This document shows, piece by piece, positions 1 to 64,000 of a stretch of 64,000 nucleotides of DNA (positions are counted from its first letter, which is position 1; every line of letters begins with the position of its first letter). The DNA is taken from positions 16,665-80,664 of the forward strand of contig JBHPDM010000001.1 in NCBI GenBank assembly GCA_042577285.1, in the 5' to 3' direction. The position numbers were made by a program, and so were the translations under genes. The DNA comes from Candidatus Omnitrophota bacterium (lineage in GTDB: Bacteria; Omnitrophota; Gorgyraeia; Gygaellales; Profunditerraquicolaceae). The notes below the pieces were generated by a model. The model was not told the DNA's origin. It made no database searches and saw only the letters and a list, made by a program, of their open reading frames with translations.

Positions 1-360
1 CAGATCGATATCGCGCCGCTGATAGATATAATCTTCCAGCTGCTGATATTCTTTATGCTTACTTCCAGTTTTATCATGCAGCCGGGGATAAAGGTGAGGC
101 TCCCCAAGGCGGTGACCAGCGAGGTAGTAAGGTCCGAGAATATTGAGATCATCGTTTCGGGGGAGAATATCACCTATTTTAACGGCAAGGTAGTCACGAT
201 CGTGGAGCTGAAGAAACTCTTCAAACAGGCTTCAGGCAGGGATCAGCCCGTGCTGATAAAGGCGGATAAACGCGCCTCATTGGGAAGGGTGGTTGAGATC
301 TGGGATATGGCTAGGGATCTGGGGATCTCCGGAGTGAATATCGCCACTAATCAGGAGTAA
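1..360 (+). CDS. exbD: ExbD/TolR family biopolymer transport protein (5' end outside window)
   Basis: The reading frame is open from base 1. QIDIAPLIDIIFQLLIFFML matches the ExbD N-terminal TM segment (…INVTPLVDVMLVLLIIFMV…). The periplasmic domain matches the ExbD fold. A TonB-like gene follows directly. Confidence 0.8.
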   Translation, partial: QIDIAPLIDIIFQLLIFFMLTSSFIMQPGIKVRLPKAVTSEVVRSENIEIIVSGENITYFNGKVVTIVELKKLFKQASGRDQPVLIKADKRASLGRVVEIWDMARDLGISGVNIATNQE

Positions 361-361
361 G

Positions 362-991
362 ATGGGGCCTGCCTATAAAAGGACGATACTTATTTCTTTA
401 GCGGGCCACTTAGCGATGTTCGGCCTGCTGGGTTTTAGCTTTGGCGCGAAGGTCCCTTTTGCCGGAAATACTGATATGCGCTTTATCGGGCAGATCCTGA
501 CGAGCCAGGACCTTATCGCGCGCAAGAGCTTCTCCCCAAGCTATATCGGCGGGGATTACTTAAAAGGGAGGATCAGCCAGCAGATAGGCAGGATCAATAA
601 GGAGAAGCATCCGGTTTCCGATAAGCGCCTTAAGCCCGCAGCAGGCTTTTCTTTAGTCAGCGAGAAGCAGGTTTTCATTCCTTGGTCTGAAGCCCTAAAT
701 ATAAAGAGGACCCGTCAGGACTCCAGGGTGGTACTTCACCCGGAGCTTCCATATCACTTTCTGCTTTATTTCAGGGATAGGGAAAGCGTACACATCCAGC
801 TTGAATTCAAGGCGATCTCACCTGAGCGGACCGATCATCCGGTGATCAGGAGGAAGATCTCATCAGGCAGCCTGGAGGCGGATCTTCTGGCGATGCGCTA
901 CATCGGCCACTATCTTTCTACGCAGGGCAGGAAGATCCCGGTGGATGAGTGGCAGGTGGTCAAGATCGACCTGTCGGCCAATAATGATTAA
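362..991 (+). CDS. tonB: TonB family protein (N-terminal TM anchor, C-terminal TonB domain)
   Basis: N-terminal TM helix (ILISLAGHLAMFGLLGF). C-terminal VHIQLEFKAISPERTDHPVIRRKISSGSLEADLLAMRYI resembles the TonB C-terminal domain. Lies directly downstream of exbD. Confidence 0.6.
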   Translation: MGPAYKRTILISLAGHLAMFGLLGFSFGAKVPFAGNTDMRFIGQILTSQDLIARKSFSPSYIGGDYLKGRISQQIGRINKEKHPVSDKRLKPAAGFSLVSEKQVFIPWSEALNIKRTRQDSRVVLHPELPYHFLLYFRDRESVHIQLEFKAISPERTDHPVIRRKISSGSLEADLLAMRYIGHYLSTQGRKIPVDEWQVVKIDLSANND

Positions 992-1223
992 GCTGGACTT
1001 CGCGATCGCTATATCATTATTCTTTTTTCTATTTCTGGTGATCATACTTCTCGTCTGGCTGTTTGCCAAGAAGCAGAAATCAAAGGACCTCTCCCTGGAT
1101 CCCCGCTTTATCTGGCATTGCGCAGTCTGCACCTATACCTATATTAATACTAAAGAAGAGAAGTTCTCTACCTGTCCAAGGTGCGCAAGTTATAATAAGA
1201 GGTCCCTCGCGGCCGACAAGTAA
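984..1223 (+). CDS. small membrane protein with C-terminal zinc-ribbon (CxxC..CxxC)
   Basis: ATG at 984 gives MIKLDFAIAISLFFFLFLVIILLVWLFA (TM helix). The C-terminus has CAVC…CPRC. Overlaps the tonB 3' end by 8 nt. The ORF-track start at 945 is probably too long. Confidence 0.45.
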   Translation: MIKLDFAIAISLFFFLFLVIILLVWLFAKKQKSKDLSLDPRFIWHCAVCTYTYINTKEEKFSTCPRCASYNKRSLAADK

Positions 1224-1255
1224 CAGCGTGCTGCTCGGGATTATAGAATTAAGCA

Positions 1256-1284
1256 TTGACCTTAAGTAGTTTTTGGATTAGAAT
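1256..1284 (+). promoter_or_regulatory. sigma70-like promoter TTGACC-17-TAGAAT upstream of the winged-helix gene
   Basis: TTGACC at 1256..1261, a 17-bp spacer, TAGAAT at 1279..1284. An AGGAGG RBS at 1291..1296 sits 5 nt before the ATG at 1302. Confidence 0.5.
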
Positions 1285-1301
1285 TAAAGCAGGAGGTAGA
1301 T

Positions 1302-1508
1302 ATGATAACCGAAATCGGGATAGTCGCAGGCGATATCTGGCACTACCTGGATGAGCATGGAACCGTGCAGTTTTCCCAGCTCGTTAAAGGGATCAATAAG
1401 CCGCGCGATAATCTGCTGATGAGCCTGGGATGGCTGGCCCGCGAGGGCCACGTTTCAGTGGGTCAGGTAGGAGAGGACTATAAGGTCAGCTTGCGCAAGA
1501 ATGCCTAA
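1302..1508 (+). CDS. small winged-helix domain protein
   Basis: 68 aa with a strong RBS. The sequence pattern matches bacterial winged-helix family small proteins. Confidence 0.55.
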   Translation: MITEIGIVAGDIWHYLDEHGTVQFSQLVKGINKPRDNLLMSLGWLAREGHVSVGQVGEDYKVSLRKNA

Positions 1509-1848
1509 GAACCGCCTAGACAATAGGGGAGTAGTTCTTCTGATGGTTCTGGGAACGGTGCTGGTAGTGACGATACTGGCTAACGTGATCATGGGGATAA
1601 TGTTGAGCCAATCCCGCTTTACACACCACAAAGTCAGCCGCATCCAGGCATATTATGCGGCTCTTGCCGGAGCGAACTTCGCGATTGAAAACCTGAGGAC
1701 CGGCAATTGGAATCAGCCGGGGACCTTCCCCCTGAACGATCCCGATATCCCCTTCAGTAACACTACTACTATAGTGGTTACCCCCGCTCCTCCCGGAGTC
1801 AATGCAGATTACCAGATATCAGTCACTACAGATTATACCCTCCAGTAA
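1501..1848 (+). CDS. PilX N-terminal domain protein (type IV pilus minor pilin/assembly)
   Basis: MPKNRLDNRGVVLLMVLGTVLVVTILANVIMGIML matches the PilX_N motif (RG-x-ALL-x-ALM…). Sits at the head of the T4P locus. Contains an N-T-T sequon. Confidence 0.55.
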   Translation: MPKNRLDNRGVVLLMVLGTVLVVTILANVIMGIMLSQSRFTHHKVSRIQAYYAALAGANFAIENLRTGNWNQPGTFPLNDPDIPFSNTTTIVVTPAPPGVNADYQISVTTDYTLQ

Positions 1849-1937
1849 TTTCTACTTCATCTATATAATCAGATAAACTCAGGCCGCATTAGGCCTTTTC
1901 CTTAAGTAAGTATAAGTAAGCTTAGGTAAATATTTAC

Positions 1938-1966
1938 TTGACAAAGTAAGAATTTTATGGTTTAAT
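1938..1966 (+). promoter_or_regulatory. sigma70-like promoter TTGACA-17-TTTAAT in AT-rich intergenic region
   Basis: TTGACA at 1938..1943, a 17-bp spacer, TTTAAT at 1961..1966. A weak hairpin terminator (AGGCC-GCATTA-GGCCT + Ts) lies at 1881..1899 just upstream. Confidence 0.45.
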
Positions 1967-2014
1967 TTAAAAGGATATGAAATATGATAAAATTTAATAA
2001 AGACGGGATTTAAT

Positions 2015-2203
2015 ATGGTTAGATTGATGGATATCGATGAGCTTGCGGATTACCTGCGCCTGCAGAAGCAGACCCTTTATAACTGGCTGCACCAGGGTAA
2101 GATATCAGGGATCAAGTTGGGCGGGGTATGGAGATTTGACCGTAAGGACATCGATAGCTGGCTGAAGAGCAGAAGGCGTTTATCTAAGCGCGGAGATAGC
2201 TGA
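2015..2203 (+). CDS. excisionase-family helix-turn-helix DNA-binding protein
   Basis: 62 aa. …LYNWLHQGKISGIKLGGVWRFDRKDIDSWL is the HTH_17 / excisionase-type HTH pattern. Its stop overlaps the pilM start (ATGA). Confidence 0.65.
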   Translation: MVRLMDIDELADYLRLQKQTLYNWLHQGKISGIKLGGVWRFDRKDIDSWLKSRRRLSKRGDS

Positions 2204-3768
2204 TGAGTTCACTTGGCATATATTTCGGGCCGAAGGTGATCGGCATAACCGAGACTAAGGGCAAGAAGGTGGCGCAGAATGCCAAGATCCCGGTTTCTGT
2301 GCTTTCCCCTGGAGAATTAGAGGAGAAGGTCCCAGACGACGTAAAGATGGTCGCCTTGATCAAGGAGGAATTAAGGAAGCACGTAATCGAGGCAAAGGAT
2401 GCTTCGATATCACTTTCCGGCAAGGATCTGGTGGTGAGGACATTTGAGATGCCGGCTTTACCTCCCAGCGAGCTGGCTAATGCGGTTAACTTCGAAGCCA
2501 GAAAGTATATCCCCTTTAAGACTGAGGACTTGATCACGGATTTCCACTTTAAGACTGACAAGAAGGCACGCAGGCATCTGGTTCTATTTGCCGGGATAAA
2601 GAGGGATGTGTTGCAGAAATATTCTTCGGTCATAAGTCAGCTGGGGATAAAAGTCAATAATCTGGAGTATTCGGGGTTTTCTTTATTGAGGTTTCTGAAA
2701 TCCACAGGGCTCGGGCTTAAGGGGGTCAGCTGTCTGGTATGCATTGACGGCGAAGAGGAAGATGAGGGGATCGTTATGGTCTTGGAGGACGGCTTCCCGT
2801 TGTTTACCCGTGATATTTCCCTTTCCGGGGGAGGCGCTGCATACTCTGGGGCTCAGCCTGCCGCAGTAAAGGATGGAGCAGCGGACACTGAAAAGCTGAA
2901 ATCTGAGATCAGGATTTCACTGGATTATTTTCACCGGAAATTTACGGCAAAGAAGATCGCTAAGGTCTATTTTGTCTCTCCCGGGGAGCGCAGAGCCGAC
3001 CTGGAGAGTTTTGCCGCTGAGGCAGGATTAAGCGCGCAGTTTATAGATGTTGCTAAGTATACAGGTAAGGAAGCGCCCTTTTCTTTAAGTTTTGTCAAGA
3101 GCTACGGAGCGGCTGTGTTTAATAAGGTAAATACCGGCCTAAGGGTGAAATTTACAATCACCAGGATAAAAGAGAGGCCCCCTCAAAATAAGGGACTTAA
3201 CCTTGAGCTTAAGGAAATAGCATCCTTGTTATCCGGTGTAAGGATCAATGTAAAGAGCGTGATCCTTGGGCTGTTGATCTGCCTGGCAGTTTTCGGGATC
3301 GGTATCTACAGGATGCTCCCGCTGCGTAAGGAATTAGAGGCGATCAAGGCGAGAGAGACGCAGGCTGCAGGAGTTAACGCACAAAGCAGCAACCAGGTGT
3401 TGACGGGTGTGGCTGATACCTATAGGAAGAAAGTAAGCACAATGGATAAGCTGGTCAAGGAGCAGCTTTATCTGACTGAGGTGCTTGATGCGATTCCCCG
3501 CCTTGTCCGGGAGGGGATGTGGCTGGTTGATTTCTCCTTCGAGAAGCAGGGTGAAGGCGCTGTGCTTATCTTGGGAGGAGTAGTTGACCTTAGCGACAGT
3601 AATCGGGAGTTTGATTCCGTGAATGAGTTCTTGTCTAAACTTAAGCAATCCCCTGTTTTTATAAAGTATTTTGCTGAGATCAAGATCATTTCTTCAGAGG
3701 TCAGTCAGATCGAGCAGGAGGCGATTACCCGCTTTGTGATCTCCTGCCGCAGCAAAAAAGGAAGCTAG
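2203..3768 (+). CDS. pilMN: type IV pilus assembly protein PilM fused to PilN
   Basis: 521 aa. The N-terminal ~330 aa are an actin-like ATPase PilM (GIYFGPKVIGITE…). A single TM follows (VILGLLICLAVFGIGIY) and then a PilN-like periplasmic coiled-coil region. Gene order is pilM(N)-O-P-Q. Confidence 0.75.
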   Translation: MSSLGIYFGPKVIGITETKGKKVAQNAKIPVSVLSPGELEEKVPDDVKMVALIKEELRKHVIEAKDASISLSGKDLVVRTFEMPALPPSELANAVNFEARKYIPFKTEDLITDFHFKTDKKARRHLVLFAGIKRDVLQKYSSVISQLGIKVNNLEYSGFSLLRFLKSTGLGLKGVSCLVCIDGEEEDEGIVMVLEDGFPLFTRDISLSGGGAAYSGAQPAAVKDGAADTEKLKSEIRISLDYFHRKFTAKKIAKVYFVSPGERRADLESFAAEAGLSAQFIDVAKYTGKEAPFSLSFVKSYGAAVFNKVNTGLRVKFTITRIKERPPQNKGLNLELKEIASLLSGVRINVKSVILGLLICLAVFGIGIYRMLPLRKELEAIKARETQAAGVNAQSSNQVLTGVADTYRKKVSTMDKLVKEQLYLTEVLDAIPRLVREGMWLVDFSFEKQGEGAVLILGGVVDLSDSNREFDSVNEFLSKLKQSPVFIKYFAEIKIISSEVSQIEQEAITRFVISCRSKKGS

Positions 3769-3769
3769 G

Positions 3770-4285
3770 ATGGATATAATAGGGTTGATAAATAATCATA
3801 AAAATAAACTCTTGAGCCTTACGGTAGTGGTAGTGGCGCTTGCGGCAGCAGCCTATATCTATAAATTTCAAGGGGGGAGCTTGGAATCCCTGCGCGCACA
3901 AAAGAATGCGCAGATCAGGAAGAATCAGATCCTCAGTGAAATCGAGAAGCTGCAAGCGTCATTGGCGGTGTATCAAGATGCGCTCAAAAAGAAGGATATC
4001 TCGGTATTCATGAATAACATTAATAATATCGTAAAGGAATCAAATGTTAGTATCGCCTCGATCAAACCGCTTAAGGAGAAGGACCGGGGGGTCTACGTGG
4101 AGTTTTTCTTTGCTCTTAGCGTGACGGCACGGGATTATCATCAGCTGGCGAAGTTTATCAGTGAGATCGAGAATTATTCGGATATTTTTATCGTTGACAG
4201 TATGAAGATAAGTCAGAAAGGAATAGTTCGCGGCGAAGGGACTAAGGCAGATTTAGTGATCAGTACGTTATTCTTTAAGGGGTAG
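3770..4285 (+). CDS. pilO: type IV pilus assembly protein PilO
   Basis: 171 aa with an N-terminal TM and a coiled-coil. Its position between pilN and pilP and its size fit PilO. Confidence 0.6.
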   Translation: MDIIGLINNHKNKLLSLTVVVVALAAAAYIYKFQGGSLESLRAQKNAQIRKNQILSEIEKLQASLAVYQDALKKKDISVFMNNINNIVKESNVSIASIKPLKEKDRGVYVEFFFALSVTARDYHQLAKFISEIENYSDIFIVDSMKISQKGIVRGEGTKADLVISTLFFKG

Positions 4286-4291
4286 GAAGAA

Positions 4292-4765
4292 ATGATAAGG
4301 GCAAACTCAAAACGTTATAATTTAGTTAATCTAGCCGGCGCAGCAGTAATACTGTTTTTTTTCGCTGATCTCAGCGCCCAGGATGCGCCTGAGCCAGGTA
4401 TTTCAAGGCCAAAGGTGCAATATGCCGCATCGGCTCTGCGTGATCCTTTTTCTGAGTATAAAAGTGAAGAGCCTGTTGCCCTGGAGGATAAGCAGAAGAA
4501 AGAAGCAGCCACCCCTCCGTCATTGACGGTCCAGGGGATAATCTGGGGCGGAAAATTTCCGCAGGCGATCATCAATGACAGGGCAGTGAAGGAGGGGGAT
4601 TCTTTGGAGGGTGCGCGGATCGTGCGGATCGAGAAGCAAGGGGTCAACATCCTTTACTATGGTACGCTTTATACGCTATCTTCACCGGCAAAAATGACTC
4701 TTGATGAATTAGAGGGTAATGAGGAAGATTGCCCTGAATGCAAAAAACGGAGGCAAAGACGATGA
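4292..4765 (+). CDS. pilP: PilP-like pilus assembly lipoprotein
   Basis: 157 aa with a signal peptide. Lies immediately upstream of the secretin and overlaps the pilQ start by 4 nt. Confidence 0.45.
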   Translation: MIRANSKRYNLVNLAGAAVILFFFADLSAQDAPEPGISRPKVQYAASALRDPFSEYKSEEPVALEDKQKKEAATPPSLTVQGIIWGGKFPQAIINDRAVKEGDSLEGARIVRIEKQGVNILYYGTLYTLSSPAKMTLDELEGNEEDCPECKKRRQRR

Positions 4766-6330
4766 TTAGAAAATTCAGAATAACAGTATTGATCGCATTA
4801 TTTTTGTTTTACCTTTTTGCTCCAAATCTCTCCGCGCAGCTGCCGTTCTTTGATCCCGGGGTTTTGATCTCGATGGATTTTAAGGACGCAAGCGTCAAGG
4901 ATATCCTGAAGGTGATCTCTATGCAGTCGGGATTAAACTTTATCGCTTCCGAATCTGTCCAAGACAGGAAGATCTCCCTGTATCTGGATAAGGTAAGCAT
5001 AAAAGAGGCGATGGGGAAGCTCTTTAAGGCGAATAACCTCACATATGAGCTGGATCAGGATTCTGGGATATTCCTGGTCACGGACTGGGGGACGATGGAG
5101 CTGCAGACAGTTACCAGGGTCTTTTACTTGAAGCACGCTTCGGTTGCCTCCTCTTCGTTAAAAGAGGAGATGGGGTATCAGATCAGGGGTGATCCCAGCT
5201 CGAGTTCAACCGGTTCTGAATTCGGGAAATGGTCTGCTGCGGTGGAGTCCGGGATCTCCAACGTCGTAGAGAAGTTGTTGTCCAGTCATGGCTCTTTGAT
5301 CGAGGACTACAGGACTAACAGTCTGATCGTCACCGATCTTCCCAGCCGGATGCCGGTGATCGCCCAGACTATAGCATCGCTTGACATATCTATACCTCAG
5401 ATCTTGCTTGAGGTAGAGATGCTTGATGTGAGCAAGAATGTCGTGGATCAGCTGGGAGTCGACTGGCCGTCGACCTTAGCAAACCTGACAATAAGCGGGA
5501 CAAGAGAAACCAGGTTTCCTTTTGGTGGTGTTTCGGGTTCCGGAAGAACCATCGATCCAGAAGCGGGAGTATTTGGTACTACCAGTGGAGGAGCTGAATG
5601 GGATTTCGGAGCGTGGGATGCAACACGGTTCGGGCCATCAATATTAACGGTGATCGGCGCGACTTTGGCCTTTGATTTCCTGAGTACCCAGACTGACACC
5701 AAGTACCTTGCCCGGCCCAGGCTGATGACTTTAAATAATGAGACCGCAGAGATAAGGATCGTAACCCAGGAATCGGTTGGGGTGACAACGGTCAGCGATT
5801 CAAATGCGGGTACTACTTCAGCTGAACCGGAGAGGGTGGAGACAGGGGTTCTTCTGAGGGTGACTCCTCAGGTGAACATGGAAACACGCGAGATCACTAT
5901 GTTTATCTATCCTCAGGTCAGCGAGGCGACTACAGGCAATATCATGACGGTTGGTGGAGCAAGCTATCAATACCGGGATCCTGAGGTACGTAGCACCAAA
6001 ACTATGGTCAGGATCAAGGATGGTGAGACTGTAGTTATCGGCGGGTTGATACGTAACGAGGTTTCAGAGGTTGAAGAGAAGATCCCTATTTTGGGGGATC
6101 TTCCGATTATCGGCGCTTTATTCAGGCATAAAGGCAGCACCAGCGATAAGGATAAAGAGCGCGAATTAGTGGTATTTATTACTCCGCGGATCATTGATGA
6201 CGGGAAGATGGAGCTGGCGCAGGCTGCGCCAGCCAGTCTGGCTGAGCGGGAGCAGGGCTCGTCATCAGGTGCAGGGCGGCAGGCAGCAATAGAGGGCGTG
6301 CTTAATAGATATGAAAAGAGAAAAAAATAA
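4762..6330 (+). CDS. pilQ: type IV pilus secretin PilQ (GspD/PilQ family)
   Basis: Signal peptide present. The secretin C-domain carries VRIKDGETVVIGGLI…IPILGDLPIIGALFR…ELVVFITPRII. GGAGG RBS before the ATG at 4762. Confidence 0.9.
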   Translation: MIRKFRITVLIALFLFYLFAPNLSAQLPFFDPGVLISMDFKDASVKDILKVISMQSGLNFIASESVQDRKISLYLDKVSIKEAMGKLFKANNLTYELDQDSGIFLVTDWGTMELQTVTRVFYLKHASVASSSLKEEMGYQIRGDPSSSSTGSEFGKWSAAVESGISNVVEKLLSSHGSLIEDYRTNSLIVTDLPSRMPVIAQTIASLDISIPQILLEVEMLDVSKNVVDQLGVDWPSTLANLTISGTRETRFPFGGVSGSGRTIDPEAGVFGTTSGGAEWDFGAWDATRFGPSILTVIGATLAFDFLSTQTDTKYLARPRLMTLNNETAEIRIVTQESVGVTTVSDSNAGTTSAEPERVETGVLLRVTPQVNMETREITMFIYPQVSEATTGNIMTVGGASYQYRDPEVRSTKTMVRIKDGETVVIGGLIRNEVSEVEEKIPILGDLPIIGALFRHKGSTSDKDKERELVVFITPRIIDDGKMELAQAAPASLAEREQGSSSGAGRQAAIEGVLNRYEKRKK

Positions 6331-8045
6331 TGCCAAAAGATAAATATTTAAGACTTGGGGAGCTTTTGATCAAGGAGGGGCTTTTGACCGAGGCCCAGCT
6401 GGAGGAAGCGATCGGCACCCAGAGGCGCGAGGGCGGACGCTTAGGGGGGGTCCTGGTCAAGTTGAAGATGGTCACTGAGGATCAGATGGTCAAGACGCTG
6501 GGGAAGCAGTTAGGAATTTCTTATTTTTCACTCGGCACCGGGATGCTCAAACCGGCTCAAGACCAGGAATTGGAGCAGTTGATCCCTAAGGACTTTGCGC
6601 TTAAGAATCTGGTGCTTCCTTTATCGCGCACCCTTAAGTCGCTTACCGTGGCTATGGCTGATCCACTTGACCTTATCCTGATAGATAACATGAAGAAGCT
6701 TACCGGATGCGCGATCAATCCGATCATCGCTACAAAGTCTGATATCACTAAGGCGATAGAGAGTTACTACGGCAAGGCAAAGATGTTTGAGGATGCGGTA
6801 GATGCTTCTTACGATACAACAGGTACTGCTTTGCCTAAAAGACCTATTGCCGAGGATGAATTAAGCCTTGATAACCTGATCGCCCGCGCAGAAGAGGCAC
6901 CGGTGGTAAAACTCGTAGACCTTGTGATCAGGCAGGCCATAGATGAACGCGCTACTGATATACACATTGAGCCATTCAAAGATAAGATATCCTTAAGGTA
7001 CCGTATTGACGGAAAACTCTACGAGATACCTCCGCCGGCAAGGCACCTGCATCTTCCGATAGTCTCACGCGTGAAGATCCTGAGTAAACTGGATATCGCA
7101 GAGAAGCGCCTTCCTCAGGATGGCGCTTTTGTCGTAAAGATAGAGGAGCGGCATATTGATATCCGCGTCTCTACGATCCCTACGATCTACGGAGAAAAAG
7201 CGGTAATGAGGATCCTCGACCGGAGCATGGTCCCCCTTGACCTGGCCCAACTCGGCTTTGGCCCGAGCCAGATGGAGCTATTGCGGAAAGAGATAAATTC
7301 TCCTTACGGCCTGGTCTTTCTTACCGGTCCGACAGGTTGCGGAAAAACAACTACGCTATACGCTATCCTGAGCGAGATAAAGAGCCCGACAAAAAATATA
7401 ATCACGATCGAAGATCCGGTTGAATATAAGCTGGAGGATGTTAACCAGGTGCAGGCAAAGGCGGATATCGGGCTTAATTTTTCCACTGCATTGCGCAGTT
7501 TCTTAAGGCAGGACCCGGATGTTATCCTGGTCGGTGAGGTAAGAGACTTAGAGACAGCGGAGATCTGTGTACGCGCGGCATTAACCGGCCATTTGGTATT
7601 CAGCACCCTGCACACTAATGATGCTCCTTCGGCAGTGAGCCGTTTGATGGATATAGGGGTTGAGCCCTATCTGATCACCCCATCTTTAATGTGTGTAGTA
7701 GCGCAGAGGCTGGTGCGGAAGCTCTGCCCTGAATGTAAGGAAGCATACGAGCCTTCAGCCAATCAGTTAGGCGGGATAAAACTTAAGTCGGACCTGATCT
7801 ATAAACCCAAGGGGTGCAATAAATGTGGTCAGATCGGTTACCGCGGCCGGGTGAGTATTGCAGAGATAATGGTGATCGATGATAAGTTACGCGATTTGAT
7901 CGGTAGAAAGGCTACTTACCAGGAGATCGGGGAGTTGGCGCGCAAGGGTGGGATGCAGACCCTTTATGATGCGGGGATAAAGAAGGTCGAGGCAGGAATT
8001 ACCAGCCTGGAAGAGATCCTTTCGGCTACTCTGGGGACGAGATAG
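6330..8045 (+). CDS. pilB: type IV pilus assembly ATPase PilB (GspE family)
   Basis: Has the T2SSE_N domain, Walker A GPTGCGKTT, and a C-terminal tetracysteine motif (CPECK…CNKCG). Confidence 0.9.
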   Translation: MPKDKYLRLGELLIKEGLLTEAQLEEAIGTQRREGGRLGGVLVKLKMVTEDQMVKTLGKQLGISYFSLGTGMLKPAQDQELEQLIPKDFALKNLVLPLSRTLKSLTVAMADPLDLILIDNMKKLTGCAINPIIATKSDITKAIESYYGKAKMFEDAVDASYDTTGTALPKRPIAEDELSLDNLIARAEEAPVVKLVDLVIRQAIDERATDIHIEPFKDKISLRYRIDGKLYEIPPPARHLHLPIVSRVKILSKLDIAEKRLPQDGAFVVKIEERHIDIRVSTIPTIYGEKAVMRILDRSMVPLDLAQLGFGPSQMELLRKEINSPYGLVFLTGPTGCGKTTTLYAILSEIKSPTKNIITIEDPVEYKLEDVNQVQAKADIGLNFSTALRSFLRQDPDVILVGEVRDLETAEICVRAALTGHLVFSTLHTNDAPSAVSRLMDIGVEPYLITPSLMCVVAQRLVRKLCPECKEAYEPSANQLGGIKLKSDLIYKPKGCNKCGQIGYRGRVSIAEIMVIDDKLRDLIGRKATYQEIGELARKGGMQTLYDAGIKKVEAGITSLEEILSATLGTR

Positions 8046-9286
8046 TGCCAAAGTATTTTTATATTGCGCGTGATAATACGGGTAAGAAGGTCACCGCAGC
8101 GCAGGAGGCCTTAAGCGAAGAGGAGCTGGTCAACCGGCTGCAGGCAGATAACCTGATCGTAATAAACATTTTCCCTGAGATCAAGGGAGAAGCAAAGCCC
8201 CCCAAGCCGCAGATCTCTAAAACAATAGAACTTAAGATTCGGCATTACCACGTCTCAAGTAAGGATCTGGTGCTCTTCTGCAGGCAGTTAGCTACTCTGC
8301 TTGGCGCAGGTGTAACGATCCTTAAGGCGCTGAATGTGATATCGCGCCAGATATCCAGCCGCAGGCTATTCAATATTATTAAAAGGCTGCAAGCGGATAT
8401 GGAGGCAGGTTTGAGTCTGCACGAGGCGATGGGAAAACATCCTAAAGTTTTCTCTGAACTCTGGGTGAATTTGATCGAAAGCGGTGAGGCGAGCGGAAAC
8501 CTGGCAACGGTTTTGGCGCGCTTAGCTACCTATCTTGAGAAGAGCGCTTCCTTTAGGGGTAAGGTGATTTCAGCTTTGATCTATCCGGCGCTGCTTATGG
8601 TGGCAGGGTTGGGAGCGCTTTTGTTTCTGACGGTGAAAATCATCCCTACCTTCGCAGAATTATTTGAAAGCTTTAATGCTGAGTTGCCATTTTTAACGCG
8701 TGCTCTCATCGGAGCAAGTAATTTTATCAAGTCATACATACTTATTATTTTTTTAATATCAATAGGAAGTGTATTCTTGATCAAAAGATATATACGCACT
8801 AAGGCAGGCCGCCGTAAATTCGAAAGGTTTAAATTTAGATTACCTGTTTTTGGGGAGTTTTTCCGTAATTTAGTTACTGAAAGGTTCTCCTCTGAGATGT
8901 CCACCCTGGTAGAAAGCGGAGTCCCGCTTCTATATTCTCTGGAAATTGCAGAGCACAGCGTGGATAACCTGGTTATGGCGGATGCGATCAACCGGGTCAA
9001 GGATTCGGTCAGGGAGGGTAAGACCTTGGCCGGTCCGCTTGAAGAGAGCGGCCTCTTTGAGCCGATGGCTATTCAGATGATTACCATTGGGGAAGAAATC
9101 GGTGAGTTGGCTCAGATGTTTAAGCGGATAAGCGCTTTTTACGAGGAGTATGTCGAGACGTTTGTCACACGCTTTACTACGCTCTTTGAACCTTTTATAT
9201 TGATATTTATGGGTATTCTTGTCGGGATTATGGTCATCGGCATGTTTATGCCGATATTCAGTATCGCACAGCTTCGGGGCATATAA
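8045..9286 (+). CDS. pilC: type IV pilus inner-membrane platform protein PilC (GspF family)
   Basis: 413 aa. Two GspF-family repeats and three TM segments. Confidence 0.9.
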   Translation: MPKYFYIARDNTGKKVTAAQEALSEEELVNRLQADNLIVINIFPEIKGEAKPPKPQISKTIELKIRHYHVSSKDLVLFCRQLATLLGAGVTILKALNVISRQISSRRLFNIIKRLQADMEAGLSLHEAMGKHPKVFSELWVNLIESGEASGNLATVLARLATYLEKSASFRGKVISALIYPALLMVAGLGALLFLTVKIIPTFAELFESFNAELPFLTRALIGASNFIKSYILIIFLISIGSVFLIKRYIRTKAGRRKFERFKFRLPVFGEFFRNLVTERFSSEMSTLVESGVPLLYSLEIAEHSVDNLVMADAINRVKDSVREGKTLAGPLEESGLFEPMAIQMITIGEEIGELAQMFKRISAFYEEYVETFVTRFTTLFEPFILIFMGILVGIMVIGMFMPIFSIAQLRGI

Positions 9287-9296
9287 GAGTATCTTA

Positions 9297-9325
9297 TTGA
9301 CAATTATTGTTTTTAAGGTTACAAT
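9297..9325 (+). promoter_or_regulatory. strong sigma70-like promoter TTGACA-17-TACAAT ahead of the pilin genes
   Basis: TTGACA at 9297..9302, a 17-bp spacer, TACAAT at 9320..9325. A ~90-nt leader precedes the pilin ATG at 9414. Confidence 0.6.
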
Positions 9326-9413
9326 TTAAAAAAGGAAAGGAGGGATGCTAATAGACATAAACATAGAAAAGAGCACCCTTTATCATAGAAAAAATATACA
9401 AAAGGAGGTAGAG

Positions 9414-9872
9414 ATGAGAAGAGGTTTTACGTTGTTAGAGTTGATCATAGTGATTATTATAATCGGTGTATTGGCAATTTTAGGTATTACGCAGTATGGA
9501 ACCCTGGTGGAGCGTGCACGTGGCGCTGAAGCAAGAGGAATCCTGGGTGACTTACGTAAGATGACAGCAGGCGTAGTATTAGAGCGAGGCGCTACAGTGG
9601 GTGTTGCAGCGATTATAGCAGATCCGACCTTAATCGGAATCGGGGGAGGTGTCGGAACAGGGGAAGTCCCTGCTGCATGTGCGTTGTCACATTACTTTAA
9701 TTATGGTGTTGCAGCCGGGGCCGTTGCTACAGAGCTTACCGTACGGGCTACGAGGTGCGGTGCTGGAGGTAAGAATCCGGATGCTGGTCCTGCCCATGCT
9801 GGTACTACATTGGATCTTTCTACTGATTGGGCGACAGGCGTAGACGCTTGGGGAGGGACTGGTATTTACTAA
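9414..9872 (+). CDS. pilA: type IV pilin (prepilin-type N-terminal cleavage/methylation domain), candidate major pilin
   Basis: ATG at 9414 after AAAGGAGG. MRRGFTLLELIIVIIIIGVLAI is a class III signal peptide (G|FTLLE). The C-terminus is rich in Gly/Ala/Thr. Confidence 0.85.
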   Translation: MRRGFTLLELIIVIIIIGVLAILGITQYGTLVERARGAEARGILGDLRKMTAGVVLERGATVGVAAIIADPTLIGIGGGVGTGEVPAACALSHYFNYGVAAGAVATELTVRATRCGAGGKNPDAGPAHAGTTLDLSTDWATGVDAWGGTGIY

Positions 9873-9884
9873 TTATAATCATTT

Positions 9885-10286
9885 ATGCATAAAAGCTTTA
9901 CACTTATAGAACTTGTGATAGTGGTTATAATTATTGGAGTATTGGCTACTCTCGGGCTTACGCAGTTCGGCGGGGCCCGGGAGAATGCCTTAGATAAGGA
10001 AGCAATTGCAACTCTGCGCCTATTGCAAGCAGCGCAAAGGGTCTTTGGTATGGAGAGCGGGGGACAGTATTATGATTCCGGTGGATATAATATACAAGCA
10101 ATCAATCAAAACTTACGACTTTCTATACCTGCAGGAGTTAACCGAAGCTGGGATTACGCAGTACAAAGTGTCCCAGCCCCAGTTGCGGACGGTTGCGCTG
10201 AAGCAGTAAGGCTCCTTCCTCCTCCGAATAATAGAACATGGAGAATAAGGATAACTGAGGACGATCCTCAACCAGGTACCTGTTAA
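9885..10286 (+). CDS. type IV pilin-like protein (prepilin N-terminal domain)
   Basis: MHKSFTLIELVIVVIIIGVLA. Contains N-R-S and N-R-T sequons and Cys residues for a C-terminal disulfide. Confidence 0.85.
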   Translation: MHKSFTLIELVIVVIIIGVLATLGLTQFGGARENALDKEAIATLRLLQAAQRVFGMESGGQYYDSGGYNIQAINQNLRLSIPAGVNRSWDYAVQSVPAPVADGCAEAVRLLPPPNNRTWRIRITEDDPQPGTC

Positions 10287-10350
10287 TTTTTAGCTGAAGG
10301 AATTTGAGGCACTCTAGTATCGATGGCAGGGTGCCTCTTATTATAGCCAG

Positions 10351-10722
10351 ATGAATAAGAGAGCGGTAACTCTACTTGAAATCATAATATCGATGCTGAT
10401 CCTGGCTCTTCTTATGGCCGGCCTGGCTAATATATTCATTAGCGGAAAGAGATATTTGTTGCATACGCGCGCCAGGATGACGGGAGGGGAGCTTGGTAAA
10501 TCTTTCCTTGACCCCCTGCAGATGGATGTGCGGGCCGATCTTTGGGATCAGACTTGTCTGGGCAGTAATGGAATGATCAATTGTCCCGACAACACCACGA
10601 TAAACGGCATCGATTATACACGCGACTACAATATTACAGATGTCAATAACACTAATCCGGAGTTTTCCTTAAAAAAGGTCCTAGTGCGTATAAACTGGAC
10701 TGAGGTCGGACCCGGACCATGA
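10351..10722 (+). CDS. minor pilin (prepilin N-terminal domain), sequon-rich
   Basis: MNKRAVTLLEIIISMLILA. Four N-X-S/T sequons lie within ~40 aa (DNTTI, YNITD, NNTN, INWTE). Confidence 0.8.
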   Translation: MNKRAVTLLEIIISMLILALLMAGLANIFISGKRYLLHTRARMTGGELGKSFLDPLQMDVRADLWDQTCLGSNGMINCPDNTTINGIDYTRDYNITDVNNTNPEFSLKKVLVRINWTEVGPGP

Positions 10723-11366
10723 AGAAGCCTTCCAAAAAACGCGGAGTTACTCTCTTTGAGCTATTGGTCGCGATTACGTTGATTTCTTTGGTTATTTTGG
10801 CTTTTAGCAGTATCGATACCTTTAGCCGTTTTCACGTACTCACATCCGAGAGACGGGCAAAGGTGCAGAATGACGCATCTTATATTCTTGAGCATATGGC
10901 ACAATCGATCGGTAGGGCGATCGGAAACGAAAGGATCAACGGAGCAGAATCCGTGGTGTTTATCAGGTTCGAATCAAATATAAATCAGGATAGGCTGACA
11001 GTTTTTTTAGATACTGATGGGGACGGCATTAGAGACGAAAATCTCGATTTTTGGACGGATTACCGGGTCAATTATAACCCTCCCAGTGAAAACGAGTTCA
11101 GACATTGTCCACAATGTAGCAGTCAAAATTGCAATTATCTTCTATGTACTCCCGGGGAAGGCGAGACACTCAGCAATAGAATTACCGGGTTTACCCCGTT
11201 TGTGAGACGCGACCTCAACGACAACACTTTGGTAGACAATTTCATCGATCTTAGTGTTACTGTCTGCTGGGATCCCTCCGAAGCCCAAGCTGCCTGCGGT
11301 ACCCCTGATAACCCGAGCGTAAACATGAACGGCCGCGTCCAGATGCCCTCTGTTTCTACCAACTAA
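10719..11366 (+). CDS. minor pilin (prepilin N-terminal domain, PilW-like)
   Basis: MKKPSKKRGVTLFELLVAITLISLVILAF. Overlaps the preceding gene by 4 nt. Confidence 0.8.
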   Translation: MKKPSKKRGVTLFELLVAITLISLVILAFSSIDTFSRFHVLTSERRAKVQNDASYILEHMAQSIGRAIGNERINGAESVVFIRFESNINQDRLTVFLDTDGDGIRDENLDFWTDYRVNYNPPSENEFRHCPQCSSQNCNYLLCTPGEGETLSNRITGFTPFVRRDLNDNTLVDNFIDLSVTVCWDPSEAQAACGTPDNPSVNMNGRVQMPSVSTN

Positions 11367-11367
11367 T

Positions 11368-13881
11368 ATGATGATAAAGAAGTACGCCGCGCCCCTGATT
11401 GCTTTAGCTCTGGTATTATCCCTGAATATATATTTTCGTGCCTTTCCAGTACATTTTCCCCAACTAAGAGTACAGGCCAGAGATAACGTAGAACGCGATA
11501 TTCTGCGTAGCGCAGTTATCCAAGTAGAAAAGAACTTTCCTGATTATGATCAAAGGGCAAAGGAAAGGCTAATAGACGGCGCAATCAATGACTATAAAAC
11601 CCGCAATAAAACTGCGGTAAAGAGGGAGATTGAGCGCGAACACAACCGGTTAAAGGATCGGTATCAGGATGCCGCAGGCCGGACCTATCTCATGGAGCTG
11701 GATTGCTGGAAGTGGGCCCGCTACGTAGATAATACAGTCAAGCTCGGGCATCCGGGAGATAAGGTGGTAAATGGAAGGCAATGGGATGCTTTAATGTTTG
11801 CTCCAAATGGAAGGTTCTTGGAGTGGAATCATTTTTTGTACTATTTGCCAGCATTTCTATACAAAGGCTTCAGTATTTTTTGGAAGCTTCCTCTTTTTAA
11901 CTTTTTGTTTTACCTTCCAATAATATTCGCAGCGGTTTTCATCAGTCTTCTATTTTTATTTTGCTATAGAAATTGGGGCCAAATTACGGCAATCATTGCA
12001 TGTTTATTTGTGGGACTCGCTCCGGTATTTTTAAATCGGAGTACAGCAGGCTGGTTTGACACCGATATCCCAAATCTACTTTTTCCGCTTCTGATTGTTT
12101 GGACGTATCTGGCGGCGGAAAGCAGATCCGGTTATCTGCGCAGGGGGCTCTGGTTCTGTTTCTCTGCTTTCTGGATGGGGATTTTTAGTTTTACCTGGAT
12201 ATACTGGTGGTTTATTTTTGCCATAATTATTATTTATGAGCTATTCTCTTTGGCTAATCAGGGATTACTTTATATTCAGAATAGAGAGAAGGAGCTTAGC
12301 TTTTTTAAGCAGCATCTTTTCAGCTTAAGCGTATTCATTGCTTTTACTGGTCTTTGGGTAATGCTCTTTTCCGGGAGAGAACCATTTCAGCACCTATTTT
12401 CGCAGTTTTTCGGTGCCCTGACGCTTAATAAGCCATTATTGTCCGGTATCTGGCCTAATGTCTTCTCTACCGTAGGAGAGCTCAAAAGGGCTGACAGTCT
12501 GCGCATTGCCAATGCCGTAGGCGGCGTATATCCATTTTCGCTGGCGCTTATCTGTTTTGCGCTTTGGTTTTACCGTATTGCGCGCAGCAAAGAGAACTCC
12601 GGGTTTAAACATGAAGCAACTTTACTCCTGACATTCTGGTTCCTGAGTATGTTCTTTGCCTGCCAGAAGGGTGTAAGATTTGCGGTATTTCTTCTGATTC
12701 CTTTAGGGGTTTTTCTTGGCTGGACTGCCGATGACCTGTACGTTCGGGTTAAGGCCGCGGGCAAAAAAGTACTCAGGTATTTAGTCATCGCAGTTATAGC
12801 GGCCCTTTGCGTGCTACTGGTAATTAATGGCTACGAGGCAGCACGTCAATCATTCCCGCTAATGGAGGATTCCTGGTATCGAGGTTTGACGGTAATTAAG
12901 AGAGATACGCCAAAGGATGCGGTGATCAATTCCTGGTGGGATTTCGGGGATTGGTTTAAGGTGGTAGCAGGCCGAAGGGTGATTTTTGATGGGCATCAAC
13001 AGAATACTCCGCGCGCTTACTGGATGGCGAAGGTTTTGCTCAGCCGCAACGAAGAGGAAGCGATAGCGATTCTTAGGATGTTAAATAATGGCGGTAACCA
13101 GGCTTACGAGCTGTTGAATCGGCAGCTTGAGGACCCTTTTAAGGCAGTACTTTTACTGGAGGATCTGCTATTATCTAAGCCTGATTTTGCCAGAGAGAAA
13201 TTGCTTAATCTCGTACCGGCTGAGGTTGCGCAGCAGGTTTTAAGTGTCCTCTTTGTCGAACCGGGCAATGCTTATTTTGTTGTGGATCCTACGATGCAAA
13301 GGAAGATACCGGCGATCTCCTATCTGGGGGAGTGGGATTTCCATAAGGTTTTTATCGCCCAGGGGCGTGATAGGCTAACAGAGAAGCAAATCGTCGATCG
13401 CCTGGCAGAGTTCGGTATGGATCAGCAGGAGAGTAGGAAGTTATACTCCGAGTCGTCATTGCTCTCCTCTGGGGCAAGGCTGGAAGATTGGGTTTCTAAC
13501 AGGTTAAGATTTTATTCCAGGCTCACGCTCGGGGATGAACGCGGGGGCCTGGTATATTTTGATAATGGGCTAGTTTACAACTTGAAGGAGCAAACGGTTT
13601 ATATTTATTCGGAGAGACAGCGCAGATACCTGTCGCCTAAGAGACTGTTTATTTTTGACGAAGGAATATTAAAGGAAAAAGCTTTTTCCGATGGCGAACT
13701 GGATTATTCAGTGATGGTGCTTAAGCGGCCAGCCGGGTATGCGGCGGTGCTACTTGATGAAGAACTAGCGAAGAGTCTTTATGTACGGCTATTTTTCTTT
13801 AACGGAGAAGGCCTGAAGCATTTTAAGCTCTTTACGCAGGAGCCCGGCGCTTTTAAGGTATTCAAGATAGATTGGAATTAA
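11368..13881 (+). CDS. STT3/AglB/PglB-family oligosaccharyltransferase (GT-C fold), polytopic membrane protein
   Basis: 837 aa. WWDFG at nt 12934..12948 matches the WWDYG catalytic motif of STT3/AglB/PglB. TVGE at nt 12469..12480 is a TIxE-like EL5 motif. The N-terminal half has ~13 hydrophobic TM segments, and the soluble C-terminal domain is ~330 aa. The start lies 2 nt after the last minor pilin stop. Confidence 0.7.
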   Translation: MMIKKYAAPLIALALVLSLNIYFRAFPVHFPQLRVQARDNVERDILRSAVIQVEKNFPDYDQRAKERLIDGAINDYKTRNKTAVKREIEREHNRLKDRYQDAAGRTYLMELDCWKWARYVDNTVKLGHPGDKVVNGRQWDALMFAPNGRFLEWNHFLYYLPAFLYKGFSIFWKLPLFNFLFYLPIIFAAVFISLLFLFCYRNWGQITAIIACLFVGLAPVFLNRSTAGWFDTDIPNLLFPLLIVWTYLAAESRSGYLRRGLWFCFSAFWMGIFSFTWIYWWFIFAIIIIYELFSLANQGLLYIQNREKELSFFKQHLFSLSVFIAFTGLWVMLFSGREPFQHLFSQFFGALTLNKPLLSGIWPNVFSTVGELKRADSLRIANAVGGVYPFSLALICFALWFYRIARSKENSGFKHEATLLLTFWFLSMFFACQKGVRFAVFLLIPLGVFLGWTADDLYVRVKAAGKKVLRYLVIAVIAALCVLLVINGYEAARQSFPLMEDSWYRGLTVIKRDTPKDAVINSWWDFGDWFKVVAGRRVIFDGHQQNTPRAYWMAKVLLSRNEEEAIAILRMLNNGGNQAYELLNRQLEDPFKAVLLLEDLLLSKPDFAREKLLNLVPAEVAQQVLSVLFVEPGNAYFVVDPTMQRKIPAISYLGEWDFHKVFIAQGRDRLTEKQIVDRLAEFGMDQQESRKLYSESSLLSSGARLEDWVSNRLRFYSRLTLGDERGGLVYFDNGLVYNLKEQTVYIYSERQRRYLSPKRLFIFDEGILKEKAFSDGELDYSVMVLKRPAGYAAVLLDEELAKSLYVRLFFFNGEGLKHFKLFTQEPGAFKVFKIDWN

Positions 13882-13962
13882 AGGATAGGGCTGTCCCTCG
13901 CGCCTGGAAGGGATAGGTTGGCGCTCGGGATGCGCCCCGGAGGAAAGTAATAGATACGGGAC

Positions 13963-16224
13963 TTGAAGCAGTGGAGAGGGAGCTCAGTTCTTGAAATCGC
14001 CTTTTCCGCAAAAAGATTAAAAAGCAAAACTAAGGAGGCAGGTCTGATCAAAAGAATAAAGGCCTTACTTCTCCTCTTACTTATCTTTTTACTCTCTTTG
14101 AGCTCTTTATCTTTTGCCTCAGAGGAGACCCACCTGCCCTCTAAGGTCAGGCTCTTTGCCGGGGGAGGGAGCAGCTCAAGGGGCATCTTCTACCTTGACT
14201 ATCTCCTGCCCTTATACTACTCAGAGGACCAGACTACCCTATTATTCTTTAACCCTAAAGTGAATATCTTCTACCCTTCCTCAGATGAGCAGAACTTAGG
14301 AGTTGGCTTTAGAAAAAGCTTCTTAGATAAGTTTATCCTCGGCTTGCACTTCTTCTGGGATAGGAAATCCTCCCCGGCCAATGCCGAACACCGCCAGCTT
14401 GGCTACGGCGCAGAGTTCCTCTCCCAGCACCTAGACCTGCGTTTTAACTACTACAACCCATTAACCAGCGCCCAGTGCGTAGATACCAACTATGAGCTCG
14501 GGGGAACCAGCCTGGTGCAGTTCAACCAGCTGGAGGAATCCCTAGAAGGCTTTGACTTTGAAATCGGTGGCCCGCTCCTTGAGAAATACACCCGGACCAG
14601 ATTTTACGCCGGGGGCTTCTTCTACCAGTCAAAACTGGCTAAAGATGTCAATGGAGCGCGCCTGCGCACTGAGACCAACTTCCTTGACTGGCTTAGCCTG
14701 GATACCACCATAGACCTGCGAAGCTGCGGGGAGGTGGAGTTTACCGCAGGTATCCGCGTGACTATACCCTTGGAATTAGGCAGGATCCTGTATGAAGAAG
14801 ACCCCCATGAAGAAAACCCCTTTAAAACTATCCCCAGAGACTCTCCCACCAAAGAACGCCTCTTTGAGCGTGTGGTGCGTGATATAGATGTCCAGACTAG
14901 CGCTAATCCTATTCCGGTGAAAAGCGATGTCTCGGGTATTGAGATGATCTACGTAGATAACACTGCTGCCGCAGGAGGGGACGGCTCACTCACCACTCCA
15001 TATAATACCTTAGCCGCAGCATTAGCCTCAGCTAGATACATCGGTAACGGCGGCACTGCCAACTATGTCTATGTATTCCGAGGCAACGGCACCTACACCG
15101 GCTATCAGGGTAACTTTACCCTTGATGACAATGTCACCCTCTGGGGCTCTGGATATGACGGCGGCTGCAAAGGTATTCCCGTCCTTGGTTATCCCATCAT
15201 TGACGGCAATAACTCGGGTAATGTCATTACTCTGGCTGACAACAATACCATTATGGGCTGTCAGATTCAAGGTTCAGGGGACGATACTTGGCTTGCCGGT
15301 ATTTATGGAATAAATGTCAGCGCCGCTAATATTAATCACAACAATATCATTGATAATGGCGACACTGGCATCTTTCTAAAGTTTACCGATGCCTTAAGGC
15401 ACTCTGATTTCATTTTCACCGGCAATACTGTCAGTGGGAACGGTGCGGGTGGCATATTTATGTTTAATCAAGCCGCCGGCACTATTTCCGACTTCACTTT
15501 TACCGGAAATACTGTCACTGAAAACACCGGGGTAGGCATATACATGTATAATGATGGCGGCGGCACCATTTCCGACTTTACCTTCACCGGAAATACTCTC
15601 AGCGGTAACACTCTGGTGGGTGCCATATATTTCTTTAATTACAACGCTAGCACTATCTCCGATTTTACTTTCACCGGCAATACCATCATCGCAAACCCTC
15701 TCGTTTCTGGCATAGCATTGGATAATTTTAATGATGGCAACTCTGTTTCCGATTTTACCTTTACCGACAATACCATCAGTGGAAATACTTATGGCATATT
15801 GTTCGACAATTTTAGTTTCGCTGGGGATGCTTCCGCTGTTTCTGATTTTACCTTTACCGGCAACACCATCACCGGGAACGCTAATAACGGCGTATATTTG
15901 GTTAATCTTGAACTTGCCAGCGGAACTTTTTCCGACTTTACCTTTACCGGCAACACCATCACCGGGAACACCCAAAACGGCATCCTGCTTGATAAAGGCC
16001 TTGGCGCTATATCCGGCATTAACTTAGGTAACGGCTCCGCAGGAGGCAATAACTCCCTCTATGATAATGGCGACGGCAGTACCTACTTTGATATAAATAA
16101 TGATTCAGGAATAGATCTTCTTTCCGCCCAGTATAACTGGTGGGGGCAGGCTGAGCCTGACTCTGACCAATTTGGCGGCGATAATACAGTAGATTACACT
16201 CAGCCGCTTGCCTCAGCACCGTAA
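13963..16224 (+). CDS. inverse autotransporter (intimin/invasin-type beta-barrel) adhesin with parallel beta-helix repeat passenger
   Basis: Long signal peptide (…LLLLLLIFLLSLSSLSFA). The IAT beta-domain is recognisable (LGVGFRKSFLDKFILGLHFFWDRKS…HRQLGYGAEFL…LRFNYYNP). The passenger has seven ~28-31-aa SDFTFTGNT(I/V)xGN repeats at nt 15403..16015. The start codon is uncertain: TTG at 13963, or a non-canonical start after the AAGGAGG at ~14033. Confidence 0.7.
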   Translation: MKQWRGSSVLEIAFSAKRLKSKTKEAGLIKRIKALLLLLLIFLLSLSSLSFASEETHLPSKVRLFAGGGSSSRGIFYLDYLLPLYYSEDQTTLLFFNPKVNIFYPSSDEQNLGVGFRKSFLDKFILGLHFFWDRKSSPANAEHRQLGYGAEFLSQHLDLRFNYYNPLTSAQCVDTNYELGGTSLVQFNQLEESLEGFDFEIGGPLLEKYTRTRFYAGGFFYQSKLAKDVNGARLRTETNFLDWLSLDTTIDLRSCGEVEFTAGIRVTIPLELGRILYEEDPHEENPFKTIPRDSPTKERLFERVVRDIDVQTSANPIPVKSDVSGIEMIYVDNTAAAGGDGSLTTPYNTLAAALASARYIGNGGTANYVYVFRGNGTYTGYQGNFTLDDNVTLWGSGYDGGCKGIPVLGYPIIDGNNSGNVITLADNNTIMGCQIQGSGDDTWLAGIYGINVSAANINHNNIIDNGDTGIFLKFTDALRHSDFIFTGNTVSGNGAGGIFMFNQAAGTISDFTFTGNTVTENTGVGIYMYNDGGGTISDFTFTGNTLSGNTLVGAIYFFNYNASTISDFTFTGNTIIANPLVSGIALDNFNDGNSVSDFTFTDNTISGNTYGILFDNFSFAGDASAVSDFTFTGNTITGNANNGVYLVNLELASGTFSDFTFTGNTITGNTQNGILLDKGLGAISGINLGNGSAGGNNSLYDNGDGSTYFDINNDSGIDLLSAQYNWWGQAEPDSDQFGGDNTVDYTQPLASAP
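15403..16015 (+). repeat. in-frame tandem repeats (~84-93 bp, 7 copies) encoding SDFTFTGNT beta-helix rungs
   Basis: Near-identical 27-nt cores tttaccggcaacaccatcaccgggaac occur at 15864 and 15954. The motif recurs at 15403, 15487, 15571, 15658, 15745, 15841 and 15931. Confidence 0.8.
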
Positions 16225-16292
16225 TAATATACCCACTCAAAAATCCCCTTAGATCTCTCCACTTCCTGCGACTGTTATAAGTGAGAAAGGGG

Positions 16293-16321
16293 TTTACAGT
16301 AAAAGGGCCCAAGCGTATAAT
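16293..16321 (+). promoter_or_regulatory. sigma70-like promoter TTTACA-17-TATAAT for the tRNA-Ala transcript
   Basis: TTTACA at 16293..16298, a 17-bp spacer, TATAAT at 16316..16321. Confidence 0.55.
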
Positions 16322-16352
16322 AAGCGATGCTACAAATAGGTTATAGCACTAT

Positions 16353-16503
16353 GGGGCTGTCCATTAATGTAATAGCGTAGGACGCCCCAGCAAGTAATAG
16401 GAGGGGCTGCCCTTTAAATTAATAGCGAAGGGCGCCCAAGCAAGTAAAATTCAGGGGCTGCCCCTTAAATTAATAGCGAAGGGCGCCCCATCAAACGATA
16501 GCA
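16353..16503 (+). repeat. three degenerate ~50-nt direct repeats, each beginning with the tRNA-Ala 5' acceptor sequence GGGGCTG and forming a GC hairpin
   Basis: Copies at 16353..16400, 16401..16453 and 16454..16503. Each is GGGGCTGCCCC-(T)TTAAATTAATAGCGAAG-GGCGCCCC. The 17-nt core TTAAATTAATAGCGAAG also recurs in the tRNA-Met leader. Confidence 0.75.
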
Positions 16504-16579
<76 letters not shown>

Positions 16580-16625
16580 TAACTCTGATTAACCAGCCTC
16601 CACCTATCGATATTTAACCGAGAAG

Positions 16626-17180
16626 ATGGTAAATAAAGACCAAAAGAAGAAACTGCTTAGGATCGCCCGTGATTCGATTAAGACTTATCTAGAGTCCGGA
16701 AAGAAACTGGAGGTCAGTGAATCTGATCCGGAGTTGATGGGGGAGATGGGAGCGTTTGTTACATTGCGCAAGAATGGCCAGCTGCGGGGTTGCATCGGTA
16801 ATTTGATTGGTAAGCAGCCCCTTTATTTGACGATCAGGGATATGGCAGTGGAGGCTGCGACAAGAGATCCCCGCTTCCCACAAGTTGAGCTTTCGGAGCT
16901 TAAGCATATCAAGATCGAAATATCCGCGCTCTCCCCCATGGAGAGGGTAGATTCTACAGAGGGGATCGAGATGGGTAAGCACGGCGTATTGATCAGGCAG
17001 GGCCTTAAAAGCGGGGTGTACCTTCCCCAGGTGGCTACTGAAACCGGATGGACAAAAGAGGAGTTTTTGAGTTGCCTCTGCGCCCAGAAGGCAGGGATTC
17101 CTGAGGATGCCTGGAGGAATAATGCAGCAGAGATTTATATTTTTACTGCCGAGGTTTTCTCGGAGAGCGGAGAGCTTTAG
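16626..17180 (+). CDS. AMMECR1 domain protein (AmmeMemoRadiSam system protein A-like)
   Basis: Carries the conserved LRGCIG motif (GAFVTLRKNGQLRGCIGN). Confidence 0.75.
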   Translation: MVNKDQKKKLLRIARDSIKTYLESGKKLEVSESDPELMGEMGAFVTLRKNGQLRGCIGNLIGKQPLYLTIRDMAVEAATRDPRFPQVELSELKHIKIEISALSPMERVDSTEGIEMGKHGVLIRQGLKSGVYLPQVATETGWTKEEFLSCLCAQKAGIPEDAWRNNAAEIYIFTAEVFSESGEL

Positions 17181-17912
17181 ATGCACAGACTATTTACCGT
17201 AACTGAAAATATTTCAAAAGAAAAAGTGGTTGTAACTGATAAGAATCAGATCCACCACTTCAGGGATGTGCTGCGGGTAAAGCAAGGCCAGGAGCTGGTT
17301 GTCTTTGATGACCGCGGTAATGAGTACAAAGCTAAAGTGCAAAGCATCTCTTTAAAAAGCCTGGTGCTTAAGATCAATAAGATGGATAGGTTTGTGCGCG
17401 AAGATAAGCAAAATCTAACTATCGCCTGCGCGATACCAAAGAAATCAAAGATGGATGATATCATCGATAAGCTTACGCAGCTGGGGGTAGATAGGGTCAT
17501 ACCTTTGCTGACCCGTCGAGTTATTGTAAAACTTGATGCCAGGGGAAAGAAGACTAAACTAGAGCGCTGGAGGAAGGTTGCCCTGAGCGCAAGTCAGCAG
17601 AGCCAGAGGAAGCTATTGCCAGTAATCGAGCCGATAAAATCTCTGCAGGAGGTTCTTTCTCAATCAAGCGGGTTCGGCTTGAAGTTAATCCCGGCTCTTC
17701 TTGGGGAGCGAAAAGCGATTAAGGATATAATCAAGAACAGTCAGGCCAAGAATATTTTGGTTTTAATCGGGCCTGAGGGGGATTTTACTCCTGAAGAGGT
17801 TCAGGCTGCTGTAACTGCCGGGTGTGTACCGGTAACTTTAGGGGAGACTGTGCTGCGGGTTGAGACTGCAGCTTTAGCTGTCGCTAGCTACATAAGGCTC
17901 CACCACCCCTAA
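17181..17912 (+). CDS. rsmE: 16S rRNA (uracil1498-N3)-methyltransferase RsmE
   Basis: 243 aa with a PUA-like N-terminus and a SPOUT C-terminus (LIGPEGDFTPEE). Confidence 0.75.
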   Translation: MHRLFTVTENISKEKVVVTDKNQIHHFRDVLRVKQGQELVVFDDRGNEYKAKVQSISLKSLVLKINKMDRFVREDKQNLTIACAIPKKSKMDDIIDKLTQLGVDRVIPLLTRRVIVKLDARGKKTKLERWRKVALSASQQSQRKLLPVIEPIKSLQEVLSQSSGFGLKLIPALLGERKAIKDIIKNSQAKNILVLIGPEGDFTPEEVQAAVTAGCVPVTLGETVLRVETAALAVASYIRLHHP

Positions 17913-17974
17913 ACCGAAAAGAGGTTCTCACGCCTACTCCAAAGGCGGATCCGCCTACGGCGGAAATCAAAAGA

Positions 17975-19186
17975 GTGCTAATGGCTATGAAGAAGATAAA
18001 ACTTTCCACCCTTGGATGCAAGGTCAATCAGTATGATACCCAGAGCATAAGGGAGAGATTTCTGGGTAAAGGGTATCAAGAGATATTCAATGGCAATGGT
18101 GCTGATATCTGTCTTATCAATACCTGCACAGTAACTGCCGCGGCTGACGCTAAGTCAAGAAACCTGGTCCGCAATGCGATAAAGGAGAACCCTTTTGCAA
18201 GAATAATAGTAACCGGGTGCATGGTAAAAGAAACCACCGAACCATTGCTTAATATCCGTGGAATAGACTATATAATCCCTAAGAGTTTTTTTAACGACGG
18301 AATTACCGGCTTTTCAGGACATACCCGCGCATTCTTAAAGATTCAGGATGGCTGTAACAATTTCTGCTCTTATTGTAAGGTTCCATTGGTCAGGGGCCGA
18401 TCGCAGAGCAGAGCATTATCTGGAATCGTCTGCGAAGCGCAGAAACTGGTAAAGAACGGTTACAGGGAGATCGTCCTTTGCGGGATTTGTCTCGGCGCTT
18501 ACGGTAGAGATCTAAAGCCTAAAAAAAACCTGGTGGCCGCGCTCCGGGAGCTTGAGAAGATCAAGGGGTTGCTGCGCATCAGGCTCAGCTCTATTGAGGC
18601 AGGAGACGTTTCGCAGGAGTTAATAGATGCAATAGCGGACTCTCAGAAGATTTGCCGGCATCTGCATATCCCTATCCAAAGCGGTGCTGATATCATACTC
18701 AAGAAGATGAACCGGAGATACAGCCGGAAGAAATACTCTAGGCTGGTTAAACATATCAAAAGGAGCATCCCGGGCGCGGCTATTACAACTGACGTGCTGG
18801 TGGGGTTTCCGGGAGAGAGCGAGGCGCACTTTAATAATACGATTGATTTAGTTAAAGAGATCGAGCCTTTACGCGTCCATGTGTTTCCCTACAGTGCGCG
18901 CACGGGGACACTAGCTTCTAAATTGAGCGGGGCAGTAAGTCCTGACGTAGTAAAGAAGAGGGTGCGGTGCGCTAAAAATCTTGCTGAGCAATGCTCCCGG
19001 AGTTTCCGTAAAAAATTTTTGGGAAAGAGTGAAGCCGTGCTTTTTGAAAACCGGGTTAACGGATCCGACAGCTCCTGGCAGGGATATACCGATAATTACA
19101 TCAAGGTCCGGATGAGGTCTTCTGCTAATCTAGAGAATATTATCAGGAGGGTGCGGCTGGATGAAGCACTTTTAGCTTTGGCATGA
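17975..19186 (+). CDS. mtaB: radical SAM tRNA methylthiotransferase (MtaB/MiaB family)
   Basis: N-terminal MTTase domain (LGCKVNQYDTQ), radical SAM CNNFCSYC, and a C-terminal TRAM-like region. The start may be the ATG at 17987. Confidence 0.75.
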   Translation: MLMAMKKIKLSTLGCKVNQYDTQSIRERFLGKGYQEIFNGNGADICLINTCTVTAAADAKSRNLVRNAIKENPFARIIVTGCMVKETTEPLLNIRGIDYIIPKSFFNDGITGFSGHTRAFLKIQDGCNNFCSYCKVPLVRGRSQSRALSGIVCEAQKLVKNGYREIVLCGICLGAYGRDLKPKKNLVAALRELEKIKGLLRIRLSSIEAGDVSQELIDAIADSQKICRHLHIPIQSGADIILKKMNRRYSRKKYSRLVKHIKRSIPGAAITTDVLVGFPGESEAHFNNTIDLVKEIEPLRVHVFPYSARTGTLASKLSGAVSPDVVKKRVRCAKNLAEQCSRSFRKKFLGKSEAVLFENRVNGSDSSWQGYTDNYIKVRMRSSANLENIIRRVRLDEALLALA

Positions 19187-19224
19187 GGAGAGTTTTTGGT
19201 ATAATAAGGAAAAAGGAGGAAGCG

Positions 19225-20592
19225 ATGAAAAAATTAGCGATGGTCCTACTGATGGTGGTTTCTATTACCGGCTATGTTTATGCGCAGCCTGAGCAGATAA
19301 CGATTACTACTTATTACCCTTCACCATATGGAAGTTATAATGATTTGGAAGTTCACAGGAGACTTACGCTTCTCAGGACAGATTTGAATACGGGCGAATT
19401 AAGACTTTGGACGCCCACCCCGGCTCCGGATGGTAGCGGGTGGCTTTTATATAACAGAGGTCCCGATAGCATACCCGGAGGAGATGGAAATAAACTTTAT
19501 CTTAATTATTTTGATGGAACAGATTTTTTTGGCCCACATTTAGTAATTCAACATTTTTCACCCCAGCCGGATATTAATTTTCCCCGTGTTGGTATCGGCA
19601 AAACCAATCCCACAGGTATTTTTGAGATTTCTCATGATAACTTGACTCCTGATTTTTTTGTAGGTAGTAGGTCATGTCCTAAATGCGTGGATGTCGGTAT
19701 AGGGACAGATGACCCAGAAGGCAGGCTTGGTATAAAAGGAGATAGTGAAAGGGGCGGAGAGGCAAGTGTAAGCTTGGGGGCTGTAGAGGGGAATGGGGGT
19801 GAGTTCGGTTTTGCAGGTTTAAGGTTTGTAACTACCCCCGGCCATAGTGCAAGAATAGAGTTGACAGGGGGGCCGGGTGGTTACGATGGTAATTTGAATA
19901 TACAGCTGCTTAGTGATATCAGGCGTATCACCATGAGTGCAGGCGGGAAGAGTAGATTGACCATGGGATATACGGATATGGTTGGTATTGGTCCTAATCT
20001 GGCTGTCGGTAACTATATCGTTCCACTTAGTCCTGATCCGCAAGCTTACACTTTCCGGGTCTCCGAAAATGGAATAGTAAATGATCTCGTTGTGAACCTT
20101 GATGGTCAGGTCTGTATTAATTGCGATCAAACGTCACAGGCGGATGTAAAGCTGGATGTAGATGGGAACTTAAAAGTAAGACAGATGAGGAGCTACGTAG
20201 GTGTTATAGACCCGCTATATTATGTATTCTCAGATGCGGAAGGATTATTTTACCAAGGCCCTCTGGTGCCAAGCAGTAGTAAAAAATACAAAAAAGATAT
20301 CCGGGATTTAAAAGTTGATCCGGCAAAAGTATTCCAGCTAAGGCCGGTAGAGTTCCGCTGGAAGGAATCCGGAAAAGAAGACATAGGATTAATTGCCGAG
20401 GAGGTCGATACGGCAATAAAAGATCTGGTGGTTTACGATAAAGAAGGAAAGCCGAATGGCGTGAAGTATGATAAGGTCCCGCTTTATTTATTAGAGGCGC
20501 TTAAGGAGCAGCAGAATGAGATTGAATATCTGAAGACAGAGACTGAGAGGATACAGGTATCCCTGGAGAAGCTCGAAGCCAGGCTAGATTAG
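19225..20592 (+). CDS. secreted protein with C-terminal peptidase-S74 intramolecular chaperone (tail-fiber-type auto-cleaving) domain
   Basis: ATG at 19225 after AAAGGAGG, with a signal peptide (MKKLAMVLLMVVSITGYVYA). The C-terminus SSSKKYKKDIRDL…FRWKESGKEDIGLIAEEV…VVYDKEGKPNGVKYDKVPLYLLEALKEQQNEIEYLK matches the S74 / endosialidase chaperone domain. Confidence 0.6.
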   Translation: MKKLAMVLLMVVSITGYVYAQPEQITITTYYPSPYGSYNDLEVHRRLTLLRTDLNTGELRLWTPTPAPDGSGWLLYNRGPDSIPGGDGNKLYLNYFDGTDFFGPHLVIQHFSPQPDINFPRVGIGKTNPTGIFEISHDNLTPDFFVGSRSCPKCVDVGIGTDDPEGRLGIKGDSERGGEASVSLGAVEGNGGEFGFAGLRFVTTPGHSARIELTGGPGGYDGNLNIQLLSDIRRITMSAGGKSRLTMGYTDMVGIGPNLAVGNYIVPLSPDPQAYTFRVSENGIVNDLVVNLDGQVCINCDQTSQADVKLDVDGNLKVRQMRSYVGVIDPLYYVFSDAEGLFYQGPLVPSSSKKYKKDIRDLKVDPAKVFQLRPVEFRWKESGKEDIGLIAEEVDTAIKDLVVYDKEGKPNGVKYDKVPLYLLEALKEQQNEIEYLKTETERIQVSLEKLEARLD

Positions 20593-20684
20593 GAAATCCC
20601 GCCAGAAAAGAAAGCGCTTTCCTTGACATAACCCCTTTAATATGTTATACTTTACCGTTTTTTACACTTCCGGAAAGGAGCCCT

Positions 20685-21266
20685 ATGTTATTAGATGCCG
20701 TAAGACAGTCTAACTGGTTGGATATTTTTATCGTAATCCTTTTGATCAGAACTATTTACGTCTCATTAAAAAGAGGATTTTCCACTGAATTATTCAAGCT
20801 TTTGGGCATAGTCGCTGCGACCTATATTTCTCTGCACTATTTTACTGCAATTTCTGACTTTATCAGGTCGCGCTCATCAACCGGCAAGATGCCTTTGGAA
20901 TTCTTGGATTTTTTATGTTTTCTGGTTTTAGCAAGCATCACCAATCTGATCTTTGTCTTTCTGCGTAAGGGATTCTTTCAATTTATTAAGATCGAAGCAG
21001 TCTCCGGATTGAACAAATGGGGTGGCCTTATCTTTGGCCTGGGGAGGGGATTCCTATTGGTCGGTCTAATAATCTTCGGGTTGACGATATCATCGATCAA
21101 GTATTTTAAGAACAGTGTGTCCGATTCATATTCCGGCAAGCGGATGTCAAGTGTCGCTGCGGATACCTACACATTCTTATGGGATAAGTTCTGGTCGAAG
21201 TTCATGTCTGGAGAGGAATATAACAGCACGGTTTTAGAAGTACAGGATAGGGGCTTGAAAGAATGA
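20685..21266 (+). CDS. cvpA: CvpA family membrane protein
   Basis: 193 aa. The N-terminus NWLDIFIVILLI and four TM segments are typical of CvpA. Confidence 0.7.
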   Translation: MLLDAVRQSNWLDIFIVILLIRTIYVSLKRGFSTELFKLLGIVAATYISLHYFTAISDFIRSRSSTGKMPLEFLDFLCFLVLASITNLIFVFLRKGFFQFIKIEAVSGLNKWGGLIFGLGRGFLLVGLIIFGLTISSIKYFKNSVSDSYSGKRMSSVAADTYTFLWDKFWSKFMSGEEYNSTVLEVQDRGLKE

Positions 21267-22135
21267 AGCTTTCGCGCTTATATAATTTAGCGGTAGAGCT
21301 TGGCAGTGAACGTGACCCCCGAAAGAAGAAGGGGATCAAATCATACGCTGATACGGCAATTTTAAACGGAAAATCAGATACCGGGGTCAATAAGGTATTG
21401 GTCGGGATCGATATCGAGGTCGGAGAGTTGTTACTGGCTGAAAGAATCCGCCGCAGAGAGGGCCTTGACCTTGTACTTTCGCACCACCCTGAGGGGCGCG
21501 CCTGGGCGGGGTTTTTCCGGGTTATGCAGCTTCAGATCAATTTACTTGAAAAGGCCGGGCTATCAAGGCAGACGGCCGAGCAGCTTGTCAATGAAAGGAT
21601 CCAGGAGGTAGAAAGAAGCGTCTTACCGAGGAATCATATGCAGGCAGTCGATGCTGCAAGGCTATTAGATATTCCCCTGATGTGCGTGCATACACCGGCT
21701 GATAACCACGCGGCAGATTTTATCCAGGGATTGCTAAATACAGAGAAGCCGAAGAAACTTGGCGATGTGGTAGATATCCTTGAGCAGGTGCCTGAGTATA
21801 AAGAGGCTAAGAAAGACCTCTTCGGCCCAAGGGTGATCATCGGCAATCTTAAGGGGCCGGTAGGTAAAGTTTTTGTCGAGATGACAGGGGGTACTGAGGG
21901 GCCGAAGAAAGCAATAAAGAAACTTAGGGCCTCCGGGGTGCGTACGCTTATAAGCATGCATTTAAGCGAACCGCACTTTAAAGAAGTAAAGGATGTTGGC
22001 CTTAACGTAGTGATCGCCGGACACATCTCTTCGGATACGCTGGGGATGAACTTATTGTTGGATCGAATCGAGAAACGCAGCAAGCAGGAGCTTCAGGTGA
22101 TCAACTGTTCGGGTTTCCGCAGGATAAAAAGGTAA
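21263..22135 (+). CDS. Nif3-like dinuclear metal-center protein
   Basis: DLVLSHHPEG (compare IVHHG/ITHHP) and a C-terminal VVIAGH…E…G pattern as in YbgI/NIF3. Confidence 0.55.
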   Translation: MKLSRLYNLAVELGSERDPRKKKGIKSYADTAILNGKSDTGVNKVLVGIDIEVGELLLAERIRRREGLDLVLSHHPEGRAWAGFFRVMQLQINLLEKAGLSRQTAEQLVNERIQEVERSVLPRNHMQAVDAARLLDIPLMCVHTPADNHAADFIQGLLNTEKPKKLGDVVDILEQVPEYKEAKKDLFGPRVIIGNLKGPVGKVFVEMTGGTEGPKKAIKKLRASGVRTLISMHLSEPHFKEVKDVGLNVVIAGHISSDTLGMNLLLDRIEKRSKQELQVINCSGFRRIKR

Positions 22136-22138
22136 GGG

Positions 22139-23893
22139 ATGAGCATAGGGCGCATACCGGAAAATATATTAGAGGATATCTTAGGAAGGGTCAATATAGT
22201 CGAGGTGATCGCCGGATATATTCCATTAAAGCGCGCAGGAAGAAATTTCAAGGCGCTCTGTCCCTTTCATCACGAGAAGACCGCTTCATTTATGGTCTCT
22301 CCTGACCGCCAGATCTACCATTGTTTTGGCTGCGCAAAAGGAGGAAACGCATTCCATTTTCTGATGGAGTACGAGCGGATGGAGTTCCCCGAAGCAGTCC
22401 AGTTCCTGGCTAAGAAGTGCGGGGTAGCCTTGCCCGAGAGGCAGGACGCAAAGACTGTCAGCACGACAGAGAAACTTTACAAGATAAACGAGATCGCTGC
22501 GAATTTCTACCAGCAGGCCTTAAATTCCCAGAGCGGCGCAAGGGCCAAAGATTATCTGATAAAGCGCGGGCTTTCACCGGAGACGATCAAAAGCTTTAAA
22601 TTAGGTTTTGCCTATGACCACTGGGATGCCCTGATGAACAGCCTGAGGCAGAAGGGGGTCAATCTTTCCCTGATCGAGAAGTCAGGATTGATCCTTTCTA
22701 AGCAGGGCGGCGGATATTACGATAGGTTCCGCAAGCGGATCACCTTTCCGATATTTGACATAAGATCACGCGTGCTTGCCTTCGGCGGCAGGGTGCTTGA
22801 TGAGACATTGCCGAAATACGTAAATTCTCCCGAGACCCCGATATACATCAAGGGCAGGAATCTTTACGGATTAACCTTTGCTAAAGAGGCGATCCGCCTT
22901 AAGGATCAGGTAGTGATCGTCGAGGGGTATCTGGACCTGATCATGCCATTCCAGCAGGGACTAAAGAATATAGTAGCCTCCCTCGGCACTGCCTTGACTA
23001 CCGATCAGGTAAGGCTCTTGAAGAGATACACCTCCAACGCGGTGATGATCTATGATGCCGATAGCGCAGGGGAGATCGCTACAATGCGGACTCTGGATAT
23101 ATTGATCGAAGAGGGGATGGATGTGCGAGTGGTCTCTCTTCCTAAAGGGTATGACCCGGATTCTTTTGTGCGCAGACAGGGAATAGAAAAGTTTACTCAA
23201 ATGCTAGAGAACGCAGAGAATCTCTTTGATTATAAGCTGAAGGTGCTAAAGGTGCGCTTTGACGCAACGAGCATTGAGGGTAAGGCTAAGATCTCCTCAG
23301 AGATGCTTTCGAGTATCAAGAAGTTTAAAAACGAAATCTTGAAGTCCGAGTATATTAAAAAGCTATCTTCAGCCTTAGATATTAATGAGGGGGCGCTTCT
23401 CTCGGAGCTAAAAAAAACAAGTTCTGACAAGCGTTATGCCCGGGAGTTTCAGCCTGCTGTCGGTAAGGCCAAGCTGATGAATCCTACTGAGAAGCTGCTG
23501 ATAAAACTAGTTTTAGAGGAGAATACTCTGATAAATCATATCAAGGAGAACCTTGACCCGGGCGATTTCCGCGACGAGCGTGCCGCGAGGATCGTGGCAG
23601 TGATGTTCGATCTGGTCAGCCAGGGTAAAAGTATTGACCCTAGGACGTTGACCAGCCATTTAGACGAAGACGGGATCCAAAACGTGATCAGTGAAACGAC
23701 TTTTCTCCCCCCAATACCGGAGCAGGACCGTGAGAGGGTGGTAGAAGATTGCATACAGAGGATGAAGTCAGAAAAAGAGAAGACGGTTAGGCACAATTTG
23801 CATCAGCAGATAAAAGTCGCTCAAGGCGCAGGAGATGATGATAAATTAAATAGATTGATGGAGAAGTTCCATCAATTAATAAAAAAAGGATAG
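22139..23893 (+). CDS. dnaG: DNA primase DnaG
   Basis: Zinc-binding [11 protein letters not shown]…[10 protein letters not shown], followed by a TOPRIM domain. Confidence 0.9.
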
Positions 23894-23897
23894 CCGG

Positions 23898-25448
23898 ATG
23901 AAAAAAGAAAGAAAAAAAAGAAAGTGCACCAAGAAGGATGTCGCCGCGATCATCGTCAAGGGTAAAAAGAAGGGGTATCTTACTTTTGACGACGTAAACG
24001 ACATGCTCCCTGATAATATTTCAACTTCTGAGGATATTGACCGTGTCTTTGAGATCCTCGGAAGCGAAGGGATAAAGGTGCTTGAGAATCAAAGCGAAAA
24101 GGACTTTAAGAGTACGGGGGCGCAAACCCAGAAGGCCGAAGCGCTTAGCCAGCAGTCGCGCGTTGAGGAGAAATTCCTGCCGCTTGATGATCCGGTTAAG
24201 ATGTATCTTAAGCAGATGGGTTCGATTTCACTACTTTCAAGAGAGAACGAGCTGAAGCTGGCAAAGAAGATCGAGGAGGCAGAGAACAATTTTAAGCGTG
24301 AAGCGCTTAAGACCAGATTTATCCGTAACCTGATCCTCGAAGTAGCGGATAAGGTTCTGGAGGAGAGGTTGAATTTTGAAGAGGTCCTCAAGGAGGATGT
24401 CAAGATCAGCAGGACTGGGATCTTGCGCAAAGTCAAAAGGCTGATCGACAGGGCAAGGAAGACGCGCAGCGTAAGAAAAAGTATCGAGTCCTTGATGGGA
24501 TTTACTGCTGTAACTTCGGTGTTTGAGGAGGCATCACGCGGTCTTAGCGCCCTGATCAGGGAGTTTGGTTCCCTGAAGAGGCGTCAGAGCCGTACTAAGG
24601 ATAGCCGTCTGCGCAGCCAAATGATCCTCTCGCAGATCGGAGAGCCATACTTGCAGACCAGGCAGCAGATGAAGATGATCAGGCTTACACATATGAAGTT
24701 TAACCGCGCAAAGAAGCAATTGGTCGAGGCAAACCTTAGGCTGGTAGTGAGTATTGCAAAGAAATACACCAACAGGGGGCTGTCGTTTCTGGACCTGATA
24801 CAGGAGGGGAATATCGGCCTGATGCGCGCAGTGGAGAAGTTTGAATACAGGAGGGGATATAAGTTTTCTACCTATGCGACCTGGTGGATAAGGCAGGCGA
24901 TCACACGCGCCATAGCTGACCAGGCGCGTACGATCAGGATCCCGGTACACATGACCGAGACGATCAATAAGATCATCCGGTTTTCGCGCGTCTTCGTCCA
25001 GAAGCACGGAAGAGAACCGACGCATGAAGAGATCTCTCATAAGATGAGCCTCCCGCAGAATAAGATCAAGGCGATCCTGAAGGTAGCGCAGGAGCCGATC
25101 TCTCTGCAGACACCGATCGGTGACGAAGGGGATACTCATTTCGGTGATTTTATCCAGGATAAAAAGGCAGTTTCCCCGGCGAACGCAACCGTACACACGA
25201 TGCTCAAGGAAGAGATGGGGGCTGCTTTGAACACTCTTACCGAACGGGAAAAGAAGATCCTTCTCTTAAGGTTCGGTGTGAATGACGGCTCCTCGCGTAC
25301 ATTGGAGGAAGTGGGCAATATATTTAAGGTGACCAGGGAGAGGGTGCGCCAGATCGAGGCAAAGGCCTTGAAGAAACTTAAGCATCCTACACGCTCCAGA
25401 AGGCTGCGCGCATTTCTGGACATGTCACTCGTCCACCAAAGGGATTAA
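23898..25448 (+). CDS. rpoD: RNA polymerase sigma factor RpoD
   Basis: Region 2 [54 protein letters not shown], and region 4 at the C-terminus. Confidence 0.9.
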
Positions 25449-25460
25449 CCTTCCAAAAAT

Positions 25461-25499
25461 TAAGGGGCATTTTACTTTTTACAAGTAAAGTGCCCCTTA
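25461..25499. terminator. long hairpin (bidirectional terminator candidate) between rpoD (+) and the minus-strand gene
   Basis: TAAGGGGCAtTTTACT-ttttaca-AGTAAAGTGCCCCTTA. A/T runs flank it on both strands. Confidence 0.5.
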
Positions 25500-25515
25500 A
25501 TGACCGCAGTTCGTT

Positions 25516-25851
25516 CTATTCCTCTACTACTGCGTCAAACACGTAATCAGGTTTATAGAGCGGCTCGTAGTCCTTTGGTACTGCTGCGGGAAAACTTACT
25601 ATATCCCAGATACCTGAGAATATGCGGCCGATCGCTAAAGCCGTTCCCTTGACTGCCCCGGCGAATATACCGATCGCTGCATTATTGCTGGCCGTCCACT
25701 CCTCATCGATCGTTTGCGGGATCTCAAGGATACCAGTAAGGACGTTGCCTATACCGCGGGTTAATTTGTCAGCCGGGCTTTTTGCGAAGGCCACGGAAGA
25801 TAAGCCTACAATCAAGACAAGCGCTAAAACGATACTTACTACTTTTTTCAT
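25516..25851 (-). CDS. secreted small protein, TIGR04073-like (exosortase system-associated family)
   Basis: Signal peptide present. KLTRGIGNVLTGILEIPQTI and IWDIVSFPAAVPKDYEPLYKPDYVFD match what I recall of the TIGR04073 family. Strong RBS AAGGAGGT. Confidence 0.5.
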   Translation of the reverse strand: MKKVVSIVLALVLIVGLSSVAFAKSPADKLTRGIGNVLTGILEIPQTIDEEWTASNNAAIGIFAGAVKGTALAIGRIFSGIWDIVSFPAAVPKDYEPLYKPDYVFDAVVEE

Positions 25852-25935
25852 GCTTTACCTCCTTTTGCTTTAAATTATCACATAATCGAGCTTTGTCAAT
25901 AAGATTGATTGGATAGAGAAGTGAGGAATTTTTAC

Positions 25936-25964
25936 TTGCCAAAAGCAGGTAAAAATTGTAATAT
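25936..25964 (+). promoter_or_regulatory. sigma70-like promoter TTGCCA-17-TAATAT for the tRNA-Met/tRNA-Val transcript
   Basis: TTGCCA at 25936..25941, a 17-bp spacer, TAATAT at 25959..25964. A divergent minus-strand -35 (TTGACA, rc of 25894..25899) may serve the 25516..25851 gene. Confidence 0.5.
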
Positions 25965-26001
25965 ATAGTATTGAATTTCAGTAGGTTAAGTAGTTTTTGG
26001 T

Positions 26002-26210
26002 TATGGCGGGCCCATAGCTCATACATTAAATTAATAGCGAAGTATGGCTCTGGGCTTAGGAAGTTATAGCGGGCCCTCCCTCGTTGCTGATTCAGATTAG
26101 CTGCAACTCGGGATGGGCTAATGAAGTAATAGCGGGCCCATAGCTCTCCCTCGTCTCCGGGGTTTCAAAGCTGGCGACTCGGGATTCGCTATGGGGTAAC
26201 AGGTAAATTC
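26002..26210 (+). repeat. three degenerate direct repeats in the tRNA-Met leader, each starting with the tRNA-Met 5' acceptor sequence GGGCCC(ATAGCTC)
   Basis: Copies start near 26006, 26069 and 26134. Shared blocks are gggcccatagctc, ctccctcgt and actcgggat(g/t)(g/c)gcta. The first copy contains the 17-nt core TTAAATTAATAGCGAAG (26026..26042) also found in the tRNA-Ala leader. Confidence 0.7.
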
Positions 26211-26282
26211 GGGCCCATAGCTCAGCGGTAGAGCAGGTGACTCATAATCACTTGGTCGGAGGTTCGATCCCCCCTGGGCCCA
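26211..26282 (+). tRNA. tRNA-Met (anticodon CAT; elongator type, or tRNA-Ile2 if lysidinylated)
   Basis: GGGCCCATAGCTCAGCGGTAGAGCAGGTGACTCATAATCACTTGGTCGGAGGTTCGATCCCCCCTGGGCCCA. G1:C72 pairing makes an initiator unlikely. CCA is not encoded. One A:C mismatch in the T-stem. Confidence 0.8.
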
Positions 26283-26302
26283 TGAGATTTTGCGCAGCAA
26301 AA

Positions 26303-26470
26303 GCGAATCCCGAGCATCTAGCTATAGCCAGGAGGATGCGAGGGGGAATCCCGAGCATCTAGCTATAGCCGGGAGGATGCGAGGGGGAATCCCGAGCATC
26401 TAGCTATAGCCAGGAGGATGCGAGGGGGAATCCCGAGCATCTAGCTATAGCCGGGAGGATGCGAGGGAGA
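26303..26470 (+). repeat. 41-bp tandem direct repeat, 4 copies (GAATCCCGAGCATCTAGCTATAGCC(A/G)GGAGGATGCGAGGGG)
   Basis: The cccgagcatc anchor recurs at 26309, 26350, 26391 and 26432 (period 41). Copies are contiguous with no spacers. Confidence 0.85.
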
Positions 26471-26478
26471 ATAGATTT

Positions 26479-26754
26479 ATGTGGTATGTCTATATCCTCA
26501 AATGTAGGGATAGCTCGTTTTATGCTGGCATAACGAACAATATTCAAAGAAGGTTGGCAAGGCACAATAGTGGTAAAGCGTCAAAATATACAAGAGCTAG
26601 AAGACCAGTTAAATTGCTGTATGTAGAAAGCTTTGATTCTAAGGATAGTGCCTTACATAGAGAAATAGAAATCAAAAGCTTTAGTAGGGACAATAAGAAT
26701 AAGTTGATAAAATTTGGGCTTGGTCGGAGGTTTCCCTCGGCTGCAAAGATTTAG
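26479..26754 (+). CDS. GIY-YIG nuclease family protein (single-domain, YhbQ/UPF0213-like)
   Basis: MWYVYILKCRDSSFYAGITNNIQRRLARHN…ALHREIEIKSF carries the GIY…YIG…R…E motifs. Confidence 0.8.
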   Translation: MWYVYILKCRDSSFYAGITNNIQRRLARHNSGKASKYTRARRPVKLLYVESFDSKDSALHREIEIKSFSRDNKNKLIKFGLGRRFPSAAKI

Positions 26755-26776
26755 ATTGTTTCGCCTCGGGACAAGC

Positions 26777-26950
26777 GATCCCCCCTGGGCCCATGAGATT
26801 TTGCGCAGCAAAAGCGAATCCCGAGCATCTAGCTATAGCCAGGAGGATGCGAGGGGGAATCCCGAGCATCTAGCTATAGCCGGGAGGATGCGAGGGAGAA
26901 TCCCGAGCATCTAGCTATAGCCGGGAGGATGCGAGGGAGAATCCCGAGCA
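26777..26950 (+). repeat. duplicated tRNA-Met 3' end (17 nt) + leader + 3.3 copies of the 41-bp repeat
   Basis: 26777..26818 (GATCCCCCCTGGGCCCATGAGATTTTGCGCAGCAAAAGCGAATC) is identical to 26266..26307. The cccgagcatc anchor recurs at 26820, 26861, 26902 and (truncated) 26943. Confidence 0.85.
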
Positions 26951-26999
26951 GACGGCGCATCAGCATTCAGATACGAGGGAGAATAGATTGATGAGACAA

Positions 27000-27076
27000 G
27001 GGCGATTGGCTCAGTTGGTTAGAGCGCCACACTCACATTGTGGAGACCAGAGGTTCAAGTCCTCTATCGCCCACCA
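27000..27076 (+). tRNA. tRNA-Val (anticodon CAC)
   Basis: GGGCGATTGGCTCAGTTGGTTAGAGCGCCACACTCACATTGTGGAGACCAGAGGTTCAAGTCCTCTATCGCCCACCA. Anticodon loop CTCACAT. CCA is encoded. Confidence 0.85.
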
Positions 27077-27089
27077 TTAAAGAAAAAGG

Positions 27090-27818
27090 ATGCCAAATAC
27101 AGACCTTAAGTCACAGATAAAGAACCTCGTGCAGTTGCAGAAGGTTGATTCTCAGATCCACGACCTGAAATACGAAAAGAGCCAGTTGCCCCAAGAGATA
27201 GAGGCGATTACCGCTTCCTTTGAGGCAAAGAAGCAGAGTCTGGCTGAGCTTGAGAAGGAGACCCTTGACCTGGAGGTCAAGAAGAAGGAGGGGGAGGTGG
27301 ACCTGGCAGCAAAAGAGGAGCAGGCAAAGAAATTTCAGGGACAACTTTATTCGCTGAAGACCAACGAAGAGTATAAGGCGATGCTGCAGCAGATCGAAGG
27401 GGTTAATGCCGATGCCTCTGTCGTGGAAGATAAAATCCTGGAGCTGCTTGAAAAAATCGAAGAATCAAAGAAGGCTATCGTTAAGGAAAGAGAAAGGCTC
27501 AAAGAGGAGGAAAAGTTATCAGGCCAGGAGAAGGCTAAGATCGAGGTGCGGATAAAGGAGATCGACGGTCAACTGGCGCAACTGGATGCACAGAGAAAAC
27601 AGTTCTCTCCGGGAGTGGATGCCAATATCCTTAAGCAGTACGAGAGGATCCTTGCAAACCGGGACGCGCTGGCGATAGTCGATATACAGGATAACGCTTG
27701 TCATGGGTGTAATATGTCCGTGCCGCCGCAGGTGATAAACTTGATCAGGATGTATGAACGTATTGTGACCTGCGAGGTATGCAATAGGATATTATATATA
27801 AAGGATGAAGAAGCTTAA
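27090..27818 (+). CDS. coiled-coil protein with C-terminal C4 zinc-ribbon (COG1579-like)
   Basis: Long heptad-repeat region. The C-terminus has CHGCNMSVPPQ…CEVCNRILY. Confidence 0.6.
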   Translation: MPNTDLKSQIKNLVQLQKVDSQIHDLKYEKSQLPQEIEAITASFEAKKQSLAELEKETLDLEVKKKEGEVDLAAKEEQAKKFQGQLYSLKTNEEYKAMLQQIEGVNADASVVEDKILELLEKIEESKKAIVKERERLKEEEKLSGQEKAKIEVRIKEIDGQLAQLDAQRKQFSPGVDANILKQYERILANRDALAIVDIQDNACHGCNMSVPPQVINLIRMYERIVTCEVCNRILYIKDEEA

Positions 27819-28203
27819 TATCTACATTGACGGAGCGTCTAAGGGTAACCCCGGTCCGGCAGGGATCGGGGTGGTGATGTCTTACGACGGCGAAGTTTTA
27901 AAGAACATATCCGTTAATATCGGGATTGCTACGAATAATTTTGCAGAATATACCGCTTTGATCTATGCCCTTCAAGAAGCGCTGATCATGAAGGCGGAGG
28001 AATTAAATATAAAATCCGACAGCCTGCTGCTTTGCAAGCAGATAAACAGAGAATATAAGGTTAAAAACGTAAATATCATCAGGCTTTATAAGCAGGCGCA
28101 GCATTTGATCACAGCCTTTAAGCAGGTAAAAGTCAGCCATATTCGGCGCGAGTTTAACAGCGGCGCTGATAAACTGGCAAACCAGGCTGTGAAGAAGGCT
28201 TGA
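27805..28203 (+). CDS. rnhA: ribonuclease HI family protein
   Basis: MKKLNIYIDGASKGNPGPAGIGVVM…FAEYTALIYAL shows the RNase H fold. Confidence 0.7.
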   Translation: MKKLNIYIDGASKGNPGPAGIGVVMSYDGEVLKNISVNIGIATNNFAEYTALIYALQEALIMKAEELNIKSDSLLLCKQINREYKVKNVNIIRLYKQAQHLITAFKQVKVSHIRREFNSGADKLANQAVKKA

Positions 28204-28209
28204 AATTCA

Positions 28210-28640
28210 GGAGGCAGGCGGAGAGTGGCCGCCCGCCAAAGTTCTTTGGCGGGAGGAAAGTCCGGGCTCCACAGGATAAGCGCGCTCTGTAACACAGAGC
28301 CTCGCCGCAATTCGTGGCGGGAGGGAAAGTGCCGCAGAGAATAGACTGCCGATAGTCCGCTACTGCGGACATGGCGATGGTGAAAAGGTAGTGTAAGAGA
28401 CTACCGTTGGCTGCAGCGATGCGGCTTGCACGGAAAACCCCGCGTGGAGAAAGGCGAAATAGTCCCGTCAATCCCATATTTAATGGGAATAAAAGTGGTC
28501 CGCTTGAAATCCGGCATTCGCTGGATTGACGGGAGGGTAAGCTGCTTGAGTCCCGGCGGCAACGTCGGGATCGAGAGGAATGGTCACTGCGGTTGCGGTT
28601 AATCGCACCAAGACAGAACCCGGCTTATTCCGCCTGCTTT
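28210..28640 (+). ncRNA. rnpB: RNase P RNA (bacterial type A), rnpB
   Basis: GGGAGGAAAGTCCGGGCTCCACAGG (P4 5' strand, 28251..28275) and ACAGAACCCGGCTTA (P4 3' strand, 28612..28626). P1 pairs GGCAGGCGGA (28214..28223) with TCCGCCTGC (28629..28637). GGTAAGCTGCTTGAGTCC and GNRA-type loops are present. Confidence 0.9.
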
Positions 28641-28693
28641 CTGATAATAAATATTCAACTAATAAAGGTGCTTAATAAGAAAAAGGAGGGGTA

Positions 28694-29449
28694 ATGTCAG
28701 GTCATTCAAAATGGAAGACGAATAAATCGAGGAAGAATGCGGCCGATGCCAAGAGGGGGGCGGCCTTTACTAAGATCATCAAGGAGATAGTGGTCGCCGC
28801 ACGCGAAGGGGGCGGTAATCCTGAAGTCAACCCCAGGCTGCGCACAGTGATCTCCCGGGCAAGGGAATTGAATATGCCTAATGATAACGTAAAGACAGCG
28901 ATCATGCGCGGCACAGGAGAGTTGCCAGGCATTACTTATGAGAGTGTCTCCTACGAGGCCTACGGGCCTGCGGGAGTAGCTATCCTGATAGAGGCGCTTA
29001 CTGATAATAAAAACCGTACCACAGCAGAGGTACGCAATATCATGTCTAAGAAGGGCGGAAACCTTGCCGGGGGAGGTTCGGTCAATTGGATGTTTACCAA
29101 AAAGGGATATATCCTGATCGAGAAGAGTCAGATCGGAGAAGACGAGCTGATGACAATTGCCTTGGATGCCGGCGCCGAGGATTTTAAGGCGGATCAGAAA
29201 AACTACGAAATATTTACTTCAGTGCAGGAGTTTGAAAAGGTAAAGAAGGTAATCCAGGATAAGGGGATCAAGTGTCAGCTCGCAGAATTGACGATGATCC
29301 CGTCATCTGTGGTCAAGGTGAGTGGTAATGACGCCAAATCCCTGTTAGGCCTGATCGATAGCCTTGAGGATCACGATGACGTACAACAGGTCTATGCTAA
29401 TTTTGATATCCCTGATGAGATCCTGGAGAAGATGGGCAGCAGCTCATAG
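28694..29449 (+). CDS. yebC: YebC/PmpR family DNA-binding transcriptional regulator
   Basis: MSGHSKWKTNKSRKNAADAKRGAAFTKIIKEI is the conserved YebC N-terminus. Confidence 0.9.
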   Translation: MSGHSKWKTNKSRKNAADAKRGAAFTKIIKEIVVAAREGGGNPEVNPRLRTVISRARELNMPNDNVKTAIMRGTGELPGITYESVSYEAYGPAGVAILIEALTDNKNRTTAEVRNIMSKKGGNLAGGGSVNWMFTKKGYILIEKSQIGEDELMTIALDAGAEDFKADQKNYEIFTSVQEFEKVKKVIQDKGIKCQLAELTMIPSSVVKVSGNDAKSLLGLIDSLEDHDDVQQVYANFDIPDEILEKMGSSS

Positions 29450-29452
29450 AAG

Positions 29453-29938
29453 ATGAAGATACTGGGTGTTGATCCTGCCCTTACGATTACAGGTTACGGA
29501 CTGATCAGCGCGCAGAAAAAAAAGATCTCTTTGATAGAGGCGGGTATAATCAAGACATCTGCAAGCTATGGCCTTGCCTGCAGGATCGAACGTATTTACA
29601 CCGGGATCCGCAGATTGATCATCCAGACAAGGCCTGATGTCATTGTGCTTGAAAAGCTGTACGCGCATTACCGGCACCCGGCTACTGCATTTCACCTGGG
29701 GCATGCGCGGGGAGTGATAGTTTTGGCTTGCGCGCAGGAGAAGGTGACTTTAATCGAGTACGGCGCTACCCGCATCAAAAAGGCTGTCGTGGGCAGAGGC
29801 CTTGCTACAAAGTACCAGGTGCAGAGGATGGTCGCCGGGATGACCGGGTTAAAGAGTCTGCCCAAATATACCGATGTTACGGATGCGCTGGCTTTAGCAA
29901 TCGCGCATAGCCATATAGTAAGGGCTAAAGGAATATGA
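29453..29938 (+). CDS. ruvC: crossover junction endodeoxyribonuclease RuvC
   Basis: MKILGVDPALTITGYGLI… is the RuvC N-terminus. Lies next to ruvA. Confidence 0.85.
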   Translation: MKILGVDPALTITGYGLISAQKKKISLIEAGIIKTSASYGLACRIERIYTGIRRLIIQTRPDVIVLEKLYAHYRHPATAFHLGHARGVIVLACAQEKVTLIEYGATRIKKAVVGRGLATKYQVQRMVAGMTGLKSLPKYTDVTDALALAIAHSHIVRAKGI

Positions 29939-30564
29939 TCGTAAAGATTTCAGGTAAGGTCAGGCAAAAAAACGCAAACGCTGTTGTCGTAGAGGTCTCA
30001 GGGATCTCTTACGAGGTCCTGCTTCCAACGGCCGTAATGCAAAGACTGCAGGATAAAATTGCCGATCAGAGCGATGTCAGCCTGATCACTTATCATTATC
30101 TTGCCAGCGAGCCATCGAAGAGTACGCCGGTGCTGATCGGCTTCTTAAGTGAAGTCGAGAAAGATTTTTTTGAAACATTTATTACGGTATCAGGGATCGG
30201 ACCGCGCGCAGCCCTAAGGGCATTAAGTCAGCCGATATCCCTGATCGCGCATGCGATCGATGACGGCAACACGGAGTTCTTGAGGTCACTTCCGGGAATA
30301 GGCCAGCAGCGGGCAAGGGAGATCGTAGCCAAGCTTCAGAATAAAGTAGGAAGGTTCGGCTTGATCCGGGATGATAAATTAAAGCAGCAGGAGGCCAGGG
30401 CCAGCGGTGCCGAGCAGGAGGCGCTGGCGGTTTTACTGCAGCTGCAGTATAAGAAGACCGAGGCTCAGGTGATGATCCAGAGAGCGCTAAAAGGAGAAAA
30501 GAAAATCGATTCTACGGAAGAGTTGCTTAATGAGGTATACAAACAAAAAAAGCATGTCAGATAA
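29935..30564 (+). CDS. ruvA: Holliday junction branch migration protein RuvA
   Basis: OB-fold N-terminus (MIVKISGKV…VEVSGISYEV), HhH motifs, and a C-terminal domain III. Confidence 0.85.
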   Translation: MIVKISGKVRQKNANAVVVEVSGISYEVLLPTAVMQRLQDKIADQSDVSLITYHYLASEPSKSTPVLIGFLSEVEKDFFETFITVSGIGPRAALRALSQPISLIAHAIDDGNTEFLRSLPGIGQQRAREIVAKLQNKVGRFGLIRDDKLKQQEARASGAEQEALAVLLQLQYKKTEAQVMIQRALKGEKKIDSTEELLNEVYKQKKHVR

Positions 30565-31138
30565 TAACGTCCATCCGGTAATCGAGGCGGTACTTTTTTC
30601 CAGCGATAAGCCGGTCACCCTGGAGCAGCTTAAAAATACGCTTGAGTCGATGGCAACTGAAGAGATCCGCAGGGCGATCGAGCAGTTGATGTTAGAATAC
30701 GAAAAGACTAACCGGGGGATGCGGATCATTGAAATCGCCGGCGGATTTCAGATGGTCACATCATCCGGATTTGCGCCGTTTTTAAAGAAGTTCTACAAAA
30801 AGCGCCACGTTGAACGGTTATCAAAACCGGCCCTTGAGACTCTGGCGATCATCGCTTATAAGCAGCCGTCGACAAAACTTGAGATAGAGGCCTACAGGGG
30901 GGTAAGCGTCGACGGAGTGATGTATAATCTACTGGATAAGGGGCTGGTGCGTATCTCGGGTAGAAAGAAAGCGCCAGGTAGGCCTTTTGTATTTTCGACC
31001 TCCAGGCAGTTCTTGGAATATTTCGGACTTAAATCATTGGAGGAGCTTCCTAAGATGGAGGACTTTTCCGCATTGGTCGCAGCAAAGGAGGGGACAGATG
31101 AAACTGAAAAATCTGCGCCACCAGATAAACAAGCTTGA
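30530..31138 (+). CDS. scpB: SMC-Scp complex subunit ScpB
   Basis: IEAVLFSSDKPVTLEQL…ALETLAIIAYKQPSTKLEIEAYRGVSVDGVMYNLLDKGLV shows the tandem winged helix. An alternative start at 30554 (MSDNN) would shorten the overlap with ruvA. Confidence 0.8.
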   Translation: MRYTNKKSMSDNNVHPVIEAVLFSSDKPVTLEQLKNTLESMATEEIRRAIEQLMLEYEKTNRGMRIIEIAGGFQMVTSSGFAPFLKKFYKKRHVERLSKPALETLAIIAYKQPSTKLEIEAYRGVSVDGVMYNLLDKGLVRISGRKKAPGRPFVFSTSRQFLEYFGLKSLEELPKMEDFSALVAAKEGTDETEKSAPPDKQA

Positions 31139-32159
31139 TAAAAGAATAGTCGGTCTTTTGAACCAGCGCGCAGGGATCACCCGAAAGATCGGGACTCTTA
31201 AGCGAGGCAGCGGAGGAGGCGTCTATTCGCCTGACCGGGAGCAGGATGTATTAAAAAGGATCTCACTGCAGAACCGCGGCCCATTGACCAGCGATGGCCT
31301 GAAGGCGATCTACCGTGAGGTGATGTCATGTTCGCTCTCTGCAGATAAGAATCTCCGGTTAGCTTATCTAGGGCCCAAGGCGACCTTCACCCACCTGGCA
31401 GCACTAAAGAGGTTTGGTTCACAGGTAGAGTACGTGGCTTGTAAGAACATCTCGGATGTCTTTCTAGAGGTGGAAAGGGATAACGCCGATTACGGAGTGG
31501 TCCCGATAGAGAACACGATCGAGGGAGTAGTATCTCATACGCTGGATATGTTCATCGATTCTGACCTTAAGATCTGCGCCCAGATCATCCTGGATGTTTC
31601 ACACAACCTGATGGCGAATGTTCTAAAGAAAAGCATCAAGAGAGTCTATTCCAACCCGCATGTCTTCGGGCAGTGCAGGCTATGGTTGCAGGAGAACCTT
31701 CCAGGCGCAGAGCGGATAGAGGTCTCAAGTACGACCCGCGCAGCCCAGATCGCCGCTAAAGCTAAAGGAGCCGCTTGTATCGGGTCTTCTCTGGCTGCGA
31801 GAGTCTATAAACTAAAGATCATCGCGCGCGGTATTGAGGATTCTCCGCACAACATAACGCGCTTCTTAGTAATCGCTAAGATCGATGTCCCGGCAACCGG
31901 CGATGACAGGACATCGGTGATGTTCTCGATAAAAGACAAGGTGGGAGCCCTGCACGATATGCTCTTGCCTTTCAAGAGGAATAAGATCAATCTGACCAAG
32001 ATCGAATCGCGCCCCTCCAAAAAGAAGGCATGGGATTATTATTTCTACGTCGATTTTAAGGGGCACAAGGATAATCCGCGGGTAAGAAAGGCGCTTGCGC
32101 AATTGGAGAGTAAATGTAAGTTTTTAAAAGTCCTCGGGTCATACCCGATGGGAGAATAG
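31098..32159 (+). CDS. pheA: bifunctional chorismate mutase / prephenate dehydratase
   Basis: ATG at 31098 after AAAGGAGGGG. N-terminal CM domain (LRHQINKLDKRIVGLLNQRA), the PDT domain, and a C-terminal ACT domain. Confidence 0.85.
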   Translation: MKLKNLRHQINKLDKRIVGLLNQRAGITRKIGTLKRGSGGGVYSPDREQDVLKRISLQNRGPLTSDGLKAIYREVMSCSLSADKNLRLAYLGPKATFTHLAALKRFGSQVEYVACKNISDVFLEVERDNADYGVVPIENTIEGVVSHTLDMFIDSDLKICAQIILDVSHNLMANVLKKSIKRVYSNPHVFGQCRLWLQENLPGAERIEVSSTTRAAQIAAKAKGAACIGSSLAARVYKLKIIARGIEDSPHNITRFLVIAKIDVPATGDDRTSVMFSIKDKVGALHDMLLPFKRNKINLTKIESRPSKKKAWDYYFYVDFKGHKDNPRVRKALAQLESKCKFLKVLGSYPMGE

Positions 32160-32162
32160 AAG

Positions 32163-33254
32163 ATGCTTGAATTTGTCAGGAAGAATATCATCGGTTTAAA
32201 ACCCTATATCGCGGGAAAACCTATAGAGGAGACGAAGAGGCAGTTGGGCTTGAAGAAGGTAGTAAAGCTTGCTTCAAACGAGAACCCGATCGGTGCTTCT
32301 CCAAAGGCAAAGGCTGCGATCAGGAAGGCCATATCTAGTTTAAACCGTTACCCGGACAGCCAGGGGTATTGCCTTAAAAAACGGCTGGCGCGGATGCTGC
32401 GCGTGCAGGATTCCAACATCGTCTTAGGCAACGGCTCTGACGAACTGATTGACGTGATCATAAAGACCTTTGTCGAGGACGATCAGAATATCGTCACTGC
32501 CGACGTGACTTTCCTGGAGTACGCAATCATCTCTCGTGTCAATGACCGCAGGGTGATCACCGCACCCCTGCGTTACTTTAAGTATGACTTAGAAGCGATC
32601 AGGAAGAAGATCGACGGCAAGACCAAGCTTGTATTTATTTCTAACCCGAATAATCCGACCGGTACTTATGTCAGCAAGTTTGAGTTAAAGGAGTTCCTGG
32701 GAAGTATCCCGAAGAGTGTCTTAGTGGTGCTGGATGAGGCATATGATGCCTTTATTGACGTCGATGACTTCCCGTTTAATTACGACTTCCGCAGGAATAA
32801 TAATCTGATCGTGTTAAAGACTTTCTCTAAGGCCTTTGGGCTGGCGGGAGTGCGTATCGGCTATTGCATCGCCCGTCCGGAGTTCGTCAATTTCATGGAG
32901 CGGGTAAGGCAGCCCTTTAACGTGAATTCACTCGCTCAGAAGGCCGCACTTGCCGCCCTTGAGGATAAAGCCTTTTTGAAGAAGACGCGCAAAGTAATCC
33001 TGGAGGGAAAGAGTTACCTTTACCAGCGCCTGGCATCACTGGGAGTCAGCTATGTGCCCAGCGTTGCCAATTTTATCCTGATCGATATCGGTCGCGACAG
33101 CAGGGAGGTCTTTAAAGAGATGCTTAAAGGAGGCGTGATCGTCAGAGATATGCGGCAGTACCGGTTGAAGAATTTTATCCGTGTGACTATCGGCACTAAA
33201 AAAGAGAATCAGAAGCTGATCAAAGCCCTGAAGAGCGTACTCTTAAAGAAGTAA
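32163..33254 (+). CDS. hisC: histidinol-phosphate/aromatic aminotransferase (HisC family)
   Basis: [10 protein letters not shown]…, a PLP-lysine context and ~360 aa. Its placement between pheA and aroF/tyrA suggests an aromatic aminotransferase role. Confidence 0.8.
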
Positions 33255-33270
33255 AAAAGCGAGGCAAAAG

Positions 33271-34287
33271 ATGATCATAGTACTAAGGCCTGATGCGACA
33301 AAAAAACAAATAGAGCATATAACTGAAAAAGTCAGCAAGCTGGGTCTAAAGCCCCATGTTTCTAAAGGGGCAGAGCGCACGATCATCGGAGTGATCGGCC
33401 CTGAAGATGTATTGCGCGTGACGCCGCTTGAAGTCTTCCCGGGTGTTGAAAAGGTGATGCCGGTATTAGCTCCCTATAAGCTTGTTTCACGGGAGTTCAA
33501 GCCTAAAGGGTCAGTTATTGACGTAGGTAAGGGTGTCAAGTTTGGCGGCAAGAAGATCGCGATAATGGGGGGGCCATGCGCAATAGAAGATCCGCAGACG
33601 CTGGGTGAAATAGCAGCTGCGGTCAAGAAGGCAGGAGCTTCGGTGCTGCGCGGGGGAGCCTTTAAACCGCGCACCTCTCCTTACAGCTTTCAGGGGCTGG
33701 GTGAAGAAGGCCTCAAGTATCTTTTCGCTGCAGGGAAAGAGCAGAACCTGGTCACCGTAAGCGAAGTGATGGATACGCGCGATGTGGAATTAGTCGCCAG
33801 GTACGTTGATATCCTGCAGATTGGCGCGCGCAATATGCAGAACTTTGACCTGCTTAAAGAGGTCGGTTCCACCAGGAAGCCGGTGCTTCTTAAGCGCGGG
33901 ATGTCTTCAACGATCAAAGAGCTGCTGATGTCAGCTGAGTATATCCTCTCCGAGGGTAATTTTAACGTGATCCTTTGCGAGCGCGGCATAAGGACCTTTG
34001 AAGATCAGACACGAAATACATTAGATGTAAGCGCTATTCCGGTTGCTAAGCAGCTTTCGCATCTTCCGATCATCGCTGACCCTAGCCACGCTGCAGGTAA
34101 ATGGGGATTGGTTGCGCCGCTTTCAATGGCGGCAGTAGCTGCCGGGGCTGACGGCCTGATCATCGAGGTGCATACGCACCCGGAAGACGCTGCTTCTGAC
34201 GGAGTGCAATCGCTGTATCCTGAGAATTTTGCCTGCTTAATGCAGGAGCTGAAGAGTTTATCAAAGATTATAGGCAGGGAGATCTGA
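33271..34287 (+). CDS. aroF: 3-deoxy-7-phosphoheptulonate (DAHP) synthase, type I-beta with N-terminal regulatory domain
   Basis: [10 protein letters not shown]…[26 protein letters not shown]. An N-terminal ~90-aa ferredoxin-like domain as in the Thermotoga-type enzyme. Confidence 0.85.
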
Positions 34288-35117
34288 TGAAAGTTTTTAA
34301 AAAAGCGGCGGTTATCGGTACGGGGTTGATCGGCGGCTCGATCGCCTTGGCATTAAAGAAGAAGCATTTGGCCAGGGAGGTCGTAGGAGTGAGCCGGAGG
34401 AAGTCCAGCTTATCGACTGCCAAAAGAATCGGTGCGATCGACCGGGGTTCGCAGGATATCTCTATAATCAAGGGTGCTGATCTTGTGATCCTGGCAACTC
34501 CGGTAGGATTGATCAAGCGTTTTGCTCCCAGGGTGCGCAGGTTGATCAATGATAGGTGCGTAGTCATTGATGTGGGCAGCACAAAACAGGAGATCGTGTC
34601 ATCCTTAAGCAGGGAATTCCCGCGATATATCGGGACCCACCCGCTGGCAGGCTCTGAAAAACGGGGAGTAGCAAATGCTGACGCCACGATCTTTAAGGGG
34701 CGTCTTTGCATATTGACACCGACGGCAAGTTCAAATCTAGCTGCCTTAGCCAGGACAAAAGAGTTGTGGCAGGCCTTAGGCGCAAGAGTCGTGAAGATGT
34801 CTGCGGCAAGCCATGATCTGGCGCTATCCTTAATCAGCCATCTCCCGCACGCAGTTGCTTTTTCGCTGATCGATACGATCCCTGCAAAGCACCTTAAGCT
34901 GGCTTCCTCCGGACTAAAGGATGCTACCCGGATCGCAGCATCGGACAGCCGTTTATGGGTGGATATATTCTTAAGCAACCGTAAGAACGCTGCCTCTTCG
35001 ATCAATGCCCTCCAAAAGAACCTCTCAAAACTAAGGTCAGCGATCATTAAGAATGACAGAAAGTCGCTAAAGAGATTGATCAGCCGCGCCAAGAATAAAA
35101 GAGACAGCCTGCAATGA
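34287..35117 (+). CDS. tyrA: prephenate (arogenate) dehydrogenase
   Basis: Rossmann motif VIGTGLIGGSIALAL and the TyrA core. Confidence 0.8.
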   Translation: MKVFKKAAVIGTGLIGGSIALALKKKHLAREVVGVSRRKSSLSTAKRIGAIDRGSQDISIIKGADLVILATPVGLIKRFAPRVRRLINDRCVVIDVGSTKQEIVSSLSREFPRYIGTHPLAGSEKRGVANADATIFKGRLCILTPTASSNLAALARTKELWQALGARVVKMSAASHDLALSLISHLPHAVAFSLIDTIPAKHLKLASSGLKDATRIAASDSRLWVDIFLSNRKNAASSINALQKNLSKLRSAIIKNDRKSLKRLISRAKNKRDSLQ

Positions 35118-35770
35118 TCATTGCTATTGACGGCCCCGCCGGCGCAGGCAAAAGTACAGTCGCAAAGAGAGTCGCGGAAAAGTTAAAGTATCTTTACATC
35201 GATACCGGAGCGATGTACCGGGCCCTGACGCTGAAGGCGATCGAGGAGAAGATCGAGATCTTCGACACAAATGCCCTGATCGGTATCGCCGCAACTTCCC
35301 TGATCGACCTAAAGAACAATTCAAAAGGCGAGATGGAGGTCTATATCGACGGGCGAGATGTCTCAAGATCGATCAGAGAACCGAGGATCACAAAGCTGGT
35401 CTCCGATATTGCTAAGATCAAGGAAGTAAGAGATGTGATGCTGAAGCTTCAAAGGAGACTGGGCAGACAGAGGGACAGCGTCTTAGACGGAAGGGATATC
35501 GGGACAGTAGTGTTTCCCGATGCCGATAGGAAGTTTTATCTTGATGCCAAATTCAACGAGCGGGTAAAGAGGAGATTTGAGGAGCTTAAAGCCCTGGGGC
35601 AGGATGTCTCGATGCGCCAGATCGAAGCTGATCTGCAAAACCGCGACACTATAGATTCCACGCGCAAAGTAGCACCGCTTAAACGAGCAGAAGATGCCAT
35701 CTATATTGATACGACTACGATGTCGATCGAAGAAGTGGTCGGTAATGTATTAGGATGCATCAATGGATAA
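35114..35770 (+). CDS. cmk: (d)CMP kinase
   Basis: MIIAIDGPAGAGKSTVAKRVAEKL…IDTGAMYRA. Confidence 0.9.
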   Translation: MIIAIDGPAGAGKSTVAKRVAEKLKYLYIDTGAMYRALTLKAIEEKIEIFDTNALIGIAATSLIDLKNNSKGEMEVYIDGRDVSRSIREPRITKLVSDIAKIKEVRDVMLKLQRRLGRQRDSVLDGRDIGTVVFPDADRKFYLDAKFNERVKRRFEELKALGQDVSMRQIEADLQNRDTIDSTRKVAPLKRAEDAIYIDTTTMSIEEVVGNVLGCING

Positions 35771-37559
35771 GTCTTTGATCAGGAACTTCAGTATCATCGC
35801 GCATATCGACCATGGCAAGTCTACCCTGGCAGACAGGATCCTTGAGTTGACCGGAGCCGTCGACAGGCGTAACAAGCGCGACCAGCTTCTGGATGATATG
35901 GACCTGGAGCGCGAGCGGGGGATCACGATCAAGGCTTCGACGGTACGGATCTCTTATCCTGCGGATGATTCAAAGACATATACGCTGAATCTGATCGATA
36001 CGCCCGGGCACGTTGATTTTACTTATGAAGTCTCCAAATCCCTTGCTGCGTGCGAAGGTGCGGTTTTAGTAGTCGATGCAGCCCAGGGGATCGAGGCGCA
36101 GACAGTAGCTAATTTTTACCTGGCAAAGGATAATGATCTGAGCGTTATTCCCGTGATCAATAAGATCGATCTTTCATCTGCGGATATCGCTCGGGTAACG
36201 AAACAGTTGGTAGAAGTGTTAGGTTTTAAGGAAGACGAGATCATTACCGCTTCCGCCAAGGAGGGTATTGGGGTAAAGGAAATACTCGAGAGGATCGTAA
36301 AAGAGATACCTCCCCCCTCAGGCGAGACGTTAAGTCCTTTAAAGGCCCTGGTCTTTGATTCCCGCTTTGACACCTTTAAGGGTGCGGTGGTTTTTGTCAG
36401 GGTCGTAGACGGCCAGATCCTACCCCATACCAAGATCAGGTTGATGAACTCAGGCAGGGACTATAAGATCGAAGAGCTGGGCGTGTTTAAGAATCTCAAA
36501 TATGCATCGGCTGATTCCCTGGGGTGCGGTGAGGTCGGGTATCTAACCGCTAATTTCCGCGACCCGAGAGAAGTCGTGATCGGAGATACAATAACCGACA
36601 TAAAGAATCCCTGCGCTGCGGCGCTTGTGGGTTACCGGACACTAAAACCTCTGGTCTTCTGCGGCATCTATCCTGTCAGCCCGGGTGATTTTGTGCATCT
36701 GCGCGAGGCAATGGATAAGATGAAGCTGTCTGACGCTTCTTTTGTATACGAACCTGAAAGTTCCCAGTCCTTTGGCCCGGGATTTCGCTGCGGATTCCTG
36801 GGCCTTTTGCATATGGAGATCGTGCAGGAGCGGTTAAGGAGAGAGTATGACCTTAGCCTTATCCTGACCGTGCCTAACGTGGTTTACTGGGTACGCAAGA
36901 AAAGCGGAGAATCGGTCGAGGTGGATACTCCGAGCGATCTGCCGCCGTCGCAGGATACGCAAGAGACCCTCGAACCATATGCAAATCTTTTGATGATCGT
37001 CCCTATTGATACGATAGACCCGGTCTGTGAATTCGCAAAGTCCAGACGCGGTATTTTTAAATCCAATGATTACCTGGGGGAAGACAGGATCAAGTTGAGT
37101 TACGAGATGCCTCTTTCAGAGATCATCGTTGATTTTTACGACCGGATAAAATCCCTGACCAAGGGTTTTGGTTCCCTGGATTATGAATTTAGCGCATATT
37201 ATCCGACAAAAATGGTGAAGTTAGATGTAATGCTCAATGGCGTAGTCTGCGATGCCTTCTCATCTCTTTTGCATAAGGATAAAGCAAGTTCCCGTGCGCA
37301 TGCGATAGTGAATAAGCTTAAAGAGCATATTCCGCGGCAGGTCTATGAGGTGGTGATCCAGGCAGGGATAGGCAATCAGATCCTGGCTTCGGCAAAGGTG
37401 CGGGCATTGAGTAAGCATGTCACCAGTAAGTGTTACGGCGGAGATATCACGCGCAAACGCAAACTCTGGGAGCTCCAGAAGAGGGGGAAGAAGCGGCTGA
37501 AGCAGTTCGGTAAGGTAGAGATCCCGCAGGAAGTCTTTCTGGAGGTACTGAAGATATGA
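35763..37559 (+). CDS. lepA: translation elongation factor 4 (LepA)
   Basis: IRNFSIIAHIDHGKSTLADR… and a LepA-specific C-terminus. Confidence 0.95.
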   Translation: MDKSLIRNFSIIAHIDHGKSTLADRILELTGAVDRRNKRDQLLDDMDLERERGITIKASTVRISYPADDSKTYTLNLIDTPGHVDFTYEVSKSLAACEGAVLVVDAAQGIEAQTVANFYLAKDNDLSVIPVINKIDLSSADIARVTKQLVEVLGFKEDEIITASAKEGIGVKEILERIVKEIPPPSGETLSPLKALVFDSRFDTFKGAVVFVRVVDGQILPHTKIRLMNSGRDYKIEELGVFKNLKYASADSLGCGEVGYLTANFRDPREVVIGDTITDIKNPCAAALVGYRTLKPLVFCGIYPVSPGDFVHLREAMDKMKLSDASFVYEPESSQSFGPGFRCGFLGLLHMEIVQERLRREYDLSLILTVPNVVYWVRKKSGESVEVDTPSDLPPSQDTQETLEPYANLLMIVPIDTIDPVCEFAKSRRGIFKSNDYLGEDRIKLSYEMPLSEIIVDFYDRIKSLTKGFGSLDYEFSAYYPTKMVKLDVMLNGVVCDAFSSLLHKDKASSRAHAIVNKLKEHIPRQVYEVVIQAGIGNQILASAKVRALSKHVTSKCYGGDITRKRKLWELQKRGKKRLKQFGKVEIPQEVFLEVLKI

Positions 37560-38131
37560 GCGCGCATAAGAAATCAGTAATCCGGGAATGGGTCGAATCG
37601 ATCATTATCGCTTTTGTGATGGCGATGGTCATACGGGCTTTCGTGATCCAGGCTTTTAAGATCCCCACCGGATCGATGAGGCCAACGCTTATTGAAGGAG
37701 ATATTATCCTGGTAAATAAATTTATTTACGGCGCTAAGATCCCCTTTACCAACCTGAGGCTTCCGGCTGTCCGCCAGCCAAAGAGAGGGGATGTGATCGT
37801 CTTTGTATACCCCGATAATCCGAAGAAGGATTTTATTAAAAGGTTAGTTGCTGTAGGAGGGGAGACCGTCGAAATCGATAATGGAACGATCTATATCGAC
37901 GGCAATCCTCTGACAGAACCTTTATTCAGCCAGAGGTATTATTACAACAGGGGTGATTTTGCAGAGGAAGCAAGTAATATCAAGGTGCCTGAGGATAGCT
38001 ATTTTGTCCTTGGCGACAACTCCGCTTCTTCGCAGGATAGCCGATACTGGGGTTTTGTGCCAAAGGAGAATCTTCTGGGTAAAGCCTTAGTGATTTACTG
38101 GCCGCCGCGGCGGATACGAATGATTAAATAA
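37556..38131 (+). CDS. lepB: signal peptidase I
   Basis: Catalytic-Ser box IPTGSMRPTL and the K box; S26 family. Confidence 0.9.
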   Translation: MSAHKKSVIREWVESIIIAFVMAMVIRAFVIQAFKIPTGSMRPTLIEGDIILVNKFIYGAKIPFTNLRLPAVRQPKRGDVIVFVYPDNPKKDFIKRLVAVGGETVEIDNGTIYIDGNPLTEPLFSQRYYYNRGDFAEEASNIKVPEDSYFVLGDNSASSQDSRYWGFVPKENLLGKALVIYWPPRRIRMIK

Positions 38132-38254
38132 GTGTACTCCCACCGTCAGCTATACGCTGCGTAGATTTCTTGCGAAATCTACTTGCAGCTGTCGGTGTAA
38201 ATTCGCACCTATAACTTACTCACGCTAACGCGTTCGTAAGTTATGTGCTCATTT

Positions 38255-38824
38255 ATGAACTTCGCTAATAAGATCTCGACTTTCAGGATATTAAGCGTTC
38301 CTTTCTTTATCGCAAGCCTCGTCTACCATACACCCGAGAACGATTACTTGAGGCTTGTGGCGCTGGGGATCTTCTTAATAGCCGTGGCCTCCGATGCTGT
38401 AGACGGATACATCGCCCGGAGATCCAAGCAGCTATCCAAGGCGGGGCTAGTGCTGGATCCTTTAGCCGATAAAGCGCTGTTATTGAGCGCTTTTGTCTGC
38501 CTTCATCTAGTCGAAAGTCTTCCCGGCGGAATAAGATTTCCTCTTTGGGTGATCCTGATCGTGATCAGCAGGGATGTGCTGCTGATCTTCGGGTCGGCGG
38601 TGATCTACGTAGTCAAGCAGAAAATCGATATCCGTCCTACTAAACTCGGCAAGGCCACCACAACCCTGCAGATGATATCAGTGGCCAGCCTGCTCCTGCA
38701 ACTTGATTTCTCTTTTATCTTCTGGTGGATAGCAAGCCTGCTTACTGTCGTTTCAGGCTTTGATTATGTCAGAAAGGGGTTAAATACTCTCTATGCTCCC
38801 GATAATCACCGCAATAATAGCTAG
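38255..38824 (+). CDS. pgsA: CDP-alcohol phosphatidyltransferase (phosphatidylglycerophosphate synthase-like)
   Basis: D-G-x2-A-R…G-x3-D-x3-D motif (ASDAVDGYIARRSKQLSKAGLVLDPLADK). ATG at 38255 (MNFANK) is preferred over 38243. Confidence 0.8.
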   Translation: MNFANKISTFRILSVPFFIASLVYHTPENDYLRLVALGIFLIAVASDAVDGYIARRSKQLSKAGLVLDPLADKALLLSAFVCLHLVESLPGGIRFPLWVILIVISRDVLLIFGSAVIYVVKQKIDIRPTKLGKATTTLQMISVASLLLQLDFSFIFWWIASLLTVVSGFDYVRKGLNTLYAPDNHRNNS

Positions 38825-39425
38825 TTATCTGATCGGCTCCATACCTACGGCCTATATATTCGTAAAGCTTATAAAGGGCGATGATATCCGCAAATATGGT
38901 TCCGGGAATGTCGGGGCGACCAATGCTATGCGGATATTAGGAAGAGGGCCGGGAATTACAGTGCTGCTTCTGGATATCCTTAAGGGGGTTGCCGCGGTAG
39001 TATCCGTTGGTGGTGCCCTGGCGATGAGGACATCCTTATTGCCGGCTGAATCATTGTGGCTGATCACAGGCCTTGCCTGTATCTGCGGACACAATTGGCC
39101 GGTATTCCTCAGATTCAAGGGCGGTAAGGGGTTTGCTGCTACACTTGGCATATTTCTCGGCTTAGGGATCAAAATCCCGGGGCTTCTGCCCATATTTGCA
39201 ATGATCATTCTCACCTGGCTTGCCGTATTTATCTTGACTAAGATAGTTTCTTTAGCCTCGATCGTCACTGCCATAGCTTTGCCGTTATATTCTGCGCTTT
39301 TTAAAGAGTCCATGGCGTTAATCGCCGCGAGTATCCTGCTTTGCGCTCTCCTGGTCATCCGCCACACAGCCAATATTAAGAGGCTCTTTAAGGGTACCGA
39401 GCCAAAGATCTCCTTCAGGAAATAA
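38793..39425 (+). CDS. plsY: glycerol-3-phosphate acyltransferase PlsY
   Basis: LIGSIPTAYIFVKL…GSGNVGATNAMR. Confidence 0.9.
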   Translation: MLPIITAIIASYLIGSIPTAYIFVKLIKGDDIRKYGSGNVGATNAMRILGRGPGITVLLLDILKGVAAVVSVGGALAMRTSLLPAESLWLITGLACICGHNWPVFLRFKGGKGFAATLGIFLGLGIKIPGLLPIFAMIILTWLAVFILTKIVSLASIVTAIALPLYSALFKESMALIAASILLCALLVIRHTANIKRLFKGTEPKISFRK

Positions 39426-39619
39426 GCCCCTGCCTGCCCGTCTCAAGAAAACGCTTTCAAAACAAGCGTTTATAGCCTTGATTTCACCTCGAAACAATTG
39501 CATACTTTAAATGTAGCAAAGTCTTGATGAATCCCCACCAGCCACAGGAGAAGGTGAGGGATAGCCGGGTTGCTAGGCTATAATTTGCAACCCGGCTCCT
39601 ATTTCAGGTTTTATAAAGA

Positions 39620-39985
39620 ATGCTTTGGGGGGTGGCTAAGGTGAGAGACCTGGTCTTTAAGAACCTTACATCTCGAAATAGAAAACGCAGGATCCTGGCC
39701 AGCTCTGAGATCACGGATAAGCAGGGCGTGCGCAGCACTATCCACCGCCACTTCATCTGTATCGTGAAGGAGATAGACGTAAAGAACGTGCAAAAGCCGC
39801 AAGCTTGCCTGTATGTCTTAAAGAAGCATAGCAATAAAGAGCAGAAGGAGGAGTTCTTCTGTAGGATTAAGGGAGGGGTGCTGACGGTAAGTAACGGAAG
39901 GGTCTTTATGATCCAGTTTATGCATTCTCTTAAGATCAGCTTGAGGCCTACCCCGGTATTTGAAGCGGATGGCAGGCCTAATTAA
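39620..39985 (+). CDS. hypothetical protein (basic, 121 aa)
   Basis: Open frame with no recognisable domain. A strong intrinsic terminator follows. A GTG at 39638 could be the true start. Confidence 0.35.
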   Translation: MLWGVAKVRDLVFKNLTSRNRKRRILASSEITDKQGVRSTIHRHFICIVKEIDVKNVQKPQACLYVLKKHSNKEQKEEFFCRIKGGVLTVSNGRVFMIQFMHSLKISLRPTPVFEADGRPN

Positions 39986-40012
39986 TATAACACTATAGAA
40001 ATTAATAAGTTA

Positions 40013-40049
40013 AAGAGCCAAATCTATTATGATTTGGCTCTTTTTTTTC
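40013..40049 (+). terminator. rho-independent terminator
   Basis: AAAGAGCCAAATC-tattat-GATTTGGCTCTTT followed by an 8-T run. Confidence 0.8.
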
Positions 40050-40061
40050 AGATTATTTTAA

Positions 40062-40089
40062 TTGACAGGTGCAGAATTGATAATATAAT
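40062..40089 (+). promoter_or_regulatory. sigma70-like promoter TTGACA-16-TATAAT
   Basis: TTGACA at 40062..40067 and TATAAT at 40084..40089, 11 nt before the ATG at 40101. Confidence 0.6.
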
Positions 40090-40100
40090 AGATACTAAAG

Positions 40101-42665
40101 ATGATTAATAAAGTGAAAAAGACATCAATTATTTTACTACTACTGGTGATGGTGCCTGTAGCGGCTGCTCCGGTTTTTGCCGCATCGGAGCTCCTGAGTG
40201 CCGATACTACTGATTACCTTAGACTTGCCGAAAGAGATCAGGCCATAGATGCCGCATTTAAAAGGCTAAACGCAGAGCGTCATCTAACAGGGACCTTAAA
40301 TGAAGAAGAGTCCGGGGATAGGCCCGGGATTAACGTCTCCGGTGAAACCCAGTTAAGCGCCGGCATTACTTCAAGTGATGCTGTCTGGCAGAGCGCTAAT
40401 TATGATCTGAACGAAAGAAACTGGCGAGTGCTCTCAGGGGATGCGCTGAACAAACATTTTAGTACTTATGACCCGAGGATCTTTGATAGGTTAAGCGTCG
40501 ATCTTGATACGGAGAATGAGGAGGGTTTTAACTTCCACAGTAATATTGTGGTAGACCCCTGGAGTTTTACCGGCAAAGGCCCTAAGGTGACGGTCACCAG
40601 CGATTTCGACGATATAGCCGAGGTGCAGTTAAAGTACTGGTCAAATACCGATTACACGATTAATGAGACTTACTTTACTAAGTTATTGGGAAATTCATTT
40701 TCCGTTCCTGAACTTAAGGTCTCTGACGGCAGTACTAAGGCATTCAGGGCAATCGGCCAGTTTGATCCCCGTGACACCTTTGATTTTTCTGCGATGGAGA
40801 TCCATCACGAATTTCAACCAGTGCGAGAAGTCTGGTTTGAATATGCTAACGATGCATTTAATTTCAGGTTTTTCCCCATGGCCTACCAGGATCAGGCTCT
40901 TATTTCCGATGATCCCTTAGGGATAACTAATCACCATGAATGGTGGGAGGAGAGCCTCTGGTTGAGTAAGTATACGCCGGGGATCTATAACTCTGGTGTA
41001 GCGGTCCCTGACTTTACCCAGGGGCGCTGGGATGACTCATTGGCTTTTTTGACCAGGGATTCTAGCGGGGTGTACCTGACTGCCCTAAGAGGGATGTCCT
41101 TCTCATGGCAGCCGCAGGAGGGCACAAGTTTCAGTACTACGATCGCTTCTCCCAAGGACCTTTGGCAGGATTATGAAGAGGTGGATAATCTCAGCCTGGC
41201 CAGCAGGCTAAAGCATTCAGTCGGCGATAATCTTGACCTGGGAGCTACCCTGACATCCCGCTTTGGCTTTGACCCTGACGGTTCAGAGACTGACAGTAAG
41301 AACTACGTGGCAGGATTTGACCTCGGGTATGAGCTCTTTGACGGGTTGAAGGCAGAGGCGGAGATTTTGACCTCAAAGTCATACTATGATTTAAATAACC
41401 TGCAGTACAGGACTAAATCAAGGGGGCATGCCTTTTATTTCTCTCTGGTTTCGCGTTATCCGCGCAAGAGCATCATCGACCTGGAGTTTGGTTATAACGA
41501 TATAAAGTTGGAAAAGAGCGAGGACTTTCTGGTAAAAAGCAGGTTTTATGGCGCGCATATGGATCAGGGCTTTGAGAGCGCCTTATCCAGTTTCCGCGAA
41601 ACACGCAATGACGAACACTGGTCAAGGCATATACATTTTAGAAATCCCGGGGAATATTATTACGGCGGTATGCGCGAGCCGAACGTTAACTGGGACGATG
41701 TCAGCTCAACCCGTATCGGCGACGGGATAGATACCGGGCGCGATGTCCTGGGATTCAGGCTGGAGATGGAGGAAAGTGATAAATTCAGCAACCTTTTTGA
41801 TCTGCGCAATGTCCATGATGTCGACGGAGATTATATCGAGACGGTAGCCCGCGATGAGATCACTTATAAGGTAAACGATAAGTTGACCATCAAGGGATTG
41901 GGGATCTACCATGATCTGCCCAAGACCGATACGGGAGTGGATCCATTTATCTTTGATCCGGATACGGGTGAGTTTGCCGAGGATCTTTCAACAAATCCGA
42001 TTGACGGCGATCAGGACCCTACCTTAAAGAGCGGATCAGTCGGTTTAGAATATGGTTTCTTTGACTGGATAAAGGCATACGGGATCTATGAGCGGACTAA
42101 TGATTATACGCTTGGATACGGCAATTTTCCGCGCAGCGCCTTTAACGGCCAGCAGCGCTCACGGCTTTTTTACGAGAGGGATAACGCCTACAGGGCAGAT
42201 CGTTTTTATCTTTATGATCAACAGCTCTTTCCCCAGCCTCCCTATAAGTTTTACAATATTTTTAAATTAGGAGTGACCCTAAGCCCGATGGATAATCTGC
42301 AGATCTTCCTTGATTACACCCGCAATGAATACGAGATCGCGGGGCAAAATTCTGACAATATCAACCACATAGGTTTTGAGCTAAACTATATTCCTACGGA
42401 AAGAATCGGGTTTATGGTGAAATACACATATTCCCGCTGGAAGGATATCACTCGATTGGAGGGTGGGGTGACCGATCCTGCGGGCTACCATAATTTCTTC
42501 GCTGAGATAAGTTACTTTGCTTCCAAGGACGACGAATTCATTCTGCAGTACGGTGAAGGCAATACCAGCCCGGTAGGCAATATGACATTTGATCCCTACG
42601 GCGGAGGCCTGCTTACACTGGATACCCAGCATATCATCAGGGCATACTACCGCAAGAAGTTCTAG
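40101..42665 (+). CDS. large outer-membrane beta-barrel protein (porin-like), unknown family
   Basis: Signal peptide present (…VAAAPVFAAS). 854 aa with alternating amphipathic strands. The C-terminus …YYRKKF carries the terminal Phe of the OMP signature. Confidence 0.6.
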   Translation: MINKVKKTSIILLLLVMVPVAAAPVFAASELLSADTTDYLRLAERDQAIDAAFKRLNAERHLTGTLNEEESGDRPGINVSGETQLSAGITSSDAVWQSANYDLNERNWRVLSGDALNKHFSTYDPRIFDRLSVDLDTENEEGFNFHSNIVVDPWSFTGKGPKVTVTSDFDDIAEVQLKYWSNTDYTINETYFTKLLGNSFSVPELKVSDGSTKAFRAIGQFDPRDTFDFSAMEIHHEFQPVREVWFEYANDAFNFRFFPMAYQDQALISDDPLGITNHHEWWEESLWLSKYTPGIYNSGVAVPDFTQGRWDDSLAFLTRDSSGVYLTALRGMSFSWQPQEGTSFSTTIASPKDLWQDYEEVDNLSLASRLKHSVGDNLDLGATLTSRFGFDPDGSETDSKNYVAGFDLGYELFDGLKAEAEILTSKSYYDLNNLQYRTKSRGHAFYFSLVSRYPRKSIIDLEFGYNDIKLEKSEDFLVKSRFYGAHMDQGFESALSSFRETRNDEHWSRHIHFRNPGEYYYGGMREPNVNWDDVSSTRIGDGIDTGRDVLGFRLEMEESDKFSNLFDLRNVHDVDGDYIETVARDEITYKVNDKLTIKGLGIYHDLPKTDTGVDPFIFDPDTGEFAEDLSTNPIDGDQDPTLKSGSVGLEYGFFDWIKAYGIYERTNDYTLGYGNFPRSAFNGQQRSRLFYERDNAYRADRFYLYDQQLFPQPPYKFYNIFKLGVTLSPMDNLQIFLDYTRNEYEIAGQNSDNINHIGFELNYIPTERIGFMVKYTYSRWKDITRLEGGVTDPAGYHNFFAEISYFASKDDEFILQYGEGNTSPVGNMTFDPYGGGLLTLDTQHIIRAYYRKKF

Positions 42666-42681
42666 CTCATCCTAATTTAAC

Positions 42682-45600
42682 TTATCCTAAGAATATATCG
42701 GCGTGCTTGATCTGGCGTGCCCTAAACTGCTGAGCATAGGGTGAGGGGAGCGTGTCCGAGGAGATCTCTACCTGCCTGCCCGAATTATCCCTAAAAGCTA
42801 TTCTTTTTACCTTAACCGCGTCCCTACCGAATGTATCCTTCCTTTTTGGATTATGATATACGATCCGGATCTTACTTAAGAAATTAAAGGAGTAAGTATT
42901 GTCTTTGGCAAAAAGCCAACGGGCAAGTATTGGTTTAAATCTCAAGCTTAATCTTGCCTTACTATCGATCCAGAAGGGCCGGGCTCCCACATTCATCAGC
43001 AACCAGATATTGATGAATTCCGCGGTCGAGCCTGAGAGGCGGGCGGTGAAGCCGTTGCCCCAGAGGGATCTGTCTGTATGGGCGCTGCTGACGATAAATG
43101 AGGTGTTTTCCAGAGTGCTCCTGCCGTAGATCTTCGGGTCCTGGAAGGGGGGCAATAGATTCTTAAAGTCCTTATAAAATTCTTCGTTTAGGCCCCCGCG
43201 CAGGAGTTCAAGCAGATACTTATACTCCATATGCATCCAGATAGATTCATTCTCAAGCCAGCCCGGGGTAAATGCGCGGCACCTGCCGATCTCCTGCGGC
43301 ATGCCTTTTAAGGACGTAGTTACCTTGTACATCTTTAGATTCCTGTCAAAGAGCGCACTTTTTCGTGTGGCGCGATGTAAGGCTAATGCGCTCTTTTTAT
43401 TCTCAGCAAGCCTGAGAGCGTGCACCTGGCCTTCAAGGAACAGCGGAAGCCTTTTTTGTCTGAATGCCTTAGCATTTATGTAGGGAGATTTTAATGGCGC
43501 TGATCTTGTGATTTCGTTAATGAAATAGGCGCAATAGACGCCGGTTTTACGATCTTTGGCCTTTTTGATCCCGGCTTCAAGTTTCTTTAGGGCGAGCTCA
43601 AGAATCGAATCGATCCTTGCAGAGGTAACGCGTTTTTCCTTTCCGCTGAAACCTAAAATCGTCTTTGCTCTATAAGCCTCTTTAACCGACGCGCTTCTAT
43701 CCCAGTATCTAAAATCTCTTTCTGGACGGTTGCTTTCCAGGTTTTCTCCGATCAATCTATATAAGGCATCAAGCAGTTGGCAGGCTTCCAGTGTGATCTT
43801 AAGGCGCTTGATGCCGCAAGAGCGCAATGATTCCCTGACAAAGATGATCAGCCTCTTTAGTTCAAAGGTCTCATTAAGCGATGAGCCGAAGAGCGCAGGC
43901 AGGCCGTTTAAAGCGTCATACCAGTTAGGTTTGCCGGCTTCCATCTCGATCCCCACGCCGAAGGGGTCAAGCGTTGCCAGTTTATTCCCAATCAGGCAGA
44001 GTAATTTATTTATAAGAGTAGTTTTATAGATCTTGCCCTTACCATGCCGGGTTCTTGAGGTATTGGCAAAAGTCGTTCTTTTTCCGATAATCGTCGATTT
44101 TGCCTGGTGAAGAGATACAGAAGATAGCTGCCGGAGCTTACCCTCTAAAACCTGGTATTTATGCTTCCTGGGATTGACGGTCTGGGCGCTGTCAAAGAAA
44201 GTGAAGACTTTTTTGTTAAAGATGATCTCGCTTTTTTTCTCCGGATAGATACTCAGGTAGTTTTCAAGCAGGTCGAGGTTGTACGTCCAGTGGTCGGTCC
44301 AGAAACCCTCCCTGTGTTCTGCCTCCTGGTGTTTGGCGCAATCTGCAAGTAGTGTCTGCAGGAATTCGTCTATCGGTACGTTAAGCCTGACTCGATGGTT
44401 CTTAAGAAAGAAAGCCAGCTCACCGGGCGTAAAGGGCCCGTCCAGGAAAGAGAGGATTTTTTTAATCGATCGCGCCGGGGCGAGCCTGCCCAATTTCTTT
44501 TTAAGGGAGGATCTGCTTCTGGCGCTGAAACGGGCGACCTTGACTACCAGCGGATTATAGCCGTCCGATTGAAGCAAGTTGCACAAGGTGATCAGGTTTT
44601 CATCTCCCACTTCAGGATTAAACCATACGTCACATCTGCGGTTCTGGTTTAAGTCGCGGTAGTTTCCGTCACCTTGCGAGAAATAGCTGGACTGGATGTG
44701 AAACTTATTGTAGTCCCGTTCGAGGTCCCCGTGTTTTCTGGAGTACATATAAAAAACATTTTTACGCTTCTCATTGCCCAGGATCACAGGATATCCTCCG
44801 CGCATAATATTATCAAGGTATGTCTGTTTCGCGTAATGATTGAAGCGGCTGCTTGATGATCCGGTATCAATATCCGATTGAAGCTTAAGGATCAGGTCCC
44901 GGTTCTCGCGCCGCTTCTTATCCAGGTAGCCGCGCCCGGTGATCCTGTTTAGAGATGAATTAAGCGCGGCTGGAGAGTGCATGCTTCCGATCAGAGAGTG
45001 GATATCTTTACTCTCACCGGGAGCGAGTGTAACTTTAAGAAAGGCAAAACCGCAGGGCATCTGGCTGCGGGTGATCTGGGTCTTGGGAAGGGTAAAATTC
45101 CTGCAGCTGATAAATTCGTGCGGACAGGAGAGGTCATTGGAGGGGCCGAATATGTACTTAGGGTCTACGACCGCCTTGAGGACCTTAGGGCGTTTACCGT
45201 TATAATGAAAGGGAAGATAAAAATTCCCCCCTTTTATATGGATCACCTGTGCCCTATCCACCGGGTCGACATCGATCTTGTAGAAGGGCACTCCATTTTC
45301 TAAGTTTTTGACTCCCATCCATGCCTCGATCGTGCGCCCCAACTTCTTTAAGAAGAGGTTAGCGGTTCCGTAAGGGACTATCCTGGGGAGTCCGTCTATT
45401 AATTGAAGGCTGATCTTTTTCTTTGAGCTGTTTCTTACCGAAAGGGTCCTGGCGAGAGCGCCATAGGAGTCATTGGGTATGGTAAAGTATTCGACTTCGA
45501 CCTCAAGGCCCAACGTACGGTTAGTTTCTTTTAACTTTAGATCGTAGGGGGTAATCGAGATATTATTTGAAAGATGGAAGCCGGCATTAGAGAATCCGTT

Positions 45601-45918
45601 ATGAAATGGTTCATAGAAGAGTTGTTTTGAGCCCTTAGAGGTTCTAATAAAGGTCCGGAATCCCAGAAGATGGGTAAACCTCCAGGCTTTATTTGCCGGA
45701 AAGAATTCAAGGATCGAATGTTCCTTATCCTTGCTGCCGAATGCAGAAACCCCTTGCCCCCTGTTGACGTAAAAGACCCAGATCGGGATACCGTATCTAC
45801 CTGCTATACCGGGGAAGAAGCTGGCAAAGGGTTTAGAGGAGTTAAAATTGCTGATCGAGAACTCCCCGTTTTCCTCTATGCTATATTTTACGGATCCTCT
45901 GATATGGCCTTTACTCAT
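42682..45918 (-). CDS. GH94-family glycoside phosphorylase-like protein (cellobiose/chitobiose phosphorylase or cyclic beta-glucan synthase-related)
   Basis: 1078 aa. From memory, three stretches resemble GH94 cellobiose phosphorylase: VTLAPGESKDIHSLIG, GKPNWYDALNGL and WLENESIWMHMEYKYLL (catalytic (alpha/alpha)6 barrel). Assignment to a specific substrate is not possible. Confidence 0.5.
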   Translation of the reverse strand: MSKGHIRGSVKYSIEENGEFSISNFNSSKPFASFFPGIAGRYGIPIWVFYVNRGQGVSAFGSKDKEHSILEFFPANKAWRFTHLLGFRTFIRTSKGSKQLFYEPFHNGFSNAGFHLSNNISITPYDLKLKETNRTLGLEVEVEYFTIPNDSYGALARTLSVRNSSKKKISLQLIDGLPRIVPYGTANLFLKKLGRTIEAWMGVKNLENGVPFYKIDVDPVDRAQVIHIKGGNFYLPFHYNGKRPKVLKAVVDPKYIFGPSNDLSCPHEFISCRNFTLPKTQITRSQMPCGFAFLKVTLAPGESKDIHSLIGSMHSPAALNSSLNRITGRGYLDKKRRENRDLILKLQSDIDTGSSSSRFNHYAKQTYLDNIMRGGYPVILGNEKRKNVFYMYSRKHGDLERDYNKFHIQSSYFSQGDGNYRDLNQNRRCDVWFNPEVGDENLITLCNLLQSDGYNPLVVKVARFSARSRSSLKKKLGRLAPARSIKKILSFLDGPFTPGELAFFLKNHRVRLNVPIDEFLQTLLADCAKHQEAEHREGFWTDHWTYNLDLLENYLSIYPEKKSEIIFNKKVFTFFDSAQTVNPRKHKYQVLEGKLRQLSSVSLHQAKSTIIGKRTTFANTSRTRHGKGKIYKTTLINKLLCLIGNKLATLDPFGVGIEMEAGKPNWYDALNGLPALFGSSLNETFELKRLIIFVRESLRSCGIKRLKITLEACQLLDALYRLIGENLESNRPERDFRYWDRSASVKEAYRAKTILGFSGKEKRVTSARIDSILELALKKLEAGIKKAKDRKTGVYCAYFINEITRSAPLKSPYINAKAFRQKRLPLFLEGQVHALRLAENKKSALALHRATRKSALFDRNLKMYKVTTSLKGMPQEIGRCRAFTPGWLENESIWMHMEYKYLLELLRGGLNEEFYKDFKNLLPPFQDPKIYGRSTLENTSFIVSSAHTDRSLWGNGFTARLSGSTAEFINIWLLMNVGARPFWIDSKARLSLRFKPILARWLFAKDNTYSFNFLSKIRIVYHNPKRKDTFGRDAVKVKRIAFRDNSGRQVEISSDTLPSPYAQQFRARQIKHADIFLG

Positions 45919-45978
45919 GTCTGTTTCATTATTTTACACAAATTAGGGCTTTTGTCCACATAAATCTTGGCGACAATT

Positions 45979-46008
45979 CTTGACTTTTAGAGGGATTGAT
46001 GTTAGTAT
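45979..46008 (+). promoter_or_regulatory. candidate promoter TTGACT-18-TAGTAT upstream of gatC
   Basis: TTGACT at 45979..45984 and TAGTAT at 46003..46008. Lies in the divergent intergenic region. Confidence 0.35.
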
Positions 46009-46031
46009 TAAAATCTGATACAGGAGGCAAG

Positions 46032-46319
46032 ATGTCCCTATCCAAAAAGACAGTTGATTACGTGGCCCACCTTGCTCGTATCGACTTGAAGCCAAAGGAA
46101 TTAGAGAAATTATCTGGCCAGCTGAAGGGGATCATCGATTTTATCGGCAGGCTCAAAAAAGCCGATGTGAGTAAAGTCGATCCTACGAGCCATATCCTGC
46201 CGATAAGTAATGTCTTGCGGGAGGATGAGCCGCAAGATTCTTTATCCAGTACCCAGGCCCTTGAGAACGCGCCAGAGCTAAGGGAAAACTTCTACGTGGT
46301 CCCCAAGATAATCGAATAA
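46032..46319 (+). CDS. gatC: Asp-tRNA(Asn)/Glu-tRNA(Gln) amidotransferase subunit C
   Basis: ATG at 46032 after CAGGAGG. VAHLARIDL…E…L…IL…V…LREDE matches the GatC pattern. Confidence 0.85.
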   Translation: MSLSKKTVDYVAHLARIDLKPKELEKLSGQLKGIIDFIGRLKKADVSKVDPTSHILPISNVLREDEPQDSLSSTQALENAPELRENFYVVPKIIE

Positions 46320-47741
46320 ATGGAGCTTGCACACCTTTGCGCCCACCAGTTAAAAGAAAAAATAGCTAAAAGCGAGATTTCCTCCCAGGAGATAGCCTCT
46401 GCTCTGGGTAAACGGATTCAGTCTGTGGATAGCAGGGTAAAGGCCTATGTGCGGTCGGGTGGGAAAGCCGCTCTAGCGAAAGCCGCAGGGAGCGGCATCC
46501 CGGTAACTATAAAAGATAATATCTGTACCCTTGGCCTCAATACCGAGTGCTGCTCCAGGATCCTTGATGGCTTCAAGCCGCCGTACGACGCCACAGTAGT
46601 CAAGAAGCTAAGCGAAGCAGGCCATCCGGTTCTACCGCTGAAGACGAATATGGATGAATTTGCATTTGGTTCATCCACCGAGAATTCATGCTTCGGCCCT
46701 ACACACAATCCCTGGGATTTAGATCGGGTACCGGGAGGTTCATCCGGGGGTTCTGCGGCGGCAGTTGCTGCAGATCTAGCGATCTGGGCGTTAGGCTCTG
46801 ACACCGGCGGCTCAATCCGTCAGCCGGCTGCGTTTTGCGGAGTAGTAGGATTGAAGCCCACATACGGAAGGGTCTCCAGATACGGACTGATCGCTTTTGC
46901 TTCAAGCCTTGATCAGGTCGGGCCGCTGACTAAGGATGTCAGGGATGCGGCAATTTTGACCGGGATCATCTCCGGGCATGACCCGAAGGATTCGACTTCA
47001 GCAGTTAGGGATGTCCCGGATTTCACTAAGATGTTAGGGAGAGATCTAAAGGGTATCAAGGCGGCTGTGCCAAGGGAATATTTTGTCAAGGGGATCGACC
47101 CGGAAGTAAAGGCCAGGGTCAATGATGCAGTCGTTGAGCTGAAGAAGTTAGGGTGCGATGTAAGGGAGGTCTCTTTGCCGCATACCGAATATGCGGTACC
47201 GGTCTATTATATTGTAGCGACTGCAGAAGCAAGCTCTAACCTGGCAAGGTTTGACGGCGTTCAATATGCTTTCCGCGCCAAGGAGGCTAAAGGCATGATC
47301 GATATGTATAAAAAGACTCGAGGTCAGGCCTTTGGAGATGAAGCTAAGCGGAGAAATATTCTGGGCACCTTTGTCTTATCGCACGGCTATTACGATGCCT
47401 ATTATCTTCGCGCGTTAAAGGTACGCACGCTGATCAAGCAGGATTTTGATAAGGTTTTTGAAGAATTCGATTGCATCGTCGCCCCGACCGCACCGACTCC
47501 TGCATTTAAGCTGGGCGAAAAAACAGAAGACCCTTTGAAGATGTATCTTTCGGATATCTACACGATCTCAGCGAATTTAGCCGGGATCCCGGCGATATCA
47601 ATACCTTGCGGCCTTACTAAAGACGGATTGCCGGTCGGACTACAACTTTTAGCTAAGGCCTTTGATGAAGAGATGCTCTTTCGGGTAGCCTATGCCTATG
47701 AGCAGAGCACGTCCTGGCATACAAAAAAACCAAAGTTATAA
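46320..47741 (+). CDS. gatA: Asp-tRNA(Asn)/Glu-tRNA(Gln) amidotransferase subunit A
   Basis: Amidase signature [13 protein letters not shown] and the KDNI…G motif. Confidence 0.95.
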
Positions 47742-49175
47742 ATGGAATACGAAGTCGTTATCGGACTAGAAGTCCATCTTCACTTAAATACTAAGACCAA
47801 GGCCTTTTGCGGCTGCTCTACCGAGTTCGGCAAAGCCCCTAATTCGCAGGTCTGTCCGGTATGCCTTGGTTTCCCCGGGTCTTTGCCTGTACTAAACGGC
47901 ATTGCTCTGGATTACGCAATAAAGGTGGCCCTGGCCTTAAACTGCGAGGTCCAGGAATTCACTAAATTCGACCGCAAGCATTATTATTATCCTGATCTGC
48001 CGAAAAATTATCAGATCTCTCAGTACGACTTACCGGTGGCAAAGAACGGAAATCTTAATATTGAGCAGGAGGGTAAGAGCAAACGGATCGGGATCTTGCG
48101 CGTACACCTTGAGGAGGACGCCGGCAAACTGATCCACGAAAAAGATTCGAGCTTAGTTGATTTTAACCGTGCCGGTATTCCATTGCTTGAGATAGTCAGC
48201 CTCCCGGATATTAATTCGCCTCAGGAGGCGCACGCATATCTGAGCAGCCTAAAGACCACGCTTGAATACCTGGATGTATCGGACTGCGATATGGAAAAGG
48301 GGTCTCTGCGTTGTGACGCAAATATTTCGTTGCGCAAAAGCCAAGCTAAGCAGTTAGGGATAAAAACAGAACTAAAAAATATGAATTCTTTTAAAGCGGT
48401 AAAGGATGCCTTGATCTATGAGGTGGCGCGCCAGACTGAATCCTTAAGGGCAGGTAAAAAAATCGTTCAGGATACCAGGCTCTGGGATGCCAAGGAGGCA
48501 AAGACACTTTCTATGCGCTCAAAGGAGGAGGCGATGGATTACCGCTATTTCCCTGAGCCGGACCTTGCGCCATTTCTGATCTCTAAAGAGAAGATCAAAA
48601 AGATCTCTGCGGAGATCCCGGAGTTGCCGGCGATGAAGCTGAAGCGTTTCATCAGGGAGTTCGGCCTCTCTGAATATGATGCCGGGATACTTGTGGCCTC
48701 CAGGCCGGATGCGGAATTCGCACAAAACTGTATAGAAGCATATCCGGAAAAGGATAAAAAACCTGTGGTTAACTGGCTGATCGGCCCTGCGCTTTCCGAG
48801 GCAAACGAGCGCAAATGCAGCATGCAAGAGTTAAAATTAAGACCGGATGCCTTAATGAAGCTGATCGGCTTTGTGGCCAGCGGAAAGATCTCAAACTTGG
48901 CGGCTAAAACGGTATTTAAGGAGATGGTCGATGCCGGAAAGGGCGCAGAGGAGATCATCAAAGAGAAAAACCTGGGGCAGATCTCAGATAAAGACAGCCT
49001 TAATGACCTGATCAAAGAAGTGATAAGGGAGAATAAGAAATCAGCCGGTGATTTTCGGGCCGGTAAGATCAATGCACTGATGTTTCTAGTAGGTCAGGTG
49101 ATGAAGAAGAGTAAGGGAAAAGCTAATCCAAAAACGGTGCAGGAACTTTTAAAGCGGAGGCTGACTGATGCGTAG
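47742..49175 (+). CDS. gatB: Asp-tRNA(Asn)/Glu-tRNA(Gln) amidotransferase subunit B
   Basis: MEYEVVIGLEVHLHLNTKTKAFCGC. Confidence 0.95.
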   Translation: MEYEVVIGLEVHLHLNTKTKAFCGCSTEFGKAPNSQVCPVCLGFPGSLPVLNGIALDYAIKVALALNCEVQEFTKFDRKHYYYPDLPKNYQISQYDLPVAKNGNLNIEQEGKSKRIGILRVHLEEDAGKLIHEKDSSLVDFNRAGIPLLEIVSLPDINSPQEAHAYLSSLKTTLEYLDVSDCDMEKGSLRCDANISLRKSQAKQLGIKTELKNMNSFKAVKDALIYEVARQTESLRAGKKIVQDTRLWDAKEAKTLSMRSKEEAMDYRYFPEPDLAPFLISKEKIKKISAEIPELPAMKLKRFIREFGLSEYDAGILVASRPDAEFAQNCIEAYPEKDKKPVVNWLIGPALSEANERKCSMQELKLRPDALMKLIGFVASGKISNLAAKTVFKEMVDAGKGAEEIIKEKNLGQISDKDSLNDLIKEVIRENKKSAGDFRAGKINALMFLVGQVMKKSKGKANPKTVQELLKRRLTDA

Positions 49176-50445
49176 GAAGCTTATAATCTTTTGTGTGTTA
49201 TTGATCTTGGTTACGCTGGTAGTCTTTGCTAACAGGGCGATATCGGCTATGGAGAAGAAGAATAAAGATGACCTCTTCAGACAGGTCAGCCTCTTCTCTG
49301 ATACGATCGCGATCATCCAGTCGGAATACGTAGAAGAGGTCCCCTCGCGGGATCTGATCTACGGAGCCCTTAAGGGGTTGCTTTCGGCCCTGGATCCGCA
49401 TAGCCAGTTTCTTGACCCTGATTCCTATAAAGAATTGAAGGTTGAAACTGAAGGCAGGTTCGGGGGGCTGGGAATCGAGATCACGATCAAAGACGGGTTA
49501 CTGACTATAATTACCCCGATAGAGGATACCCCCGCTTGGGATATCGGCCTAAAGGCAGGCGACAGGATAGTCAAGATCGAAGACGAATTGACCCGCGACA
49601 TGACGCTTATTGATGCGGTGAAGCGTTTACGCGGCAAACCCGGGGATGCGGTAAATATCACAGTTTTGCGAGAGTCGGAAAAAAAGCTTATTGATTTTAA
49701 GATCGTCAGAGCAATAATCAAGATAAAGGATATAAAGGTCGCGAAGATCTTGGAGGATGGCACCGCTTACATCAAGCTTGTGGAATTCCGCGAGAATTCG
49801 GCCAGAGACATCAACCGGGCCCTGGAGGCTCTAAAAAAAGAGGGGATGGATTCATTGATCCTGGATCTGCGCAATAATCCGGGAGGCCTGCTTGATGTGG
49901 CAGCAAAGGTTGCGGGAAGTTTTATCGAGAAGGACAAGATGATCGTCTATACCAAGGGGAGAGAAGGACACCAGGATCTTGAATTTATCTCCCGCGAAGA
50001 TTCACCGCTCCTTGAATTGCCGATGGTGGTTCTGATCAATGAAGGATCAGCCTCGGGTAGCGAGATCGTCGCCGCCTGCCTGCAGGATCATAAACGGGCT
50101 ATTATCCTGGGGATCAAATCCTTTGGGAAAGGTTCTGTTCAGACGGTGATACCGCTGGGGGATGGCTCGGCATTAAGGCTGACGACAAGCAAGTATTTTA
50201 CACCGCTGGGCAAGGAGATCCATGAAAAGGGAGTTGAACCTGATATTGTCGTAGAACAACCCCAGGAGTCTGAGCAGGCCGTCGATGAAAAGAAAGATGT
50301 ACCGGGTAAGATATTTGAAGAGCTTGACCAAAAAAAAGAGGAAGAGGCAGGTCTTGATGAAAAAGATAAAAGTGATCATCAGCTTGTCAGGGCAATAGAC
50401 GTGATCAAAGCCCTGAAGATCTACAGAAAAACAAATAGCCAGTGA
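49168..50445 (+). CDS. ctpA: carboxyl-terminal processing protease (S41A)
   Basis: PDZ domain plus the S41 catalytic region (GSASGSEIVA…FGKGSVQ). Confidence 0.9.
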   Translation: MRRKLIIFCVLLILVTLVVFANRAISAMEKKNKDDLFRQVSLFSDTIAIIQSEYVEEVPSRDLIYGALKGLLSALDPHSQFLDPDSYKELKVETEGRFGGLGIEITIKDGLLTIITPIEDTPAWDIGLKAGDRIVKIEDELTRDMTLIDAVKRLRGKPGDAVNITVLRESEKKLIDFKIVRAIIKIKDIKVAKILEDGTAYIKLVEFRENSARDINRALEALKKEGMDSLILDLRNNPGGLLDVAAKVAGSFIEKDKMIVYTKGREGHQDLEFISREDSPLLELPMVVLINEGSASGSEIVAACLQDHKRAIILGIKSFGKGSVQTVIPLGDGSALRLTTSKYFTPLGKEIHEKGVEPDIVVEQPQESEQAVDEKKDVPGKIFEELDQKKEEEAGLDEKDKSDHQLVRAIDVIKALKIYRKTNSQ

Positions 50446-51245
50446 AGCGGGTCTTTGTATCGGGGAATCTTGGCGTTTACAAAGCAGCGGTGATCGTTCT
50501 CTCGACGATAGTCATCCTGCAATGGGCGCTCTTTTTTATTTTTATCCGGCCCAAGATCAGGGATATTACTTACGCTCCGCTTAAGGGTAAGATCGCTATC
50601 GTGATCGACGACTGGGGTTACAGCCTGCAAAACATTCAGACGATCAGCCAGTTCCGCTTTCGGGTCACAGTTTCGGTCCTGCCGAACCTGAAGTTTTCAA
50701 GGGTGGTTGCTGAGAAACTTCACGGGATGGGGCATGAAGTGATCCTGCATCTTCCGATGGAGCCGCAAGAACCTAAGCGGCTGGAAAAGAATACTATCCT
50801 CACCTCAATGGATGCGTCTATGGTCAGAAATATATTGGCCGATGACCTGAAACAGCTGCGCCTGGCGCAAGGAGTATCCAATCACATGGGCTCGAGAGCA
50901 ACCGAAGACATGGAAACGGTCACCGCTTTGTTCAAGGAGTTAAAACGGAGGAAGCTATATTTTCTTGATAGCCGGGTAAGTACGAAATCCGTATGCCAGA
51001 AAGTAGCGGCGAGCCAGAGATTGCGATTCGCTAAGAGAGACGTGTTTCTTGATAATCGCTCTGACCCGGAATACATCTTGGCTCAGATAGAAGAATTAAA
51101 GGAGAGAGCCGTTGCCTTTGGCATGAGCATAGGTATCGGCCATGACCGCCGTAATACTCTCGAGGTCCTAAGGGAGGTAATTCCCGAACTTGAAAAGGAG
51201 GGATTTAAAATGGTGGTCCTCTCGGAGCTGGTGAAAAAGCAATGA
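50442..51245 (+). CDS. divergent polysaccharide deacetylase family protein (YibQ-like)
   Basis: GTG start with an N-terminal TM. IAIVIDDWGY…HLPMEP… resembles the YibQ family. Confidence 0.65.
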   Translation: MKRVFVSGNLGVYKAAVIVLSTIVILQWALFFIFIRPKIRDITYAPLKGKIAIVIDDWGYSLQNIQTISQFRFRVTVSVLPNLKFSRVVAEKLHGMGHEVILHLPMEPQEPKRLEKNTILTSMDASMVRNILADDLKQLRLAQGVSNHMGSRATEDMETVTALFKELKRRKLYFLDSRVSTKSVCQKVAASQRLRFAKRDVFLDNRSDPEYILAQIEELKERAVAFGMSIGIGHDRRNTLEVLREVIPELEKEGFKMVVLSELVKKQ

Positions 51246-52219
51246 ATGTCATGGGAATCGAGACCTCCTGCGATGAGACGGCTGCTGCGGTAGTGCGTGA
51301 CGGCAGAAAGGTCCTCTCTAATGTCGTGGCTTCAAGCCTTGCGCTGCACAAAAGATTTGGCGGAGTGGTGCCGGAAATAGCCTTCCGCAAACAACTGGAG
51401 ACGATCACGCAGGTAGCAGACAGCTCGCTGGATAGGGCAGGGCTGAACTTAAAAGATATAGGATTGATCAGCGTTACCTCTTCACCCGGGCTTTTGGGGT
51501 CATTGCTGGTCGGCCTTTCATTTGCCGAAGGTGTTTCCCTAAGCAGGGGGATCCCGCTTTTGCCGATAGATCACCTTCAAGGGCATATTTATGCCGGCTT
51601 TCTTAACGATGAAAAGATCCCTTTCCCCTTTGTTTCTTTAGTCGCCTCAGGCGGGCACACTAGCCTGTATTTGGTAAAGGATTTTAGCCGGATCGTTCCA
51701 ATAGGTGCGACCCGGGATGATGCATCAGGAGAGGCCTTTGATAAAGTCGCAAAGATCCTCGGATTAGGTTATCCGGGCGGACCGCCGATAGAACGGCGGG
51801 CCCGCAGGGGGGATCCAAAATTGATCAGGTTTGCCTGCAGCAATACCCCGCATCCGCTGGATTTTAGTTTTAGCGGTATTAAAACAGCCGTACTCTATTA
51901 TTGCCGAGATAAAAAGATTAAGCCGCTGGCAGATAAGCGAATCTCGGATGTTGCTGCTTCCTTCCAGGAGGCGGTGGTGGATACCCTGGTCAAGAAGTCC
52001 CTTTCTGCCTGCGCAAAGACGAAGGCAAGGCACCTGGTGATCGGAGGAGGGGTGGCTGCAAACCAGAGGTTAAGAGAAAAGTTCCATTCAGGGGCAGCTT
52101 TAGCGGGGGTAAAGTGCCACTTTCCGCAGAAGGCCTACTGTATGGATAACGCCGCGATGATCGCAGGGCTAGGATACCGTCTTTTTAAAAAAGGATACCG
52201 AGGAGGTAGCTATGCTTAG
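51242..52219 (+). CDS. tsaD: tRNA N6-adenosine threonylcarbamoyltransferase TsaD
   Basis: MNVMGIETSCDETAAAV…. Confidence 0.95.
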   Translation: MNVMGIETSCDETAAAVVRDGRKVLSNVVASSLALHKRFGGVVPEIAFRKQLETITQVADSSLDRAGLNLKDIGLISVTSSPGLLGSLLVGLSFAEGVSLSRGIPLLPIDHLQGHIYAGFLNDEKIPFPFVSLVASGGHTSLYLVKDFSRIVPIGATRDDASGEAFDKVAKILGLGYPGGPPIERRARRGDPKLIRFACSNTPHPLDFSFSGIKTAVLYYCRDKKIKPLADKRISDVAASFQEAVVDTLVKKSLSACAKTKARHLVIGGGVAANQRLREKFHSGAALAGVKCHFPQKAYCMDNAAMIAGLGYRLFKKGYRGGSYA

Positions 52220-52664
52220 TGAATCCCAGATCATAATCAGGTTAACGCTGGCAGTGGTGCTCAGCGGACTAGTGGGCCTGGAGCGGCAGATGCACCGCCG
52301 CCATGCGGGCCTGCGCACTCATATCCTGGTCTGTCTTGGGTCTTGTCTAATAATGTTGACATCCTTATACGTTTTTGATATATATATAAACAAAGTCCCT
52401 CTTGACCCGGCCAGGATCGCAGCAGGCGTGATCGCCGGTATCGGCTTTCTGGGGGCGGGCACGATCATCAGGGAGAGCGACCGGATCAGGGGTCTGACAA
52501 CTGCGGCAAGCCTTTGGGTGATCGCAGGTATCGGCCTGGCGGTGGGTTGTGGCTTCTTTGTGGGAGCTGTTTATACTACGGTACTGGTATTAGTGGTTTT
52601 ATTTTTTTTAAGGCGTCTGGAGGCGCAAGTCAAATTAAAGGAAAATCAAGCTAAGAGGAGGTGA
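52212..52664 (+). CDS. MgtC/SapB family membrane protein
   Basis: IIIRLTLAVVLSGLVGLERQ…. Confidence 0.8.
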   Translation: MLSESQIIIRLTLAVVLSGLVGLERQMHRRHAGLRTHILVCLGSCLIMLTSLYVFDIYINKVPLDPARIAAGVIAGIGFLGAGTIIRESDRIRGLTTAASLWVIAGIGLAVGCGFFVGAVYTTVLVLVVLFFLRRLEAQVKLKENQAKRR

Positions 52665-52673
52665 GCTAGGAAA

Positions 52674-53177
52674 ATGGCTTTTAAGAAAAAGGCGGATGAA
52701 AAAATACTGGATGTGGATGCAGCGATGCAGGGGTCCCTTAACTTTAAGGATCCGGTGAACCTGCGGATAAACGGGAAATTCGAGGGCACCCTTGAGACAA
52801 AGGGTAACTTGACCGTGGGCTCTACCGCTACAGTTCTGGCAGATATTATCGGCGATAATATCGTGATCGGCGGCAGGGTGAAGGGTAAGATTACAGCCAA
52901 AGAGAGGCTGACGCTTCTTCCTACGGCGATCATCGAAGGTAATATATTCCCGGCAAAATTGAATGTCGCAGAAGGCGCGATATTCGAGGGCAAGTGCACG
53001 ATGCTTCACGATTTTCTGACCTCAGAGGAGTTATCCCGGTACCTTGATGTCGATCTGAATTCGATCATGGACTGGGCTAATTCCGGGAAAGTCCCTGCTT
53101 TAAAGGAAGGCGAGGCCTGGAGGTTTGAAAGAAAGGCGATCGATTCCTGGGTCGCTACGGGCAAGGTAAAGAAGTAA
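52674..53177 (+). CDS. bactofilin domain fused to C-terminal excisionase-type HTH domain
   Basis: Residues ~20-105 form a bactofilin beta-helix (INGKFEGTLETKGNLTVGSTATV…IEGNIFPAKLNVAEGAIFEGKCTM). The C-terminus SRYLDVDLNSIMDWANSGKVPALKEGEAWRFERKAIDSWV is paralogous to the HTH protein at 2015..2203. Confidence 0.75.
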   Translation: MAFKKKADEKILDVDAAMQGSLNFKDPVNLRINGKFEGTLETKGNLTVGSTATVLADIIGDNIVIGGRVKGKITAKERLTLLPTAIIEGNIFPAKLNVAEGAIFEGKCTMLHDFLTSEELSRYLDVDLNSIMDWANSGKVPALKEGEAWRFERKAIDSWVATGKVKK

Positions 53178-53205
53178 GCCCACCAATCAATAGAACGGCT
53201 TAAAA

Positions 53206-53517
53206 ATGGCTGATGAGAAACTTTTGACCGTCAGGGATGCCGCTGCCGTCTTGGGCATCACTGAAAAAGAGATCATGGATCTGGCTGAAAATGGCTCTAT
53301 CCCCGCGTATAAGATAGGCGGAGTATACCTGCGCTTCAAGCCTTCGCAGCTGGAACTTTATCAAAAGAGCATTAACCCCGCAGCACATAAAAGCAAGCCT
53401 GCGGATACAAGGAGCGCGGGTAGTAAGCTTTCCGACTTTTTGTATTTTAATGATTTTTATATCATAGCCGCAGCGGTGATCGTCCTGCTCTTTGTGATCA
53501 TTTTTAGTGGGTCTTAG
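53206..53517 (+). CDS. excisionase-type HTH protein with C-terminal transmembrane anchor
   Basis: LLTVRDAAAVLGITEKEIMDLAENGSIPAYKIGGVYLRF is the HTH. The C-terminus FYIIAAAVIVLLFVIIF is a TM helix. Confidence 0.65.
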   Translation: MADEKLLTVRDAAAVLGITEKEIMDLAENGSIPAYKIGGVYLRFKPSQLELYQKSINPAAHKSKPADTRSAGSKLSDFLYFNDFYIIAAAVIVLLFVIIFSGS

Positions 53518-53520
53518 CAA

Positions 53521-54186
53521 GTGGAGAAGGTCGGAATCTGCGATCTGGGGTTTGCAAAGATAGACCTGGAGAGGCTCAGCAGGAGAGGATTCTCCGAGGC
53601 CATATATTGCACCGGAAAGACCAGGGAACAGCTCAAAAATATCTGCCTTGGGCTTTCTAAGAATAAACAGGATCTACTGCTCACCAGGCTAGAGAAGAAG
53701 ACTTACCGGTACCTGAAGCGTTCCTTTAAGCAACTTAAATATAATCCTACCGCTAGGATCGGCTATACGCACAAACTCAAGAAGGGCCGCGGCAAAGGGT
53801 CAGTCTTGGTCGTCACTGCCGGTACATCTGATATGCCGGTAGCTGAAGAGGCGGTGCTGACGCTTAGATTAATGGGGAGCAGGTGTGAGGTGCTCTGCGA
53901 TGTGGGCGTTGCCGGGGTACACCGGTTGCTGCGAAACCTTAAAACCCTGAAAAAAGCGAAGGTGATCGTCGTAGTCGCCGGTATGGAGGGAGCGCTGGCA
54001 AGCCTGGTAAGCGGGCTGGTGAAATGTCCGGTGATCGCGGTACCGACAAGTTGCGGTTACGGGGCAAGTTTTAAAGGCCTGGCAGCATTGTTGGCGATGC
54101 TCAACAGCTGTTCACCCGGCGTTGCGGTGGTAAATATTGACAATGGTTTTGGTGCGGGATATTTTGCCGCCCTGATCAATAAATAA
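53521..54186 (+). CDS. larB: nickel-pincer cofactor biosynthesis protein LarB (PurE-like)
   Basis: GTG start. VLVVTAGTSDMPVAEEA…VVVAGMEGALASLVSGLV…IAVPTS matches the LarB/PurE fold. Confidence 0.75.
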   Translation: MEKVGICDLGFAKIDLERLSRRGFSEAIYCTGKTREQLKNICLGLSKNKQDLLLTRLEKKTYRYLKRSFKQLKYNPTARIGYTHKLKKGRGKGSVLVVTAGTSDMPVAEEAVLTLRLMGSRCEVLCDVGVAGVHRLLRNLKTLKKAKVIVVVAGMEGALASLVSGLVKCPVIAVPTSCGYGASFKGLAALLAMLNSCSPGVAVVNIDNGFGAGYFAALINK

Positions 54187-54192
54187 GTTTCT

Positions 54193-54612
54193 ATGGGCCA
54201 AAATAGGATCAGCTTAAAGAAAGCGACGGAGTTTCACGGACATCTTGGCCCCTGGTTGGTGTTGGGGATATTGATGGGGGAGCGAGCGTTAAAACTTATA
54301 CAGGCAAAGAAATACTTTGGAGTAAGGGTAAAAGTTTGGGGGGTAAGCAAGAAACCCAGGTCATGCCTGATCGACGGTTTGCAGCTTTCTACAGGGGCAA
54401 CTTTCGGTAAGGGAAATATTATTAAGTTAAACGGGGAACGCGTTAAAACAGAACTTTTAAATATAAAAAACGGGAAGAAAGCAGTCTTTAAGTTACAGAA
54501 TAAGATTTTATCCGAGTTAATCGCTGTAAAATCTCACAAAGATTCTGAATTTCTTGCCCGACGTCTTTACAAGACTAAGTTATCAGACATTTTACTAATA
54601 ACTAAAGACTAA
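54193..54612 (+). CDS. FmdE/FwdE-domain protein
   Basis: EFHGHLGPWLVLGILMG matches the FwdE-family HGH-x-CPG-like motif region. Confidence 0.55.
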   Translation: MGQNRISLKKATEFHGHLGPWLVLGILMGERALKLIQAKKYFGVRVKVWGVSKKPRSCLIDGLQLSTGATFGKGNIIKLNGERVKTELLNIKNGKKAVFKLQNKILSELIAVKSHKDSEFLARRLYKTKLSDILLITKD

Positions 54613-54628
54613 TAACTAGAAACTAAAA

Positions 54629-55957
54629 ATGGCTCTTTCCGGACTAGATATCTATAAATTATTGCCCAAGACTAACTGCAAGGAGTGCGGATTTGCTACG
54701 TGTCTGGCCTTTGCCATGCAGATCGCAAAAAAGGCTGCAAGCCTGGATAAGTGCCCTCATTTGACGGATGACGCTAAGGTAAAGCTTGAGGAATCAAGTC
54801 AACCCCCGGTAAAATTAGTCAGCATCGGCGCGGGCGAGAATAAATTAGAAGTAGGTAACGAAACCGTCCTCTTCCGGCATGAAGAGAAGTTCCATCATCC
54901 ATGCGGCATAGGTTTTATCATTGAATCGGATCAGGCAGAGCCTGCGATCAAAGAAAAACTCAATAAGATCAATCAGCTGAAATTTGAGCGCGTGGGGCAA
55001 GAGATCAGTGTCAACCTGGTAGCAGTAAGGCAGAAGGGCTCTGCCGAGGGTCTGATCAAAGCGCTAAAGATAGTAGTCGAGAATACGCAGTTAGGACTTA
55101 TGCTGATGGTCGATGACCCCGAGGCTTTAAAGAGCTGCCTTGAGATCACCAGGGAGCGTAAGCCTTTGATCTACCGGGCAACAAAGGAAAATGCCTCGTC
55201 GTTTTCAAAGTTGGCCGCGGAATTCAAGTCTGCGCTTGTAGTCAGCGCAGAGGAGATCGAAGGACTTTCTGCACTGACTAAAGAAGCGAATAACCAGGGC
55301 GTGCAGGAATTAATCCTGGATACCGCAAGCAAAGGCGTGGCGCAAAAAATATGGGATTTTACCCGGATCAGGAGACAGGCATTAAAAAAGTCTGACCGCA
55401 GCTTAGGGTATCCGGTTTTAGCGGTGATCGAAAAAGATGACCCCTTCGAAGAAGCGATGGAAGTAGCTACATTTATCTGCAAATATGCCGGGATCGTGCT
55501 GATGAAGAGCATAGAATCATGGCAGGCTTTATCATTGTTGACTCTCAGGCAGAATATATACACTGATCCGCAGAAACCCCTGCAGATCGAGCCTAAGCTT
55601 TATGAAGTCGGACAGGTAAGCGCCGGATCCCCGCTTCTTGTAACCACTAATTTTTCCCTTACTTATTATACTGTCTTGGGAGAAGTCGAGGCAAGTAAGG
55701 TCCCCTCCTACATCTTAAGCGTTGACACCGAGGGGATGTCCGTACTTACTGCCTGGGCAGCAGAGAAATTTACGCCGGAGAGTATCACTAAGGCGATCAC
55801 AAAGTTTGGAGTCAAAGATAAGATCTCGCACAAGAATATGATCATCCCGGGTTATGTAGCAGTGTTAAGCGGCGACCTTGAAGAAAGCTCAGGCCTTAAG
55901 GTCAGCGTCGGCCCAAAAGAGGCTGCCGGTATCCCAAGCTTTCTGAAGAATCTTTAA
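54629..55957 (+). CDS. acsC: corrinoid iron-sulfur protein large subunit (acetyl-CoA decarbonylase/synthase gamma subunit)
   Basis: The N-terminus LDIYKLLPKTNCKECGFATCLAFAMQIA…KCPH is the 4Fe-4S binding region of AcsC/CdhE. A TIM-barrel region and a corrinoid-binding domain follow. Confidence 0.85.
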   Translation: MALSGLDIYKLLPKTNCKECGFATCLAFAMQIAKKAASLDKCPHLTDDAKVKLEESSQPPVKLVSIGAGENKLEVGNETVLFRHEEKFHHPCGIGFIIESDQAEPAIKEKLNKINQLKFERVGQEISVNLVAVRQKGSAEGLIKALKIVVENTQLGLMLMVDDPEALKSCLEITRERKPLIYRATKENASSFSKLAAEFKSALVVSAEEIEGLSALTKEANNQGVQELILDTASKGVAQKIWDFTRIRRQALKKSDRSLGYPVLAVIEKDDPFEEAMEVATFICKYAGIVLMKSIESWQALSLLTLRQNIYTDPQKPLQIEPKLYEVGQVSAGSPLLVTTNFSLTYYTVLGEVEASKVPSYILSVDTEGMSVLTAWAAEKFTPESITKAITKFGVKDKISHKNMIIPGYVAVLSGDLEESSGLKVSVGPKEAAGIPSFLKNL

Positions 55958-55961
55958 AGAT

Positions 55962-57893
55962 ATGGAAAAATTCAAAGTAAAGTTTTACCCTGAGGATAAG
56001 ACCGTTGAGGTCCCTAGGGGCAAGACCATACTTCATGCTGCTATATCGGCAGGCGTCTACATTAATACCAGCTGCGGGGGTGACGGAGTCTGCGGAAGGT
56101 GCAAGGTGATCCTCAAGCAGGGTAGCGTCAGCTCTCAGCCTACAGGGAGGATCAGCATCCAACAGAGGAAACTCGGATATTACCTGGCATGTCTTACTAC
56201 CGTCCAGAGCGATCTTGAGGTTGAGATACCTCCTGAATCAAGGCTGGAACTGGAGAAACTTTCCGGTGAGGATCTGGACCTGAGATTAAAAGGGCTTTAT
56301 TCAGAGAGCGAGAATATAGAGTCTCCCGTATCGGTGTTGGGTGAAAAGTTTTTTACACACTCTCCGTTGGCCACAAAATTATATCTGGAGCTGCCAAAGC
56401 CATCACTTGACGATAAGATCTCGGATCTCGAGAGGCTGTACCGGCAGATCAGGCGGATAGAGGATATCCCGATCATGCAGACCGGGCTTGCCAACATCCG
56501 AAGGTTGGGTGGACTCTTGCGTTCCTCAGACTGGAAGGTCACGGTCACTCTGGGTAAGCGGAACGGGACAACCGAAATCGTGCTGACCGAACCGCATGAT
56601 ACTTCCGGGAATAATTATGCCCTGTGTTTTGATATCGGTACGACGACTATCTCCGGCCAACTGATCGACCTCAAGGAAAAGAAAGTCCTTGGCACAAAGG
56701 TTACCTATAATAAACAGGCAAGCTACGGAAGCGACGTGATCACGCGGATCATCTATGCCCGGGAGAAGGATGGCCTTGAGAAACTGCATCATGCCGTAAT
56801 CGACGGCTTGAACCAGATGGTCCAGGATCTTGTGCGCGAGCATTCAATAGACCTGATTAATGTCACCGCTGTCGTCTGCGCCGGTAATACCACTATGGTC
56901 CATCTCTTATTACGGGTAGATCCTGCCAATATCAGGAGGGAGCCATATGTGCCTACGGCTAATTTCGTACCGACGGTACGCGCCGCAGAATCCGGCTTGA
57001 GGGTAAACCCGAGAGGCCTCCTGTACTGTGTCCCCGGAGTTGCCAGCTATATAGGAGGAGATATTACTGCCGGGGTCCTCGCCTGCGGGCTCGATTCTGC
57101 CGAGGACTTAAGCCTCTTGATCGATATCGGGACTAACGGGGAGATCGTTTTGGGGAGTAAGGACTTTCTGATCTCGGCGGCTGCATCCGCCGGTTCGGCA
57201 TTTGAGGGGAGCGGGATGACTTCCGGGATCCGGGCCACAAAAGGGGCGATGCAAAAGATCAAGATTACGCCAAAGACTCTTGATGTAGCTTTTGAGACGA
57301 TCGGAGGGAGCAAGCCGCTTGGCATATGTGGGTCAGGGTATATCGATCTGCTGGCAGAATTGCTTTCCTGCGGCGTGGTCGATAAAGATGGAAAGATAAA
57401 ACCGCTGGAGAATAAACGTATCCGTAGCGGCGAATCGGGCCGCGAATTTGTGATCGCTTTTAAAAAAGATGCCGATGCCAGCCAGGATATTGTGATCAGC
57501 GAGCCGGATATCGAAAACCTGAAGCGGGCAAAGGCTGCGATCTATTCTGCCGGTGCAACCTTGATCAAGCACATGGGATTTGAATTTTCCGGGATCAGTA
57601 AAGTATTTATCGGGGGCGGCTTTGGCACGTATATTAATATAGAGAATGCTATAAGGATCGGGCTCCTGCCGGATATCGATAGGTCCCGGTTTGTTTTTGT
57701 GGGAAACTGCTCTTTGACGGGAGCGCGCCACGTATTGCTTTCATATGAGGCGATGAAGAAAGCGGAAGAGATCGCAAAGAAGACTACCTGTTTTGAGTTA
57801 TCGGTCGATGCCGGATACATGGATGAATACATGGCAGCGATGTTCTTCCCGCACACTGATCTCTCGCGGTTTCCCAGCTTGGAAAAGAAATGA
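55962..57893 (+). CDS. corrinoid activation/regeneration protein (RACo/AcsV; 2Fe-2S ferredoxin + ASKHA ATPase)
   Basis: N-terminal plant-type ferredoxin CGGDGVCGRCKV. A C-terminal ~500-aa ASKHA/DUF4445 region. Confidence 0.8.
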   Translation: MEKFKVKFYPEDKTVEVPRGKTILHAAISAGVYINTSCGGDGVCGRCKVILKQGSVSSQPTGRISIQQRKLGYYLACLTTVQSDLEVEIPPESRLELEKLSGEDLDLRLKGLYSESENIESPVSVLGEKFFTHSPLATKLYLELPKPSLDDKISDLERLYRQIRRIEDIPIMQTGLANIRRLGGLLRSSDWKVTVTLGKRNGTTEIVLTEPHDTSGNNYALCFDIGTTTISGQLIDLKEKKVLGTKVTYNKQASYGSDVITRIIYAREKDGLEKLHHAVIDGLNQMVQDLVREHSIDLINVTAVVCAGNTTMVHLLLRVDPANIRREPYVPTANFVPTVRAAESGLRVNPRGLLYCVPGVASYIGGDITAGVLACGLDSAEDLSLLIDIGTNGEIVLGSKDFLISAAASAGSAFEGSGMTSGIRATKGAMQKIKITPKTLDVAFETIGGSKPLGICGSGYIDLLAELLSCGVVDKDGKIKPLENKRIRSGESGREFVIAFKKDADASQDIVISEPDIENLKRAKAAIYSAGATLIKHMGFEFSGISKVFIGGGFGTYINIENAIRIGLLPDIDRSRFVFVGNCSLTGARHVLLSYEAMKKAEEIAKKTTCFELSVDAGYMDEYMAAMFFPHTDLSRFPSLEKK

Positions 57894-58663
57894 TATCGGC
57901 GGGCTCTATGGCGCACGTAATCGCACTAGCTGGTAAAGGAGGTACAGGTAAGACCACGGTCGCCTGTCTCCTGATCAGGCTGTTGAAAGATAAAGGGGCT
58001 GGTTCGATCCTGGCGATCGATGCCGATCCAAACAGTAATCTTGCAGAGGCCTGCGGAGTCGCGGCATCTGATTCGGTGGGTTCTATCCTCGAGGATATCT
58101 CGAAGGACCCAAAGTCGATCCCTGCCGGGGTTTCAAAGGACAGCTTTATCAATTACCAGGTACAGACAGCGATCAGCGAAGGTGAAGGATTTGACCTGCT
58201 GACTATGGGCAGGTCCGAAGGCCCCGGCTGCTATTGCTACGTTAATAATGTGCTCCGGGGGATCATTGAGCGGACGACCAAGGATTACGATTACATAGTC
58301 ATAGATAATGAAGCGGGCCTTGAGCATCTCTCGCGGCGCACCATGCGAAGAGCAGATGTTTTACTGATAGTTTCGGATCCCAGCAGGATAGGCCTTAAAT
58401 CCGCACAGCGCATTGATGCCCTGGCAAAAGAGCTTGAATTCAAGGTGGCAAAGCGCCTGCTGATCACAAACCGTGCTGATCAGCGGATCAAAGATGAGCT
58501 GCTTGAGGAGCTGGGATTAGAGCCGGAATACCTGGGGAATATCCCTGAAGACCATTATATAGGTAAGAACAGTCTTAACGGCGCCTCCCTGATGAAACTA
58601 GATGGCGGGAGTAAGGCCCTACAGGCACTGGAAGAGATCGGAGGCAGGATTTGGCAAGTTTGA
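57890..58663 (+). CDS. cooC: CO dehydrogenase/ACS nickel-insertion ATPase CooC (AcsF)
   Basis: Deviant Walker A IALAGKGGTGKTTVA and a CxC motif (PGCYCYVN). Confidence 0.85.
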   Translation: MISAGSMAHVIALAGKGGTGKTTVACLLIRLLKDKGAGSILAIDADPNSNLAEACGVAASDSVGSILEDISKDPKSIPAGVSKDSFINYQVQTAISEGEGFDLLTMGRSEGPGCYCYVNNVLRGIIERTTKDYDYIVIDNEAGLEHLSRRTMRRADVLLIVSDPSRIGLKSAQRIDALAKELEFKVAKRLLITNRADQRIKDELLEELGLEPEYLGNIPEDHYIGKNSLNGASLMKLDGGSKALQALEEIGGRIWQV

Positions 58664-59589
58664 TCAACACAATAACTATAGGGGCGACAAAGGAGGAGGG
58701 GGGTACCCGTTCAAGCGTGATCAAAGCGGGTGGCCAGAATACCCTACCCCTGCTATTTAGCGATGGCTCAATCCCTAACCAGCCGGCGATCGCCTTTGAG
58801 ATATGGGATACCGCGCCCGGTGACTGGCCCGAAGAGCTGGTTAAGGCATATAGCAGCGTTTTAAAGGATCCGTTATCCTGGGCGAAGATGTGCGTTAATG
58901 AATATAAGGCGGCGGCAATATGTATAAGGCTAAGAGGCGCGCATCCTGACTTTGGCAATAAAGGGGCTGACGAAGAGGCCAAGTTGATCTCAGAGCTATT
59001 GAAGAAGGTGAGCGTACCATTGATCATTCTGGGGTGCGGTGACGACGAAAAGGATAACCAGATCCTGCCTGCCTGCTGCCAGGCAGCTAAGGGTGAGCGC
59101 TGCCTGATCGGAGAGGCAGTACAGGACAATTATAAGACGATCGCCGCAGCAGTCCTGGCTGACGGCCATAATATCATCGCCCAATCCCCTATTGATATCA
59201 ATATCGCCAAACAGCTGAATATTCTGATCTCTGATATGGGGATGCCTTTGGAGCGCATCGTGATCAATCCCACGATCGGCGCATTAGGCTACGGCCTTGA
59301 GTATGCCTATTCGATAATGGAGCGGGCAAGGCTGGCCGCACTTGCCGGAGATAAGACTATGGCATTGCCGTTCTTCTGCTTGATCGGACAGGAGGCCTGG
59401 AGGGCAAAGGAGGCAAAGGCTAAGCTTGAGGAGTTTCCCACATGGGGCCCACAAGCTGAGCGCGGAGTGATCTGGGAGGCGATAACCGCAACCGCCCTGA
59501 TCCAGGCAGGAGCGGATATCCTGGTGATGCGTCACCCAAAAGCAGTGGATAAGGTCAATAATTACATCGGAGAACTCTTCAGGAGATAG
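58651..59589 (+). CDS. acsD: corrinoid iron-sulfur protein small subunit (ACDS delta subunit)
   Basis: ~310-aa TIM-barrel protein following acsC-cooC. The conserved region FCLIGQEAW is present. Confidence 0.75.
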   Translation: MASLINTITIGATKEEGGTRSSVIKAGGQNTLPLLFSDGSIPNQPAIAFEIWDTAPGDWPEELVKAYSSVLKDPLSWAKMCVNEYKAAAICIRLRGAHPDFGNKGADEEAKLISELLKKVSVPLIILGCGDDEKDNQILPACCQAAKGERCLIGEAVQDNYKTIAAAVLADGHNIIAQSPIDINIAKQLNILISDMGMPLERIVINPTIGALGYGLEYAYSIMERARLAALAGDKTMALPFFCLIGQEAWRAKEAKAKLEEFPTWGPQAERGVIWEAITATALIQAGADILVMRHPKAVDKVNNYIGELFRR

Positions 59590-59592
59590 GCT

Positions 59593-60381
59593 ATGTTTAT
59601 AATCGGTGAGTTGATCAACGGGATGTATACTGATATAGGAATTGCGATCAAGGAGAAAGATAAGTCAGTGATCCAGAAGCGCGCGGTCGAACAGGTCAAG
59701 GCGGGCGCTGATGCGCTTGATGTCAATTGCGGGCCGGCGTCAAAGGATCACGAAAACGATATCCAGTGGTTGGTCGAAACCATACAGGAGGTCTGTGATA
59801 AACCACTCGCCCTTGATTCCAGTAAGCCAAAGGTGATCGAGTCCGGGTTAAGGGCAGTAAAGAACAAGGCGATAATCAACTCTACTACAGCAGATCCGGA
59901 GAAGCTTGCAGTACTGATCCCGCTTGCTAAGCAGTATAACGCCAGACTGATCGGGATCACGATCAGCGCGAAGGGGATCCCTCAGAACAAGGACCAGAGG
60001 CTTGAGCTGGCAGCAAGTATAGTGGCCGCCTGCGTTGAGCAGGAGTTTCCGGTCGAGGATCTTTATCTGGACCCGATCGTCCTTCCGGTGAATGTGGCGC
60101 AGGCGCAGATGCCTGATATCTTTGAAGCAATACGCGAATTTAAGATCATCTCTGACCCCTCACCTAAAACCATAGTCGGTTTAAGCAATGTTTCGCAGGG
60201 GACATGCGAGCGGCCGATCATCAACAGGACATTCCTTACTATGGCCGTTGCCTACGGTCTTGACGGCGCGATCCTTGATCCGCTCGACCGGGAGTTAGTC
60301 GATGCCGCGATCACCGCGGAGCTTGTCTTAAACAAGCACATCTACTGCGACTCGTTCTTAGATGCCTACAGGAAGAAGTAG
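59593..60381 (+). CDS. acsE: methyltetrahydrofolate:corrinoid/iron-sulfur protein methyltransferase
   Basis: Pterin-binding (DHPS-like) barrel MFIIGELINGM…ALDVNCGP…IINST. Confidence 0.8.
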   Translation: MFIIGELINGMYTDIGIAIKEKDKSVIQKRAVEQVKAGADALDVNCGPASKDHENDIQWLVETIQEVCDKPLALDSSKPKVIESGLRAVKNKAIINSTTADPEKLAVLIPLAKQYNARLIGITISAKGIPQNKDQRLELAASIVAACVEQEFPVEDLYLDPIVLPVNVAQAQMPDIFEAIREFKIISDPSPKTIVGLSNVSQGTCERPIINRTFLTMAVAYGLDGAILDPLDRELVDAAITAELVLNKHIYCDSFLDAYRKK

Positions 60382-60382
60382 G

Positions 60383-60769
60383 ATGAAACGAAGAAGAGTT
60401 TTAAGGCATATATTCCGTTTTCGCAACCTCCGGGAAAGTTTCTCGCTTGCCGCAAGGGGAATAGCTTATTTATTCCTCTACCACCATAATATGCGTCTGA
60501 TCTTCCTGCTTGGAATCCTTGCTTTTCTTCTCGGTCTATACTTTAGATTAAGAGGCATCGAGTTGGCCGCGCTGTGTATTACGATCACCCTGGTATTTAT
60601 GGCGGAGATCTTTAATACTGCGATCGAGATGATGATGGACCTGTTTACTGCCAGGTACCATACACTCGTGAAGCTGGTAAAGGATATCGCTGCCGGCGTA
60701 GTCCTTTTAGCATCTTTAAATGCCGCGGCAGTAGGGTATATCCTTTTTGCAAGGAGGTTGATGAAATAA
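60383..60769 (+). CDS. dgkA: diacylglycerol kinase family protein (DgkA)
   Basis: FMAEIFNTAIEMMMD matches the E-x-N-(S/T)-AIE motif. Three TM segments. ATG at 60383 is preferred over the overlapping 60362. Confidence 0.75.
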   Translation: MKRRRVLRHIFRFRNLRESFSLAARGIAYLFLYHHNMRLIFLLGILAFLLGLYFRLRGIELAALCITITLVFMAEIFNTAIEMMMDLFTARYHTLVKLVKDIAAGVVLLASLNAAAVGYILFARRLMK

Positions 60770-61152
60770 TGAAGAGATATGTGTTGGGATTGATGTTTCT
60801 TTGCGCAGGCTTCTCGGTTTGCTTCGCGCAGGTAACCGCTGGCTCGATCCAGAGGAGCGAAGAGTTGATAGAGAAGGAGAAGGAGTTAAGGCAGAAGGTC
60901 GAGGTCCCAAGCAAGGTCTTTCCGATAAAATTCATGGTAGAGGGGGCATCATTGCTTACCGCTGAAGAGATCATGGAGATAGCCTCTGCCTATAGAAATA
61001 GATGGCTTGGTGAGAAGGAGGTAAACGAACTATTTGACCTGATCCGGAAGGCTTATGAGGAGAAGGGGTTCAGCGGGCAACCGCAAGAGATCTCCTATAG
61101 GATGAGGAGCAAATATTTTATGGTGCTGATCGTAGAAGAGGGTAAGGATTAA
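60769..61152 (+). CDS. secreted stand-alone POTRA-like domain protein (paralog of the TpsB N-terminus)
   Basis: Signal peptide present. KFMVEGASLLTAEEIMEIASAYRNRWLGEKEVNELFDLIRKAYEEKGF aligns to POTRA1 of the downstream TpsB (KKINVTGTSLLPEREIDAIVVPFQNKKLSLRDMQKVADLVTDAYRQKGY). Confidence 0.55.
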   Translation: MKRYVLGLMFLCAGFSVCFAQVTAGSIQRSEELIEKEKELRQKVEVPSKVFPIKFMVEGASLLTAEEIMEIASAYRNRWLGEKEVNELFDLIRKAYEEKGFSGQPQEISYRMRSKYFMVLIVEEGKD

Positions 61153-61155
61153 CGT

Positions 61156-61184
61156 TTGACAAACCAGGGTGTTTATACTAAAAT
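61156..61184 (+). promoter_or_regulatory. sigma70-like promoter TTGACA-17-TAAAAT upstream of tpsB
   Basis: TTGACA at 61156..61161 and TAAAAT at 61179..61184. AAAGGAG RBS. Confidence 0.55.
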
Positions 61185-61219
61185 GCTTTATAAAGTCATT
61201 AACATAAAGGAGTGCTAAA

Positions 61220-62920
61220 ATGAAGAAAATCGGAGTTATTCTTTTGGCGACTACGTTCTTCGCTTCAGCATACATGCCGCTATACGCAGAGGAAGTGGAG
61301 CAGCTGGAGAAGATCGACAAGGATATCCAGCGCGACAAGACACTAGTAGAGCGGATCTTCCGCAAGAAGGAGAAACCTGCGGTTGAAGAAGAATTGCCGG
61401 AGGGCGTAGGCGCTGCGGTATCCGGTGAAACCGTATTGGTGAAAAAGATCAATGTCACCGGTACCAGTCTGCTTCCGGAAAGGGAGATTGACGCCATAGT
61501 GGTGCCCTTTCAAAACAAGAAGCTTAGCTTAAGGGATATGCAGAAGGTCGCAGATCTAGTCACTGATGCATACCGCCAGAAGGGGTATGTTACTTCACGC
61601 GCATACCTTCCTCCGCAAAGAGTCAAAGGCGGGATATTAGAGATCAACGTAGTAGAGGGTATTACCGGATGCATAGAAATACGGGGAAATAAATATTTTA
61701 AAAGCTCCCTGCTAAGGAAAAAGATCAATCTTAATACCGGTGACCCATTTGATTATGATGAATTGAGAAAAGGACTGACTAAGATAAATGAGCAGAGAGA
61801 CAGGTACGCAAAGACAGTGCTTGCTCCGGGATCCGAGCCGGGTACTACTGACATAATCATCGATGTAGAGGACCGCCTGCCGATACATCTCGGCCTGACT
61901 CTTGACAACTTCGGGTCCAGGTATATCGATCAGGAGCGTTTAAGGACCACACTGATCCACAATAATCTATTCGGCCTGGATGATATCTTCACATTGCAGT
62001 ACCAGGTAGCAGAGGGTGAGAACTACAGGTTGTTGATGGCCAGGTATCTTCTGCCTGTGCATGAATACCTGAAGGTAGGTTTTCTTGCCGCGCAATCAAA
62101 ATTAAAACTCGGCAAGGAATACGAAGCGCTTAACGCCAGGGGAAAGAGTGAGTACTACAGTATCTTTTTGATCCAGCATCTCTTTGACAGAGAAAATATT
62201 GATGCCAATCTGAACCTTGGCTTTGATTATAAGGATGTGTTTAATTTTCAAAACAATCTCGAGATCAGCCGTGACCGACTGCGTACCGCAAAGTTAAGTC
62301 TTGACTTCGATCTCACTGATGGTTTAGGCAGGACCATAATCGTAAACGAATGGAGTTACGGCATACACGGAATAATGGGAGGGCTTGAGGAAGTTGACGC
62401 CAAGGCCTCGCGCGCCGGTTCCGGTGGAAAGTTTTTTAAGGACAACTTAAGTATTTTAAGGCTGCAGAAAATGCCCTTTAACTCAACCCTTTTGTGGAAG
62501 AACGAGTTTCAATTTACCCCGTACATACTTACCGCGACAGAAGAATTTCAAATCGGCGGGATCGTTAATGTAAGGGGATATCCCCCGGCTGAAGTTGTCG
62601 GAGATAAGGGGTATTCGATGACCTGGGAGTGGTCTTTACCTGTTTACATCCTCCCTAAGGATGCGAAAGTTCCTTTCTCAAAAGTAATGTGGTACGATGC
62701 TTTAAGGATGATCCTCTTCTATGATTGGGCAAATGCAAATCTGCGCAGGCCGGCTGCCGGAGAAGAGGAGAGCACCACGCTCAGGTCTGCGGGTTGCGGT
62801 TTTCGTTTTAATCTACCCGAGGATTTTTCTTGCAGGATGGAATTTGCCTGGCCACTGGACAGGACTCCTTCCGACGGAGATCACATGCATATGTGGTTTG
62901 AAGTGACTAAGACTTTTTAA
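61220..62920 (+). CDS. ShlB/FhaC/HecB family two-partner secretion transporter (TpsB)
   Basis: Signal peptide, two POTRA domains, a 16-strand barrel, and the C-terminal …WFEVTKTF. Confidence 0.85.
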   Translation: MKKIGVILLATTFFASAYMPLYAEEVEQLEKIDKDIQRDKTLVERIFRKKEKPAVEEELPEGVGAAVSGETVLVKKINVTGTSLLPEREIDAIVVPFQNKKLSLRDMQKVADLVTDAYRQKGYVTSRAYLPPQRVKGGILEINVVEGITGCIEIRGNKYFKSSLLRKKINLNTGDPFDYDELRKGLTKINEQRDRYAKTVLAPGSEPGTTDIIIDVEDRLPIHLGLTLDNFGSRYIDQERLRTTLIHNNLFGLDDIFTLQYQVAEGENYRLLMARYLLPVHEYLKVGFLAAQSKLKLGKEYEALNARGKSEYYSIFLIQHLFDRENIDANLNLGFDYKDVFNFQNNLEISRDRLRTAKLSLDFDLTDGLGRTIIVNEWSYGIHGIMGGLEEVDAKASRAGSGGKFFKDNLSILRLQKMPFNSTLLWKNEFQFTPYILTATEEFQIGGIVNVRGYPPAEVVGDKGYSMTWEWSLPVYILPKDAKVPFSKVMWYDALRMILFYDWANANLRRPAAGEEESTTLRSAGCGFRFNLPEDFSCRMEFAWPLDRTPSDGDHMHMWFEVTKTF

Positions 62921-62956
62921 GCCACTTTATAAAACCTCCTTTTTAAAGATTTTTAC

Positions 62957-62984
62957 TTGACAAAACAATTTTTAGTGTTATACT
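62957..62984 (+). promoter_or_regulatory. sigma70-like promoter TTGACA-16-TATACT upstream of tpsA
   Basis: TTGACA at 62957..62962 and TATACT at 62979..62984. Confidence 0.5.
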
Positions 62985-63057
62985 TAATACAAGTTCTTTA
63001 AAGCAGAAGCAAAAGCCACGGAGTAACAACGGGTTAGGGTCAGGCCGAAGGGCCTAA

Positions 63058-64000
63058 ATGAAAAGTAAAGTAAAAATCCTCGCAACAGTAGTTCTCGCCG
63101 TTTTAATTTTCCCGGTTATTGCGAATGCATTACCTGAGGGAGAGAGTGTCGCTGTTGGTGATGCTACTTTTGTCCGCACCGAAGATACCTTAAATATAAA
63201 CACGCCTTCCGAGAGATTAATTGTAAATTACGATTCTTTTAATATAGCTCAACAGGAGACAGTAAATTTCAACCAGCCATCATCCAGCGCGATCGCGCTG
63301 AACCGCGTAACAGGCGTTAGCCCTTCCGAGATTTTCGGAACACTCACTGCAAACGGCATCATCTATGTGATCAATGAACGCGGTGTTACTTTCGGGCCGA
63401 ACTCCCGCGTTGATGCGGCTGCGGTACTGGCTTCAACTTTAGATACCTCTGACAGTGACTTCCTGGCAGGCAAAAGTATTTTTTTGGCGGGAAATGAAAA
63501 CGCTTTCATTTTAAACCAGGGTAATATAAAGGTAAGCAACGGTGGTTTTATCGGATTACTTTCTGCTGCGGTAAAGAATGAAGGCTTGCTAGAAGCAGAG
63601 CTTGGTACGGTAGTTATGGCTGCCGGCGAAAAGATCACCCTGGCCCTTGATGACCTTAATGATATCTCCGTAGTAATCAATGAAGGAGTGCAGGAAACAG
63701 TTGCAGGTTTTGATAGCGCCATTGCAAACAGCGGAACGATTTCAGCTAATGGCGGTAAGGTAATTTTATCCGCAGATGTATTAAACGATGTCTTTGATCA
63801 ATCAATAAATAATACCGGAATCATAGAAGCAGGTTCCATTCAGAGCCATAACGGAGAGATTATTCTGGTTGGAGCCGGAGCGCCTGTTACTAATATAGGT
63901 AAGATATCCGCAAGCGGCACTCAAGAGACAGCTGATGGCGGCAAGGTCTCAATAATCGGTGCTTCAGTATTAAGCAGTGGCCTGATCCAGGCTAATGCCG
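63058..64000 (+). CDS. two-partner secretion exoprotein TpsA (filamentous-hemagglutinin-type), N-terminal TPS domain; 3' end outside window
   Basis: ATG at 63058 with a signal peptide (MKSKVKILATVVLAVLIFPVIANA). The TPS domain shows …INYDSFNIAQQETVNFNQPSSSAIALNRVTG…IYVINERGVTFGPN… and the beta-helix repeats GNIKVSNGGFIGLL. No stop codon before 64000. Confidence 0.8.
   Translation, partial: MKSKVKILATVVLAVLIFPVIANALPEGESVAVGDATFVRTEDTLNINTPSERLIVNYDSFNIAQQETVNFNQPSSSAIALNRVTGVSPSEIFGTLTANGIIYVINERGVTFGPNSRVDAAAVLASTLDTSDSDFLAGKSIFLAGNENAFILNQGNIKVSNGGFIGLLSAAVKNEGLLEAELGTVVMAAGEKITLALDDLNDISVVINEGVQETVAGFDSAIANSGTISANGGKVILSADVLNDVFDQSINNTGIIEAGSIQSHNGEIILVGAGAPVTNIGKISASGTQETADGGKVSIIGASVLSSGLIQANA

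Follow-up and report, generated by a model that had tools for sequence, protein, structure and literature searches.

The open reading frame at positions 13963..16224 (+) of the window (the whole 64-kb stretch of DNA that was analysed) encodes a type Ve (inverse) autotransporter with a beta-helix passenger. The inverted domain order is present: a signal peptide is followed by a barrel (aa 54-272), a linker (aa 273-316) and a passenger (aa 317-753). The first-pass annotation had called the protein intimin-type, and for the barrel the term is correct at superfamily level; it does not extend to the rest of the protein, for which LysM, Big_1/Big_2 and lectin domains gave no Pfam match at E<=0.1. 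Since it is without LysM, Ig-like and lectin domains, the protein is not an intimin, and with its passenger modelled as a beta-helix an intimin or invasin proper was ruled out. The joint explanation that we favor, at a probability of roughly 0.7, is a type Ve autotransporter that displays a beta-helix binding scaffold on the cell surface and whose gene is a lineage-specific occupant of a variable slot.

The ORF has 753 aa from a TTG start, lies where the first-pass annotation had placed it, and matches exactly an NCBI protein entry named 'right-handed parallel beta-helix repeat-containing protein [Candidatus Omnitrophota bacterium]'. No paralogue was found elsewhere within the 64-kb window. 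The start codon had been described as non-obvious, which stands: past TTG 13963 there is no in-frame ATG, GTG or TTG ahead of the hydrophobic core. A candidate alternative, non-canonical start is located at 14032..14049 (+), where AAGGAGG is followed after 5 nt by an in-frame CTG (14044) and ATC (14047); the AAGGAGG itself is at 14032-14038 and not at ~14025 as first given. The same motif with 4-6 nt spacing is also found ahead of the ATG starts at 9414, 19225, 28694, and 31098, and the + strand of the window carries 24 copies of it, many within genes. There are two candidate starts, TTG 13963 or CTG 14044, and either gives the same mature protein.

A Sec-type signal peptide, read from the sequence and the alignment of homologue N-termini, spans 14044..14121 (+); it consists of (L/M)IKRIK-ALLLLLLIFLLSLSSLSFA followed by SEE, with predicted cleavage after Ala53. 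Use of TTG 13963 as the start makes the n-region longer by 27 residues. The likening of this long N-region to the extended signal peptides of intimins was not borne out, as most homologues begin 5-12 residues ahead of the hydrophobic core, the extra 27 residues are poorly kept in the homologue alignment (occupancy 0.57, identity 0.10), and Pfam gave no ESPR match at E<=0.1. Membership in the ESPR autotransporters was ruled out on the missing ESPR motif and the unconserved extra n-region.

The N-terminal outer-membrane beta-barrel is encoded at 14122..14778 (+) and was identified by Pfam, PDB profile search, AF2 and Foldseek. The barrel motifs quoted in the first-pass annotation (NLGVGFRKSFLDKFILGLHFFWDRKS...GYGAEFL...LRFNYYNP) are found in the translation at aa ~111-166. 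In the Pfam search both IAT_beta (PF11924) and Beta_helix (PF13229) scored above their cut-offs. The IAT_beta match (E=1.6e-13, 51.3 bits vs. a cut-off of 22.3) covers aa 78-203 and spans model positions 65-173 of 279 only; in two relatives (P0115 and P0163) model positions 65-277 are covered. The family sequence profile matched invasin 4e1t in the PDB profile search (E=4e-7). The AF2 model of the barrel has a pLDDT mostly >90 (87.1 for the N-terminal domain model and 86.8 for the full-length model). The best Foldseek match to the barrel was again 4e1t (E=1.9e-11, TM(target) 0.77), with 4e1s at TM 0.76; the top matches 4e1t, 4e1s, and 5g26 (E=2e-11 to 2e-10, TM(target) 0.74-0.77) are the sole inverse-autotransporter barrel entries returned by the Foldseek PDB search, and other barrels scored well below (TM at most 0.58; OmpG 0.48). 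The 14 modelled strands probably represent 12 transmembrane strands and one extracellular hairpin (aa ~171-191), as read from the DSSP string only. A barrel is modelled, and matched by Pfam, within residues ~60-300, the region on which the first-pass annotation had staked its reading.

The linker (14779..14910, +), defined from the alignment and the AF2 model, harbors the sequence that the family conserves best, R-L-F-E-R-V-V-R-D-I-D-V-Q (aa 296-310, nt 14848-14892), with R299, R306, and D307 invariant in the homologue alignment. Expressed as majority fraction, conservation falls from the linker core (0.74) through the barrel (0.62) and the proximal passenger (0.57) to the repeats (0.41). A short helix (295-301) is modelled by AF2 just past the last strand with a pLDDT of ~94. 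In two sources on inverse autotransporters (PMC6555100, PMC4943183) the segment past the last strand goes through the pore, and by analogy we infer that the conserved linker (ERVVRDIDVQ helix) would run through the barrel lumen.

The passenger begins with a barrel-proximal part (aa 317-470; 14911..15372, +) made up of the N-cap IYVDN..G.GDGSL..PYNTL and the initial beta-helix rungs; passenger conservation is highest here. Seven tandem rungs of 28-31 aa come next, all of them with SDFTFTGNT (15373..16032, +), and the passenger ends in a C-terminal cap with a conserved NWWG...VDY..PL motif (16033..16221, +). The first-pass annotation had counted the repeats exactly: they start at aa 481, 509, 537, 566, 596, 627, and 657 (spacing 28, 28, 29, 30, 31, and 30 aa), the first being the variant SDFIFTGNT and the fifth SDFTFTDNT. 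In the DNA the 7 copies are 84-93 nt apart and show 63-88% identity to the reference copy; the last two copies are 88% identical. Pfam Beta_helix (PF13229; E=1.6e-18, 67.3 bits) and NosD (E=3e-13) both matched above cut-offs, and TIGR03804 matched the passenger at 25.2 bits. AF2 modelled a right-handed beta-helix with pLDDT >90 and a regular three-strand periodicity. The parallel beta-helix proposed from the repeats is supported by the Pfam match, the AF2 model and Foldseek.

The structural neighbors of the passenger in Foldseek are GH87, AlgG/AlgE4, and tailspikes, at fold level only, and a viral fold search with the passenger gave generic beta-helix matches only. A GH87 alpha-1,3-glucanase profile match (E=1.6e-11) and the presence of the alginate epimerases AlgG and AlgE4 and of phage tailspikes/EPS depolymerases among the closest neighbors of the helix raise the possibility that the passenger is a surface carbohydrate-active enzyme or a tailspike-like depolymerase acting on host/prey or own-envelope polysaccharide. 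Also in favor of this reading, a preprint (10.1101/2023.11.21.568195) makes the case that there are predators among the Omnitrophota and that their giant proteins may serve to adhere to other cells, and a homologue is found in Candidatus Velamenicoccus archaeovorus. However, the similarity is at repeat or fold level with low TM (0.2-0.48), no glycoside-hydrolase or polysaccharide-lyase Pfam family was matched, and the near-identity of the seven central rungs is what structural stacks typically show. In the 27-sequence alignment on which catalytic-residue conservation was judged, no Asp, Glu, His, Lys, or Arg is kept at >=80% within the helix body (aa 348-699), which also speaks against an enzyme; across the passenger, conservation of charged residues is confined to D332 and D340 in the N-cap and D710 in the C-cap. 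We therefore consider a passenger enzyme unlikely, and a lineage-specific enzymatic activity may exist alongside a 27-sequence alignment devoid of conserved catalytic residues. Given a helix body in which neither charged nor catalytic residues are conserved, and a rung number that varies widely among homologues, the sequences suggest that the passenger is most likely a surface-displayed binding scaffold (adhesin or glycan-binding protein) and not an enzyme.

With invasin (Yersinia) and intimin (EHEC/EPEC) the protein shares an N-terminal signal peptide followed by an IAT_beta barrel, a helix-bearing linker and a C-terminal passenger. It differs from them in having no LysM or other periplasmic domain, no Ig-like domains and no C-type lectin tip, in a barrel sequence identity of only 15-18%, in a passenger that is a parallel beta-helix, and in coming from an environmental bacterium, whereas invasin and intimin come from enteric pathogens. 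With the type Va autotransporters (pertactin, Ag43, AIDA-I, EspP) it has in common a 12-stranded barrel and a monomeric right-handed beta-helix of variable rung number, with secretion presumably powered by vectorial folding. The domain order is reversed, however, and the Omnitrophota helix would emerge and fold N-to-C, not C-to-N; at Pfam level its barrel has no homology to the Autotransporter family, and the barrels of EspP, NalP, Hbp, and AIDA reach a Foldseek TM of only 0.27-0.37 to it. A classical type Va autotransporter was ruled out on the N-terminal barrel, the missing Autotransporter Pfam match and these TM values. PbH1/NosD/DUF1565-type surface proteins and phage tailspikes resemble the passenger in repeat type (PF13229, TIGR03804), in the N-cap and NWWG-type C-terminal cap, and in fold-level similarity to tailspikes and polysaccharide-active enzymes, but the Omnitrophota protein has a barrel as its outer-membrane anchor and revealed no conserved catalytic residues. 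The literature search found no paper tying Omnitrophota to intimin, and the sole Omnitrophota paper to mention an autotransporter has another context for it.

At E<=1e-3 a barrel-only search returned 2154 cluster representatives (50%-identity clusters), of which 703 remained at E<=1e-10, the majority of the 703 belonging to Omnitrophota and further PVC-group bacteria. Nearly all of the best 150 relatives have the barrel at the N-terminus, a homologous beta-helix follows it in 155 of 188 collected proteins, and no Big domains were detected among nine scanned outliers. Full-length homologues (n=53) are mostly IAT_beta plus Beta_helix; homologue lengths range from 553 to 1282 aa with 0-7 strict repeats per protein. 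Some other Omnitrophota MAGs carry 2-3 paralogous loci, and one homologue comes from Candidatus Velamenicoccus archaeovorus. In the searches run, no relative closer than about 50% identity was found for either the autotransporter or STT3. The family is large and uncharacterised, its architecture was already noted in 2016, and the present gene is a further member. In the available excerpts of that work (Heinz et al., 2016; PMC4943183), invasin_beta barrels fused to a C-terminal pectin-lyase-fold domain (IPR011050) form a group, from a 2015 UniProt survey, that is mentioned only, without experiments and, in these excerpts, without named taxa; it shares the architecture described here, which alone does not imply the same clade.

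The gene lies directly downstream of STT3 (OST; 11368-13881, +). The spacer (13882..13962, +) is GC-rich and contains no U-tract; as the first-pass annotation had reported, it measures 81 nt from the STT3 stop codon (13881) to the ORF and contains no promoter-like site. A terminator-like site was not found in it either, and its fold is no more stable than that of shuffled controls (z = -0.02). With this gap of 81 nt, a common strand and no terminator detected, co-transcription with the pilus/OST genes is plausible in this genome. On the other side, tRNA-Ala(CGC) (16504..16579, +) is the conserved right-hand border of the variable slot holding the gene; an Rfam search of 13800-16700 detected nothing except this tRNA, and three stem-loop repeats at 16352-16500 have no copies in any locus compared. 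The STT3-to-tRNA-Ala slot is empty in one related locus (L120), and in five others (L070, L080, L099, L110, and L128) it is occupied by 5-9 kb with GT2/GT4, epimerase, B12-radical-SAM or flippase genes.

From the OST adjacency the first-pass annotation had proposed a functional link, which related loci do not support. Gene tables of 4 homologues were examined, and tblastn with 15 proteins of the window was then run on the 63 homologue loci (about 1 Mb), none of which has STT3 within +/-10 kb; no STT3 match appeared there even at E<=0.05, and PilB/PilC matches occurred in a single locus (L005). In the reverse check, an inverse-autotransporter homologue was present in 0 of 80 STT3 loci. The adjacency to the pilus/glycosyltransferase genes appears incidental. 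We found no paper on STT3 inside bacterial pilus operons.

These data also bear on the proposal that the gene closes the pilus/OST operon as its last cistron and encodes an N-glycoprotein that serves the neighboring STT3 as a dedicated substrate, modified unfolded in the periplasm before export. The common strand, the 81-nt gap and the lack of a terminator-like or promoter-like site are in keeping with it, as are 11 N-X-S/T sites in the passenger, two with an acidic -2 residue (DDNVT at N390 and DGNNS at N416). An autotransporter passenger is unfolded on its way through the periplasm, the stage at which PglB-type enzymes can act, and this passage would give such an enzyme access. However, the sites that had been called many equal the expectation from composition (11 vs. 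10.4 +/- 2.8; range 10.4-10.8, z about 0.1), as estimated from 2000 shuffles of the mature protein and compared with 33 other window proteins, and the D/E-X-N-X-S/T sequons, 2 vs. 1.1-1.2 expected, are at chance level, so that the suggested second OST substrate was not upheld. Homologues encoded at a distance from any OST show about the same density of sequons or a greater one (1.0-3.3 per 100 aa), the two genes do not co-occur in the 63 + 80 related loci, and the slot of syntenic relatives contains glycan-synthesis genes or is empty. The sequon-enriched protein of the cluster is the minor pilin at 10351-10722, with 4 sequons vs. 1.2 expected and two D-X-N-X-T vs. 0.1 expected. The chance-level sequons and the missing linkage in 143 related loci speak against a dedicated STT3/PglB-type substrate, and the operon proposal as a whole is improbable; glycosylation by the neighboring OST may still occur in this particular genome.

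It is quite improbable that in this lineage the pilus/N-glycosylation locus acquired the autotransporter gene and that readthrough from the OST gene transcribes it, with the pilus, STT3 and an N-glycosylated glycan-recognising beta-helix being co-produced. If true, a periplasmic enzyme of the STT3 type would for the first time be seen to modify an autotransporter passenger, and a tailspike-like surface beta-helix recognising host/prey-cell glycans would stand alongside a type IV pilus. Highly improbable is a NosD-like beta-helix that stays periplasmic, with the barrel as outer-membrane anchor or pore only: the Pfam NosD model ('periplasmic copper-binding protein') does match, but as a generic PbH1-repeat match overlapping Beta_helix, and the domain order and conserved linker fit the inverse-autotransporter design described in PMC6555100 and PMC4943183.

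For the favored type Ve autotransporter the following route can be proposed. After Sec export the signal peptide would be cleaved near Ala53, and aa 54-272 would be inserted in the outer membrane as a 12-stranded intimin/invasin-type barrel, its lumen presumably occupied by the conserved linker. The passenger (aa 317-753) would be threaded outward and, at the cell surface, would form a right-handed parallel beta-helix with about 12-13 rungs, the seven near-identical SDFTFTGNT rungs among them. Since the part of the passenger next to the barrel is the first to emerge in inverse autotransporters, the well-conserved N-cap and first rungs would nucleate folding, and the stacking of later rungs would drive secretion. 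Such N-to-C folding of the helix would mirror that of type Va beta-helix passengers, which fold C-to-N. To our knowledge, surface exposure has been shown experimentally only for intimin/invasin-type members and never for the Omnitrophota/PVC clade; surface exposure, folding order and adhesin role are what we infer for the present protein, whereas its domain architecture and fold similarity, the size of the family and the lack of conserved linkage are what the data show. Its position after the pilus/OST genes would be that of a lineage-specific occupant of the variable STT3/tRNA-Ala(CGC) slot and not of a conserved module.

At the level of the gene, the outcome is mainly a clean annotation and the removal of an attractive but unsupported N-glycosylation link. 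The wider interest lies in the family: its 50%-identity clusters number in the hundreds and come chiefly from Omnitrophota and further PVC-group bacteria, for which, as far as we know, hardly anything has been learned about the biology of the cell surface. In this family nature offers the classical beta-helix autotransporters in mirror image, alike in passenger and 12-stranded pore and opposite in polarity. Vectorial folding of the beta-helix is a leading idea for what drives type V secretion, and a passenger obliged to fold N-to-C would therefore provide a ready-made test case.

In this window from a Candidatus Omnitrophota bacterium, the open reading frame at 13963-16224 (+) encodes a 753-aa product. 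An identical protein, from a contig of 86.7 kb, is recorded at NCBI as 'right-handed parallel beta-helix repeat-containing protein'. The first-pass annotation had described it as an intimin-type inverse autotransporter with a beta-helix passenger. The core of this reading was supported by Pfam, profile, AlphaFold2 and Foldseek analyses, and the barrel motifs quoted there were found in the translation; the label 'intimin-type' was not borne out, and the protein is not an intimin. The N-terminal domain scored 51.3 bits against Pfam IAT_beta (cut-off 22.3), with only model positions 65-173 of 279 covered, and NCBIfam returned weak SinH and YchO/YchP invasin matches. A profile built from 27 family members matched the invasin beta-domain 4e1t (E=4e-7) in a search of all PDB sequences. 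AlphaFold2 with family alignments gave confident models (pLDDT 86.8 for the full length and 87.1 for aa 28-345). The best Foldseek matches to the modelled barrel were invasin 4e1t and intimin 4e1s/5g26 (E=2e-11 to 2e-10, target-normalised TM 0.76-0.77), followed by OmpG, NanC, OMPLA and type Va (classical autotransporter) translocators at TM 0.27-0.58. We concluded from the IAT_beta, 4e1t profile and Foldseek matches that the barrel is present. Its DSSP string contains 14 strands across aa 58-272, of which 12 may span the membrane while the other two form an extracellular hairpin at aa ~171-191. Family conservation is highest right after the last barrel strand, in RLFERVVRDIDVQ (aa 296-310, majority fraction 0.74), where R299, R306 and D307 are invariant in the family alignment; this stretch was modelled as a short helix (pLDDT ~94) and, by analogy with intimin and invasin, would be a linker filling the barrel pore.

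From aa 317 the passenger was modelled as a right-handed parallel beta-helix (pLDDT mostly >90) with an N-cap (IYVDN..G.GDGSL..PYNTL), a body of about 12-13 rungs and a C-cap (NWWG...VDY motif), and it matched Pfam Beta_helix (67 bits), NosD and TIGR03804 PbH1 repeats. Seven SDFTFTGNT repeats, the number given at first pass, were confirmed at aa 481, 509, 537, 566, 596, 627 and 657. The structural neighbours were GH87 alpha-1,3-glucanase, the alginate epimerases AlgG and AlgE4, and phage tailspikes, with low TM values that indicate likeness of fold class, not of family. No Asp/Glu, basic or His residue conserved at the level of at least 80% was found in the helix body in the alignment; the only conserved charged residues of the passenger are D332 and D340 (N-cap) and D710 (C-cap). 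Homologue length varies between 553 and 1282 aa and the number of strict SDFTFTGNT rungs between 0 and 7, and the last two DNA repeat copies of this gene share 88% identity, which indicates that rung number evolves by duplication. Because the helix body has no conserved charged residues and the rung number is variable, a binding scaffold is favoured over an enzyme. The block 14001-16000 is the sole 2-kb block of the window with clearly negative GC skew (-0.10, at a normal G+C of 0.477); the other blocks lie between +0.03 and +0.21, except for -0.003 at 42001-44000. The negative skew is likely due to the Thr/Asn/Phe/Asp-rich repeat codons, and acquisition of the segment from elsewhere may also account for it.

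The start codon was flagged as ambiguous at first pass, and the ambiguity is real. TTG 13963, used in the NCBI record, is the sole canonical start before the hydrophobic core, and the closest GGAGG precedes it by 19 nt. The AAGGAGG reported near the start exists, at 14032-14038 instead of ~14025, and is followed after 5 nt by an in-frame CTG (14044), from which translation would yield a textbook signal peptide, (M)IKRIK-ALLLLLLIFLLSLSSLSFA/SEE, resembling the short N-termini of most homologues. AAGGAGG also precedes ATG 9414, 19225, 28694 and 31098 at 4-6 nt. Since the + strand carries 24 AAGGAGG copies, many of them inside genes, CTG 14044 is only suggested as the start. The mature protein is identical from either codon. 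An extended signal peptide was not supported, the ESPR motif being absent in the Pfam search. Elsewhere in the window, the ORF starts at 9345, 19183 and 30987 are probably too far upstream, and an AAGGAGG at a distance of 5-6 nt favours ATG 9414 (a pilin, MRRGFTLLE..., with class III signal peptide), 19225 (MKKLAMVLL...) and 31098, respectively.

Upstream lies a co-oriented cluster of pilus and oligosaccharyltransferase (OST) genes: PilM/N (2203), PilO (3770), secretin (4738), PilB-type ATPase (6330), PilC (8045), four pilins with N-methyl motif (9345-11366) and an 837-aa STT3-type OST (11368-13881; PF02516, E=1e-33). STT3 closes this type IV pilus operon (2203-13881). Nothing resembling a promoter or a terminator was found in the 81-nt gap between STT3 and the autotransporter ORF, and the predicted RNA structure of the gap was matched in stability by shuffled controls; transcripts reading through from the OST gene are possible on this sequence. 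No STT3 homologue was detected within 10 kb of autotransporter homologues in 63 loci (about 1 Mb), even at E<=0.05, and pilus machinery was close in one (L005). Conversely, none of 80 metagenomic STT3 loci (STT3 identity 38-50%) carried an inverse-autotransporter homologue. Pilus-pilin-STT3 synteny was kept in about 18 of the 80 (L070, L075, L081, L098-L100, L106, L110, L115, L120, L126, L131 and others), often with GT2/GT4, epimerase, B12-radical-SAM and flippase genes downstream of STT3, and tRNA-Ala(CGC) forms the far border of this variable segment. The segment is empty in L120 (tRNA 13 nt past STT3), 5-9 kb in L080 and L128, 5-9 kb with GT2/GT4 glycosyltransferase, epimerase or B12-radical-SAM genes in L070, L099 and L110, and 2.6 kb in the window (13882-16503; tRNA 16504-16579), where it holds the autotransporter gene. 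AMMECR1, RsmE and MiaB-like enzyme genes come next in L110 and L120, as in the window. In L131, GT4, B12-radical-SAM and flippase genes directly follow STT3, with no tRNA in the fetched 10 kb; in L075 the tRNA is upstream of STT3. Given the differing slot contents and the lack of linkage in the 63 and 80 loci, we concluded that the autotransporter gene is a lineage-specific occupant of the STT3-to-tRNA slot.

The proposal that the autotransporter is a second OST substrate was not supported, its sequons being at chance and none of the 63 homologue loci having an STT3 nearby. In the mature protein we counted 11 N-X-S/T sites (10.4 +/- 2.8 after shuffling) and 2 D/E-X-N-X-S/T sites (1.2 expected); its sequon z-score was 0.1 in a comparison of 34 window proteins, and sequon density is equal or higher in homologues encoded far from any OST. 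Dedicated functional coupling with the OST found no support in the sequon counts or either neighbourhood test. In the minor pilin at 10351-10722, sequons exceed expectation (4 vs 1.2, z = 2.8), as do D-X-N-X-T sites (two vs 0.1, z = 5.7); DYNIT and DVNNT are among its sites. Together with an STT3 gene ending the pilus operon, this enrichment suggests N-glycosylated bacterial pilins. N-glycosylated pilins occur in archaea; a literature search on STT3 in bacterial type IV pilus operons with glycosylated pilins found no paper.

Downstream of the gene, a near-consensus promoter-like site (TTTACA-17-TATAAT, 16293-16321) precedes three tandem ~50-nt repeats (16352, 16402 and 16453) immediately upstream of tRNA-Ala. 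Each repeat folds into a stem-loop (about 10-11 bp; -17 to -18 kcal/mol; z -1.9 to -3.2), with no copies in relatives' loci and no Rfam match; the short motifs GGGCTGTCC, GCGCCCC and AGTAATAG are common to the repeats and the 81-nt spacer. The ORF at 19225-20592, beside housekeeping genes in chromosomal context, is secreted-looking, with an N-terminal hydrophobic signal and a C-terminal Peptidase_S74 ('chaperone of endosialidase') domain, a module characteristic of phage tail fibres and spikes; a homologous C-terminus occurs in L120. Two convergent large ORFs, 40101-42665 (+, 854 aa) and 42682-45918 (-, 1078 aa), had no Pfam match at E<=0.001, and the latter contains 11 N-X-S/T vs 7.5 expected.

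A full-length search collected 53 proteins, nearly all IAT_beta plus Beta_helix; the source organisms are mainly Omnitrophota, among them Velamenicoccus archaeovorus and Auribacter, with Aerophobetes in addition. A scan of species-representative genomes gave 58 homologue loci, those outside Omnitrophota being from Planctomycetota, Verrucomicrobiota, Kiritimatiellia, Lentisphaerae, Spirochaetota, Gammaproteobacteria, Cyanobacteria and others. Several Omnitrophota genomes encode 2-3 paralogues in unrelated neighbourhoods (L004 at 1264-4014 and 10001-12562; L008, L009 and L011; L010 and L013; L018 and L039), as is typical of a diversifying surface-protein family. As sole query against 1.84 billion cluster representatives, the barrel domain matched 2154 at E<=1e-3, of which 703 remained at E<=1e-10 and 63 at E<=1e-30. 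The barrel was almost always N-terminal in the best 150 relatives. A homologous beta-helix followed the barrel in 155 of 188 collected proteins. Nine of the 14 full-length proteins without a detected homologous helix were scanned for domains: four had Beta_helix, DUF1565 or NosD (one below the Pfam cut-off) and none of the nine had Big domains. A beta-helix passenger is the rule in this clade. Reviews describe type Ve (inverse autotransporter) passengers as Ig-like or lectin-like (PMC6555100). Heinz et al. 2016 (PMC4943183) had, however, explicitly described 'a defined group' in which invasin_beta is joined to a C-terminal pectin-lyase-fold domain, and took it as an argument for the functional equivalence of inverse and classical autotransporter barrels. 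Our literature search found neither experimental work on beta-helix inverse autotransporters nor a link of them to Omnitrophota; the kind is thus already known though uncharacterised. We regard this protein as a well-formed member of a large family, noticed before but unstudied. Its general interest is that a beta-helix passenger would be exported and folded in the reverse order, from N to C; this locus adds little beyond that.

Follow-up and report, generated by a model that had tools for sequence, protein, structure and literature searches.

A small GIY-YIG nuclease cassette with hairpin ends in bacterial tRNA genes: probably a long-lived, homing-endonuclease-like resident that duplicates the tRNA end

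The window analysed here (the whole stretch of DNA, 64 kb) contains, between its tRNA-Met and tRNA-Val genes, a cassette of about 0.5 kb that encodes a small GIY-YIG nuclease and is accompanied by a second copy of the tRNA-Met 3' end. This cassette is probably a long-lived, homing-endonuclease-like resident of tRNA genes, which keeps the tRNA intact by end duplication; since the gene has two copies of its end, the tRNA remains functional. The region is organized as follows, with the basis of each assignment in parentheses:

26211-26282, + strand: tRNA-Met(CAT), intact (ARAGORN; Rfam tRNA 67.2 bits)
26283-26304, + strand: leader hairpin (TTTTGC GCA GCAAAA), outer part of the left end (fold -4.3 kcal/mol, z -2.3)
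26305-26468, + strand: four tandem 41-bp units (TRF; 41-mer search; plus-strand matches of hairpin model R1)
26469-26478, + strand: spacer from the last hairpin to the ATG (sequence)
26479-26754, + strand: GIY-YIG nuclease gene, 91 aa (PF01541)
26719-26732, + strand: copy of tRNA-Met nt 42-55, CTTGGTCGGAGGTT (14/14 identical to 26251-26264; family D6)
26733-26775, - strand: right terminal hairpin, inverted (TCCCTCG...CTCGGGA on the top strand), then CAAG (R1 34.5 bits)
26776-26793, + strand: copy of tRNA-Met nt 56-73, CGATCCCCCCTGGGCCCA (score 18 versus a shuffled maximum of 9)
26794-26815, + strand: leader hairpin, copy 2 (identical to copy 1 in the alignment)
26816-26938, + strand: three further 41-bp GA-hairpin units (3 substitutions versus copy 1)
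26939-26993, + strand: divergent fourth GA hairpin (26942-26980) and GAATAGATTGATG (R1 30.2 bits; alignment)
27000-27076, + strand: tRNA-Val(CAC), without a cassette here (Rfam 72 bits)

Alignment of the two copies delimits a repeated block at 26251-26481 and 26719-26993, start codon ATG included, with a period of 511 bp in the window. An earlier note on this DNA had reported an identical repeat at 26266-26307 and 26777-26818; the duplication is real, and these limits were too short. Copy 2 of the block is broken by an insert of 43-44 nt, made up of the hairpin at 26733-26771 and CAAG, and the stretches 26265-26439 and 26776-26950 are 98% identical over 175 nt. Unique sequence between the copies is confined to codons 2-80 of the GIY-YIG gene (26482-26718). 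The tRNA tail repeated at 26776-26793 comprises 18 nt, not 17 as first counted: 26265-26282, or C56-A73, beginning with the CGA of the T-loop. The duplication breakpoint within tRNA-Met thus falls in the T-loop, between T55 (26264) and C56 (26265), and not at the 3' end of the tRNA, where the insertion had originally been placed. The right hairpin interrupts the T-loop of the second tRNA-Met copy, and the last 11 codons of the nuclease gene come from this hairpin and from the preceding copy of tRNA nt 42-55, which codes for G-R-R-F in the protein tail. In relatives, a segment of this type often corresponds to the local tRNA, including a T55C variant. At the far end, GAATAGATTGATG is a copy of the spacer and start codon that no ORF follows, and the second GAGGGAGAATAGATT ends 10 nt upstream of tRNA-Val, so that the array does not stop directly before that gene as had been stated. 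A plain assembly artefact is an unlikely source of the duplication, because the block copies differ at several defined sites and independent assemblies have the same layout. The repeated block of about 230 nt (tRNA 3' part, leader, array, spacer, and ATG) is probably an extension by recombination between repeats.

The two arrays are near-perfect rather than perfect as previously described: TRF gives 4.1 copies with 96% matches for 26305-26472 and 3.3 copies with 97% matches for 26816-26950, copy numbers that are uncertain in a short-read MAG. The 41-mer occurs seven times (0 expected), with variation at unit positions 26 (A/G) and 41 (G/A). The fourth hairpin of copy 2 (26942-26980) has a different sequence. 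The units lie head to tail without spacers, and a CRISPR-like array was therefore rejected. Each 41-bp unit is a 38-nt "GA hairpin" of the form (T)CCCGAG-stem-loop-stem-CGAGGG(R). Far from being a passive target sequence, the unit is the terminal hairpin of the element, inverted at the other end; the array is its left terminal hairpin, amplified.

An inverted right hairpin is present at the same position and in the same orientation in 12 other cassettes (11 with the ORF and one ORF-less). Wherever model R1 was run (L001, L081-L085, and L087), its plus-strand matches precede the ORF and its minus-strand matches follow it; for L161, L162, L164, and L170, inspection of the sequence gives this orientation too, and the L088 hairpin is a 19-nt mini version. 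A hairpin in the leader position was found in the 12 related loci whose flanks were displayed, with differing stem sequences. What the inverted terminal repeats have in common is mostly the conserved hairpin ends and the structure. The case for this structure is carried by covariation and not by folding energy: in the stems of 25 hairpins, 94.5% of cells are paired (77% in shuffles), with 37 double changes against 11.4 +/- 2.7 and at most 15 in slid controls, while single-sequence fold energies of the GA hairpins are no better than those of shuffles (z -0.5 to +0.5). Rfam holds no family for the hairpins and matched only tRNA, RNase P, and, in L001, a group I intron. A kink-turn was considered and rejected for the window hairpins, whose GA/GA internal loop is symmetric and has no bulge; the sole K-turn-like case, with a 3-nt bulge, is the hairpin of the tmRNA-linked locus L037. 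In the 64 kb, there is one ORF copy of the cassette and, elsewhere, two solo hairpins of this family:

1203-1240, - strand: solo hairpin overlapping the stop of ORF 945-1223 (R1 38.0 bits)
13894-13930, - strand: solo hairpin 13 nt past the stop of ORF 11368-13881 (R1 32.9 bits)

The GAGGGAG in the 3' arm of the last hairpin is the sole SD-like sequence before the ATG and is a putative Shine-Dalgarno sequence; in relatives, the GAGGG of the hairpin lies 5-17 nt ahead of the ATG.

Residues 1-73 of the encoded protein match PF01541 with 76.8 bits (cut-off 22.6, E 1.6e-21), and it matches PDB entries of UPF0213 (1ZG2, E 2e-19; 1YWL, E 5.6e-16); NCBIfam gave no match for it. Across 34 homologs, Y15, G17, R25, H29, and E62 are invariant and Y5 nearly so, residues to which catalytic roles are assigned in the GIY-YIG family. 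The AlphaFold model (pLDDT 91, pTM 0.81) has a disordered tail past residue 80 (low confidence for 81-91), and Foldseek aligns 71-74 residues to the nuclease domains of Slx1 and HIGLE (rmsd 1.7-2.2 A). With the catalytic domain alone ordered in 91 aa, the protein has no DNA-binding module of the kind present in I-TevI and the Seg proteins. The nuclease ORF is under purifying selection (dN/dS 0.07-0.12). An exact-protein look-up with the window's GIY-YIG and DUF164 proteins returned no contig, although there is an identical NCBI protein (P0001). An intron-encoded endonuclease of the group I type was rejected, as Rfam found no intron match in 24500-28500; the tRNA-Tyr of L001 does have a group I intron, separate from the GIY-YIG ORF. 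Prokaryotic stand-alone minimal GIY-YIG domains have been placed in the Slx1 group, and a prokaryotic Slx1-like domain fused to a TrmH-type tRNA methyltransferase has also been described (Dunin-Horkawicz 2006, PMC1564403).

Related loci (numbered with L) were searched for with an alignment of 12 sequences. The flanks of 164 GIY-YIG hits hold 71 tRNA or tmRNA genes: 37 of them share the strand of the GIY-YIG gene and sit 0-400 nt upstream of it, whereas no more than 6 are on the opposite strand, anywhere in the flanks. A close subfamily of 13 loci in Omnitrophota-like genomes has the full order of tRNA, leader hairpin, GA hairpin, GIY-YIG gene, inverted hairpin, and tRNA 3'-end copy, on five tRNA species: Met, Tyr, Val(GAC), Val(CAC), and Lys(CTT). 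The left-hand tRNAs all score 57-77 bits with Rfam. The right-hand copy, present in 12 of the 13, starts in the T-loop at nt 55/56 +/- one and scores 18-22 (shuffled maximum at most 13). Most relatives repeat just 18-22 nt and have single hairpins. In about half of the tRNA- or tmRNA-adjacent GIY-YIG loci the right-hand copy is missing, all of them in more distant subfamilies. Of the 12 close-subfamily loci with a right-hand copy, 11 have identical tRNA copies, and in L081 they differ at 1 nt. In L087 (tRNA-Met), L161 (tRNA-Val), and L175 (tRNA-Thr), the displaced tRNA end is unlike the functional gene and matches that of a relative; in the window, the two tRNA-Met 3' copies are identical. L154 and L085 carry two GIY cassettes each. 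In L162, a full element, an ORF-less element, and a solo end form a tandem decay series, and hairpin 3 of this locus is a chimera of hairpins 1 and 2.

Comparison of orthologous neighbourhoods, which the earlier note had proposed, revealed empty sites. The order rpoD...tRNA-Met, tRNA-Val, DUF164 is common to the window and to L084, L085, L087 (by tblastn), L161, and L170 (in the listed gene calls). The cassette sits on tRNA-Met in the window, L084, L161, and L170 and on tRNA-Val in L085 and L087, and L084 has an ORF-less version on tRNA-Val. In L085, the gap between tRNA-Met and tRNA-Val is empty and measures 28 nt; conversely, the DUF164/CT398 zinc-ribbon gene of the window starts 13 nt past tRNA-Val, at the site that is occupied in L085 and L087. 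A neighbour-joining tree and identity matrix of 20 nuclease proteins, which are short and give modest resolution, show no grouping by tRNA: the nuclease of L084 (Met) is 80% identical to that of L162 (Val) and 60% identical to that of the window (Met). The core of the proposal, a homing-like insertion of a GIY-YIG cassette, is supported by the other tRNAs, the empty sites, and the tree, except that the block of about 230 nt is no simple target-site duplication. Same-site cassettes in L161 and L170 show no more than 64-69% identity, and their synonymous sites are saturated; dS between same-site cassettes of different genomes ranges from 0.8 to saturation. Judged by these divergences, the window insertion is not recent, and because same-site cassettes are this old, the window copy may be a resident fixed long ago instead of an active element.

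Upstream of tRNA-Met, the window contains three further hairpin units:

26000-26062, + strand: 5' unit 1 (direct repeat family D2; DNA fold -9.2 kcal/mol, z -2.2)
26063-26125, + strand: 5' unit 2 (R1 34.1 bits, minus strand; fold z -2.5)
26126-26210, + strand: 5' unit 3 (R1 38.3 bits, minus strand)

Unit 1 consists of a partial tRNA-Met (nt 1-14) plus 8 nt of upstream flank, which form a hairpin with a near-complement around the loop TTAAATTAATAGCGAAG, a motif common to units upstream of tRNA-Ala. Unit 2 carries GCGGGCCC (tRNA-Met nt 1-6), a 38-nt inverted-type hairpin (26077-26113), and TGGGCT. Unit 3 comprises GGGCCCATAGCTC (tRNA-Met nt 1-13), an inverted-type hairpin (26147-26184, 38 nt), the complement GCTATGGGG, and a spacer, and we read it as an ORF-less relic of a 5'-side insertion. 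A mirror-image family does exist, in which tRNA nt 1-13/15 are duplicated on the 5' side; in L085, L174, and L175, the GIY-YIG ORF lies between the partial 5' tRNA copy and the intact tRNA. All three units upstream of tRNA-Met would be remnants, lacking the ORF, of mirror-image 5'-end insertions.

In the homing-like scheme that we favor, the nuclease would break DNA in or beside a tRNA gene, more likely by recognizing DNA structure (the T-arm or the cruciform hairpins) than a long sequence, and the donor cassette would be copied in, with tRNA sequence serving as portable homology on both sides. The model for the copying step would be the mobile endonuclease ORFs (mORFs) of fungal mitochondria, where a replacement 3' end is brought in and the native one is left downstream. 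Such mORFs carry a replacement gene 3' end in atp6 of Allomyces and in atp6, atp9, cox2, and nad3 of Glomus, and a displaced end that is unlike the functional end and matches a relative is their signature (PMC3630166). The likeness extends to the order of gene core, inserted 3' end, endonuclease ORF (GIY-YIG in atp9), and displaced native 3' end, to the continued function of the invaded gene, and to the displaced ends of L087, L161, and L175. In contrast, the cassette resides in a bacterial chromosome and targets tRNA instead of protein genes, its two tRNA copies show no difference in the window or in 10 of the 11 further close-subfamily loci with a copy, its nuclease is a minimal domain of about 80 aa, its ends are conserved inverted hairpins, its displaced copy is hairpin-interrupted, and ORF-less derivatives occur. 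Several points weigh against the homing reading. A T-loop target would leave the intact left-hand tRNA exposed as well, and no immunity mechanism is evident. The age of the same-site cassettes, the strong conservation of the right-hand tRNA copy and the hairpins, and the loci of distant subfamilies that lack a right-hand copy also count against it. In addition, characterized GIY-YIG homing endonucleases have a DNA-binding domain, which the window protein does not.

Other known systems resemble the cassette in part. Tyrosine-integrase elements, as Williams reportedly described in 2002, target tRNA and tmRNA genes with a sublocation in the T-loop; they likewise have an intact tRNA at one end and a direct repeat from T-loop to 3' end at the other, and distant relatives of the cassette also use tmRNA. 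However, the cassette has no integrase and measures about 0.35-0.5 kb rather than kilobases, its close relatives use many tRNAs, and its hairpin ends have no counterpart there. An integrase island was rejected for the window itself: there is no tyrosine or serine integrase ORF between the repeats, and the element is shorter than 0.8 kb. SegB of phage T4 is a free-standing GIY-YIG homing endonuclease in a tRNA gene cluster; its gene, too, lies between tRNA genes and presumably spreads by break repair with co-conversion of the flanks, but Seg proteins are phage-encoded, have 200 or more aa with DNA-binding domains, and come without tRNA-end duplication or terminal hairpins. REP/RAYT and IS200/IS605 are hairpin-ended bacterial elements with HUH/Y1 nucleases. 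They share with the cassette short imperfect palindromes with a strand-asymmetric mismatch, a small nuclease gene, and solo and tandem copies, whereas their hairpins are on the same strand at both ends and they neither target tRNAs nor duplicate gene ends. Slx1 and plant HIGLE, which are structure-specific GIY-YIG nucleases, share the fold of the cassette protein, and BH0048 and EF2693 share its sequence family, UPF0213. Slx1 acts in repair together with Slx4; UPF0213 has no assigned function, and the entries for these proteins say nothing on mobility. Full-text literature searches found no description of tRNA-linked small GIY-YIG cassettes, which is not proof of absence.

Among the alternatives, a DNA transposon seems unlikely. 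The GIY-YIG protein would be its sole transposition nuclease, the 38-nt inverted hairpins its terminal repeats, and the tRNA 3' repeat a long target-site duplication; staggered cuts guided by structure, with one strand opened at the T-loop and the other at the 3' boundary of the tRNA, would make the intact tRNA automatic. Inverted ends flanked by direct repeats of 18-22 nt, tRNA copies that are specific to each tRNA species and identical in 11 of 12 loci, the mirror-image duplication of nt 1-13/15, MITE-like ORF-less versions, the switches between tRNA species in the nuclease tree, and a fold that resembles structure-specific nucleases cutting branched DNA are all consistent with it. Yet duplications of 18-230 nt far exceed usual target-site duplications, the differing displaced tRNA pieces of L087, L161, and L175 fit replacement from a donor better, and the mimic of tRNA nt 44-55 inside the right hairpin is awkward for a simple scheme of terminal repeats plus target duplication. 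Only 2 solo hairpins lie elsewhere in the 64 kb, the GIY-YIG gene is the only ORF and no recognized transposase (DDE, HUH, serine, or tyrosine) accompanies it, and to our knowledge no GIY-YIG protein performs strand transfer. An accident confined to this locus, in which unequal crossover or slippage in the 41-bp array duplicated about 510 bp around an unrelated nuclease gene, is very improbable. The tandem arrays and the 511-bp period, the start codon repeated in copy 2, and the chimeric hairpin of L162, a visible recombination between hairpin units, speak for such events; yet the layout of gene, hairpins, and tRNA copy recurs in 12 other cassettes on five tRNA species, mostly with single hairpins and an 18-22-nt repeat only, and in them the breakpoint always falls in the T-loop and an inverted hairpin always interrupts copy 2. 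As the sole explanation, the accident is, on the reading of these loci, already contradicted; unequal crossover in the array, which the earlier note had offered as an alternative, does not explain array-less loci that share the architecture, and may explain the extra length of the duplication.

It is decidedly improbable that the locus is not mobile at all and that the GIY-YIG protein is a host factor of tRNA or RNA metabolism, co-transcribed with tRNAs, for which the hairpins and the tRNA copy would be RNA signals in processing, stability, or translational control and the duplications by-products of replication slippage in a hairpin-rich region. The noncoding parts speak for it: 18/18 positions of the right tRNA copy are identical, against 68-73% at third codon positions and 43% in the next flank, so that this copy and the hairpins, conserved far above neutral, could equally be a pointer to a host or RNA-level function. 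The strong purifying selection and long residence, the constant co-orientation of the gene with its tRNA, the SD-like GAGGG in a hairpin arm 5-17 nt ahead of the ATG, the likeness of the tandem G.A motif to RNA motifs that bind proteins, and one tmRNA-linked relative whose hairpin is K-turn-like, with a bulge of 3 nt, point the same way, as does the fusion of an Slx1-like domain to a TrmH-type tRNA methyltransferase (PMC1564403). However, orthologous loci have the gene on different tRNAs or lack it, the gene tree is independent of tRNA identity, and DNA rearrangement has left its footprints in ORF-less copies, decay series, and tRNA fragments that are truncated or displaced. In the sense RNA, moreover, the right hairpin has destabilizing U.C/C.U mismatches, its G.A version being on the other DNA strand only, and UPF0213 family members in Firmicutes do not lie beside tRNAs. 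A tRNA-like minihelix, in which the ORF tail pairs with the acceptor strand of the tRNA copy, was considered separately and not adopted: its fold has a z of 0.03 in the window and a significant -2.4 in L001, and in L081 the pairing fails by eye.

Beyond the homing-like reading, a wider one is put forward tentatively, as possible. The cassette may belong to an unrecognized class of prokaryotic mobile elements in which a stand-alone Slx1-like GIY-YIG domain of about 80 aa is the sole mobility protein and which, guided by DNA structure and not by sequence, enters any tRNA or tmRNA gene and always regenerates an intact tRNA. The nuclease of such elements would recognize the cloverleaf or cruciform loops of tRNA genes together with its own 38-nt, G.A-mismatched terminal hairpins, with entry at the T-loop here and at the D-loop or anticodon loop in sister families.

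tRNA genes are classic landing sites of large integrase-borne islands, and the combination of an intact gene with a repeated 3' end, known from those islands, is found here in a cassette of a few hundred bases. The cassette looks like a bacterial mobile element, apparently undescribed so far, that can enter a tRNA gene and leave it unbroken. That the 18-nt tRNA copy and the hairpins are so unusually conserved is a concrete puzzle. If the reading is correct, it would account for features that could confuse annotation in the loci of Omnitrophota and Patescibacteria type examined here, namely incomplete tRNA pieces, hairpins in tandem, and tRNA genes that look split, and would provide a very small structure-guided nuclease with its hairpin pair. 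It would also give a first biological role to UPF0213, whose structures were solved in 2005 and which has no assigned role, and would carry the strategy of gene-end-duplicating mobile ORFs beyond fungal mitochondria, into the tRNA genes of bacteria and possibly of archaea.

The small GIY-YIG gene of the window belongs to a cassette (a leader hairpin, one or more 38-nt GA hairpins, the ORF, and an inverted hairpin, 3' of an intact tRNA) that recurs on different tRNAs, has empty sites and ORF-less derivatives, is bounded by covarying inverted hairpins, and carries a nuclease gene under selection. Across this stretch, the genes run in the order dnaG, rpoD, a small reverse-strand ORF, tRNA-Met, GIY-YIG, tRNA-Val, a DUF164/CT398 zinc-ribbon gene, RNase H, RNase P RNA, yebC, and ruvC. 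The RNase P RNA lies 1.1 kb 3' of the cassette locus, a position also kept in L085, L087, and L161 (L-numbers denote related GIY-YIG loci from other genomes or metagenomes, each with its own coordinates).

26211–26282, plus strand: tRNA-Met(CAT), tRNA gene call
26479–26754, plus strand: GIY-YIG ORF of 91 aa, PF01541
27000–27076, plus strand: tRNA-Val(CAC), tRNA gene call
28213–28500+: bacterial RNase P RNA (RF00010, 153.6 bits, match clipped by the search range)

An earlier note had proposed that a GIY-YIG cassette was inserted between the two tRNAs with duplication of its target. The repeats on which it relied exist: there are two 41-bp arrays of 4.1 and 3.3 copies (96–97% matches), the 41-mer occurs seven times in the window against zero expected, and a 175-nt block is present twice (98% identity, 511-nt offset). 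The duplication itself stands, but its extent had been understated; alignment of both blocks gives a longer and more structured repeat, 26251–26481 corresponding to 26719–26993. The duplicated block starts inside tRNA-Met and ends just past the ATG, and the unique DNA between its copies consists solely of nuclease codons 2–80 (26482–26718). In the second copy, the tRNA piece is split into nt 42–55 (26719–26732) and nt 56–73 (26776–26793) by a 43–44-nt insert, and the fourth hairpin has a sequence unlike the 41-bp units. This extra-long duplication is also found in L081, L162, L170, and L084, and it requires that repeated left ends recombined with each other or that a further insertion took place beside an older left end. 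The unequal crossover that the note had offered as an alternative is retained as a secondary process that may explain the extra length.

The 41-bp units are members of a hairpin family. A search of the window for CCCTCG-N24-26-CTCGGGA on either strand gave 13 matches (0.09 expected). The motif has a single orientation in the eight array hairpins (seven 41-bp units and the divergent fourth of copy 2), and the insert at 26733–26771 is an array hairpin in the opposite orientation. Others lie elsewhere:

26077 and 26147, inverted orientation: hairpins upstream of tRNA-Met (motif search)
1203–1240, inverted orientation: solo hairpin at the 3' end of a plus-strand ORF (motif search and covariance model)
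13894–13930, inverted orientation: solo hairpin at the 3' end of a plus-strand ORF (motif search and covariance model)

The genes next to the two solo hairpins are unrelated, and one hairpin overlaps the stop codon; these solo copies may be relics, terminator-like elements, or targets. Alignment of 25 distinct hairpins from the window and related loci gave a 38-nt consensus with invariant CCCGAG...CGAGGG ends and an inner stem of 4–5 bp that varies freely while keeping its pairing. Pairing holds in 94.5% of stem cells (77% in shuffles), and double-sided stem changes number 37 (11.4 ± 2.7 in shuffles, at most 15 in slid controls). Because the conserved GA dinucleotides face each other, the internal loop is a tandem G.A/A.G in one strand and T.C/C.T in its complement, so that the hairpin is strand-asymmetric. 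The covariance model recovers exactly the 13 motif copies in the window and, across 885 kb of fetched loci, matches solely beside close relatives of the window nuclease. Single-sequence folding energies of the hairpins are unremarkable, and the structural case therefore rests on covariation; an Rfam search returned no model matching the hairpins. A variant, CCTGAG...CGAAGG with two tandem G.A motifs, accompanies more distant tRNA-linked GIY-YIG genes (L004, 3675–3890, as 63-nt tandem repeats; L140, ~2960–2985; L154, 1566–1595).

Nuclease homologs were located in species-representative genomes and metagenomes, and further loci by exact protein look-up. The flanks of 164 GIY-YIG matches held 71 tRNA/tmRNA genes, 37 of them on the same strand within 400 nt upstream, nine on the same strand within 400 nt downstream, and only six on the opposite strand at any distance. 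Firmicutes members (YazA-like genes) had no tRNA/tmRNA neighbor in the flanks examined. In the closest subfamily (56–69% identity to the window protein), the order of parts is constant, starting with the tRNA, the leader hairpin, and at least one GA hairpin 5–17 nt 5' of the ATG. The final codons of the ORF enter GGTCRGAGGTT, a mimic of tRNA nt 44–55, and are followed by the inverted hairpin, sometimes an extra small hairpin, and then a right-hand copy of the 3' end of the local tRNA. This copy, present in 12 of 13 loci, starts within one base of the T-loop CGA; its scores are 18–22, compared with a shuffled maximum of at most 13.

Right-hand tRNA copies in the closest subfamily
tRNA-Met: window, L161, L170
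tRNA-Tyr: L001, L083
tRNA-Val-GAC: L081, L082, L162
tRNA-Val-CAC: L085, L087
tRNA-Lys-CTT: L088, L164

In more distant subfamilies, the theme varies, as on Gly (L116), Ser (L154), and Leu (L086) tRNAs; in about half of all tRNA/tmRNA-adjacent GIY-YIG loci, a search for a second tRNA copy found none. Other GIY-YIG genes lie 160–290 nt downstream of tmRNA (L037, 3474–4000; L122; L151; L159), and a 3-nt bulge lends a kink-turn-like geometry to the hairpin of L037, CCCCGAGCA...TGC-GTC-GAGGGG. Two different selfish elements share the tRNA-Tyr(GTA) of L001: a group I intron in the anticodon loop (3646–3871; RF00028, 90.6 bits) and, at the 3' end, a GIY-YIG cassette. The tRNA-Lys(CTT) cassette of L164 (2340–4800) stands directly 5' of archease, RtcB (an RNA ligase), and serS, which may be coincidence or a tie to tRNA repair.

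Orthologous neighborhoods supply evidence for mobility. By tblastn, the DUF164 gene is common to the window, L084, L085, and L087, and rpoD, RNase H, yebC, and ruvC are also found in L085 and L087; listed gene calls place tRNA-Met, tRNA-Val, and DUF164 in the window's order in L161 and L170. The cassette sits on tRNA-Met in the window, L084, L161, and L170, and on tRNA-Val in L085 and L087; L084 has an ORF-less relic on tRNA-Val. Two intervals serve as the empty-site control that the note had called for: tRNA-Met and tRNA-Val are 28 nt apart in L085, without a cassette, and tRNA-Val and DUF164 are 13 nt apart in the window, where L085 and L087 have theirs. A single tRNA-Val in L162 is followed by a decay series of full element, ORF-less element (~25 nt between hairpins), and solo left end, with a tRNA 3' copy between successive members. 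L082 has an ORF-less element 3' of tRNA-Cys and a tRNA-Val(TAC)-like gene (1488–1541) that ends exactly after GGTT (nt 55), the cassette breakpoint; an intact tRNA-Val(GAC) lies 36 nt beyond. The nuclease tree is incongruent with tRNA identity: the L084 (Met) nuclease is 80% identical to that of L162 (Val-GAC) and 60% to that of the window (Met), and the nearest relative of the L161 (Met) nuclease is L083 (Tyr). In L087, a displaced tRNA-Met fragment (1797–1813) equals the tRNA-Met of its relative L085 and differs from the functional gene at seven mostly paired positions, which indicates that the functional tRNA-Met was replaced. L161 (~3010–3065) also has a displaced fragment unlike the adjacent functional gene, and L175 is a similar case. 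By analogy, this pattern matches a signature of mobile ORFs in fungal mitochondria, which arrive with a substitute for the end of the gene, so that displaced and functional ends differ (PMC3630166).

The 5' side of tRNAs is altered as well:

26000–26210: three tandem units upstream of tRNA-Met (repeat search and folding)
16504: tRNA-Ala(CGC), with three similar units directly upstream (16330–16503)

Each unit at tRNA-Met comprises 6–14 nt of its 5' end plus upstream flank, then a hairpin, then the complement. At the same position in L085 (2368–2830), a partial copy of tRNA-Met (nt 1–15) and the intact tRNA flank another, distinct GIY-YIG ORF. Its family, with weak T5orf172 similarity, is common in Patescibacteria, on the 5' side of tRNAs (also L174, L175, and L178, ~1400–1900), with a partial copy of tRNA nt 1–13/15 and CCCCGACG-type hairpins upstream; in L174 and L175, the ORF ends inside the tRNA, its stop codon being the TAG of nt 8–10. 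By comparison with these loci, the window units are most plausibly ORF-less relics left by mirror-image 5' insertions. The tRNA-Ala units are tandem hairpins of ~51 nt, each opening with the first 7–8 nt of the tRNA (GGGGCTGY); the first has a variant loop with three mismatches, and in the other two the loop is TTAAATTAATAGCGAAG. This 17-mer is also the loop in the first of the tRNA-Met units (26026–26042), and it was absent from the 160 related loci L001–L160. L174 also has (~1837–2010) a tRNA-Val-like gene whose D-loop is split by ~150 nt of ORF-free hairpins; the gene may be dead, or the insert may resemble an intron.

The window protein matches PF01541 and two NMR structures of UPF0213, a family without assigned function, and its catalytic residues are conserved among homologs. 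An NCBI entry for Candidatus Omnitrophota, the group to which the window's MAG belongs, has the identical 91-aa protein. The predicted structure of the protein (pLDDT 91) aligns with the Slx1 and plant HIGLE nuclease domains (1.7–2.2 Å over 71–74 residues), and it has no DNA-binding domain. HIGLE resolves Holliday junctions. The substrate of Slx1, according to PDB entry titles, is branched DNA. Minimal stand-alone prokaryotic GIY-YIG domains have been grouped with Slx1 (Dunin-Horkawicz et al., 2006; PMC1564403). A natural hypothesis is that of a putative structure-guided enzyme acting on the cruciform-prone palindromes and the hairpin-forming tRNA T-arm.

The ORF is under purifying selection, six pairs giving dN/dS of 0.07–0.12. 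Synonymous sites have diverged far even where cassettes occupy the same site (dS 0.76–0.98 for L082/L162 and L085/L087) and are saturated between the window and other cassettes, which makes the cassettes old residents.

The noncoding parts are conserved all the same. L085 and L087 are 83% identical in the left end, 87% in the right end, and 18/18 in the right-hand tRNA copy, compared with 68% at third codon positions and 43% over the adjoining 60 nt of flank.

Between L082 and L162, hairpin stem changes are compensated, and the tRNA copy is likewise unchanged. Repeated blocks within a genome are 98–100% identical, whereas synonymous sites are saturated when cassettes from different genomes are compared. 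The nt 44–55 mimic at the ORF end is often the same as the local tRNA; with a T55C variant, it matches at 11/11 positions in L161 and 9/11 in L170. This variant changes the protein tail, disordered in the structure model, from RFPSA to RSPSA, and the ORF tail is probably constrained as nucleic acid, not as protein.

We infer that the nuclease would break DNA within or next to a tRNA gene and that the cassette would then be copied in from a donor, with tRNA sequence providing homology on both sides (the intact tRNA on the left, the 18–22-nt copy on the right). Because this homology is tRNA sequence, the element could enter the same tRNA in any genome, whatever its neighbors. In the second copy, the hairpin that interrupts the T-loop would limit productive exchange to nt 56–76, which agrees with the sharp breakpoint. 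True transposition through a long, structure-guided staggered cut would account more simply for the identical tRNA copies and for switches between tRNA species, but it leaves unexplained the displaced ends unlike the functional gene, and we know of no GIY-YIG protein that performs strand transfer; we consider it unlikely. Still less probable is a role in host RNA processing, which would explain the strong conservation but not the rearrangements. Homology-directed copying from a donor is the reading that we prefer.

This strategy resembles that of fungal mitochondrial mobile ORFs, which duplicate a gene end, and also the geometry of att sites in tRNA islands that carry an integrase. The components set it apart: a minimal UPF0213/Slx1-like nuclease, G.A-mismatch hairpin ends, breakpoints in the tRNA T-loop, and a location in bacterial chromosomes. 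A search of full-text literature found no description of a tRNA-linked small GIY-YIG cassette. Tentatively, the cassette may represent a distinct class of structure-guided mobile element, though this is open to doubt.

Follow-up and report, generated by a model that had tools for sequence, protein, structure and literature searches.

The window, a 64 kb stretch of DNA, carries two adjacent genes on its plus strand, here called ORF1 and ORF2, which encode a bactofilin fused to an HTH_17 winged helix and a tail-anchored membrane protein with a winged helix of the same fold (Table 1). Pfam searches and structure models confirmed both reading frames, the fusion architecture and the membrane-tethered partner, as proposed in an initial annotation of this DNA. 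Read from the sequence, the stop codon of the MgtC gene lies 9 nt before the start of ORF1, which suggests co-transcription. Scans for promoters and terminators around ORF1-ORF2 returned nothing above shuffle expectation, and Rfam searches of the pair and its surroundings revealed no RNA element. HTH_17-like domains occur three times in the window (in ORF1, in ORF2 and in a short ORF at 2015..2203), and all three proteins passed the domain cutoff of the NCBIfam model TIGR01764 'excise'.

Table 1 Features of the bactofilin-winged-helix gene pair and of a related gene, in window coordinates.
Feature	Position	Strand	Basis
ORF1, bactofilin-HTH_17 fusion, 167 aa	52674..53177	+	Reading frame, Pfam
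Shine-Dalgarno-like AGGAGG	52656..52661	+	12 nt 5' of ORF1 ATG; just before MgtC stop codon
N-terminal peptide MAFKKKAD, putative bactofilin membrane-targeting sequence	52674..52697	+	Likeness to published consensus, conservation
Bactofilin beta-helix (residues 11-108) with polymerisation-interface residue F104	52704..52997	+	Pfam, Foldseek, HMM alignment
Conserved short linker G106-x-C108-x-M110-L111-H112-D113, beta-helix to winged helix	52989..53012	+	Conservation (88 homologues)
ORF1 HTH_17/excisionase-fold winged helix, residues 114-162, canonical DNA face acidic	53013..53159	+	Pfam, NCBIfam, model
ORF2, tail-anchored HTH_17 membrane protein, 103 aa	53206..53517	+	Reading frame, Pfam; directly 3' of ORF1 homologue in 88/88 loci
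ORF2 winged helix (HTH_17), residues 6-54	53221..53367	+	Pfam E 9e-10, model
ORF2 juxtamembrane motif D-F-(F/L)-Y-F-N-D-F-Y, residues 77-85, invariant	53434..53460	+	Homologue alignment
ORF2 C-terminal transmembrane helix, residues 83-101, 2 residues beyond	53452..53508	+	Model, hydropathy
Stand-alone HTH_17 protein, 62 aa; related gene, membership of the module not claimed	2015..2203	+	Pfam E 1e-16

The Pfam match of ORF1 to Bactofilin (PF04519; E 2.5e-24, 85.8 bits against a cutoff of 27.9) covers residues 11-108 and spans positions 2-97 of the 98 in the profile; the initial annotation had thus named the right domain and set its limits, at about residues 20-105, too narrowly. In the AlphaFold2 model of ORF1 (pLDDT 82, pTM 0.67) a beta-helix is followed by a beta-alpha-alpha-beta-beta-alpha unit, and Foldseek matched the beta-helix to the bactofilins BacA (2n3d, TM-target 0.82) and ThBac (6rib). 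An HMM alignment placed F130 of BacA and F105 of ThBac at ORF1 position 104; the window protein has F there, and 88 homologues have L (45), F (39), M (2) or I (2). Bactofilins share a right-handed beta-helical domain and form filaments without requiring a nucleotide. Judged from this alignment, the hydrophobic residue of the bactofilin polymerisation interface is retained in the ORF1 family. The N-terminus of ORF1, MAFKKK, resembles the global consensus of the bactofilin membrane-targeting sequence, MFSKKKK, with its two hydrophobic residues and lysines (PMC12448750). Among the 88 homologues, A2 was conserved in 82, F3 in 83, K4 in 75, K5 in 72 and K6 in 65, and residues 1-9 were disordered in the model (pLDDT<50). 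Because ORF1 pairs a membrane-targeting-like N-terminus with a conserved interface residue at F104, we infer that it probably forms end-to-end polymers along the cytoplasmic side of the membrane.

In the linker that follows the beta-helix, G106, M110 and D113 were found in all 88 homologues, C108 in 86 and H112 in 74; divergent fusion lineages insert an extra 10-25 residues after the conserved C-x-M. The adjoining HTH_17 domain (PF12728; residues 114-162, E 3e-11, 43.9 bits against a cutoff of 27) was modelled as b114-116, a117-124, a128-137, b143-145, b148-152 and a153-162. A profile search of the PDB with this domain retrieved Xis (5e-7), RacA (4.9e-6) and BldC (1e-5), where a single-sequence search had given spurious GST matches only, and Foldseek matched the winged helix to BldC (6ama, rmsd 1.1 A), RdfS and RacA.

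The DNA face of the fused domain was compared by profile alignment with BldC, RacA and Pukovnik Xis in their DNA-bound structures, and with the contact map of BldC (PMC5859096). BldC contacts DNA through K26, R30, K33, H46, R47 and R48, with R30 contacting a base (PMC5859096); in the window protein, these positions hold N129, D133, N136, A148, W149 and R150. Position 133, which corresponds to the base-contacting arginine of BldC and RacA, was Glu or Asp in 88 out of 88 fusion proteins, Asn replaced Lys26 and Lys33 in the window protein as in most homologues, position 148 was variable and often acidic, and the wing tip was likewise acidic or variable. The net charge of the winged helix was -3 (range among homologues -4 to -2), compared to +6 for BldC. 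Basic positions kept among the 88 homologues were K139, K144, K/R150 (K or R in all), R153 and K154; W134, the equivalent of BldC W31 with its phosphate-backbone contact, was conserved as well, and the C-terminal tail of ORF1 is basic. In divergent lineages the R30-equivalent position was variable and sometimes R or K. ORF1 matches HTH_17 in fold and profile and does not carry the basic DNA-contact residues; by alignment, the canonical contact residues are lost from the fused winged helix. Consequently, the 'DNA-binding head' of the initial annotation is not supported as worded, given the acidic residue at the R30 position, the Asn-for-Lys replacements and the negative charge. DNA anchoring through basic wing strands and avidity is possible and is not the default reading, a role in protein-protein coupling is at least as likely, and the annotation 'excisionase family DNA-binding' is probably misleading for the fusion protein.

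ORF2 had been described as bearing the same HTH, which is correct for the domain type and does not extend to a close copy (30% identity to the ORF1 HTH, E 2e-6). AlphaFold2 modelled ORF2 as a winged helix (H9-16, H20-29, E35-37, E41-44, H46-56) that is followed by a disordered linker at 62-70, then by a juxtamembrane helix (residues 72-81) and finally by a helix spanning 83-101, with a mean pLDDT of 91 for residues 91-100. The maximum 17-residue hydropathy window ended 0-3 residues before the stop in 87 of the 88 ORF2 homologues (median maximum 3.0). Residues E20, K21, E22, E28, K36 and R43 were invariant in the homologue alignment. The recognition helix is acidic, combining the invariant E20, E22 and E28 with D25 in most homologues, and the R30 equivalent was D, E or N in 83/88. 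The juxtamembrane motif was still recognisable in divergent partners as DLLAYNDFY, LDFWRYNGFY and DLFYFNDFY.

The fusion is encoded by at least 483 species-level genomes, whose taxon-informative labels are all Omnitrophota but three; 62 of the best 80 of these genomes are labelled Omnitrophota or Omnitrophica. Proteins homologous to ORF1 form about 1,938 clusters, and the best 120 of these comprise proteins of 166-173 aa, nearly all 167 aa, with both Pfam domains in all but one. An assembly or frameshift artefact, named in the initial annotation as what would speak against the fusion, is ruled out by the occurrence of the same 167-aa fusion in hundreds of independent assemblies, and the fusion is genuine on the strength of these genome and cluster counts. 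The ORF2 gene lies directly downstream of the ORF1 homologue in all 88 loci, at a median gap of about 15 bp, and the pair is kept in the divergent lineages L005, L006, L088 and L089 (36-50% identity, unrelated flanking genes). Over 79 species loci, the median identity of ORF1 was 76%, the highest in the neighbourhood (TsaD, same loci, 60%), a value biased upward by the selection of loci on ORF1 similarity. Most of these 79 loci are syntenic, with GatB, CtpB, YibQ-like, TsaD and MgtC upstream and LarB-like and CODH/ACS genes downstream. In the divergent fusion lineages, every member that carries a taxon label is from Omnitrophota, with one 'Elusimicrobia' MAG as the exception, and no fusion outside Omnitrophota was found, bar a few stray taxon labels. 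The pair is therefore best read as Omnitrophota-specific and near-universal in sampled Omnitrophota. No phage matches were obtained, and plasmids yielded plain bactofilins only and no homologue of the fusion; one Leptospira plasmid match that seemed to reach into the HTH carries the annotation of a polymer-forming cytoskeletal protein of 146 aa and has no separate HTH feature. Plasmid positioning, one of the roles suggested at the outset, is unlikely, since the locus is chromosomal, lies in a syntenic housekeeping context and encodes a fusion without phage or plasmid homologues. As the initial annotation had surmised in knowing of no characterised fusion, our literature search found no paper describing a bactofilin-HTH_17 fusion. 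The conserved bactofilin-winged-helix protein and its membrane partner are thus a previously uncharacterised pair across Omnitrophota.

Automated pipelines call this protein 'polymer-forming cytoskeletal protein' in some cases and 'excisionase family DNA binding protein' in others, and both names miss the fusion. Some apparently 'bactofilin-only' relatives in the representative library had garbage C-termini resembling frameshifted fusion copies.

Compared to canonical bactofilins such as BacA of C. crescentus and ThBac of T. thermophilus, ORF1 has the full DUF583 beta-helix, an MTS-like N-terminus and F104 in the place of F130/F105, and, as for BacA with PbpC, a membrane-associated polymer that recruits a membrane client would be expected. 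In contrast to these proteins, ORF1 carries a folded winged helix on a short conserved linker instead of the usual disordered C-terminal tail, has a dedicated tail-anchored partner gene and belongs to a family limited to Omnitrophota. Genetic linkage of an HTH to a bactofilin is shared with BacR (YhbD, DUF4004) and BacE/BacF of Bacillus subtilis (PMC13649987). While BacR is a separate DUF4004 protein of ~210 aa with an N-terminal HTH, encoded upstream of the bactofilin genes and bound by bactofilins at the membrane, the HTH_17 is here covalently fused to the bactofilin, the second HTH_17 is membrane-anchored in ORF2, and neither ORF matched DUF4004 (PF13171) at E<=0.1.

RacA-DivIVA of B. subtilis likewise couples a MerR-like winged helix to a membrane or polar scaffold. 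RacA, however, binds GC-rich ram sites, keeps its base-contacting arginine and reaches the scaffold by a coiled coil, whereas ORF1 is a direct fusion that matches RacA in fold and profile and lacks this arginine (E/D in 88/88), which makes DNA binding doubtful. In M. xanthus, BacNOP-PadC-ParB employs bactofilins as a scaffold for chromosome segregation via adaptor proteins, where ORF1 is fused directly. BldC, Xis and RdfS share the fold of the ORF1 domain, and their head-to-tail oligomers or filaments provide a geometry that a bactofilin array could pre-organise; these proteins are strongly basic and bind DNA, whereas the ORF1 domain has a charge of -3, no accompanying recombinase and an attachment to a cytoskeletal polymer. 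CbpM and Rpp, which have the same fold by Foldseek, are precedents for its use as a protein-protein module, although their partners are the CbpA J-domain and phage TerS, respectively, and the likeness to ORF1 seen here is one of fold.

The reading that we tentatively prefer, with somewhat less than even confidence, is that ORF1 and ORF2 form a membrane-associated two-protein cytoskeletal module whose winged helices couple rather than read DNA sequence. The ORF1 polymer would display a regular array of C-terminal excisionase-fold winged helices, kept close to the filament by the short, highly conserved linker. ORF2, in the inner membrane, would hold a second winged helix on a flexible tether of about 20 cytoplasmic residues and place a conserved aromatic motif beside the membrane. 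The winged helices might bind one another, much as domains of the BldC/RdfS/Xis type form head-to-tail oligomers, or bind a basic client, and the presumed ORF1-ORF2 interaction would fasten the bactofilin lattice to an anchor within the membrane, giving a fixed membrane platform. Contacts with DNA, if any, would lack sequence specificity, depend on avidity and run through the conserved basic wing strands. Such coupling is consistent with the loss of the canonical DNA face in ORF1 and the acidic recognition helix in ORF2, with the obligate pairing in 88/88 loci, the strong constraint and the retained bactofilin hallmarks, and with the use of the same fold for protein binding by CbpM and Rpp, both Foldseek matches. 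In line with this, the HTH_17 relative BldC oligomerises head to tail (PMC5859096), as RdfS does according to the published abstracts, the bactofilin BacA binds the membrane client PbpC (PMC12448750), and bactofilins bind the HTH protein BacR (PMC13649987). The conserved basic residues, W134 and the basic C-terminal tail of ORF1 argue against coupling, as do the divergent lineages in which the R30 equivalent is sometimes R or K. In addition, most characterised HTH_17/MerR-like winged helices bind DNA, polymer avidity means that weak DNA binding may be the real function, and the apparent membrane-targeting peptide of ORF1 itself makes a second anchor look redundant.

A nucleoid or chromosome tether, in which the ORF1 polymer and ORF2 both bind DNA by their winged helices and fix all or a specific part of the chromosome at the membrane as a one-piece equivalent of RacA-DivIVA or BacNOP-PadC-ParB, is a less likely but serious alternative. 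Profile and structural likeness to the chromosome anchor RacA, to BldC and to Xis, together with the conserved basic wing residues and W134, point in this direction; polymer avidity could offset weak single contacts, and the protein P0356, in which three HTH_17 repeats akin to the ORF1 HTH stand in tandem, would suit repeated sites. Bactofilins also organise the ParABS machinery in Myxococcus (PMC5703909), and BacR binds bactofilins as well as, non-specifically, DNA (PMC13649987). These points have to be set against the Glu or Asp that replaces the base-contacting arginine of BldC/RacA in 88/88, the mostly Asn equivalents of two contact lysines, the acidic wing tip, an HTH net charge of -3 (-4 to -2) in every homologue examined and the four conserved acidic residues in the ORF2 recognition helix. 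That Omnitrophota use such parts as a one-piece cytoskeleton-chromosome tether that pins and organises the nucleoid directly, with non-canonical DNA recognition through wing strands and avidity replacing the RacA-DivIVA or PadC-ParB-bactofilin adaptor chains, strikes us as rather unlikely. Omnitrophota include ultra-small cells. A switch similar to BacR-BacEF is improbable. Here, the HTH would regulate transcription, possibly of its own operon, DNA access would be set by the polymer or membrane state of the bactofilin, and ORF2 would be a membrane-sequestered co-regulator. The model for this is Bacillus, where an HTH gene adjoins bactofilin genes and its product binds bactofilins, is kept at the membrane and, once bound, no longer binds DNA (PMC13649987). 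In one divergent lineage, a promoter-like site 5' of the fusion gene has two copies of a 10-bp direct repeat, TGATAACGTA, around it, but the repeat is confined to that lineage, with a chance expectation of about p=0.04; as a candidate operator it occurred in L006/L007 only, was absent from the other 88 loci and unenriched in the window, and was not taken as evidence. The switch is further weakened by the lack of a DUF4004 match in ORF1 or ORF2 at E<=0.1 in Pfam, by the acidic recognition helix, and by the main-clade gene starting 9 nt after MgtC, which leaves it without an intergenic region of its own and thus without an obvious operator.

There is a slim chance that the bactofilin domain does not polymerise and only dimerises or oligomerises a small HTH protein, the tightly linked HTH capping the C-terminal end of the beta-helix. 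The linker of 8 residues is largely invariant, the arrangement in the single-chain model is moderately confident (pTM 0.67), and bactofilin filaments require free C-terminal ends (F104-type interface), all of which would fit. However, a conserved interface residue and a membrane-targeting-like N-terminus would be unexpected if membrane polymerisation had been lost, and other bactofilins polymerise despite C-terminal tails. A true excisionase or recombination directionality factor, or a MADS MAD1 defence HTH of a mobile element, has next to no likelihood. Only family names, namely TIGR01764 'excise' and a sub-threshold MAD1 match, suggest it, whereas no integrase or recombinase lies nearby, the synteny is of the housekeeping kind and the fusion is without phage or plasmid homologues; by its gene context, the excisionase class is effectively refuted. 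Where the MAD1 model (NF047737) requires 80 bits, ORF1 scored 41 and ORF2 scored 31, with no defence genes nearby, and PADLOC defence matches were weak and generic.

Bactofilins are widespread scaffolds with few known clients and functions; in this pair the filament protein itself includes the part that would bind a client or DNA, and a fixed membrane partner comes with it. Throughout the phylum, which is uncultivated, ORF1 ranks with the best-conserved proteins encoded in its neighbourhood. With only two small genes to express in another host, the pair lends itself to studying how a bactofilin lattice couples to membrane and cargo, and it offers a specific candidate, open to experiment, for how Omnitrophota may organise nucleoid and membrane.

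The third HTH_17 gene of the window does, as first annotated, head a type IV pilus operon, which encodes a PilM-PilN fusion, PilO, a secretin, PilB, PilC and pilins; its stop overlaps the start of the PilM-PilN gene. The HTH of ORF1 is nearer to that of this stand-alone protein (37%, E 5e-14) than to that of ORF2 (30%, E 2e-6).

Both reading frames of the initial annotation, a bactofilin-HTH_17 fusion (ORF1, 167 aa) and a downstream gene for an HTH protein with a transmembrane (TM) helix (ORF2, 103 aa), were confirmed. ORF1 is a genuine bactofilin and equally a true member of the HTH_17 fold family: both Pfam domains were matched, and the AlphaFold2 model (pLDDT 82) agreed, with a beta-alpha-alpha-beta-beta-alpha winged helix after the beta-helix. 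ORF1, ORF2 and the stand-alone HTH_17 paralogue of the pilus operon all exceeded the NCBIfam 'excise' domain cutoff, and an HMM built from their three domains found no further HTH_17-like copies in the 64 kb window. The claim that ORF2 carries the same HTH as ORF1 held for the presence of HTH_17, but the two share only 30% identity (E 2e-6), and the stand-alone domain is closer to that of ORF1 (37% identity, E 5e-14).

Coordinates of the features (window positions unless a relative's locus is named)
Feature	Position	Strand	Domain or residues	Pfam match
ORF1, bactofilin half	52674..53177	+	Bactofilin PF04519, 11-108	E 2.5e-24, 85.8 bits
ORF1, winged-helix half	52674..53177	+	HTH_17 PF12728, 114-162	E 3e-11, 43.9 bits
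ORF1 linker GxCxMLHD	52989..53012		106-113	
ORF2	53206..53517	+	HTH_17, 6-54	E 9e-10, 39.1 bits
Stand-alone paralogue (62 aa)	2015..2203	+	HTH_17, 4-54	E 1e-16, 61.4 bits
Paralogue and fused PilM-PilN gene (521 aa)	2015..3768			
MgtC-family membrane protein gene	52212..52664			
Genes directly downstream of ORF2	53521..57893			
Large minus-strand ORF (1078 aa)	42682..45918	-		
RNase P RNA	28214..28641			
tRNAs	16504, 26211, 27000			
Repeat TGATAACGTA, locus L006	2330-2339, 2390-2399			
Repeat TGATAACGTA, locus L007	338-347, 398-407			
Fusion locus L090	1..4567			

The ORF1 and ORF2 genes form a unit. An ORF2 homologue lies directly downstream of the fusion in all 88 loci compared (median gap ~15 bp), and the pair is retained in divergent lineages despite different flanking genes, namely in L005 (fusion 47% identity), L006 (45%; GreA and ACPS downstream), L088 (50%; BatD and TPR genes upstream) and L089 (36%; SPOR and TPR-PDZ genes upstream). 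An ORF2-type partner is missing downstream in L090 alone, the most remote fusion (27% identity); there the fusion follows a gene of the Volactin family and one for a ParA/MinD-like ATPase, and it is succeeded by a gene for a signal-peptide or membrane protein rather than an HTH-TM partner. ORF2 homologues, typically 101-104 aa long, share a conserved winged helix, a variable linker and the invariant motif D-F-(F/L)-Y-F-N-D-F-Y directly ahead of the TM helix. The annotated C-terminal TM helix was borne out by the AlphaFold2 model (pLDDT 74), in which a winged helix, a disordered linker and a short juxtamembrane helix precede a terminal helix (83-101), and by hydropathy: the most hydrophobic 17-residue window stops 0-3 residues before the ORF2 stop in 87 of the 88 homologues, the other being an apparently truncated 88-aa ORF.

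Main-clade upstream genes are housekeeping genes (GatB, S41 peptidase, YibQ-like deacetylase, TsaD, MgtC), and LarB-like, FmdE and CODH/ACS genes lie downstream. No gene of this neighbourhood is as conserved as ORF1, which has a median identity of 76% across 79 species loci (biased upward, as these loci were selected by ORF1 similarity), compared with 67% for LarB-like, 62% for the peptidase, 60% for TsaD and 54% for ORF2. In the window, the MgtC-family gene stops 9 nt ahead of the fusion gene; MgtC precedes the fusion in L088 and in 71 of 79 loci of the main clade, but not in L005, L006 or L089. The genes directly downstream, encoding LarB/AIR-carboxylase-like, FmdE-domain, CODH/ACS corrinoid Fe-S (CdhD/FeS domains) and RACo-like reductive activase proteins, point to Wood-Ljungdahl-type metabolism in the source Omnitrophota genome.

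An assembly or frameshift artefact, which the initial annotation had named as a concern, was excluded because the fusion recurs across species, clusters and divergent lineages. ORF1-type fusions are encoded by at least 483 species in a scan that took one genome for each, and among 5.8 billion proteins 1,938 related clusters were identified. The top 120 of these have lengths of 166-173 aa (167 aa in nearly all) and, two near-identical top matches excepted, are 77-83% identical; all but one carry both domains. Exhaustive HMMER searching of 1.84 billion cluster representatives added ~20 full-length fusion clusters at 27-54% identity, and a profile of the divergent forms recovered 244 proteins, whose taxon-labelled members are all Omnitrophota except one MAG labelled Elusimicrobia. 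Among the best 80 of the species loci, 62 bear the label Omnitrophota or Omnitrophica and 13 'uncultured Planctomycetales', three are phylum-less, and Pacebacteria and Margulisiibacteriota account for one bin each; L008, a genome from a single cell with the label Candidatus Omnitrophota, is 99% identical to the window at the ORF1/ORF2 locus. The fusion is a lineage signature of Omnitrophota. In agreement with the annotation, full-text literature searches turned up no description of a bactofilin-HTH fusion or of any bactofilin from Omnitrophota, and databases name such proteins 'polymer-forming cytoskeletal protein' or 'excisionase family DNA binding protein'.

By its conserved residues, the bactofilin half appears to be fully functional. 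Its N-terminus, MAFKKK (A2 in 82/88, F3 in 83/88, K4-K6 in 65-75/88 homologues), resembles the published membrane-targeting consensus MFSKKKK, of which two hydrophobic residues enter the bilayer and the lysines bind lipid headgroups (PMC12448750). BacA F130 and ThBac F105, mutation of either of which blocks polymerisation, align to ORF1 position 104 in an HMM alignment to solved bactofilins; the window protein has Phe here, and all 88 homologues have L, F, M or I. The linker to the winged helix is short and conserved (G106-x-C108-x-M110-L-H112-D113), with 10-25 extra residues after C-x-M in divergent lineages. It is almost invariant, with Cys108 in 86/88 and His112 in 74/88; at a tail-to-tail filament junction two such Cys/His pairs could meet, conceivably as a metal-binding or redox site. 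In P0275, a library protein with the same distinctive N-terminal subfamily sequence, a PilZ-like domain (RRxxxR ... NISTGG) takes the place of HTH_17, which suggests that C-terminal heads are exchanged within this bactofilin clade.

The proposed DNA-binding head stood in part: the winged-helix fold and some basic residues are kept, but the canonical contact residues are lost. Foldseek matched the domain to BldC (rmsd 1.1 A over 49 residues), to RdfS excisionase, the chromosome anchor RacA, Tn916 Xis and Pukovnik Xis, and to the protein-binding relatives CbpM and Rpp; at the sequence level, the Omnitrophota HTH profile matched Pukovnik Xis (E 5e-7), RacA (5e-6) and BldC (1e-5). In the BldC-DNA structure, Lys26 and Arg30 contact bases, Thr27, Thr29, Trp31 and Lys33 contact phosphates, and His46, Arg47 and Arg48 lie in the wing; RacA uses an Arg equivalent to Arg30 (PMC5859096). 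Profile alignments gave the ORF1 equivalents, with conservation counted across the 88 homologues: D133 for Arg30 (E 74, D 14), N129 for Lys26 (N 57, S 17, G 6, K 4, D 3), N136 for Lys33 (N 74, S 9, others 5), A148 for His46 (variable, often acidic: D 39, N 12, E 10, A 7, G 6), W149 for Arg47 (W 83) and R150 for Arg48 (K 63, R 25). ORF1 thus lacks this hallmark of its DNA-binding relatives, and its winged helix has a net charge of -3 (-4 to -2 across all 88 homologues); BldC has +6, the stand-alone paralogue +3 and the HTH of ORF2 about +1. In the ORF2 recognition helix, E20, K21, E22 and E28 are invariant in a 19-sequence sample, and the position of D25 is D, E or N in 83/88. Sequence-specific DNA reading through the canonical face is unlikely; avidity-driven, non-specific binding is conceivable. 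P0356, a 231-aa protein, consists of three tandem HTH_17 repeats related to that of ORF1; such modules therefore also exist as covalent arrays.

As read from sequence, the module appears to combine a bactofilin scaffold, into which an adaptor domain is built, with a tail-anchored partner of its own, and it is conserved phylum-wide. We tentatively favour a role in coupling: ORF1 would polymerise on the membrane and present an array of winged-helix modules, ORF2, as an integral membrane protein, would carry the same fold on a flexible leash, and the winged-helix domains would join the filament to ORF2 or to a basic client, yielding a fixed platform at the membrane. This is the most economical reading because excisionase folds self-associate head to tail and some only bind proteins. 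BldC (PMC5859096) and RdfS self-associate in this way, as is characteristic of excisionase-fold proteins, and CbpM and Rpp are purely protein binders. The winged helices of the obligate pair ORF1 and ORF2 both have acidic 'recognition' helices and basic wings.

Direct nucleoid tethering by ORF1/ORF2, in the manner of RacA-DivIVA or BacNOP-PadC-ParB (PMC5703909), is somewhat unlikely: non-specific, avidity-driven DNA binding could draw on the retained W134, K139, K144, K/R150, R153, K154 and basic C-terminal tail, but the replaced contact residues and the negative charge of ORF1 speak against it. If true, tethering to the chromosome would make the module considerably more interesting. A regulatory switch like that of BacR, the nearest characterised precedent for a bactofilin-linked HTH (PMC13649987), is improbable; BacR is a separate DUF4004 protein, whereas the HTH of ORF1 is fused, and a Pfam search detected no homology of ORF1 to this DUF4004. 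About as improbable is that the bactofilin domain acts only in oligomerisation. A functional excisionase was rejected, as ORF1 is without recombinase context, and a mobile-element excisionase or defence role is effectively excluded: a phage search found no homologue of the fusion, and plasmid matches were plain bactofilins only.

The third paralogue indeed heads a pilus operon, ending at the start of the fused PilM-PilN gene, which is followed by PilO, secretin, PilB, PilC and pilins. In Myxococcus, the bactofilin BacP positions type IV pilus ATPases. Because the closest paralogue of the fused HTH (37% identity) heads this operon, HTH modules might link pilus machinery to the bactofilin scaffold.

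In one divergent lineage (L006, L007), two copies of the direct repeat TGATAACGTA, spaced 60 bp apart, follow a TTGACA promoter-like hexamer within the 224 bp that precede the fusion gene. An operator is conceivable, but none of the other loci has the repeat, and its chance expectation is p ~0.04. Across the window (1..64000), nearly all sizeable ORFs lie on the plus strand, with a single large ORF on the minus strand.
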